A stretch of 31,890 bases of DNA. Source: Gemmatimonadota bacterium. Lineage in GTDB: Bacteria > Latescibacterota > UBA2968 > UBA8231. Position 1 is the first letter of the stretch; every line of letters begins with the position of its first letter. Below are positions 1 to 31,890 of this stretch, in pieces. The position numbers were made by a program, and so were the translations under genes. The notes beneath the pieces were generated by a model. The model saw only the letters and a list, made by a program, of their open reading frames with translations, was not told the origin of the DNA and ran no database searches. The stretch is from the NCBI GenBank assembly GCA_038153405.1, contig JAYOYH010000049.1, forward strand, positions 1-31,890, given 5' to 3'.

Positions 1-120
1 CGCCGAGCGCGCGCCGGCGCCCACGTTCTGGATGTTAACGACGGCGTCGGCGACCACCGACGTCAGCGCAATAGCTGCAATCGCTATGGGAGCCGCCACA
101 TTCAGTCGTTGTTTTCTCAT
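1..120 (-). CDS. N-terminal fragment of a secreted/outer-membrane protein, probably PorV/PorQ/FadL-like beta-barrel (runs off window)
   Basis: Not in the ORF track; translated manually: ATG at 120 preceded by AAGGAGG RBS; MRKQRLNVAAPIAIAAIALTSVVADAVVNIQNVGAGARSA... = Sec signal peptide followed by a 'GAGARS' motif like the N-terminal G-AR-xx-G motif of PorV/FadL-type barrels. Confidence 0.55.
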   Translation of the reverse strand, partial: MRKQRLNVAAPIAIAAIALTSVVADAVVNIQNVGAGARSA

Positions 121-280
121 AAGAGCACCGCCTCCTTGGCCATTTAACGTGCCTCAATGCAAACTGTGGTTTCCCCTAAATATACAAGACGCGTACCCAC
201 AAGAAAAGTCCATAGTTTATTTTATTGTCGTCTTCCCTAGGGTAGATTGCCAAGCAGACCTATTCCAAAGGGCCCCCGTC

Positions 281-310
281 TTGACGGTCGAGGCCCGGTG
301 GGTTTACATT
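281..310 (+). promoter_or_regulatory. Putative sigma70-type promoter for the 406 gene
   Basis: TTGACG (281-286), 18-nt spacer, TACATT (305-310) in an AT-rich divergent intergenic region. Confidence 0.35.
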
Positions 311-405
311 TTTAGATATTAAATGAAATCAATAGCTTATAACTCAACGGCGAGAAGGCCAAACCACCGCTCCTTCCACCGGTCTTTCCCCACGCGTCCA
401 CGACG

Positions 406-1425
406 TTGAAGAAACCGCTCAAAACACTCCTGCAGTATGCCGTCAGCCTGGGCCTGATGAGTTTTTTCCTCTACTGGGCCTTTGCCGACCAGGACTTGAG
501 CCAACTTTGGAAAAGCATAACGGGCATCTCACTCCTGTGGGTTGGCCTCATCACGCTCATAACCCTCGGGACCCTTGTGGTTCGCGCCTGGCGCTGGAAC
601 GTCCTCCTGCGCCCATTCGCTCCGCAGGTAGGCCTTGTCGACAGCTCGCTTGCCCTTGCCATCTGCTACGCCTCTAACGTCGCCATACCACGCTCCGGCG
701 AAGTCCTGCGCACCGTCAGCCTAAAGTGGACGCGGCAGGCACCCATTAGCCCCATGCTGGCAACAGTCGTCGTCGAGCGCATTATCGATCTGTTTATGCT
801 CATTGTCTTTATCGGACTGGCCCTCCTTGTACAGCGCGGGCCAATCAATGAAGCGTACCCGTCGCTGGAAGTGGCCAGCCTTGCCGTCATGGGCCTGTGC
901 GTCGTCGCCCTCATCGGTTTGGGGATTATATCGATCTACAGGGATCGCGCACTGGCCGTACTCAGCCCGTGGATCGAACGCCTCTTTCCCCCGTTGGCCG
1001 AGCGCATTATCGACCTGCTACACACTTTTATAACCGGTCTTGAATCGCTGCAAAACCCACTGGCCTACGCTCAACTGGCGCTGAGTTCATTGCTGCTCAA
1101 CACGGGCTACGTGCTGATTATCTACGCGACTTTTGGGGGTATGGGACTGGCCGAAGCATTCCAACTCGGCCTGCCGGCATCGCTGGTGATCATGGCCATA
1201 TCTTCGCTGGGAGTGATCGTTCCGACCCCGGGCGGCATGGGGTCCTACCACATCGCATTCGCGCTCCCCCTGCAGCAGCTTTACCACCTGCCCGAGACGC
1301 AGGCCTTGGCCTGCGCAACGCTTGCCCACGCGCTGGCCACGCTCACCTATATCGCCATTGGAGCGCCCGCCCTGCTCTATCAGTGGTTGCAGCAGCGGCG
1401 AACGAGCGGCGCGGTAGAATGTTAA
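406..1425 (+). CDS. Lysylphosphatidylglycerol synthase TM / flippase-like (UPF0104) membrane protein
   Basis: Polytopic; family motifs RAWRW, P-RSGEVLR, VVERIID, VPTPGGMGSYH; TTG start uncertain. Confidence 0.85.
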   Translation: MKKPLKTLLQYAVSLGLMSFFLYWAFADQDLSQLWKSITGISLLWVGLITLITLGTLVVRAWRWNVLLRPFAPQVGLVDSSLALAICYASNVAIPRSGEVLRTVSLKWTRQAPISPMLATVVVERIIDLFMLIVFIGLALLVQRGPINEAYPSLEVASLAVMGLCVVALIGLGIISIYRDRALAVLSPWIERLFPPLAERIIDLLHTFITGLESLQNPLAYAQLALSSLLLNTGYVLIIYATFGGMGLAEAFQLGLPASLVIMAISSLGVIVPTPGGMGSYHIAFALPLQQLYHLPETQALACATLAHALATLTYIAIGAPALLYQWLQQRRTSGAVEC

Positions 1426-2270
1426 AGAACCCAAATAACCAACATCGAACCGCCGATATAGCCCACCGCTTCGATGAGGCCGGCGCCGATATTGGGCTCG
1501 TCTTCGGTCTGCTCCTCGGCCAGCGATTGTCCAGAGGCCAGCAGCAAGACGGTCAGCTTGCGTATCAGAAAAAGCACCGCCAAACCAAATAGCGCATCAA
1601 CCGCAAAGACCTCGACCCCCTCCCGCCAGCCGACAAAATCACCGGCAACCGCGACGCTGACAATATTGCCCAACCCAACGAGCACGCCGGCAAAGGCAAG
1701 CCCAACGGCGGCGTTATCGCGTTCCAATTCGGCATGAATGCTGTGGGGAGTTATCGCCTCGTACAGGCGACCGGCCAGCAGGAATAGAGCCTGGGCAAGT
1801 AGCCAAAAGACCAGCCCGCTCAGCCACGGACCGTTGCCCTGCACTATTGCCAGTACGATCAAACCGTTGGCAATGTGCATGCCCGCTTCGACAAAGGCCG
1901 TCCCCGCATTGTGATCCTCGACGATCTCCTTGGTGTTGTCAAAATGCGGCAACAGCACCTTCTCACAGATGAAACCTGCTACCAGCATAACGGCGATGGT
2001 CAGCAAGCCATATACTGCGATGCCGGTTACATCGGCCTGCCAACCAACCGATGGACCGGACAGGGCCCCTCCCAGAGCAATGCAAATGGCGATAAAATAG
2101 CCGCCCGCGGCAATGGCCAACGCGTGATTGTTTCGATCAAAGAGTTCGGCGCGCAGGTCGACTCGGCGAAACACCCCTGTATAGAGGACCTTTGCCAACC
2201 ATAGCAGGGCAAAACCCTCGAGCAGATAGACAATCGATTTGGCCCATGCCAAGCCATAGTTTTCTAACAT
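1422..2270 (-). CDS. DUF350 family membrane protein (tandem DUF350 repeats)
   Basis: Repeated 'EL/EI..N.A/G.A/G' units (ELFDRNNHALA, EIVEDHNAGTA, ELERDNAAVG, EDEPNIGAG) alternating with TM helices; GGGGAG RBS; context with DUF4178/SpeE/PspA. Confidence 0.8.
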   Translation of the reverse strand: MLENYGLAWAKSIVYLLEGFALLWLAKVLYTGVFRRVDLRAELFDRNNHALAIAAGGYFIAICIALGGALSGPSVGWQADVTGIAVYGLLTIAVMLVAGFICEKVLLPHFDNTKEIVEDHNAGTAFVEAGMHIANGLIVLAIVQGNGPWLSGLVFWLLAQALFLLAGRLYEAITPHSIHAELERDNAAVGLAFAGVLVGLGNIVSVAVAGDFVGWREGVEVFAVDALFGLAVLFLIRKLTVLLLASGQSLAEEQTEDEPNIGAGLIEAVGYIGGSMLVIWVL

Positions 2271-2278
2271 ATTCCCCC

Positions 2279-2995
2279 CTATTTACCGAAGGAGCGCGAA
2301 ACGCTGCTCCCCCAACTGGAACGGCTGCGCGTCTGCCCCATGCGACTCGATACCTTGTTGGCAAACGACTGCCGACGCTGGGTATGGCGCTGGTAGAATT
2401 CGGGCCGCGTCTTCTTGGTTTGGCTCCCGCGCGTGCCAAACGTTGACCCGCCGTCCCCGCTCTTCGGTCCGTAGTAGGGCTGGCCGCGTTCGCGGTTGCG
2501 TCGATAGCTCTCCCAATCTGAGCGACCGACGCCCCAGCCCCCCATTAGATCGCGCATAAGGGCGTATTGGCCGTAAAACTGCCAGAATCCACCCCCACCC
2601 CAAAACCCATAGCTTGGATTGCCCACGTACTGGTATCCGGCCGGATACGCCTGCTGGGCACCCGTGCGCTGCCCCTCGAGGCTCTTGGAGGCAACGACCA
2701 TTCCCACGTAGTTTTCGTAGCGGCCAAACACCTCACTACTGACTTCGAGCCAATCCGTTGTGCGCTGGGTATACACTAGGGTATCTCCGCTTGCCGAACG
2801 CTGACCGGCGGCAGTGACCACATTAAATCGGAGAAAATAGTCCGGGAAAAAACCGTCCTCGAACTTTAGGTCGTCGAGAATAAGGGAGTATTCCGGATAA
2901 CGTTCCAAGTCTCGCTGCAGATCGCGCACCGGATCGGTGCCGCTACTGCATCCGCTGCACAGAGCCCATGCTGATAAAAAGAGGATTATTCGCAA
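2279..2995 (-). CDS. Hypothetical lipoprotein with Gly/Ser/Arg-rich C-terminal tail
   Basis: Start re-called to TTG at 2995 (AAGGAG just upstream, right after the DUF4178 stop); MRIILFLSAWALCSGC = lipobox-like signal; YVGNPSYGFW..FW.FYGQY motif; tail ...SRSSWGSSVSRSFGK. Confidence 0.75.
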   Translation of the reverse strand: MRIILFLSAWALCSGCSSGTDPVRDLQRDLERYPEYSLILDDLKFEDGFFPDYFLRFNVVTAAGQRSASGDTLVYTQRTTDWLEVSSEVFGRYENYVGMVVASKSLEGQRTGAQQAYPAGYQYVGNPSYGFWGGGGFWQFYGQYALMRDLMGGWGVGRSDWESYRRNRERGQPYYGPKSGDGGSTFGTRGSQTKKTRPEFYQRHTQRRQSFANKVSSRMGQTRSRSSWGSSVSRSFGK

Positions 2996-2999
2996 ACGC

Positions 3000-3542
3000 T
3001 CACTCCTTTGCGGCAGGGAGGATATCGGCGAATTGATATTCCTCCACCCGAAGGCCCGCATAAGCCGAAAATTCGCGATCTCCCCACTGGTTGATAAAGA
3101 GCACCTGTCCCCCATCGGCAGCAAAAGACCAACTGACAAATTCCCGGCCTTCTCCCGTTTCAGCTTCTCGATACAGGCCCGCACTCGACTCGATAGCATC
3201 GTAGTGCAACCCGGCGTAGGTCAGCTGCTCGGGCGGATCGCCATCGCACCGTATGGCCTCACCTACATCGCCGTCGATTGACCGCAAATCGATGGCCGCC
3301 GTCAGCGACCACAGCATGCGACCATCCTCTTCGCCGCCTTCTAAAAAGCGGATATCATCGCCGGAACGCAGGGTCCACTCACGCGCTATATAGCCATCGT
3401 AATCGTAAGTTCCACAGGCTGTTACTTGCCAGGTCTTCATATCGTAATCCAGCATATAGCCGACCTGCATGGAGGCGAGAGTCGGCTCCGTAAAGTCGAC
3501 ATCTTCTTCCTTTTTCTTGCCAAAAAATCGTTCGAATACCAT
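3000..3542 (-). CDS. DUF4178 domain protein
   Basis: Start re-called to ATG 3542 (GAAGGAG RBS); MVFERFFGKK.. then 'W.V....YD.....REW.L' pattern and acidic beta-rich body typical of DUF4178; operon context. Confidence 0.75.
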   Translation of the reverse strand: MVFERFFGKKKEEDVDFTEPTLASMQVGYMLDYDMKTWQVTACGTYDYDGYIAREWTLRSGDDIRFLEGGEEDGRMLWSLTAAIDLRSIDGDVGEAIRCDGDPPEQLTYAGLHYDAIESSAGLYREAETGEGREFVSWSFAADGGQVLFINQWGDREFSAYAGLRVEEYQFADILPAAKE

Positions 3543-3555
3543 AGTACCGGCTCCT

Positions 3556-5115
3556 TCAGAACCAAGCGCTCCAGTCCTCACGATAATAACGCGATAGGAC
3601 GGGCTTATCAAGTCGGTTTATTGGGGTTGCAATGCGCCCCATATCCCCGGAAAAGACCTTCATAGCTTCCCAGACATGGGCATCTACATGGCGAAGGGGC
3701 GCACTAAACTCTATCTGAGTATCGCGCGCATTCCGCATGCCCAGCTGAAAGCCCCATTCGCCAAAGGAAGGCACATTGAGGTGGTATGGCACGACGTGCA
3801 AACCAGCCGCCTCCATCGTCTTGCCAATGCACCAAAAGGCGCGCCGGGCATAGTAAGGCGAAGTGGCCTGCGTCACCATCACCCCCCCGGGGGCTAGCAA
3901 GCGCTTGGCCATTTCGTAGCCTTCGCGCGAGTAGAGCTTCGCCAACCCCTCCTCGCGGGGATCGGGCAAGTCAAAGAGCACGACGTCGTATGCGGGATGA
4001 TCCCGCTGTAAAAAGGCGAACCCATCGGCATGGGTTATATGCACCTGCTGTCGGTTGAGGGCATTTTGGTTGATCCGCGCTATGTGGGGATTGCGCGCAG
4101 CTAGGCGCGTGACGGCCGGATCCAAATCGACCAGATCGACGTGTTCGACCTGCGGATATTTTAATACCTCCCGCACGGTCAGCCCGTCCCCGCCGCCAAT
4201 AACCAGAACGCGTTTTTTTGCATGGGCCAATTCCATAGCCGGATGCACCAGCGCCTCGTGATAGCGAAACTCATCGACCGAGGCAAATTGCAAATGGCCG
4301 TCTAAGTAAAGGCGAATCTGATCGCCGCGGGTCGTCAGCACGATGTTCTGATAGGCCGACTGTTCCTGGTGGGCAATGGGGTCTTCGTACATGGCACTTT
4401 CCCACGCCCCAACAAGCGGTTGAGTATAGAATAGAAGGGCGAGCAGAAACGCACCGACGGCGCCGACCTGAGCGTAGAGCATCCTCTTTAAGCGGATATC
4501 GATCTGTCGTCTAAAGGTCAGCAAGACGGCCAATCCCACCGCCCAATTGACGATGCCCGTGAGCACAGAAGTATACATGGCGCCCCAAAAGGGCAGCAGC
4601 AGGTAGGGGAACAGAACGGCGGCAAAGAGCGAGCCGCAATAGTCCATGGACAGCGCATTGGCCAGAGCCGAACGCAGCGAGTCGTACTGGCGGAGAATGC
4701 GCGTCAGCAGAGGTATTTCCAACCCTATCAGCGTACCAATGCAGACGATGAGTAGGAGCATACCATAGCGAAAGTGCCCAGTATAGGTATAGAGAGCGTA
4801 GAGAATGCTTACGGCACTGCCGCCTATCCACGCCAGGCCAATTTCAACCTGAATAAAGCGCACGAGCAAGTTGGCGTGAATCCAACGGGAAAACCAGGAG
4901 CCCAGCCCCATCGAGAACAGAAAGAATCCAATCGTCAGCGAGAATTGCTCCACGCTCCCTCCCAGAAAGAGCGCAGATGTGCTGCCAATGAGCAATTCGT
5001 AGACTATGGCACAACCCGCTGCAACGAGGATCCCTGCCAACAGCATCGACAGGCCCAGGCGCGAAGGTCTATCCTCCATGGTCGCGTTATCCACGGAGGG
5101 AAGTATTGAATTCAT
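3556..5115 (-). CDS. speE: Polyamine aminopropyltransferase (spermidine synthase) with N-terminal multi-TM domain
   Basis: About 7 N-terminal TM helices; LYLDGHLQF, DEFRYHEALVHP, VLVIGGGDG, VDLDP, DLPDP, VPSFGEWGF motifs; alternative start at 5079. Confidence 0.9.
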   Translation of the reverse strand: MNSILPSVDNATMEDRPSRLGLSMLLAGILVAAGCAIVYELLIGSTSALFLGGSVEQFSLTIGFFLFSMGLGSWFSRWIHANLLVRFIQVEIGLAWIGGSAVSILYALYTYTGHFRYGMLLLIVCIGTLIGLEIPLLTRILRQYDSLRSALANALSMDYCGSLFAAVLFPYLLLPFWGAMYTSVLTGIVNWAVGLAVLLTFRRQIDIRLKRMLYAQVGAVGAFLLALLFYTQPLVGAWESAMYEDPIAHQEQSAYQNIVLTTRGDQIRLYLDGHLQFASVDEFRYHEALVHPAMELAHAKKRVLVIGGGDGLTVREVLKYPQVEHVDLVDLDPAVTRLAARNPHIARINQNALNRQQVHITHADGFAFLQRDHPAYDVVLFDLPDPREEGLAKLYSREGYEMAKRLLAPGGVMVTQATSPYYARRAFWCIGKTMEAAGLHVVPYHLNVPSFGEWGFQLGMRNARDTQIEFSAPLRHVDAHVWEAMKVFSGDMGRIATPINRLDKPVLSRYYREDWSAWF

Positions 5116-6748
5116 GACCTAAAAAGGCCATGGCCTCTTCCGCTGCGGCAATGCCCGAATAGAGCGCCTCTTCAAAGAGGGGCAAACCCGAACGGTCGCA
5201 GCCGGCCAAAAATACACCACGCGGCCCCCGTTGACGCCACCGACTTTCCTCACCCCACAGCAGGCCCGGAGCCGGCCGCAGGATGCCGTGTCCCCATCGA
5301 TAGATATCGATGCGCTCAATGCTATCGGCCATTTCGAGATCGGTTTGCGCTAGATCGCTGACGATAAACTCAACCCAGCGGCGATGATCGGCCTGCAGCA
5401 GTTCCCTGCGCGCCGCGGCAAGCCCATCGACAAAAGGCAAATAATACACCAGCACTTGCCGCCCGTTAGCAGACGGATTTTGGTGCGAGGCGTTTATATA
5501 GCCCAGCGAAGTGCTGGCATAGACGACACTATCCCAAGCTGACACCGACCGCTCCCTCCCCTCTTTTATCAGCACAGCAGCTACCAACCAAGGGCTGTAC
5601 TCAAGCGCCCTCAGCGCAGCCTGCTGTGCTGAGGGTAACTGGGGCAGCACATAGGGCAAGGTGTGCAGTTTCCCTGCGTAAATTACCGCATTGGCGCGGA
5701 TGAGCGATCGCGCGCCTGCGCCGAGGTCAACCAGCGAGAGGCGTTGCGCTTGACCACCCTCTTCGATGCGCATGACCAAGTGCTGCGTCCACACTTGGTC
5801 CGCTTCCAAGCCGGCGCTCAGTCCCCGCACCAGACGGCCATTGCCATCGGGCCAAGTCAGGGTATGGGATGGGTATTGATCGCTTAGGCGATAATCGTAT
5901 TCGCGGCAGGCAAAATAGTGTATGCCAGCCCAAGCCGATACATTACGCGCGAGGCTGCCGTAGTCGTCGCGACAAGCGTAATCTACGTACCAGCGCAGGG
6001 GGGCGCTGTCGAGCCCCTCTTGCCGCAAGTAGTCTGCCATATTTAGCTGGTCGAGTGCGCGCAGTTGGGGATCGCCGCTGCTGTAGCGCAGCGGCAGAGT
6101 AAAAGCGCGACGCCCATCGCGCCCTTTGTACAAGGCCCATCGCAGCATAATATCGCGAAAGCGCAGCAGATCTTCGCGCTGGCTAGCAGAGGCGGCAGCC
6201 AGCGGTTCTAATCCCTCCTGCCAGCGCCCGTCGACAAAAAGCCGTTCGTGCGGCCAGCGCAAAAGGGCATCGGCTTCTATCAGCGGCCAGCCGCGCGCAT
6301 CGTAGCCCTCAATGACGCCGATATCGCACAGCACCTCGTGCACGCAATCGGCCTCGCGCGGAGGCACGTTGATATAGTGAGCGCCCCAGGGATGAAGCAC
6401 GCCGCCCAGCTCGCCGCTGAGCGATGTCCCCCCGCAAGCTGCACTTTGTTCCAATACGACGATGCGCTCGATGCCGGACTGCCGCAGCTTCCAAGCCGCA
6501 CACAGACCCGAAACGCCACCGCCGACGATGGCCACATCAAAGGGCCTATGGCCCAGGTCGGCGTAGGCGCTCTCGTCCTTACCCTCACCAGACCAAAGCG
6601 CGTGAGCTGCGACCGGATTGGGATTGGCAAAAGCCCCACCAATGCCAGCGACATCGGCCACTGAGGTCGCGTCGCCCAAGTGGCAGCCGATGCCGTGCGG
6701 CCAGCTACTGCAGGCGGCAAGAAGCTTGATAAACGCTCGGCGTTTCAC
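5087..6748 (-). CDS. FAD-dependent oxidoreductase (flavin amine oxidase family), Tat-like signal
   Basis: MKRRAFIKLL twin-arginine N-terminus; DVAIVGGGVSGL dinucleotide fold; GG/WGAHY motifs; YACRDDYG, RWGHG, LPLFEEA motifs seen in speE-linked oxidases. Confidence 0.85.
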   Translation of the reverse strand: MKRRAFIKLLAACSSWPHGIGCHLGDATSVADVAGIGGAFANPNPVAAHALWSGEGKDESAYADLGHRPFDVAIVGGGVSGLCAAWKLRQSGIERIVVLEQSAACGGTSLSGELGGVLHPWGAHYINVPPREADCVHEVLCDIGVIEGYDARGWPLIEADALLRWPHERLFVDGRWQEGLEPLAAASASQREDLLRFRDIMLRWALYKGRDGRRAFTLPLRYSSGDPQLRALDQLNMADYLRQEGLDSAPLRWYVDYACRDDYGSLARNVSAWAGIHYFACREYDYRLSDQYPSHTLTWPDGNGRLVRGLSAGLEADQVWTQHLVMRIEEGGQAQRLSLVDLGAGARSLIRANAVIYAGKLHTLPYVLPQLPSAQQAALRALEYSPWLVAAVLIKEGRERSVSAWDSVVYASTSLGYINASHQNPSANGRQVLVYYLPFVDGLAAARRELLQADHRRWVEFIVSDLAQTDLEMADSIERIDIYRWGHGILRPAPGLLWGEESRWRQRGPRGVFLAGCDRSGLPLFEEALYSGIAAAEEAMAFLGHEFNTSLRG

Positions 6749-6785
6749 GCCTAAGCCCTAGCCGCACGCATCGGATCGGGCCGCC

Positions 6786-7484
6786 CTACATGCCCATTTT
6801 GGCTTTGAGTTTAGCCAGTGAATCGTCGGAGGATGCACTGCTCCCCAGCGCTTTTTCGATTTCGTCGTCCACTGTCTTCGTGCCGTCGGCCATTTCACCA
6901 TAGGCCTGAGCCAGCGATTCCTGCTCTTCGACCTTGGCTTTCATGCGCTCTAATAGGCCCACTGTTCCTCGCGAGTCGACATTGGCCAAATGCTGGTTTA
7001 TTTTGCGCGTAGCATTGGCCGTTTTCGTCCGCGCTTTCAGCGTGACCAGATCGTTTTCGTAGGAGCCAATCTTCGACTTCAAATCGTTGACATTGGACTG
7101 CAGTTTAGTCGCCATCTGCTGCTGCTGCTCGGCCTGGGCCAACGTTTCGACATGGCGCTGCTGCGATTCCTCCATGCGCGTGAGGGCTTCGCGCGCAAGG
7201 CGTTCGGCTTCCGCTTGCTCCAATTGCCCATCCTGCGCCTTCTGCAACAGCAGCATGGCCTTGCGCTCGTAGTCGGCAGCCCGATTGCCGTGCTCGTCTC
7301 GTTCGCGCTCAAGGCGAATCGCAATGGCCTTTACTTCGGCTAGAGCCTGCGTGCTCTCATGCAGATCTTTTTTTAAATCGCGAATAGCCTGTTCGCTCAT
7401 TTTTATGGGATCTTCTAACTTATCGATTACGGCATGGGCCTCGGCCTGGCCCGTTTTAAACAGTCGTTCAAATATGCCTGGCAT
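6786..7484 (-). CDS. pspA: PspA/IM30 (Vipp1/ESCRT-III-like) family protein
   Basis: Start ATG 7484 (GGGGAG RBS); amphipathic MPGIFERLFK, LEDPIKMSEQAIRDL, long coiled coil, ERMKAKV, C-terminal LAKLKAKMG. Confidence 0.92.
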   Translation of the reverse strand: MPGIFERLFKTGQAEAHAVIDKLEDPIKMSEQAIRDLKKDLHESTQALAEVKAIAIRLERERDEHGNRAADYERKAMLLLQKAQDGQLEQAEAERLAREALTRMEESQQRHVETLAQAEQQQQMATKLQSNVNDLKSKIGSYENDLVTLKARTKTANATRKINQHLANVDSRGTVGLLERMKAKVEEQESLAQAYGEMADGTKTVDDEIEKALGSSASSDDSLAKLKAKMGM

Positions 7485-7488
7485 GATT

Positions 7489-7887
7489 TTACTCCCCTGC
7501 AAAAGTCAAAAGTTCGTCGCCGTTTTCGGCTAACCCTAGGCTTAGGGCATTTAGCGTGCCTTCCAATTCGTTGAGGTCGAGATTTTCTAGCGCAAGCGTA
7601 TTGCGGTAGAGCAGCGCATCCCCCTCTTCATTCAGCACAAAAGCGCCGTAGACCAATTCGCGATTCATTTGCAGCAGGCGCTTATAAACGGCCGCATCGG
7701 CGCTGTTGGGAATACGGATTATAAGTTGCTCTATGACGAGTACGGTTTCCTCGCAGTCGATCACGAGGTGATTGATCGCCCGTTCTTCGTCGTGGACAAT
7801 TAAGATCTCCTCCTCGGAAATCTCGCGCTCAATAGCCAACCCCAAATCGAGGACGTACTCTCGAACCTGGCTTAATGCTTCTGACAT
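7489..7887 (-). CDS. YbjN / CesT-like chaperone-fold protein
   Basis: 132 aa, acidic; 'LLQMNRELVYGAFVL', 'NLDLNELEGTLNAL' motifs; GAGGAGG RBS; directly upstream of pspA. Confidence 0.8.
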   Translation of the reverse strand: MSEALSQVREYVLDLGLAIEREISEEEILIVHDEERAINHLVIDCEETVLVIEQLIIRIPNSADAAVYKRLLQMNRELVYGAFVLNEEGDALLYRNTLALENLDLNELEGTLNALSLGLAENGDELLTFAGE

Positions 7888-8113
7888 GGTATCCTCCTCG
7901 TACCTATGAACTCTTTTGATGCCCGGGCACGCTCAGTAGTTCCACGGTGGTGCGCGTCTATATGTTGATTTTCTAACCGGATTAGCAGTGGGAAACCGCC
8001 AAATCACTTGCCTAAGACAGCGCGAATGGGCGGCTATAGAATTGGCCTGCCGACCGGAATACTACAGATTGTGCATGGTCGAACATACACGTGGGGAAAC
8101 GCTTTGTAAAGCG

Positions 8114-10741
8114 CTAGTACATCAGCGACGAAACGGCTTTGTTTATCATGGCGAGTGCTGCGGCCAGCATGCCGATAAGCGACATGCCGACGCCAAAGCC
8201 AACGCTCAGCACCATGGCGTAACGCCGCCATTCCTGCTTGCCATAGCGACCCCAAAAGTAGTAACGCCCCAACAGGGCCCCTATGATCTGTGGAATGAGA
8301 AAGTGGGGTATGCCGTTTACGCTTTGGACGTAGCCCCAGATCAAAAATATGGGCATGCCGAGAACGGAGAGGGTAAAATAGGCCGTCAAGCCAAATCCTG
8401 CGCCGAAGGCGATGATCGGCCACTTGCGCCCCTGCAGTGGATGGTGAAAATCCTCGTCGACCATTCCGTCGCCGTCGTCGTCGCGGCCGTTGACGACTTC
8501 TTCATCAATCCTACCGTCGCCGTCGTTATCGCGCTGATCTCCCGTAAAGCGCAGATCCTCCCACAGCACCTCAAAGAGCAGCGGCGTATCGGAAGAGCGC
8601 TGCAGAAACTCGCCGTCAAAGGACGGCAGGCGGTCGACCTCAAAATAGAAATCGACGGTGTCTCCTTCTGCTACAACAGCCTTGGCGCGAAAGTTGGGAT
8701 TGGGCGTATCGAGCACCGCGCCATTGGGAGGCCAAATGAGGACCGGCCCCCCGCCTTGCTCGCCTTGTGCTTTTAGGTCTTGCACTCCTTCTGGGACGCG
8801 TTCGGGCGGACTATCCCCATTGAAATCGGTGTAAAAATATCCCGTCTCTGACCAAGCTCCATAGGACCGTTTAACGGGGTCGAGCACATCGACATCGGCC
8901 GTTGTGGTCGCGCGCCAATACCACCATCGCCCGTCTTGTAAATTGCTCGGATTCCACACCGCCTCCCCGCGCACGAGGCGCTGGCCGTCGACTTCTTCTC
9001 CCGAACGCCACATCTTGCTGTACATCGTGCTCGATAGGTAGAGTGCCTGGTCAAAGGCGCGCAGCGGCCACATAAGCTGAGCATAGGGATAGCTCTCAGA
9101 GGGTATGGGCGCCAGCCGCCAGAGAAAGGTCCAGTACATCAGACTAATGCCGAGAACTATGGGCAGCATAAACAACTCGGCCTTGAGCAGGCTAGTAAAT
9201 TTCATACCCGTCAATTCGACGACGCGAAACCCCTCGGCATGCCCACCAAAGTTTCGGGCTGGAAAGGGCACAAACCATATTTCGACACCGCGAAAGCCGG
9301 TCAGAAAGCGGATGGCCTCGTCTATATATGGGATAGAAATCTCTTTGCCTACTAATCCATCGAGACGTGCGCTGACAAAGGACATAATGGGTGCGTAGAT
9401 AAAGGCAATCATAAAGAAGAGCATTAACAGCCAAACGCTCACCAAGGTAGGAAATAGCACCTTGGCCAATACAATCGGATAGATTGCTGCTACGCAGAAC
9501 AGTGCCGCACAGACCCACAGATTGAAGTCGCCTCGTCCAAGGTGTTTGAGACAGTAGCCGCGAACTTCGGCGTGCTGATTGCATTCGTGGTGTTTACATA
9601 TGCCCGCCAGTCCGCTGGCGTTGTCACTGCGCAGTTTTTCCGCTGCTTCTTCGCGCTTTTCTCGGCCAATCGTAAAGAGTTGATAAAAGGAGACAACGGT
9701 CACGGCCAGCGTAATGCCGATGGAAAAAGCGCGCCAGAAATCAATGCCCGTAGCAATTTGGGTGCGGATGGTATCCATCCCCACCTCCCAGCGCGGCAAA
9801 TAGCCCAGATCATAGAGGAATGGGCTGGCAATTGTGTGTATCATGACGCCGGAGAAGGAGCCAATAACTGACCAGAACGGCATGAGCAGCCCAGAAAATA
9901 TAGGGCCGAGATTGAGCGCTATGCCCAACGGGGTCGCCGGCATGACATTGCCCAAGTAGTCCGTTAAATCCCAGAACGGAATAGGCAAAATTTCAATTCG
10001 ACTGCCCCATATTTGCGTCACGGCAGGGATCCCCACATAGACGATGCCGAAAACCGTGCCAATGGCTGCACCAATGCTGAAAACCGGCCACTTCCACGAT
10101 TCATCCTCGTCTCCGCTCTCTTCGGCCAGGGCCATGGACGAGAGTGCCGACATGGGCGCAGTAGGAAAGGGCAACTGCTCCCTATCAGAAGTGAGCCTGA
10201 ACAGCATATAGCCCGAGGTGAACCAGGCGATGCGTCCCATGATGGTGCCGACGATCAATAAGAGGATGGGGACGGCCCAGTCGCGGTGGAAGAAGGTGCG
10301 TTCGGCAATGGCCTCCGAATCGGGTCCGGGCGCCCACCACCAGGGCAGTATCCGCGAAATGCCAAATTGTTCGGCCTCGGCTGAACGCACGAAATACTGG
10401 CGCCACAGCAAGTCCAAAAAGGCGCCCTCTTCGCGCGCGACCAGCGCGGACGCAACGTAGACCAGCAGGTAGATCTCCTGCCTGCGCAGCGAAGTGAACG
10501 AGCGCTTGGCCACTTCGAGAAAGAGAATAACGGTCACCCATTGAGCCGCAGCGCCGATGCCTCCACCGGTAAACAAACCCAGGTACATTTCGCCGGGCGT
10601 CATGATCAGCGAGATAAAGAGCACGCCGATAATGGTGCGGATGGTGAAGCCCTCTTCAAAGCGGTCGGGCGGCTCGAGGAGTTTGCGATACTCCTCTACT
10701 TCTTCCCACTGCCTTTTCTTTTTTTCGTCCTCGGCGCTCAT
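8114..10741 (-). CDS. OPT/YSL-like oligopeptide transporter with inserted zinc-finger-like loop, Fn3/Ig-like domain and DxDGDG repeats
   Basis: Many TM segments; OPT-like hallmarks FTIRTIIG, LRRQEI, EQLPFP; C-terminal 'GFGVGMSLIGM'; about 200-aa soluble insert before the last TMs. Confidence 0.7.
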   Translation of the reverse strand: MSAEDEKKKRQWEEVEEYRKLLEPPDRFEEGFTIRTIIGVLFISLIMTPGEMYLGLFTGGGIGAAAQWVTVILFLEVAKRSFTSLRRQEIYLLVYVASALVAREEGAFLDLLWRQYFVRSAEAEQFGISRILPWWWAPGPDSEAIAERTFFHRDWAVPILLLIVGTIMGRIAWFTSGYMLFRLTSDREQLPFPTAPMSALSSMALAEESGDEDESWKWPVFSIGAAIGTVFGIVYVGIPAVTQIWGSRIEILPIPFWDLTDYLGNVMPATPLGIALNLGPIFSGLLMPFWSVIGSFSGVMIHTIASPFLYDLGYLPRWEVGMDTIRTQIATGIDFWRAFSIGITLAVTVVSFYQLFTIGREKREEAAEKLRSDNASGLAGICKHHECNQHAEVRGYCLKHLGRGDFNLWVCAALFCVAAIYPIVLAKVLFPTLVSVWLLMLFFMIAFIYAPIMSFVSARLDGLVGKEISIPYIDEAIRFLTGFRGVEIWFVPFPARNFGGHAEGFRVVELTGMKFTSLLKAELFMLPIVLGISLMYWTFLWRLAPIPSESYPYAQLMWPLRAFDQALYLSSTMYSKMWRSGEEVDGQRLVRGEAVWNPSNLQDGRWWYWRATTTADVDVLDPVKRSYGAWSETGYFYTDFNGDSPPERVPEGVQDLKAQGEQGGGPVLIWPPNGAVLDTPNPNFRAKAVVAEGDTVDFYFEVDRLPSFDGEFLQRSSDTPLLFEVLWEDLRFTGDQRDNDGDGRIDEEVVNGRDDDGDGMVDEDFHHPLQGRKWPIIAFGAGFGLTAYFTLSVLGMPIFLIWGYVQSVNGIPHFLIPQIIGALLGRYYFWGRYGKQEWRRYAMVLSVGFGVGMSLIGMLAAALAMINKAVSSLMY
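8449..8543 (-). repeat. Two tandem protein-level DxDGDG..DE putative Ca2+-binding repeats
   Basis: GDQRDNDGDGRIDEE / NGRDDDGDGMVDED in the 875-aa protein. Confidence 0.75.
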
Positions 10742-13700
10742 TTACGCACTTTCAACTGCGGGTTCAACGGATTGGACGAGCAAGCTGTCCGCCGTCGTCC
10801 GATGGTATGCCCTCATATCTTCGGCTAGCGTATGCCACAGCAGAAATTCTTTGCGCAGACCGTTTATAAAGCGCCTGTTGACCCGCTGCCAGAATGTGTC
10901 CTGCCCGCTGATCCGCTCGATGTAAATTTCAACTGTATACACTCCGCGGACCGGCGTGGGCAAAAATTCCAGCTGCAAAAACTGGCTGACGCCCATATCA
11001 AAGGGGGCCAACCACAGGAGCAACTGCACGGCATACTCGCGCCCCGCCTCGCCCTCATCGGCAACTATGCGCACTTTTTCAGCGTAGAAATCGCCGATGG
11101 ATTCCTCGCTGTAGGAATTAAAGTAATTGGCGAGAAAGCCGCATAATCCTTGAACTTCGGCCTCGCTCACCATAAAGGGAAACTCAAACTCCCAGCGGTC
11201 CCCCTGCGGTTCGGGCGGCACCCACCGGCGCACCGTATCGGGAACGGAAGCGCGCGCGGCCACCTTGGCCGGATAAATGGTGGACAGCAGGACGACGGCC
11301 ATGACTAACATCGACGATACAATAGCCGACCACGAGGAGTAGTTTAAATTCATTCCCTGCAGCCAGTCAAAGTAAATCAGCACCTTTCCCAGCCCCTGAC
11401 CCAATATGTAACCCAGCGTTACGCCAATAACGGCATATACCACCGCCTCGGCGATAAAGAGCAGGGCGATGTGCATGGGTGCCAAGCCGACGGAAGAATA
11501 AATGCCGATCTCGCGAAAGCGTTCGTATACGGCGCCCATCATCGCATTGAGTACGATAAGCGCAGCAATAAACATCGGAATAACCAACGCGCCCAACCCC
11601 TCGACATTGGTCATACCCATAGACGTGTAGGAATAGACGCCAATGGGCCCATCGCCATCGCCGCGCAGGCCGGCAAAGAGCGTAATGGCCAAGCGCAGAA
11701 GGAAGTCTTCGACCAGGCTCCGCCCGTTCACATCGGACGAAAAGCGCACGGCGACCGAGCGCAGCGTACCGCCAGCCCCGCGCAGCGTGTTATAGGGCAA
11801 GACGACGATATTCTCGGCGTCGAGATGAATAAAGGGCTTGATATCGAGAGCGCTCTCGCTCACTTCCATGGTCATGTTGTCGACGGCATCCGGACCCAGC
11901 GCCTGCGCGCTCGACATCTGGAAGTCGGCGGGCGTCAACGGTTCGTTATCCAAATCGCGCACGGCCTCAAAGGCTGCGGCTGAGAACACTCCGCGCACCG
12001 TCAATTCGCGGCCGAAAATTTGCACCTTTGCCGAACCCATCCCTTCGTCGTCGACCCCGAGAAACTCAGCCGCCTCTTGCGAAATCAAACAGGCATCCAC
12101 GTCGTCAGAAGCGAAAAATGAACCCGCGACAAGCGCTTGTTCAATAGCGCTTACCCCTCTTTCCTCGGGCATTAATCCCAGCAGGCCAGTAGCGCGAACG
12201 ACGCGGTCACCGCGTTCGACTTCGATGTATTTTTTTTGCTCGTCGTCAGAAGCCATATACCAGTTGCGCGGCACGACGAGGGCATCGCCTTCAAAATGGG
12301 AGCGGGCGTAGTCCAGAGTCGGCATATTCAGTTCCGCCCAGTTGCGGTCGCGAATAAGTACGCCCTCGTACGCCCCCTCGTGATCCATGGTAAAGGCCAT
12401 ATACCGCACTTGCGAATTGAACGAAGTAAAGGACAGCACGGTAAACGTGAGCAAGACCAGCGTCAGCAGCGTCAGTCCCGTTCGCATCTTGCGCCGGCGC
12501 ATATTTGAAATGCCCAGCATAAAGGCCGCGTAGGAAGCACTGGTGCGACTGATATCCGTCTCGTGGACGTGGGCATCCCTCGACTGATACTCCTTCATAA
12601 AGCGATTGAAGCGGCTGATGATCATCGAGAGCACAAGGACCGCCATGGCCATAATGGCGAAAGCAAGCAAAACGACGAGTGGGTGAGCTATGGCAAAGGC
12701 GGGATGCACTTGGGAAATGACAATCCACACCACGAAGAGCAGGCAGAAAAAGCCCAACAACTGCTTGCGCACGTCGGAGGCGGCAAAGAGCAGGCGTTCC
12801 CCGAAGAAGGCCGACGGGATGACGAGGGCCAGAAAAAAGACGATGCCCTTTATGACGTCGTTGAGTGTTTCTAGCACTTCGGGGTAGGCGCGCGTGGTAA
12901 CGCCCAACCCGGCGCGAACATTGGAAATATAGGATTCCCAATCGCGGTTCTCTTCGGCCTGCAGGGCATTTTCTATGAAGATACGGCCGCTTTCGTGCAG
13001 GCGCGTAAGGCGCTGGTTTTCGATAGCGTGCTCGCGCATCGTATGCAGGCGCGCTTCGTTGAGATTCCACATATCGCGCAGAATGAGCATACCGGTGCGC
13101 GTCAATTCCTCGCGCGTCAGGTCGTAGCCCCTGCCGCGCGCCATATTTTCGTTCTCACTGCCTTCGCTGTTGAGCAAGAGCATGCGCCCGTTGACCATCA
13201 ACTTTAATCCCGAGCCCTCATCGGCATCTTGTGGCGCAAAAAGCACCCCTACCGGCTCGCGCCAACCGCGCACCATGCCGTACTGGCGCGGGGCGACTCC
13301 CGTCTGATCCATCACGCGCACTTCGCCAAAGGGGCCCAGCGAACGCGGGTCGATTAGACCGTAAAATGCCGTTGAAATACTGGGAAAAAGAACGATGGTA
13401 TTTTCGTTCATCTGCCAGCGAATATTGCTGCTGAGTATCCACCCTGCCGTGGGCGCCCCGTGAAACTTCTGTGCGCGCTCGCTTAGATCGGGTGCGTAAA
13501 TGATATCGCCGCTCTCGTCGTCGAGCAGATAGGCACTAATCCCCGTTGCCCCCGTGCGCAATCCAGGAATCAGCACATTCCCCTTCTCGTCGCTGAGGTG
13601 GTAGTGAGACCAGTGCACCCCTTTGTGGGGTTTCATGCCCGGTCGCACCGAGACCACGGCCCCAGAGATAGGGCGATCCGGCACCTGCGAACGCCGCGGG

Positions 13701-15145
13701 AAAGCGCGAATCTTCGTGCGCAAACTGCGCAGATTATCCTTTAATACAGGGGTAAAATCCTCGAGATCGGCGAAGAGTTCTGGGTCGTTAAAGGCGCGGC
13801 CTAACAGTCGGTTAAGCAGGTCGCTCTGCCTTTGTAAATTGGCAAAGTTAACGTTGGCTACTACGTCGTGGGGCGTGTTCACACCATAGCGCCCGTCATT
13901 GACCGTGACTAAGGCCAGCGAAACAATGCCGGCGTCGAGCGCCTTCATGCTATTAACGCTGACGCCGCCCGGAACAAAGGTGTCCCAATCCATGCCGCGA
14001 ATAGGGCTGATTCCGTTGACGAGGGAACGCTCGGGATCGCGCCCCAACAAGGGCGCGAGTTCCTCGTTATATGAAGAAAAGCGGCGGCCAAAGGGGACGA
14101 AAAAGCGCTTCAAATCGTAGCTATTGGTATTGTTCCACAGCCCCAATTGATCGGTTTGCGTCGTTAGATCAAGGCTGATAAACAGGCGCGGATCGAACGG
14201 CTCCTCCATTTTCGGAACGTAGAACTCGTGCTTGCGGGCATGGCGTTCGAGAAAATCGGCAATGCCGCGCTGCCCCTGAAAATGGGCATCGGTAGCGACC
14301 AATATAACCGTTCGCTCTGGCGGATTGGTGCGCAGGAAACGAGCCAATTCGAGCAGGGCGGCTATGCTGCTGGCCATTTCGGCGGAAGGGGCCAGCGCAG
14401 GTACGACGGAAATGCCGTCGTAATAGGCTTCAACTACGATGGTCTCTTTACTCAGTTCGGGATCGGCCCCGGGAAAGCGCGCCCATATATTCCACGCTTC
14501 GCGCTGCCGCCAATCCATGCGCCCGTGCAGCAGAGCGCGCTCCTCGCCGTCGCCGACCAGTGCCTTTAGCTGCAGGCCCTCCTCCCTGCCAATCCAGAAG
14601 CGCGGTACATCGAGCGGAACGCCGGCGAACTTTTCATCCGCCTGCGCTCGGGTCGTCTGCTCTGGCTCTATAAAGACGATGGCGCGCGCACCTAGGGAAG
14701 CGGCGCGCAGCCAGTTGTTCCAACTGTTAAAGTCAAGTATTATGATGCGCCCATCGAGCGCTTTGCCCTTGAGATCGCGATAGCTGCCGTCCCCGCCATA
14801 GACGATGGGGGCCTGTAGCCCCTCTCTTGGCAGCGTCGTCGTGCGCACTAGGTTGGGCCAAATACCGTGTAGGGAAAATACCTGCCCGTGGCCATCCAAC
14901 TGCAGCGAGCCCCCCCGATCGATGGGCACGGCCATAGAGAAGGCTTCGCGCACGACGTTCAGACCGAGCGCGCGCAGATTGTCCTCAACGAATTGGGCCG
15001 CCTTTTGTCCACCGGGATAGCCGCTCAAACGCGACCCCAGCGAAGCCATGTACTCCACCGTCTGGCGCAGACCGCTCTCGTCGGCCCAGCCAGGGGCCGC
15101 CAGCGCGCAGAGCACGAGCAAATATCGCCTAGCAGTTCCCATCAT
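10742..15145 (-). CDS. Fusion: signal peptide, degenerate M28 peptidase/PA domain, beta-sandwich and helical region, 3 TM, MacB/FtsX-type permease, C-terminal soluble domain
   Basis: Start likely 15145 (ATGA overlap with upstream stop); SRLSGYPG, ETIVVEAYYD, AALLELAR, FISLDL (M28 fold); NMRRRKMRTGLTLL (MacB TM1), ERFREIGIYSSVG...LFIAEA (FtsX coupling helix). Confidence 0.8.
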   Translation of the reverse strand: MMGTARRYLLVLCALAAPGWADESGLRQTVEYMASLGSRLSGYPGGQKAAQFVEDNLRALGLNVVREAFSMAVPIDRGGSLQLDGHGQVFSLHGIWPNLVRTTTLPREGLQAPIVYGGDGSYRDLKGKALDGRIIILDFNSWNNWLRAASLGARAIVFIEPEQTTRAQADEKFAGVPLDVPRFWIGREEGLQLKALVGDGEERALLHGRMDWRQREAWNIWARFPGADPELSKETIVVEAYYDGISVVPALAPSAEMASSIAALLELARFLRTNPPERTVILVATDAHFQGQRGIADFLERHARKHEFYVPKMEEPFDPRLFISLDLTTQTDQLGLWNNTNSYDLKRFFVPFGRRFSSYNEELAPLLGRDPERSLVNGISPIRGMDWDTFVPGGVSVNSMKALDAGIVSLALVTVNDGRYGVNTPHDVVANVNFANLQRQSDLLNRLLGRAFNDPELFADLEDFTPVLKDNLRSLRTKIRAFPRRSQVPDRPISGAVVSVRPGMKPHKGVHWSHYHLSDEKGNVLIPGLRTGATGISAYLLDDESGDIIYAPDLSERAQKFHGAPTAGWILSSNIRWQMNENTIVLFPSISTAFYGLIDPRSLGPFGEVRVMDQTGVAPRQYGMVRGWREPVGVLFAPQDADEGSGLKLMVNGRMLLLNSEGSENENMARGRGYDLTREELTRTGMLILRDMWNLNEARLHTMREHAIENQRLTRLHESGRIFIENALQAEENRDWESYISNVRAGLGVTTRAYPEVLETLNDVIKGIVFFLALVIPSAFFGERLLFAASDVRKQLLGFFCLLFVVWIVISQVHPAFAIAHPLVVLLAFAIMAMAVLVLSMIISRFNRFMKEYQSRDAHVHETDISRTSASYAAFMLGISNMRRRKMRTGLTLLTLVLLTFTVLSFTSFNSQVRYMAFTMDHEGAYEGVLIRDRNWAELNMPTLDYARSHFEGDALVVPRNWYMASDDEQKKYIEVERGDRVVRATGLLGLMPEERGVSAIEQALVAGSFFASDDVDACLISQEAAEFLGVDDEGMGSAKVQIFGRELTVRGVFSAAAFEAVRDLDNEPLTPADFQMSSAQALGPDAVDNMTMEVSESALDIKPFIHLDAENIVVLPYNTLRGAGGTLRSVAVRFSSDVNGRSLVEDFLLRLAITLFAGLRGDGDGPIGVYSYTSMGMTNVEGLGALVIPMFIAALIVLNAMMGAVYERFREIGIYSSVGLAPMHIALLFIAEAVVYAVIGVTLGYILGQGLGKVLIYFDWLQGMNLNYSSWSAIVSSMLVMAVVLLSTIYPAKVAARASVPDTVRRWVPPEPQGDRWEFEFPFMVSEAEVQGLCGFLANYFNSYSEESIGDFYAEKVRIVADEGEAGREYAVQLLLWLAPFDMGVSQFLQLEFLPTPVRGVYTVEIYIERISGQDTFWQRVNRRFINGLRKEFLLWHTLAEDMRAYHRTTADSLLVQSVEPAVESA

Positions 15146-17298
15146 ATCCAAAAGATGCCGTTGCCAATTTTACCCGTGAAATAGTCAATGACCAGCCATA
15201 TCCCATTGCACAGCACCTGCCCGCAAATTAAACCCAAAAAGAAGTACTGACTGCGCTTAAACATCGTCGCCCCGCCGTAGCGCATGAGGCACTTTTTTAA
15301 AAACCACGCAAGAAAAACGCTGAACCAGACGTGTTCCATAAGCGAGTTGCCGCCGATGGGAAAGCCTATCGGATGCAGCGGCCACCACGGGAAGCGCTGC
15401 CTAGCCCACATCATTGCCGTCATCACCACGCCGCCGCCGGCAAAAAACGAAAGCCCGTCCCAGTAGACGCCAGTTGGTTCGAAATTGCGCAATGCGTGCT
15501 GGTAGGCCACCTGTGGTGCGCTTTTAAAAAACCAGCTATTGAGATTGATGCCCCCATGCGAATAGGCCATGTGGAAAATCATCCAGATAGAGCCCAGCGC
15601 CCCAATAAATAGGGCCAACACAATGGCGGCAAAAACCATCCGGCGCAAGCGAGGAGGCATTTCCTCAATCAGCTTCAACGCATTGGCGCAGTTGGCCATG
15701 ACGAAGACGCGTACATCGGCCGCCCAAATATAGGTCATTGAAAGGTTCCACACACTCGAAGGGCCTATTAGCTGAGATCCCAAACCGAGCGTTAATAAAT
15801 CGGGGGCGATCATCGGCGTGCGGACAGCGGCGAGGCCCGCCTCGGCAACAATCCGGGAAATGCCGATAAAAATCAATATCGCCACAAGGACAAAGACGAT
15901 GGCAACCCATGCTTTAGTCCCCATGATCCACAGCCACAGCGCCATCAGTGCCATACCGCCGACAGCGCCAAAAAAAGCGAGGCGATAGGAAATAATTTCA
16001 TCGCTATCATCCGCGTCGGTATTCATGCCTAGTGCCTTGAACACGACGCCTTTAAAGTGCTCCCGTCCCACCCATAGCCCAACCAGCACCATGGCGATCA
16101 GTGCGCCGACCCCCTGATAAGCCATAAAGGGAAAATCGGCTACGCCATAGCCAATTTTCTGCTCGGATTTAAATCCAGCAACGGTGAGAAATTCTTTTTC
16201 AAACTTCGAGAAGATATGAAAAAACCAAATGCCCGCGGCAATGTTGGCGTTTATGAAGTAGGAGAAACCCACCATCGCAAAGCTTATGCTCAGGCGCAGC
16301 GTCTGCTTGCCCATCAGCGGCAAAAACCAGAGCAGGCGCACTACGGGGTAGCTGGGATCGTACCGGTGTAGGGCCTGAAGACTGCCGATAATCAGCGGCA
16401 GGGCGGCCCCCAACCACATCGCCCGCCTGCGCAGAAAGCGATTCCACGAGGTCTCGCCGTCTTCTTCTCGAACAATCGACAGGGCCACCTGCGTTATGGG
16501 ATAGCTCAGCCGCTCGCGCTCCATCCACTGGCGGCGCAGAATAACAGCCACGCATACCATGCACATGTACAGCCCGAGGAAAAAGGCACCCCACCAACAC
16601 AGCGGCTCTAACCAATGCTCCCAGGGCAAGTCCATCCCCGGCTCAATTCCCTCGTAAAATGACGTATTGTCGTTGCCATCATTGACCAGAGCCGGACTGT
16701 CTCGCATAATGGGGAATAACTTTTCCTGCCACTTATTCTCCGGCGTAGCAAAGTAAAAAACAGCCGTTATCATCGGCAGGAACTGTTCGCTCAGGCCCAT
16801 AGTACACAGAGCCGATACGATGAGCAGCATCGCATACACGACGATCAACTCGGCGCGATTTAGGGCAATGCCGTTCTTTTCGCGCGCGCAGGCGAGGAGG
16901 TTGCCCAGCGATAAGAGGACGATAAAGAGAAAGAAATAAGAGCCGGGAGAATAGGGATCCCACGACGAAATACCGTCGTAGGCATAGACAAAAGAGGCAA
17001 CAGCCACTCCGCTAACAACCAGCGACCGACTCAGCGTAGCCGTCCATTTTAGCGCTGCGTTAATGGGGCCCACTAAGACCAGAAATAGCGCAATAGCACC
17101 CGGCGTGCTGAAGTCGAGCGCCATATAGGAACCGCGAATAATCATATTGCCATAGGGCGCGCCGACGGCCAAGAAAAAACTCAAAAAGGCCCCCACGGCA
17201 AATGCGCGCGGACGCAGATGTAAGTCTTCTGCGGAAAAAAGAGAATCCGTTCGCCCCTGCAAATAGTTAACGTATTCGCCAGGAATAAATCGCTTCAC
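15142..17298 (-). CDS. DUF6785/DUF6784-like polytopic membrane protein (putative peptide transporter, OPT-like)
   Basis: 718 aa, many TMs; LNRAEL, W..W..P..WW, LRRQWMERERLSYP, RIVAEAG, WWPLHPIG, RYGG, FFLGLICG motifs; GTG start. Confidence 0.75.
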   Translation of the reverse strand: MKRFIPGEYVNYLQGRTDSLFSAEDLHLRPRAFAVGAFLSFFLAVGAPYGNMIIRGSYMALDFSTPGAIALFLVLVGPINAALKWTATLSRSLVVSGVAVASFVYAYDGISSWDPYSPGSYFFLFIVLLSLGNLLACAREKNGIALNRAELIVVYAMLLIVSALCTMGLSEQFLPMITAVFYFATPENKWQEKLFPIMRDSPALVNDGNDNTSFYEGIEPGMDLPWEHWLEPLCWWGAFFLGLYMCMVCVAVILRRQWMERERLSYPITQVALSIVREEDGETSWNRFLRRRAMWLGAALPLIIGSLQALHRYDPSYPVVRLLWFLPLMGKQTLRLSISFAMVGFSYFINANIAAGIWFFHIFSKFEKEFLTVAGFKSEQKIGYGVADFPFMAYQGVGALIAMVLVGLWVGREHFKGVVFKALGMNTDADDSDEIISYRLAFFGAVGGMALMALWLWIMGTKAWVAIVFVLVAILIFIGISRIVAEAGLAAVRTPMIAPDLLTLGLGSQLIGPSSVWNLSMTYIWAADVRVFVMANCANALKLIEEMPPRLRRMVFAAIVLALFIGALGSIWMIFHMAYSHGGINLNSWFFKSAPQVAYQHALRNFEPTGVYWDGLSFFAGGGVVMTAMMWARQRFPWWPLHPIGFPIGGNSLMEHVWFSVFLAWFLKKCLMRYGGATMFKRSQYFFLGLICGQVLCNGIWLVIDYFTGKIGNGIFWI

Positions 17299-17431
17299 TG
17301 CTAAACTATGCCTCGCACCCGAGAAAGTTTACAACCATTTAACGCGAAAAAATACGCCTCTTGACCGATTGCGGCAATTGCTATTGAATTCACACACACG
17401 TTGTTTAACGGAAGTCAAAATGGGGATGCAT

Positions 17432-18577
17432 ATGACTACACGCCAGCGCTTTTTATCGTTTGCTCGACCTCTATTACGCTGTCCTACGGCCCCCTTTCAC
17501 GAGCACTACCCGCTGGAAGTCATAAACCAGTTTATCCAGCAGCGCCCGGCCTTGGGCATAGAGCGGGACCAATACGGCAACTTGCTCATACTCTATAACG
17601 GCACGCGCAGGAGGAGTCAGCCCCGCCTTATTCTCACGGCACACCTAGACCACCCGGCCCTGCTTTGGCACGACCAAATCGCCCCCACCCAACACCTATT
17701 TGGACTCTACGGAGGCGTACAGGCCGCCCTATTGCGCGGTGCGTCCACTTGCATTTACCAGAGGCAAAAAGGACGCACCCAACGTCCACTAAAAGGACGC
17801 ATCTCAGCTGTCGATACCCCTTCCAAGGGCCGAACTTGCGTTCTTGTCGACATCCAGCGCCCCCTAACTGAACAGGCAGAAGTCGGCACGACCTTTGCCA
17901 CGTGGGACCTACCGGCATGGCGACTGCGCGGCAATAAGCTGCACGCGCTAGCCTGCGACGACTTGGCCGGTGCGGCGGTCGGACTGTCCTTTATCGATTC
18001 GCTATGGCAAAGGGGCGCGCCTACGCGCGCCGGCCTGCTGCTCACGCGCGCCGAGGAAGTGGGCTTTGTCGGTATGTTGGCCGCCCTACAGAGTGGCCTA
18101 TTAGATCCAGATGCACTCTACATCAATATCGAATGTTCCAGTATAAAAGCGGGAGCGGTCATGGGAAAGGGACCCGTCGTGCGCGTGGGCGACCGACTGC
18201 GCATCTTCGATCCGCAGATCAGCGCCGCGCTGACGGCCTGCGCCGACTTGCTACAGAGCAACCAAGAGGGGTTCACCTACCAGCGCCGCCTAATGGATTC
18301 CGGTGCCTGTGAGGCAACCCCGCTAGTTCAGGCCGGCCTGCAAACGGGGGCCGTCGCCCTACCGCTGGGCAACTACCACAATATCGGGGAAAAGAAATTG
18401 CAGACTGAGTGCATTCACATTGAAGACGCCTGCGCACTCGTCGATTTGCTGGTATTTATGACCGAGACCGATGGAGGCCCAGCGCGCGCCCTGCAAGCGG
18501 CTTCGCAGGCATTGGACGACGATCTGAATCGCCGCTTGCACAGCATGCGCGCGCTCCTCAAGGAGACTTCGCTGTGA
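17432..18577 (+). CDS. M20/M42-like zinc metallopeptidase/hydrolase (cytoplasmic)
   Basis: Full clan MH ligand set: TAHLDH, ACDDLAG, RAEEVG, NIECS, GNYHN; DQYGN motif; no signal peptide; start uncertain (17420/17426/17432). Confidence 0.8.
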   Translation: MTTRQRFLSFARPLLRCPTAPFHEHYPLEVINQFIQQRPALGIERDQYGNLLILYNGTRRRSQPRLILTAHLDHPALLWHDQIAPTQHLFGLYGGVQAALLRGASTCIYQRQKGRTQRPLKGRISAVDTPSKGRTCVLVDIQRPLTEQAEVGTTFATWDLPAWRLRGNKLHALACDDLAGAAVGLSFIDSLWQRGAPTRAGLLLTRAEEVGFVGMLAALQSGLLDPDALYINIECSSIKAGAVMGKGPVVRVGDRLRIFDPQISAALTACADLLQSNQEGFTYQRRLMDSGACEATPLVQAGLQTGAVALPLGNYHNIGEKKLQTECIHIEDACALVDLLVFMTETDGGPARALQAASQALDDDLNRRLHSMRALLKETSL

Positions 18578-18602
18578 GCAAATACCTTGGCGAGAAAAGC
18601 CC

Positions 18603-19379
18603 CTAAACGATGGTCCAGCCGCCGTCGACGACCAGCGTGTGCCCCGTAATCATCGCCGCGGCTTGCGAGGCGAGAAAAATCACGGGGGCCGAAATTTCTT
18701 CGGGTTCGGCCAGGTCGCCGCGCAGTAGGTTTTTCGTGCGCACCGCGTCGGAGAATGCTTGGCTATCGCTCATCGCTTGCTCGGCCATCGGCGAGCGCGT
18801 AACGGTGGGGGCTACGACATTCACGCGAATACCGTACTCGGCCCACTCCGCGGCCATTGTCTTCGTCATGTTGTTAACCCCGCCTTTGGCCCCGCTGTAG
18901 GGACCGCGTTCAGGAGCACCGACCACGCCGGCCTGCGACGAAATATTGACGATGGCGCCCCCATCGCCTTGTGCAATCATTTGCTTTGCCGCCATCTGGC
19001 TGCAGAAAAAGACGTTTTTTAGATTGGCGTCGACGATGAGGTCATACAGCGCCTCGTCGTAGTCGATAATCTTGCCCAGTTTGTTGTAGCCTGCATTGTT
19101 TATCAGCACGTCGATGCGCCCGTAGTGACCGATAACCGCCTCGAAAAACTGGCGAATCGATTCGACGCTCGTTACGTCGAGGGGAGCGTACATGCACTCG
19201 CCGCCCAGCGCTTCGATTTCTGCCTTAAGCGTCTCTAATTCGGCAGTGGTTCGGCTCCCTACAGCCAGCTTTGCCCCCGAGGCATGCGCGTCCTTGGCGA
19301 TGACGCGTCCGATACCGCGACCGGCTCCAGTTACAATGACGACCTTCCCCTCCAACGCAAAACACTCTAAACTCGGCAC
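18603..19379 (-). CDS. Short-chain dehydrogenase/reductase (FabG-like/sugar dehydrogenase)
   Basis: TGAGRGIG, NNAG, NISS, YSGAK, VDGG motifs; GTG start at 19379 after AAAGGAG. Confidence 0.92.
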   Translation of the reverse strand: MPSLECFALEGKVVIVTGAGRGIGRVIAKDAHASGAKLAVGSRTTAELETLKAEIEALGGECMYAPLDVTSVESIRQFFEAVIGHYGRIDVLINNAGYNKLGKIIDYDEALYDLIVDANLKNVFFCSQMAAKQMIAQGDGGAIVNISSQAGVVGAPERGPYSGAKGGVNNMTKTMAAEWAEYGIRVNVVAPTVTRSPMAEQAMSDSQAFSDAVRTKNLLRGDLAEPEEISAPVIFLASQAAAMITGHTLVVDGGWTIV

Positions 19380-19465
19380 GGCAAACTCTCCTTTATCTGG
19401 CAATTATTCATCAGGGGGTTGATTTCTATAGCACGACGGGCGTTGTAGACAGAGGCGTACGGGGC

Positions 19466-20230
19466 TCAGTGTATTCCCATTGCGCGCAAATTGTCAAAAC
19501 TCTTTTTCAAGCTATCAAACGGATCGCCGAGACAGGTGTCCTGTTCGACGATATACCACTCGATATCGGCTTGGCGACAGGCCGATAAAATGGCGTCCCA
19601 TTCCAGGTTGCCCTCCCCCACTTCGGCAAAGAGCTGCTTGCTCCCCTCCATGGCCATATCTTTTAAATGCACTATGTGCATGCGTTCCTTTAGCGCCTGT
19701 AGCCAACTGACTGGATTGCCGCCCCCGTGCTGAATCCAGTAGGTATCGATCTCAAAGAAAAAAGTCTCGGGATCGCTCTCTTCTACGAGGATCTGCATGG
19801 CGGTGCGGCCGCCAAAGCGCTGCAGTTCAAAGCTGTGGTTGTGATAACTGAAGGTTAAATCCGCATCTATGAGCGGACGAGCCGCCTGGGACGCTTCTCT
19901 GGCAAAGCGCGAAAAGCCCTCTTCACTTCTGAATTCTTGCGGTAAACCGCCAATGGCCACGTGCCGGCAGCCCCACAGCTTGTGTTCAGCAATTACAGCT
20001 TCGACCTCCTCGACGATACGCCCATAGGGTATGTGGGTGGCGATGATCTGCAGGTGCGTTTCTTCGGCAATATCGCGCAAAATTTCAGGTTCCACCGGCC
20101 CCATACCGGAAACCTGTACGGCTTCATAGCCCATACCGCGCACGCGAGCAAAGGTCGTGCGTATATCGTCAACCGTTTTAGTGTATTCCCGCAGCGTATA
20201 CAGCTGGGCGGCGAGTACTGAATCCGTCAT
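19466..20230 (-). CDS. Sugar phosphate isomerase/epimerase (xylose isomerase-like TIM barrel)
   Basis: AQLYTLR, SYHNH, EIDTYW, HLKD, VEQD metal motifs; ATG 20230 after GGGAG. Confidence 0.88.
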   Translation of the reverse strand: MTDSVLAAQLYTLREYTKTVDDIRTTFARVRGMGYEAVQVSGMGPVEPEILRDIAEETHLQIIATHIPYGRIVEEVEAVIAEHKLWGCRHVAIGGLPQEFRSEEGFSRFAREASQAARPLIDADLTFSYHNHSFELQRFGGRTAMQILVEESDPETFFFEIDTYWIQHGGGNPVSWLQALKERMHIVHLKDMAMEGSKQLFAEVGEGNLEWDAILSACRQADIEWYIVEQDTCLGDPFDSLKKSFDNLRAMGIH

Positions 20231-20283
20231 ATCGATCTCCCATAGTCCTTTTTCGCGCAATATAGCCGCTGCCCTTGTCGCCG

Positions 20284-21537
20284 TCAATCAGACGATGCGC
20301 GCAGAGGGGCAAAGCCCTTTAACCACCGCACCGTCAGCACCGTCGCCAATGCCGCACAGCCGGCCATAAACCCTACTGCCATAGGCGCGCCCCACAGTTC
20401 GGCCATCGAGCCACTTTGCAGTCGTCCAAACGGCCCCACCCCGATGGCTAAGACCAGTGCCCCCATGGCCCGCGAACGCATCTCGTCGGGTGCTTCGGTC
20501 AGTATGATCGAACTCTGCATAATGCTGAATCCGGCCTGGCCCACCCCTGAAATCAGGAGGCATAGCAGCGATAGGGCATAGGTGTTCGAAGCAGAAAATG
20601 CGATTAACCCCGCGCACAGTAGCATGGCCCCCCCGGCGAATGACCACTCGTTACTCAAGTGCTTACGCCCCCAATGGACCAGCAGCAAACCCAGCGATGC
20701 CCCCACGCCATGAGCAGCTCCCAACCACCCCAGACCCACCGGCCCCTGCCCGAGGATATCGCGGGCGAAGACCGGCAACATATTCATGTAGGGGAACGCC
20801 CATACATTCATAAAAATCGTTATGAGAAAAACGCCCCAAACGCGCTGGTTGGTGCGCACAAAATTCCATCCCTGGCGCGTTTTATCTAACGCCTCGCGCA
20901 CGCCGACCGCCGCGGTGGGTGCCTGCGAAGTGGATCGAATGGATGCCAGGGCAATCAGGCTGATAAATCCGAGCGCCGATAGCACGGCCAAGGCTCCATC
21001 CATACCGAGGCGCTCCAATGCAAGGCCGCCGCCAATCGGTCCGGCAATGCGCGTCATATTCTGTATGATATTTTCCAAGACCATAGCATCGACGACCCGC
21101 TCCCGCCCCACTAAATCGGGAATTATAGCCCTGCGCGTCGGCCAGTCCACGGCCCAGAGACATCCCTGTAGCAGCGAGAAGCTCACTAGATGCCAATACT
21201 GCAGCACGCCCACCCACATCAGCCCCCAAACGCCCAGCGTTGCCAGTGCACCCAGCGCCTGAAATCCAATCAGTAAATAGCGCCGGGGATATCGATCGGT
21301 AATCAGCGCTCCCCAGGGGCCAATTAGCAGCAGCGGAATAGAGCGAAAAAAACCAATCACCGCGACCCACCAGGCCGAGTCGGTCAGCTCCAAGGCCAAC
21401 CACCCGGTCACCAGCATTTCCATCCACATCGCCTGCCACCACAGACCGTTGGCCAGCCACAGCCGCACAAAATCAGCCTGTCTCAGCGGCTCAAATATTC
21501 CCCAATCAACTGCAGGTGCTTGGCGATCCTCACCCAC
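20284..21537 (-). CDS. MFS transporter (MFS_3 / DHA3-like)
   Basis: About 12 TMs; G.ITDRYPRR motif A-like, WPTRRAIIP, APDEMRSRAMG. Confidence 0.88.
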   Translation of the reverse strand: MGEDRQAPAVDWGIFEPLRQADFVRLWLANGLWWQAMWMEMLVTGWLALELTDSAWWVAVIGFFRSIPLLLIGPWGALITDRYPRRYLLIGFQALGALATLGVWGLMWVGVLQYWHLVSFSLLQGCLWAVDWPTRRAIIPDLVGRERVVDAMVLENIIQNMTRIAGPIGGGLALERLGMDGALAVLSALGFISLIALASIRSTSQAPTAAVGVREALDKTRQGWNFVRTNQRVWGVFLITIFMNVWAFPYMNMLPVFARDILGQGPVGLGWLGAAHGVGASLGLLLVHWGRKHLSNEWSFAGGAMLLCAGLIAFSASNTYALSLLCLLISGVGQAGFSIMQSSIILTEAPDEMRSRAMGALVLAIGVGPFGRLQSGSMAELWGAPMAVGFMAGCAALATVLTVRWLKGFAPLRASSD

Positions 21538-21624
21538 CGCTACCAGCTTCCTCTAAATGGGCTGTGGCCCGTGCTGACCACGCCATGCTATATTACTGAA
21601 AAAGACGCATAAGGAGGAGTGCCC

Positions 21625-22083
21625 ATGTCCATTGAGCAGAAATTAAACGAGTTAGGTATCGAATTGCCGCCGCCCCCCCAGCCGGCTGGCGCCTATACCC
21701 GCGCCGTGCGCAGCGGCGACCAACTCTTTATTTCTGGCCAACTGCCGGTGGCCGACGGCGCCATTCAATACGCCGGCAGGGTGGGCGGCGATTTGAGCCA
21801 ACAGCAGGGATACGAAGCGGCGCGCCTGTGCGCGCTCAACGCCCTGAGCATTCTCCAAGCCGAATCGGGCGATCTGAACGCCGTGCGCATCGTCCGCATC
21901 GGCGGCTATGTCTGTTCGGAAAAAGATTTTACGGGTCAGGCGCAGGTGGTCAACGGAGCGTCCGACCTATTTGCAGCGGTGTTGGGGGAACGAGGCGTTC
22001 ACGCGCGACTGGCAGTCGGGGTTTATGCACTGCCGCTGGGAGCGGCAGTCGAGTTGGAGGTCATCGCCCAGATCGAAAGATGA
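21625..22083 (+). CDS. RidA/YjgF family protein (YabJ/Rid1-like)
   Basis: ISGQLP, VVNGASDLF, HARLAVG, LPLGAAVELE; AAGGAGG RBS; TGCTATATT extended -10-like element at 21586-21594. Confidence 0.9.
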   Translation: MSIEQKLNELGIELPPPPQPAGAYTRAVRSGDQLFISGQLPVADGAIQYAGRVGGDLSQQQGYEAARLCALNALSILQAESGDLNAVRIVRIGGYVCSEKDFTGQAQVVNGASDLFAAVLGERGVHARLAVGVYALPLGAAVELEVIAQIER

Positions 22084-22084
22084 C

Positions 22085-24007
22085 TTAGGTATCGCTGGAC
22101 AAATTTTCCGAAGAAGGCTGCTCGGCGCTGCCGTTTTGTGGCGGCGCGGCCTCAGGCTGTTCGGCCCTTTCTCGCTCTAGCGGAGACAGCGATTTATCTT
22201 CATTTAATTTAACGCCGGCTGCGCGCAGAATTTGGCGCAGTTCGTCGCCATCCATCACCTCTTTGTCAAAGAGGATCGCCACGACCTTTTCCAGCGAGTC
22301 GCGCTGGGCTTCCAAGACATCTTTGGCGCGCTGATACCCCTGGCGAATAATGCGGCTAATTTCTTCGTCAATCGCGCGCGCCGTATCCTCGCTGTAGGGC
22401 CGATCTACAGCCCCTCCACCGAGGAATTGCTGCTGACCGCGATCCTCCCGATGGGCGACCAATCCCATTCGATCGCTCATGCCGTATTCTTTCACCATGC
22501 GCTCGACCATATTCGTGGCCTGCTGTAGGTCATTGGAGGCTCCGGTCGAAATTTGGCCGAAGACGACTTCTTCGGCGGCGCGCCCGCCTAATATGGCCGC
22601 CAGCGTATCTTCTAACTCATCGCGCGTCATCAGGTAGCGGTCTTCAAGCGGCATGTTGAGCGTATAGCCCAACGCCGCCACGCCGCGCGAAACAATGGAG
22701 ATTTTCTGCACCGGATTGGCTTCGGGTAGAACCTCTCCAACAATGGCGTGCCCGGCCTCGTGGTAGGCTACGATTTTGCGCTCTTTGTCATTGAGGACGC
22801 GGCTTTTGCGCTCGAGACCAGCCACGGAACGCTCGATCGCCTCTTCCAACTCGTCCATGGATATGGCGGATTTATCGCGCCGAGCCGCCAATAGCGCCGC
22901 CTCGTTAATGACGTTGGCCAAATCGGCACCAGCAAAGCCCGGCGTGCGCACGGCTAGCTTTTGCAGATCGACTTCCGGCGCGAGCACCGCGTCGCGCGCG
23001 TGAATTTTGAGAATGGCCTCGCGCCCTTTGACGTCGGGTCGGTCGACCGTCACCGTGCGATCAAAGCGCCCGGGGCGCAGCAGCGCCGGATCGAGAATTT
23101 CGGGGCGGTTAGTCGCGCCCATTAAAATGACGCCAACGTTGGTGTCAAACCCATCTAGCTCGGTCAGAAGCTGGTTAAGCGTCTGCTCGCGCTCGTCGTG
23201 GCCACCAAATGAACCAGGGCCGCGCGCCTTCCCCAAAGCGTCCAACTCATCGATAAAGACAATGGCCGGAGCGTGCTTCTTGGCCTGTTCAAATAGATCG
23301 CGGACGCGAGCAGCTCCCACTCCCACAAACATCTCCACAAAATCGGAACCGCTGATAGAGAAAAAAGGCACACTGGCTTCGCCTGCGACGGCTTTGGCCA
23401 GCAGCGTCTTGCCCGTGCCCGGGGATCCAACCAACAGCACGCCGCGCGGAATGCGTCCGCCCAGCGCCTGAAAGCGCTCTGGCGTCCGCAAAAAGTCTAC
23501 AATCTCTTCAAGTTCTTCTTTGGCTTCATCAATTCCTGCTACGTCGGCAAAGGTGATCCCCGTACCCTTTTCCATGTAGACTTTGGCCTTTGACTTGCCG
23601 ATCGACATCAGGCCGCCGGATCCTCCGCCCATGCGCCGGGCCATAAACATCCATATGCCGACAAAAATTACCGCGGGCAAGATCCACGACAACAGGGTAG
23701 TAAACCAAGTATTTTCGACGGTGCCGCCATAGCGCACTTGGTTTTTATCGAGCAGATCAACCAAGCCCGCATCATCTACGCGGGAAGTGACGAAGCTGCG
23801 TTCGCTGCCAGCAAGAAGGGCCTTGCCGCGAATGAACTCGCTGCCAATGCTACACTCAGTTACCTGGCCATCAACGACCCACTGGCGAAACTGGCTGTAG
23901 GGCACATTATCAACCTGGTTTTCAAAGTAGTTTTGTAAACTGAGCAAGAGCAGCAACGTGAGAATGGCATAGGCTACAGAAAGCTGCGTTTTTTTCTCAA
24001 ATTTCAT
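22085..24007 (-). CDS. ftsH: ATP-dependent zinc metalloprotease FtsH
   Basis: Two TMs with periplasmic domain; GSPGTGKT Walker A, FIDELD Walker [26 protein letters not shown] zinc motif, GGRAAEE, STGASND. Confidence 0.97.
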
Positions 24008-24339
24008 TAACGGGTATCCACTTCACATGCGGTAGATGAGGCGTCAAAATGACGTGCACAAGCCGGAAAAGTAAATAATGACGAGTAGCCAAAATAAATA
24101 ATCAGCAATATGTCGAGGAAGATAACGGGTTGGCCATACAAGGTCAAGCTACGACGATGCGTTGGCTGCTCTATCTGGTGAGATTGGATCAGCTATCCAT
24201 GGGTAACTAACGGACAGCGGCAAGGAAAAGTGAAATGCGCCAGCCTCTCCGGCAGCGAATCCACCAAACGGCTCACCCGCTCTTCGGCATCGGCCAGTCC
24301 TTCGAAGGCCTGGCATTCTCTCTCGCCGCCTAAGAGCAG

Positions 24340-25131
24340 TTAATTGGGCACCTCCCCCACAGCCATTGCTGCGTTTTTTTTCGCCACATACATGCGCTCG
24401 CCGTCCTCAAAGACCCCCGGCCAGCCCCAGGGTCGCTGCGCTTCTAAACGAGAGCGCGTGTTAAAGTATTCTATTGCGAACCCGCCCTGTTTAAGCATGT
24501 GTATCAGTGAAGAGGGTGGAAGAATTTGGATATACTTGACCTCTTCGTCGTCGCGGTCGCTAAAGCGCTCGCCAAACTCTTTTTCTCGAATGGGCAGCGA
24601 GAGCAGTTGCCCAAAAACAAACTTCAAAAAGGTGCGAAAGCGCAGCAGAGCAAATTCGTTGAGGGCAAAAGGCGAGTGGGAAGAAAAGATAAAGTGGCCG
24701 CCGGGCTTTAGGACGCGGTGTATTTCGCGCAGGGCGCGCATCTTTCCCTCGCGCCCGGGCAAAAGTTCCAGGCCGTTGTAGGAAAAGAGAGCCAGATCAA
24801 ACTGATCGTTGGACAGCTGCAGGTCCATCGCGTCCATCACGCGAACGTCGATATCGACGCCGCAGGCACTCGCTATGTCTTTAGACAGATCGACCATGCT
24901 GGGACTGAGGTCGATGGCGGTGACGTCGAAACCCATTTCGCGCAGAGGAATGCTGGTCCGCCCCGCCCCGCACCCGATGTCGAGAACGCGCCCCTCATCC
25001 GCTGCATATTCGAGGACGAGAATTTCCTCCGCCGGCCATAGGCCCACTTCGGCATAGCGCGAAACGACGCGCGGATCTTGGTAGGTCGTGCGCACCAAGT
25101 CGCGAATAATGCGCAGGCGATCTTCCGACAT
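24340..25131 (-). CDS. Class I SAM-dependent methyltransferase
   Basis: VLDIGCGAG, IDLS, RVLKPGG; start re-called to ATG 25131 to avoid overlap with the E2 gene. Confidence 0.85.
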   Translation of the reverse strand: MSEDRLRIIRDLVRTTYQDPRVVSRYAEVGLWPAEEILVLEYAADEGRVLDIGCGAGRTSIPLREMGFDVTAIDLSPSMVDLSKDIASACGVDIDVRVMDAMDLQLSNDQFDLALFSYNGLELLPGREGKMRALREIHRVLKPGGHFIFSSHSPFALNEFALLRFRTFLKFVFGQLLSLPIREKEFGERFSDRDDEEVKYIQILPPSSLIHMLKQGGFAIEYFNTRSRLEAQRPWGWPGVFEDGERMYVAKKNAAMAVGEVPN

Positions 25132-25147
25132 GTCTACCGGTGCACGC

Positions 25148-26383
25148 TTATCCCAACAGGCCGGGCGTCTGTATGATCTCCCTGAGCCGGGCGAGAAACC
25201 GCGCGGCCAGCGCACCGTCGACAACGCGGTGATCGGCCGCCAGCGTCAGCGTCATCTGCGGCCGCACGGCAAATGCATCGCCGTCTAGCGCCACGACGCG
25301 CTTTTCTATTGCGCCAACGGCTAAAATGGCCACCTGAGGCGGATTGATAATGGCCGTGAAGCGCGAAACGCCGAACATACCCAAATTAGAAATAGTGAAC
25401 GTACCGCCGACCATATCGTCCAGTGTGAGCTCACCTCTGCGCGCGCGATCGACCAACCGCACCGATTCGCTGGCGATTTCGTCGATTGACTTGGCATCGG
25501 CGTTGCGCAGTACGGGCACGACGAGGCCCTTCTCCGCAGCGACCGCAATGCCGACGTTAACCTCGTCCATCGGCACAAAGCCCCCCTCGCTATAGTGGCT
25601 GTTGACCCGGGGGACATCGCGCAGCGCACGGGCCGTCGCCTGCACAATCAGATCGTTGTAGGAAATACTTTTGCCTTCAAGGCGGTAGCCCTGGCGAAAC
25701 TGGTCTAGCCAAATCGCCGACACGTCCATGGAGACGTGTATATGCGGCGTTTGCTGATAGCTTTCGGTAAGCCGCTCTGCGGCGATGCGCTCAGCCGGCA
25801 TCAGCGGCCGATGCTGGCCCGATACAGGAGTTGGCCCCCCAACAACAGGACGCGCAACAGACCTCTCGGCCGTCCCGGCCTCGGCGCGCTCCACATCGGC
25901 GCTGACAACGCGCCCACCGGCGCCCGTGCCGACCAAGCGCTGCACATCAAGGCCGCGCTCGGCCGCGATTTTGCGCGCCTTGGGCGAAACCCGGTGGGGA
26001 GTGCGCTCACCGACGGAGTCCTGCGTTTGGCTTGCCATAGCCGCTGGCTGGCCAACGGGCTGTGCGACGGGTTCGACGGCAGCGACTTGGGCTTCCGCAC
26101 GCTCCTCAAGTGCAGTAGGGGCATCGTAGCGCCCTAAATCCTCGCCCGGAGTGCCAATTAACCCAATGAGTTGAGAAACGGCGACTTCTTCCCCTTCGCC
26201 ATGCAAAATTCTCAGCAGGTGGCCATCGGCCTGGGCCTCCACCTCCATCGTCACTTTATCGGTGATAATTTCGAGTAGAGGCTGCCCCTTTGCGACGGCC
26301 GCTCCTTCGGCCACCAGCCAGGCGCCTATCGTGCCCGTTTCCATCGTCAGCCCAAGCTTGGGCATCACCACTTCCGTTGCCAT
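25148..26383 (-). CDS. 2-oxoacid dehydrogenase E2 subunit (dihydrolipoamide acyltransferase)
   Basis: Lipoyl domain with TDKV; peripheral subunit-binding domain SPKARKIA..G..GRV; catalytic TFTISNLG, AIINPPQ, DHRVVDG. Confidence 0.95.
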   Translation of the reverse strand: MATEVVMPKLGLTMETGTIGAWLVAEGAAVAKGQPLLEIITDKVTMEVEAQADGHLLRILHGEGEEVAVSQLIGLIGTPGEDLGRYDAPTALEERAEAQVAAVEPVAQPVGQPAAMASQTQDSVGERTPHRVSPKARKIAAERGLDVQRLVGTGAGGRVVSADVERAEAGTAERSVARPVVGGPTPVSGQHRPLMPAERIAAERLTESYQQTPHIHVSMDVSAIWLDQFRQGYRLEGKSISYNDLIVQATARALRDVPRVNSHYSEGGFVPMDEVNVGIAVAAEKGLVVPVLRNADAKSIDEIASESVRLVDRARRGELTLDDMVGGTFTISNLGMFGVSRFTAIINPPQVAILAVGAIEKRVVALDGDAFAVRPQMTLTLAADHRVVDGALAARFLARLREIIQTPGLLG

Positions 26384-26416
26384 AAAATTCCTAAGTTTTC
26401 GCCATTGAGCGGTAGT

Positions 26417-26638
26417 CTACCGCTTTTTCTTTTTGTTTTTTCCCTTTGATCCCGCGCCGTCTGCAGCGGCCCTGTCACCATCCGAGGCCGTCTCTGCGGG
26501 TAAATCGGCATCCCCGCTTGGATTGGCCGAACCTCCCTGCACAAATTTATGGTAAAAAAAACTGCCCCAAATAACGACCAACCCTATGATCGAAACGATC
26601 ATTATCGTGCGATCGGGCTCGACCATTTCCGTCTCCAT
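26417..26638 (-). CDS. Small single-TM hypothetical protein with basic C-terminal tail
   Basis: AAAGGAG RBS; one TM helix (IMIVSIIGLVVIWGSFFY); KGKNKKKKR tail; fills gap in a co-directional run. Confidence 0.65.
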   Translation of the reverse strand: METEMVEPDRTIMIVSIIGLVVIWGSFFYHKFVQGGSANPSGDADLPAETASDGDRAAADGAGSKGKNKKKKR

Positions 26639-26675
26639 ACAAACTCCTTTGTCCGTTGTCTTCTCCCTTACCCAA

Positions 26676-27728
26676 TTACTTGAGCAAGGACTCGAGCGCC
26701 TCGAGCACCCGGGCGGTATTTAGCGAGCGAATAGCTGGGGATTGCACAGCCTGCACGTGGCGCTGGTCTGGTCCAATCCAGCGCTGTGGATCGTCCCCCA
26801 AAATAGCCACAGTCGGCACGCGTAGCGCAATCGCTAAATGCAGGAGATCGGTGTTGCAGGCGACAAATGCCTTACAGCTCTGCAAAAGGGCCCCCGCTGC
26901 CAGCAGGTCCTCCTCGTCCATAAAGGCGCATCTATTTCCATAAGTTTCCCTAAGATAACGGACCTCTTTGCGCTCCGCGAGGGAAAAGAAAAATAGAGGC
27001 CGCATCCCGCGATCGATTAGGCTACCGACAACGGCGTCTATTTGCCGACGCGATAGCTTCTGGCCTGCACCTGCCGATATATCGATGCCAACGCTGGGCA
27101 CTCCCCCGTCGTCCCCGTAGCGCGCTCTCATCTGTGCGGCTTTGTCGGCTGGAAGGCTCCATTGCCAATCGACCTGACAGTCAATGGCCAACAGTTCCAG
27201 CATGCCGCAATACGCGTCGACTTCATACCGGCTGTCCCGGGGAGGCTGCACTTCAATGTTGAAGGGCTCAATCCCCTCGCGAGAAAATCCAACGCGCAGG
27301 CGGGCACCGCTTTTAGCACAAACGCTTGCCAAGCGAAAGCTACAATCGTGGCCGAGACAAAATAGAACATCGTATCGCTCTGCGTTCAACTGCGCGCAAA
27401 GGGACTTGAATTTCTTTGACCAAAGCGATGAAGACAGATCGCCTCCGACGACGGTATCGACAAGCGAAATATAGCTAGCCAAGGCGGATTTATACTGGTC
27501 AACGAGTAGGGCAATATGGGCTTGGGGATAGGCCCGGCGCAGGATGCTGTAGACGGGGGCTGCCAGCAATAAACCACCCTCTCTATCGCTGGGGACGACG
27601 AGAATCTTCTGTGCCGTTTTCAGTTCGGCAAAGACGTCGAATGCAACCGACGGCCCTTGGCCACCAGCGGACCAACGCAGGGCGATTCGATCCCCCAACG
27701 ACCCCCTATATGAAGACGAGAGCGTCAC
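26676..27728 (-). CDS. Glycosyltransferase family 9 (heptosyltransferase-like), degenerate motifs
   Basis: KILVV..., LRRAYPQAHI, YDVLF, SGARLRVGF, HLAIALRVPTVAILG...W.P are GT9 hallmarks. Confidence 0.75.
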   Translation of the reverse strand: MTLSSSYRGSLGDRIALRWSAGGQGPSVAFDVFAELKTAQKILVVPSDREGGLLLAAPVYSILRRAYPQAHIALLVDQYKSALASYISLVDTVVGGDLSSSLWSKKFKSLCAQLNAERYDVLFCLGHDCSFRLASVCAKSGARLRVGFSREGIEPFNIEVQPPRDSRYEVDAYCGMLELLAIDCQVDWQWSLPADKAAQMRARYGDDGGVPSVGIDISAGAGQKLSRRQIDAVVGSLIDRGMRPLFFFSLAERKEVRYLRETYGNRCAFMDEEDLLAAGALLQSCKAFVACNTDLLHLAIALRVPTVAILGDDPQRWIGPDQRHVQAVQSPAIRSLNTARVLEALESLLK

Positions 27729-27803
27729 ATACTTCCACTTGGTAGTAGGCGAAAAAAAACGGAGCTTCGGAGTGGTAAAGATAGTGGGGCGCGCGGGTGG
27801 TGG

Positions 27804-28841
27804 CTACCAGAACTTTGCTTCCGCTTTGGCAATATCGCCCATTTTGCGCGCGCTATCGGCATCAACCCTGTGCAGCCGATCGTCGATGCGAAGCCCCTGT
27901 AGCAGCACGGTACAGATATCGCGGGACGCCGGTGCTTTGGGATTGTCGATGAGAATGGGACGCCGCCGTTCACAGGCATCGAGAACGCTGGTATCGCTGC
28001 GCACGTACCCAATATATTGCATGTCGATCGACAGATACTCTCTAACTAGGTTTGTGAAGCGATGGCGTTCTTCGATCTGTCGCTTGTTGCGAACGCGGTT
28101 AAGCAAGAGTCGGGGCCGAAAGGATGCGAGCATCTCCCGCGCCGCCTCCCCCACACCGGCGTCAATTTGGTCGATGTGTTGAAGCAACTCGCTGATACGC
28201 CCGCTCTTGCGTCCGTCTTTGCGGGCAAAATTCTCAATGGCCGCCTTAACCTCTTCGAACTTGCTGAACTGGCGGCGCAGTTTGCGGTAGACGGCATTCT
28301 TGACAAACCCATAGGCGTCGACCCGGGCATGGGGTTCCGGAGTGCAGACGATGAGCCCTTCATCGGAAAGCGAAAATAAATCGAGCGTGTTAAAGGAGGT
28401 CCCCGCACCCAAATCGACGAGCACGAAATCGGCGTCGAGGGTCCGGATGTGGCGAAAAAGTCGCTCTTTAACCGCGTAGGGCAAGTTGGCCAGGCCAATC
28501 ATTTCGTTTCCGCCGCAGACCAGCTTTAAGTTTTTGCTAGGCGTTGGCAGAAGAACATCGCTTAGAGATTTAGCCTCTTTGGTCAGGAATTGGCTCAGGC
28601 TGCGGGCGGGTGCAATTTGGTCGAAGAACAGGTGCAAATCCGCTCCCCCCAAATCGCCATCGACGAGAACTACCTTATAGCCCAGTAGGGACAGGCCTAC
28701 GCCGATATTGGCCGTCAGCGTGGATTTACCCGTACCGCCCTTGCCACCGGCAATCGGCCAGATAGCCGTTTCGGGCAGCTTGCCGTCGAGCAGAACCTGG
28801 TCTGCTACAGGAATTCTATCCATGACGAGCTCTGTGCTCAT
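27804..28841 (-). CDS. MinD/FlhG(FleN)-like P-loop ATPase
   Basis: Deviant Walker A GGKGGTGKS, VDGDLGGADL, VDLGAG, TPEP, LLLNRV; start re-called to ATG 28841 after GAGGA. Confidence 0.85.
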   Translation of the reverse strand: MSTELVMDRIPVADQVLLDGKLPETAIWPIAGGKGGTGKSTLTANIGVGLSLLGYKVVLVDGDLGGADLHLFFDQIAPARSLSQFLTKEAKSLSDVLLPTPSKNLKLVCGGNEMIGLANLPYAVKERLFRHIRTLDADFVLVDLGAGTSFNTLDLFSLSDEGLIVCTPEPHARVDAYGFVKNAVYRKLRRQFSKFEEVKAAIENFARKDGRKSGRISELLQHIDQIDAGVGEAAREMLASFRPRLLLNRVRNKRQIEERHRFTNLVREYLSIDMQYIGYVRSDTSVLDACERRRPILIDNPKAPASRDICTVLLQGLRIDDRLHRVDADSARKMGDIAKAEAKFW

Positions 28842-28939
28842 CTCGTTTCCTCGCGCGCTTAATTGGGAGAACCAGTTGGAGAGGCGGGTCTGGGACAAAG
28901 CGTATTCTCGCTGTGGTATACAACGCGTAGGGCTGGGCT

Positions 28940-28969
28940 AGTATAGCCCGCATTGTCGGTGCCTGTCAA
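28940..28969 (-). promoter_or_regulatory. Near-consensus sigma70 promoter for the ATPase-GT9 run
   Basis: Minus strand TTGACA (28969-28964), 18 nt, TATACT (28945-28940). Confidence 0.6.
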
Positions 28970-29074
28970 GAAATTTCCTACCCATCTAAAGCCTGCTTAT
29001 ATTTATCATCGGCAGCACTTTGCTTTTCTTAACATCTTATCTAACGGGTACTTACCCCTTGAGGAGTAACACGC

Positions 29075-29539
29075 TTGCAAAGGCCCAGTCGCGACTTCAC
29101 GGCAACGACCTTTGTCGTCGATGCACAGCGCACCTTGCTCCTATGGCATAATAAGATGGGGGCTTGGCTGCCCCCTGGAGGCCATATTGACGCAGGAGAG
29201 CTCCCCGACGAGGCGGCTCTGCGAGAAGTCCGAGAGGAAACGGGCCTGATCGTCGAGCTGTTGGGCGGTGAGCGCCAGATGGACAACGTGCGCGTGCTGC
29301 ACCAGCCCGCCTGCATTCTATTGGAAGATATAAGCGAAGGCCATCAGCACATCGACCTGGTCTACTTTGCCCGAGTCAGAGCCGGAACGCCGCGCCACAA
29401 CCCGCGCGAATCGAGCCGTATGCAATGGTTTTCCCACGAAGAATTGGAAGATCGCCTTATCGCCGACGATATCCGCCTCCTCGGCCAGCAGGCCATCGCC
29501 GCCTGTTTCCCCTCATCGAGAGCCACTCAACATGGGTAG
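29075..29539 (+). CDS. NUDIX hydrolase
   Basis: Nudix box GGHIDAGELPDEAALREVREETG; HQHIDLVY; GAGGAG RBS before TTG. Confidence 0.9.
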   Translation: MQRPSRDFTATTFVVDAQRTLLLWHNKMGAWLPPGGHIDAGELPDEAALREVREETGLIVELLGGERQMDNVRVLHQPACILLEDISEGHQHIDLVYFARVRAGTPRHNPRESSRMQWFSHEELEDRLIADDIRLLGQQAIAACFPSSRATQHG

Positions 29540-30473
29540 AACGGCCCTTTATCATCCCGATTTTCCATTACACGATGTGGGCACGGCCCATCCAGAGCGC
29601 TCCAAACGCATAATAAGCCTCCTAAATAAAATCCGCGAATCCTCTGCTGCAGATAGGGTTAAATGGATTGAAGCTCCTGAAGTTGAAGAGGCGGTCCTCG
29701 CGCTCAATCACACCGAGCAGCACATTGTTTGGGTAGCTTCTCTATCTGAATTAAACGAACCGACCCCCGTTTCTCCAGACACGGTCGCCTGTGCGCAGAC
29801 GCCACGCATAGCGCGACTGGCGGCCGGATCAGCCACGCTGGCGGCCGATCTGGTCATGCGCCAAGAGGCCGATAACGCCTTTTGCGCCGTGCGGCCCCCC
29901 GGCCATCACGCAGAAGCCGATCGCGCCATGGGGTTTTGCTTTTTCAACAACGCCGCGCTGGTCGCGCGCTTTCTGCGGCAACGCCACGGCCTTGAGCGCA
30001 TCGCCATAATCGATTGGGACGTACACCACGGCAACGGCACCCAGCACAGCTTTTACGATGACCCCGATGTATTCTTTTTTAGCATACACCAGCATCCCCA
30101 CTACCCGGGCACCGGTGCAGCTGGCGAAACCGGCCACGGTCTGGGAAAGGGTTTTACGCTCAATGTGCCGGTCGCTGGCGGCAGCACTGACGACGACTAC
30201 ATTGGTCACTTTAACCGTAGCCTAGTCCCTGCTCTGCGGGCCTATAACCCCCAATTTATCATTCTATCGGCCGGGTTCGATGCCCACCAACGCGATCCCT
30301 TAGGCGACGTGTGCTTGAGCACCGAAGGATTTGGCGCCCTGAGCGACATCGCACTAGAGCTTGCCGCCGAACATTGTTCGGGAAAACTGGTTTCGATTTT
30401 AGAGGGAGGCTACGATTTGGAGGCGCTTTCCACCTCGGCGCTGGTTCACGTGCAGAAACTGGTATCGACTTAA
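29532..30473 (+). CDS. Histone deacetylase family (class II-like) amidohydrolase
   Basis: HPER, RPPGHHA, GFC, DWDVHHGNGTQ, SAGFDAH, LEGGY; start re-called to ATG 29532, overlapping the NUDIX end by 8 nt. Confidence 0.93.
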   Translation: MGRTALYHPDFPLHDVGTAHPERSKRIISLLNKIRESSAADRVKWIEAPEVEEAVLALNHTEQHIVWVASLSELNEPTPVSPDTVACAQTPRIARLAAGSATLAADLVMRQEADNAFCAVRPPGHHAEADRAMGFCFFNNAALVARFLRQRHGLERIAIIDWDVHHGNGTQHSFYDDPDVFFFSIHQHPHYPGTGAAGETGHGLGKGFTLNVPVAGGSTDDDYIGHFNRSLVPALRAYNPQFIILSAGFDAHQRDPLGDVCLSTEGFGALSDIALELAAEHCSGKLVSILEGGYDLEALSTSALVHVQKLVST

Positions 30474-30570
30474 ACAACGAAGCGACCCTTTGTGCGGAGG
30501 CCATCGGCCTGTCATCAGTCCCTTGTTGGCAGGCTCATAGAGGAGACTGGGACACCCTGCTTGCCGTCGG

Positions 30571-31266
30571 TCAACCGTCTTTTACAAACTCGTGGATATT
30601 GACCTTATACTCAATCGAGCCCAAGCGCTGTTCAACCGATTCGACTCGATGGCTAAAGCGTTGCTTAACGAGCATATTGACAAAGCGTTCAGCCGGTCTG
30701 CGCTGAGGATCACTCAGGTAAAAACGCCCCCCGGGTTCGAGGAGATGGCGCAGCACTCGGTTGAGATAGACGTGATTTTTCTTCTCGTATACGACGTCGG
30801 ATGCGACGATGCAGGCGCACGCTTTGCCCACTGGATTGCTCCAGTCGAGATAAGCTACGCGGTGGCGATCGCCCAGGCGATTTTTCTGTGCGTTATGCGC
30901 GGCAAAGACCAGGGCATCCTCTACGTAGTCGGTTGCTTCGACCTTCCAACCCAGCGCCGCTAGGGCGACGCCCACCAGTCCCAGACCACATCCCAATTCG
31001 CGCGTCCAGCCTGGCGCAATGGTCGGGCGCTTGGCGCACATCCAATGCGCCAGCGCTAACGAAGCAGGCCAAATCTCCGCCCAATAGGGAAATCGGTCGA
31101 CGCGCACCATGCGGCCCTCCTGCTCGATCATCCGGTCGAGCAGTTCGTAAGAATCAGCCACCTCGGCAATGTCCAGCGTAACGACTTCGGACAGGTTCCA
31201 GCGGTGTTCAACCGTCGTATACTTGGCCAAAGTGCGCTGCATTTGTTTGTTGGAAAAACGCTTCAT
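30571..31266 (-). CDS. Methyltransf_16 / METTL21-like class I methyltransferase
   Basis: PYWAEIWPAS, ELGCGLGL, ATDY, LDW, ASDVVYE, SDPQR. Confidence 0.85.
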   Translation of the reverse strand: MKRFSNKQMQRTLAKYTTVEHRWNLSEVVTLDIAEVADSYELLDRMIEQEGRMVRVDRFPYWAEIWPASLALAHWMCAKRPTIAPGWTRELGCGLGLVGVALAALGWKVEATDYVEDALVFAAHNAQKNRLGDRHRVAYLDWSNPVGKACACIVASDVVYEKKNHVYLNRVLRHLLEPGGRFYLSDPQRRPAERFVNMLVKQRFSHRVESVEQRLGSIEYKVNIHEFVKDG

Positions 31267-31304
31267 TGCAGTTGGTCAAATCGCCCTATACTTAGGGGAG
31301 CAGC

Positions 31305-31890
31305 CTACCGTTCATCGCCGCCGTCTTCCATGCGGCGCTGAACGGCCTCAATCCGCTTTTTGTTGATTTCCACCGTGTGGTCCTCAGCGTCCGACAGCTG
31401 CCCAGCCGGCAGAAAAGATTGGCGATAGAGTGGATAGAGTTCGCTGCGCAAATGGGCCAGCGGCTGGTGCCCGATGCGCCGTTTGCGCTCATAGCGCAGG
31501 GCGCCAATGTCCAGAGGGCCGACGACTATTTTCTCGCCTGGGCCAGGATCGGCTTGGGAAAGAATGCGCCCGTCGTAATCAACCACCATGCTGCCGCCCG
31601 GCCATGAAAAGGGCGCGTAATGAGCCAGCGATGCGCCCTGGTTAGCCGCCACGACATAGGATAGATTTTCCAGCGCTCGGCAGCGATTAACCGTGGTCCA
31701 CCAATCCATTGGCGGTGTCGCGCCCCACGGATCCATATACGCGGAAACGCGCAGCAGCACCTCGGCCCCGTTGGCCACCAGCTGACGCAGCACCTCGGGA
31801 AAGAGCCAGTCGTAGCAAATAGCTACGCCAATATTGCCGATTGGCGTGCGCGCCACGGGAAAGGGATCTTCGTTATAATCGGCCAGATCG
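31305..31890 (-). CDS. Carbon-nitrogen hydrolase (nitrilase family), C-terminal part; 5' end beyond window
   Basis: Frame open to the window edge (DLADYNEDPFPVARTPIG...); GVAICYD catalytic Cys motif, RALEN, GGSMVVDYDG. Confidence 0.9.
   Translation of the reverse strand, partial: DLADYNEDPFPVARTPIGNIGVAICYDWLFPEVLRQLVANGAEVLLRVSAYMDPWGATPPMDWWTTVNRCRALENLSYVVAANQGASLAHYAPFSWPGGSMVVDYDGRILSQADPGPGEKIVVGPLDIGALRYERKRRIGHQPLAHLRSELYPLYRQSFLPAGQLSDAEDHTVEINKKRIEAVQRRMEDGGDER

Follow-up and report, generated by a model that had tools for sequence, protein, structure and literature searches.

An M28 peptidase fold without its canonical di-zinc site is joined to a type VII ABC permease in a Latescibacterota bacterium

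The locus lies on contig JAYOYH010000049.1 of the Gemmatimonadota bacterium assembly GCA_038153405.1 (GTDB Latescibacterota; UBA2968; UBA8231), of which a stretch of 31,890 nucleotides (the window) was analyzed. It encodes a 1469-aa fusion protein, numbered here from its TTG codon (Table 1), although translation probably begins at the ATG at 15145, a codon that overlaps the stop of the upstream gene and would give 1467 aa. From the N terminus, the protein consists of a probable signal peptide, an M28 head with a protease-associated (PA) insert, a beta-sandwich and helical stalk, three extra transmembrane (TM) helices, a MacB/FtsX-type four-TM permease with a periplasmic domain, and lastly a C-terminal domain. 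Among 7997 candidates scored there were 495 homologues, and most of the 120 listed were 1430-1520 aa long. The middle region was modeled with a pLDDT of 92.8, and it resembled known structures only weakly and in a generic way, as beta-sandwich or helix; the top match had a Z of 9.2 (rmsd 3.4, 80 residues aligned). Pfam, profile and hydropathy results all indicated a permease of the FtsX/MacB four-TM type with its periplasmic core between TM1 and TM2. Profile matches were to MacB, YtrF, LolC, and LolF, and PF12704 matched residues 891-1099 just below its cut-off of 27 (26.2 bits, E 1.1e-5).

Table 1 Features of the fusion gene and its neighbors (positions in the 31,890-nt window)
Feature	Position	Strand	Residues	Remarks
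875-aa polytopic membrane protein	8114..10741	-		downstream; begins directly after the fusion stop
1469-aa fusion ORF (P0001)	10742..15151	-		intact
FtsX permease C-terminal domain	11246..11587	-	1189-1302	PF02687, E 2.1e-13
MacB-like periplasmic core domain	11636..12370	-	928-1172	
Middle region	12857..13744	-	470-765	transthyretin/CnaB-like beta-sandwich, further beta region, three-helix stalk
M28 core, non-canonical site	13757..14506	-	about 216-465	plus residues 24-74 ahead of the PA insert
VNTPHD	13865..13882	-	424-429	Asn425 replaces the last His ligand
T416-x-x-D419-x-R421	13889..13906	-	416-421	family motif just ahead of the last ligand position
FISLDL	14165..14182	-	324-329	Asp328, the one clearly kept ligand position
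DAHFQG	14273..14290	-	288-293	His290 and Phe291 at the EE pair positions
SAEMASS	14366..14386	-	256-262	loop of the bridging Asp, shorter by one residue than its counterpart in the peptidases
AYYD	14417..14428	-	242-245	Tyr243 replaces the first His ligand
PA insert	14507..14929	-	about 75-215	boundaries approximate; alignments to 6hc6 and 2ek8, fold matches
DUF6785/DUF6784 membrane protein	15142..17298	-		upstream; stop overlaps the fusion start

Two large membrane proteins flank the fusion and form a cassette with it. The upstream DUF6785/DUF6784 protein is joined to the C terminus of the fusion in some homologues (P0040, P0054, P0055, and P0119). The downstream protein matched PF03169 (OPT) weakly, at 21.2 bits and under the cut-off of 25.8, and the only two PF03169 matches in the genome are members of the cassette. 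Its Atlas cluster is named 'Peptide transporter family protein' (0.90), and its relatives gave no match to Pfam (four queried) or to PDB sequences (one queried).

The head is recognizably an M28 domain. It matched PF04389 at 27.6 bits (cut-off 21.3), and the AlphaFold model of residues 24-470 had a pLDDT of 96.5 and a pTM of 0.94. In VIA searches its nearest folds were active PA-M28 aminopeptidases, including BSAP 6hc7 (Z 32.3, rmsd 4.6, 369 residues aligned) and AAP 1amp (Z 28.6, rmsd 2.3, 254 aligned). The original prediction had compared five motifs between 13860 and 14440 with their canonical M28 forms and concluded that the domain had lost most of its metal and catalytic residues. All five are present in the minus-strand reading frame and within that interval, and the site register, taken from HMMER alignments to solved peptidases, agrees with that conclusion. 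Judged from the aligned residues, the head no longer has the canonical di-zinc peptidase site, as both Glu residues and both His ligands are replaced. M28 enzymes bind zinc through five ligands (His, Asp, Glu, Asp/Glu, and His), a set that is incomplete in the fusion, where acids occupy at most two of the five positions; compared with single-zinc M28 derivatives, neither canonical zinc triad is complete, and Tyr243, Glu258, His290, and Asp328 are candidates for a non-canonical site. The catalytic Glu (AAP Glu151) is also absent, its general-base position being occupied by His290, while Phe291 occupies the position of the Glu ligand. Asp328 was proposed to be the only survivor, and it is the sole ligand clearly kept, but Asp245 of the HxD motif has been retained as well. 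Similarly, the bridging Asp was described as lost and its loop is indeed shortened, but Glu258 aligns with the bridging Asp (against BSAP) or with the residue ahead of it (against AAP), so a carboxylate may remain at this site.

These changes are conserved across homologues. In a union of 264 bacterial and archaeal sequences, 245 had letters at all six positions and were scored; none carried Glu at 290 or 291, and only one had His at 425. Three of them kept no canonical ligand, 173 kept one, 55 kept two, 14 kept three, and none kept four or five. His290 was conserved at 0.95 (rank 20 of 435 positions, the median position being 0.43) and Asp328 at 0.91 (rank 33), with both present in 225 of the 245. 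Asp245, the second most conserved of the 435 positions, was kept in 119/119, 148/149, and 116/116 members of three homologue sets. Together with Ser248, Thr416, and Arg421, these residues are conserved family-wide, and His290, Ser248, Thr416, and Arg421 are absent from ordinary M28 proteins. The M28 core is no less conserved than the rest of the outer part (identity 0.51 compared with 0.42-0.49), and these values point to selection on the pocket. The family is large, with 656 representatives at E <= 1e-30, and extends across several uncultured bacterial phyla, TACK archaea (Bathyarchaeia), and Asgard archaea (Heimdallarchaeota, Kariarchaeaceae, and Baldrarchaeia). All six paralogues in this genome carry the site changes, whereas three ordinary M28 proteins of the genome, placed in the same alignment, still show His-x-Asp and a bridging Asp together with an intact EE pair, which argues against chance or decay. 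An artefact or a decaying gene was likewise ruled out by the intact reading frame, the equal lengths of homologues, and the shared substitutions.

It had also been suggested that the new His in the DAH motif could still form an altered metal site. His290 is present, but it is a hallmark of the family (95%) that replaces the catalytic Glu and not a ligand. As a candidate for a family-wide rebuilt metal site, we considered Glu258, His290, Asp328, and Asp425. Acids at 258, 328, and 425 occurred jointly with His290 in 146 of 245 homologues, and Glu258 was found in 118 of 119 close bacterial homologues, but the set fails in the archaeal-query set (Glu258 in 55 of 116, Asp425 in 51 of 116). Because Glu258 (64% of the union, with Thr, Asp, Gln, or Ser elsewhere) and position 425 (Asp in 65%, with Gly, Arg, Asn, or Tyr elsewhere) are too variable, a family-wide rebuilt metal site was rejected. 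Position 243 also varies, being Tyr in 77% of the union and His, Phe, Asn, Pro, or Ser in some other members. In 13 of the 245, His243 was kept with Asp258/259 and Asp328, a combination that might form a single-metal site. On a FastTree tree of 243 rows, rooted at its midpoint, members with His243 do not group together (among the rows listed, without support values), so no order of ligand loss is claimed.

Among 61 genomes sampled from the phylum, the fusion occurred in 48, in multiple copies, a short FtsX protein (E <= 1.3e-34) in 44, and an ATPase subfamily (E <= 1e-70) in 43, so that their distributions match. None of the three occurred in the 13 genomes of one family (f9); as the shared absences fall in this one family, the co-absence may be a single loss. 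At five of eight loci picked for closeness, fusion, short FtsX, and ATPase lie in one same-strand run, and at the other three the ATPase is just upstream of the cassette. No ATPase was found beside the cassette at the six loci of this genome or at loci L001-L006, and neither ATPase nor short FtsX was found beside it in the window. Candidate cognate ATPases of the LolD/MacB/YbbA group are encoded elsewhere in the genome (G000:C2:108262-109083 and C18:19442-20326). The separate FtsX subunit (G000:C18:18805-19533) is 243 aa long and has a short loop where a periplasmic domain would be. We infer that the fusion pairs with this subunit and that a LolD-like ATPase powers both. In that arrangement one short partner per genome faces several paralogous giant subunits, six in this case.

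The head was predicted to dock on the MacB periplasmic domain of its own chain. The predicted complex, in which both chains come from the same protein, scored 0.82 compared with 0.00 for the best of three controls. In a calibration that is only rough (own alignment, zinc included), 116 of 157 solved complexes attained this score, as did 2 of 215 mismatched pairs. The docking runs shared at least 92% of contacts, with a partner pLDDT of at least 79. Predicted contacts with the periplasmic domain involve loops by the old site (332-333, 387-395, and 418-422) and, from the PA lid, residues 124 and 165-170; part of the predicted interface comes from the stalk (600-607 and 739-754). The best-defined contacts join residues 418-422 to periplasmic residues 1046-1048, of which Gly1047 is conserved in 46 of 48 sequences, while most interface positions are only moderately conserved. 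From their proximity in the sequence, we infer that the predicted contacts line the old pocket, but the modeled interface could close the pocket instead of framing it.

We consider it somewhat probable that the head, an M28 fold without the two-zinc site, is the cargo-binding part of an undescribed type VII (MacB/LolCDE-like) ABC machine. The giant fusion subunit, the 243-aa FtsX, and the LolD-like ATPase would make up this machine. As is suggested by membership of the family, ATP would drive movements of the periplasmic domain that open or close the pocket, in whose hydrogen-bonded floor His290 and Asp328 would be kept, and not as metal ligands. Cargo would be caught, retained, or passed along, with the two large co-encoded membrane proteins as its possible donors or recipients, and the ancestry of the fold makes a peptide or peptide-like group its most plausible identity. 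If this model holds, His290 and Asp328 mark a defined pocket, and type VII ABC transporters gain both a new job and a new architecture, in which one shared motor serves many heads. A broader and more speculative extension, which we think unlikely as a whole, is that these proteins form an ancient undescribed type VII class. In this extension, a motor of short FtsX and ATPase would drive several interchangeable giant subunits, whose M28 heads, rebuilt around the His-Asp pair, would act on peptides moving to or from two OPT-like permeases, either by chemistry that needs one metal or none or by ATP-gated capture. The nicalin/nicastrin ectodomain could then have its origin close to the archaeal members.

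The cargo-binding model draws on several known systems, none of which matches the fusion completely. Like LolCDE, MacB, FtsEX, and YtrEF, the fusion has an FtsX permease domain and a MacB-like periplasmic core, and like LolCDE the system would combine two unlike permease subunits with an ATPase. It differs from these type VII proteins in its roughly 750-residue N-terminal outer part, its three extra TM helices and C-terminal domain, and its proposed use of one short partner for several giant subunits, and no match reached an NCBIfam equivalog cut-off. TesA has been described as sitting on YbbP's periplasmic domains, its site facing the transporter (available text of PMC12646458). The fusion is similarly predicted to place a hydrolase-fold domain on a MacB-type periplasmic domain, and its candidate ATPases belong to the same LolD/MacB/YbbA group, but TesA is a separate active esterase whereas the head is of M28 type, covalently joined, and without the canonical site. 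The partner of the fusion would in addition be a separate short FtsX, and two more large membrane proteins are co-encoded.

The PA-M28 aminopeptidases (YwaD/BSAP 6hc6/6hc7, Aneurinibacillus AM-1 2ek8, and Aeromonas/Vibrio proteolyticus AAP 1amp) have the same fold and PA insert position as the head, share the motifs SR..G.PG, xxD, and T..D, and are its best structural and profile matches. Unlike them, the head has other residues in place of three ligands (two His and one Glu) and of the catalytic Glu, has a bridging loop one residue shorter, and is membrane anchored and joined to an ABC permease. Nicastrin, nicalin, and GPAA1 are M28 folds that have lost catalytic or metal residues and, to our knowledge, nearly all studied cases of such dead M28 folds are eukaryotic. 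The transferrin receptor and CA_C2195 (DUF4910) are non-peptidase homologues with the same kind of loss (according to the available text of PMC4000134). The head matched the folds of TfR1 (Z 25.4), CA_C2195 (3k9t, Z 22.2), and a GPI transamidase chain (7w72_A, Z 18.6), but its pattern of Tyr/Glu/His-Phe/Asp/Asn is distinct from those of the dead M28 proteins, as is the ABC permease in the same chain. In the literature searched (listings and abstract openings of mainly open-access papers), neither an M28-ABC permease fusion nor DUF6785 was described. The original comparison with nicastrin and the transferrin receptor, in which the head is a receptor ectodomain, holds only by way of analogy. Active aminopeptidases are its nearest folds, and the predicted docking, which puts the rim of the old pocket on the protein's own ABC periplasmic domain, comes nearer to the layout of TesA on YbbAP.

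A less likely but substantial alternative is that the head is a repurposed enzyme. His290 would act as general base or acid with Asp328, aided by Ser248, Thr416, and Arg421 or by one metal held through Glu258, Asp328, Asp425, or Tyr243, and the ABC motor would feed it substrate as YbbAP feeds TesA. A near-invariant His exactly at the general-base position, accompanied by Asp328 in most homologues, is what a catalytic residue would be expected to look like, and the PDB entry that the core profile matches best is an engineered Glu151-to-His AAP mutant titled 'functional' (2anp). That mutant reportedly retains both zinc sites, which the fusion head does not have, and this counts against the comparison. 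Single-zinc repurposing of the fold has precedents, since glutaminyl cyclases are among the fold matches and CA_C2195 has one Zn (available text of PMC4000134), and a type VII system typically works with a partner in the periplasm, which for YbbAP is an enzyme (available text of PMC12646458). The variability of Tyr243 (0.77), Glu258 (0.64), and position 425 (0.65) leaves no family-wide set of metal ligands, His290 is replaced in 8 of 116 members of the archaeal-query set, and the fusion head departs still more, carrying Asn400, Met402, and Asn425 at positions that in the family are mostly Asp, Glu, and Asp. Retention of the acids needs no metal, because the equivalent acids of glutaminyl cyclase form a hydrogen-bond network (available text of PMC10435661).

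Less probable again is a purely structural or protein-docking domain, in which the pocket is vestigial, the head is a rigid cap or platform, and His290 and Asp328 serve folding. Gly, Pro, and the structural residues Arg41, Asp245, and Asp429 account for many of the best-conserved positions; the predicted interface could close the pocket; and transferrin receptors use the M28 fold for protein-protein binding (available text of PMC4000134). Folding alone hardly explains the retention of His290, Ser248, Thr416, and Arg421, at 92-97%, over lineages that range from Latescibacterota to Bathyarchaeia and Heimdallarchaeota, and the six paralogues of this genome vary at positions 291 and 399-402, as would be expected of specificity residues.

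The question of descent is separate and compatible with any of these functions. We regard it as improbable that the family is a prokaryotic ancestor or sister of the nicalin and nicastrin ectodomains. The core profile ranks nicalin second, at 35.9 bits compared with 30 for wild-type AAP, and aligns the YYD-to-PGAE loop without a gap; a full profile matches nicalin over 335 positions (E 1.2e-10), and there are members in Heimdallarchaeota, Kariarchaeaceae, and Baldrarchaeia, with one member of the family carrying a precomputed Nicastrin match. With the archaeal profile, on the other hand, nicalin (43 bits) comes after 2ek8 (124), BSAP (93), transferrin receptor (64), and AAP (51), and nicalin, which still has the first His, has no His290. 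The Nicastrin HMM PF05450 (cut-off 25) gave no match on the 1469-aa fusion and 13-15 bits on two paralogues, reached E <= 0.1 in 3 of 30 members, and preferred an ordinary M28 protein (22.1 bits) to fusions (14.7 and 13.4). Neither nicastrin nor nicalin was among the best 50 matches of two VIA lists, where lower-ranked matches would not show. A special kinship to these proteins, first proposed from a likeness of motifs and the core-profile rank, was not upheld by the PF05450 scores and the archaeal profile ranks.

That the head is an ordinary di-zinc M28 aminopeptidase, as its PF04389 match, its nearest folds, and the names of several entries would have it, is highly improbable given the missing His and Glu ligands, the acids at no more than two of five ligand positions, the absence of the catalytic Glu in 245 of 245 homologues, and the canonical motifs that the same alignment finds in three ordinary M28 proteins of the genome. 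The original prediction expected automated pipelines to mislabel the family, and names of the 'M28 family peptidase' type are indeed attached by NCBI to P0112, P0264, P0287, P0343, P0347, P0360, and P0399. Where surveys count such proteins as secreted peptidases, the protein-degrading ability of uncultured groups would be overstated.

Loss of the peptidase site in the M28 domain of the fusion is real. The five M28 motifs quoted in the original prediction were all found at 14428-13865 in the fusion ORF, whose residues are numbered here from a TTG; an ATG at 15145 is the likelier start because the upstream gene's stop codon overlaps it and the database lists a protein of 1467 amino acids. Residues 24-470, which form the head, were modeled by AlphaFold with a pLDDT of 96.5 from a 72-row alignment. 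In structure comparison, the top matches were PA-containing and plain M28 aminopeptidases, including Bacillus subtilis aminopeptidase (BSAP, 6hc7; Z 32.3, rmsd 4.6, 369 aligned), Aneurinibacillus AM-1 peptidase (2ek8; Z 30.1), and Aeromonas aminopeptidase (AAP, 1amp; Z 28.6, rmsd 2.3, 254 aligned). C-terminal to M28, a separate model (pLDDT 92.8) contains a transthyretin/CnaB-like sandwich, another beta region and a three-helix stalk, with a best Z of 9.2 for this middle region, and beyond the stalk lie three extra TM helices and then the MacB-type permease.

Locations of features in the window, the fusion, the source genome (G000; C2, C8 and C18 are its contigs) and loci L057-L059
Feature	Location	Strand	Remarks
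Fusion ORF	window 15151-10742	minus	1469 residues counted from TTG
M28	fusion residues 221-339		Pfam 27.6 bits, cut-off 21.3
MacB_PCD	fusion residues 891-1099		Pfam 26.2 bits, cut-off 27
FtsX	fusion residues 1189-1302		Pfam
M42/M20-like peptidase (PF05343)	window 17369-18577	plus	divergent
Downstream run	window 1422-7887	minus	CesT/YbjN-like chaperone, PspA/IM30, FAD amine oxidoreductase, polyamine aminopropyltransferase, DUF4178, unknown protein, DUF350
Soluble insert of OPT-like 875-aa protein	window ~8400-9020	minus	two acidic DxDxDG-type repeats
Short FtsX and LolD-like ATPase	G000:C18:18805-20326 (L058:7806-9327)		243-aa four-TM FtsX, ATPase next
Orphan ATPase, same subfamily	G000:C2:108262-109083 (L057:8263-9084)		no adjoining permease gene
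Unnamed ~300-aa gene	L059:4987-5877		between OPT-like gene and short FtsX in five relatives
Unnamed ~300-aa gene	G000:C8:105430-106422		after the C8 cassette

The former zinc site was mapped on HMMER sequence alignments to solved peptidases, with AAP numbering, of which Glu151 is given in the title of PDB 2anp. The first His ligand corresponds to Tyr243, the Asp of HxD to Asp245, the EE pair to His290-Phe291, the Asp ligand to Asp328 and the last His ligand to Asn425. Among PDB entries, a 30-row core profile matched best the engineered Glu151-to-His mutant of AAP (2anp), which has its His opposite His290 in the alignment. Compared with the peptidases, the bridging loop has one residue fewer, and Glu258 pairs with the bridging Asp in the BSAP alignment and with the residue before it in the AAP alignment; because of this difference in register, the reported loss of that Asp is one of two possible readings. 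Three ordinary M28 proteins encoded by the source genome served as an internal control: aligned to the same profile, they show His-x-Asp, the bridging Asp and EE, and the six fusion paralogues lack these motifs.

The suggested likeness to nicastrin holds as an analogy. Nicalin ranked second with the bacterial core profile and has the same loop length after the YYD motif, and the full profile gave E 1.2e-10 for nicalin and 0.01 for nicastrin. With the archaeal profile, however, nicalin came after 2ek8, BSAP, transferrin receptor and AAP, and the Nicastrin HMM favors an ordinary M28 protein of the source genome, so shared descent with either protein is no more than possible.

Conservation was examined in three sets of best-scoring matches, with more distant members outside the counts: 119 close homologues (of 495, 120 were listed, and the entry for the window itself was set aside), the top-scoring 150 among 2021 representatives, and 116 of 120 listed matches to a Bathyarchaeia member, four long LysM fusions being left out. 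The union of the last two comprised 264 proteins, 245 of them with letters at all six positions. Among these listed matches, Glu occurs in none at 290 or 291 and His in one at 425, and 0, 1, 2 and 3 canonical ligands are kept in 3, 173, 55 and 14 proteins, respectively; loss of the canonical site is conserved. His290 (0.95), Asp328 (0.91), Asp245 (1.00), Ser248 (0.97), Thr416 (0.94) and Arg421 (0.92) all rank within the top 33 of 435 positions, outside which fall Tyr243 (0.77), Glu258 (0.64) and Asp at position 425 (0.65). His290 is accompanied by Asp/Glu328 in 225 of the 245, and by Glu/Asp258, Asp/Glu328 and Asp/Glu425 in 146. Where the window fusion has Asn400, Met402 and Asn425, most relatives have Asp, Glu and Asp. 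From these counts and the ranking, the canonical site had gone by the time the family existed or earlier, and the former pocket remains under selection. No alternative metal-ligand set is shared by every member, so an altered metal site around the new His would not be family-wide. Judged by sequence, 13 members from the archaeal query retain one whole canonical zinc triad (His243, Asp258 or 259, Asp328) and are the best candidates for a metal-binding member (P0283, P0292, P0300, P0313, P0314, P0319, P0321, P0351, P0365, P0366, P0370, P0376 and P0388).

Of the 61 genomes sampled from the phylum, 48 hold the fusion family, and close matches among those listed carry the names Latescibacterota, Gemmatimonadota and Handelsmanbacteria. 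It extends to Armatimonadota, WS1 and Planctomycetota, and in archaea to Bathyarchaeia, Thermoprotei, Baldrarchaeia, Kariarchaeaceae and Heimdallarchaeota. The expected mislabeling by pipelines is borne out by several entries that carry the name 'M28 family peptidase'. The source genome holds five additional copies (contigs C5, C7, C8, C17 and C60; 35-52% identical), each adjoining a DUF6785 and/or OPT-like gene. In the C5 copy DUF6785 is joined to the C-terminus (2123 aa), and the C7 copy is preceded by genes that look ExbB/ExbD-like by eye. Precomputed Pfam matches mark further fusions in P0200 (2769 aa), P0326 and P0390-P0393, with a long N-terminal extension, PPIase domains or LysM domains.

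Complex prediction supports binding of the head to its own periplasmic domain. Residues 24-772 with periplasmic domain 928-1172 scored 0.82 (best control, 0.00), a mark attained by 116/157 solved complexes and 2/215 mismatched pairs, counts that apply only roughly to a run with its own alignment and an added zinc. Both chains come from a single protein. Runs shared at least 92% of contacts, with a partner pLDDT of at least 79. The score could also reflect resemblance to an already solved structure, although no M28-on-MacB complex came up in the PDB searches. In the best-defined predicted contacts, 418-422 and 332-333 meet 1046-1048, and PA residues 167-170 meet 1124-1127; the stalk takes part as well. 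With 3-7 residues between them and ligand positions 425 and 328, the head loops would form the rim of the old site. Asp419 (47/48) and Gly1047 (46/48) are conserved, unlike most remaining interface positions, where conservation is not strong.

The six cassettes of the source genome (fusion beside DUF6785 and/or OPT-like genes) have no ABC ATPase within 9 kb. Elsewhere the genome encodes a short FtsX, with just ~50 residues between TM1 and TM2, beside a LolD-like ATPase. The ATPase subfamily (E <= 1e-70) occurs in 43 of the 61 genomes and the short FtsX (E <= 1.3e-34), as one strong copy each, in 44, all fusion-positive; fusion-positive genomes missing either are 60-89% complete. Fusion, short FtsX and ATPase are all absent from the 13 genomes of family f9, seven of which give generic FtsX matches only (1e-16 to 1e-18), and this shared absence is probably one loss, not thirteen. 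Among eight loci picked for closeness of matches, five have a single-strand run of fusion, OPT-like gene, unnamed gene, short FtsX and ATPase, and three have the ATPase directly upstream of DUF6785. The short FtsX is likely the partner subunit of the fusion. The unnamed gene has no Pfam match; in L059, a TPR protein precedes the fusion.

We lean slightly towards a non-peptidase head whose former active-site pocket would hold cargo, with ATP-driven movement of the periplasmic domain as its gate. M28 homologues that are not peptidases are already known as a class, with >550 in MEROPS according to PMC4000134. The nearest layout is YbbAP-TesA, in which TesA rests on the periplasmic domains and turns its site to the transporter (PMC12646458). 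That precedent also serves the main rival, new catalysis by His290, which we consider unlikely. The acids of glutaminyl cyclase presumably correspond to positions retained in the fusion. New catalysis gains from the E151H mutant of AAP, called functional in its title, and from CA_C2195, whose altered site binds one zinc (PMC4000134), but in glutaminyl cyclase these acids can persist as a hydrogen-bond network (PMC10435661). A purely structural role of the head is more doubtful still, and an ordinary peptidase is scarcely credible. General background is given in PMC3426542, PMC4320195 and PMC7505659. The literature searched, with subscription papers mostly outside it, yielded no published description of the fusion or DUF6785; new here are the counts that define the site pattern and make His290 the family hallmark, the reach of the family into archaea, Asgard groups included, the model that docks the rim of the pocket on the periplasmic domain, and the short FtsX as likely partner.

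In the window, the OPT label of the gene downstream of the fusion is weak (21.2 bits vs cut-off 25.8). The acidic repeats of its insert are possibly calcium-binding; the insert stretch is missing from the paralogues on C7, C17 and C60. The M42/M20-like peptidase shows no obvious signal peptide and, by eye, a ligand set that looks complete (HLD, DD, EE, E, H); it occupies the same position in loci L001, L003 and L004. The polyamine aminopropyltransferase of the downstream run is above its NCBIfam cut-off, and parts of this run reappear behind the cassette in the same three loci.
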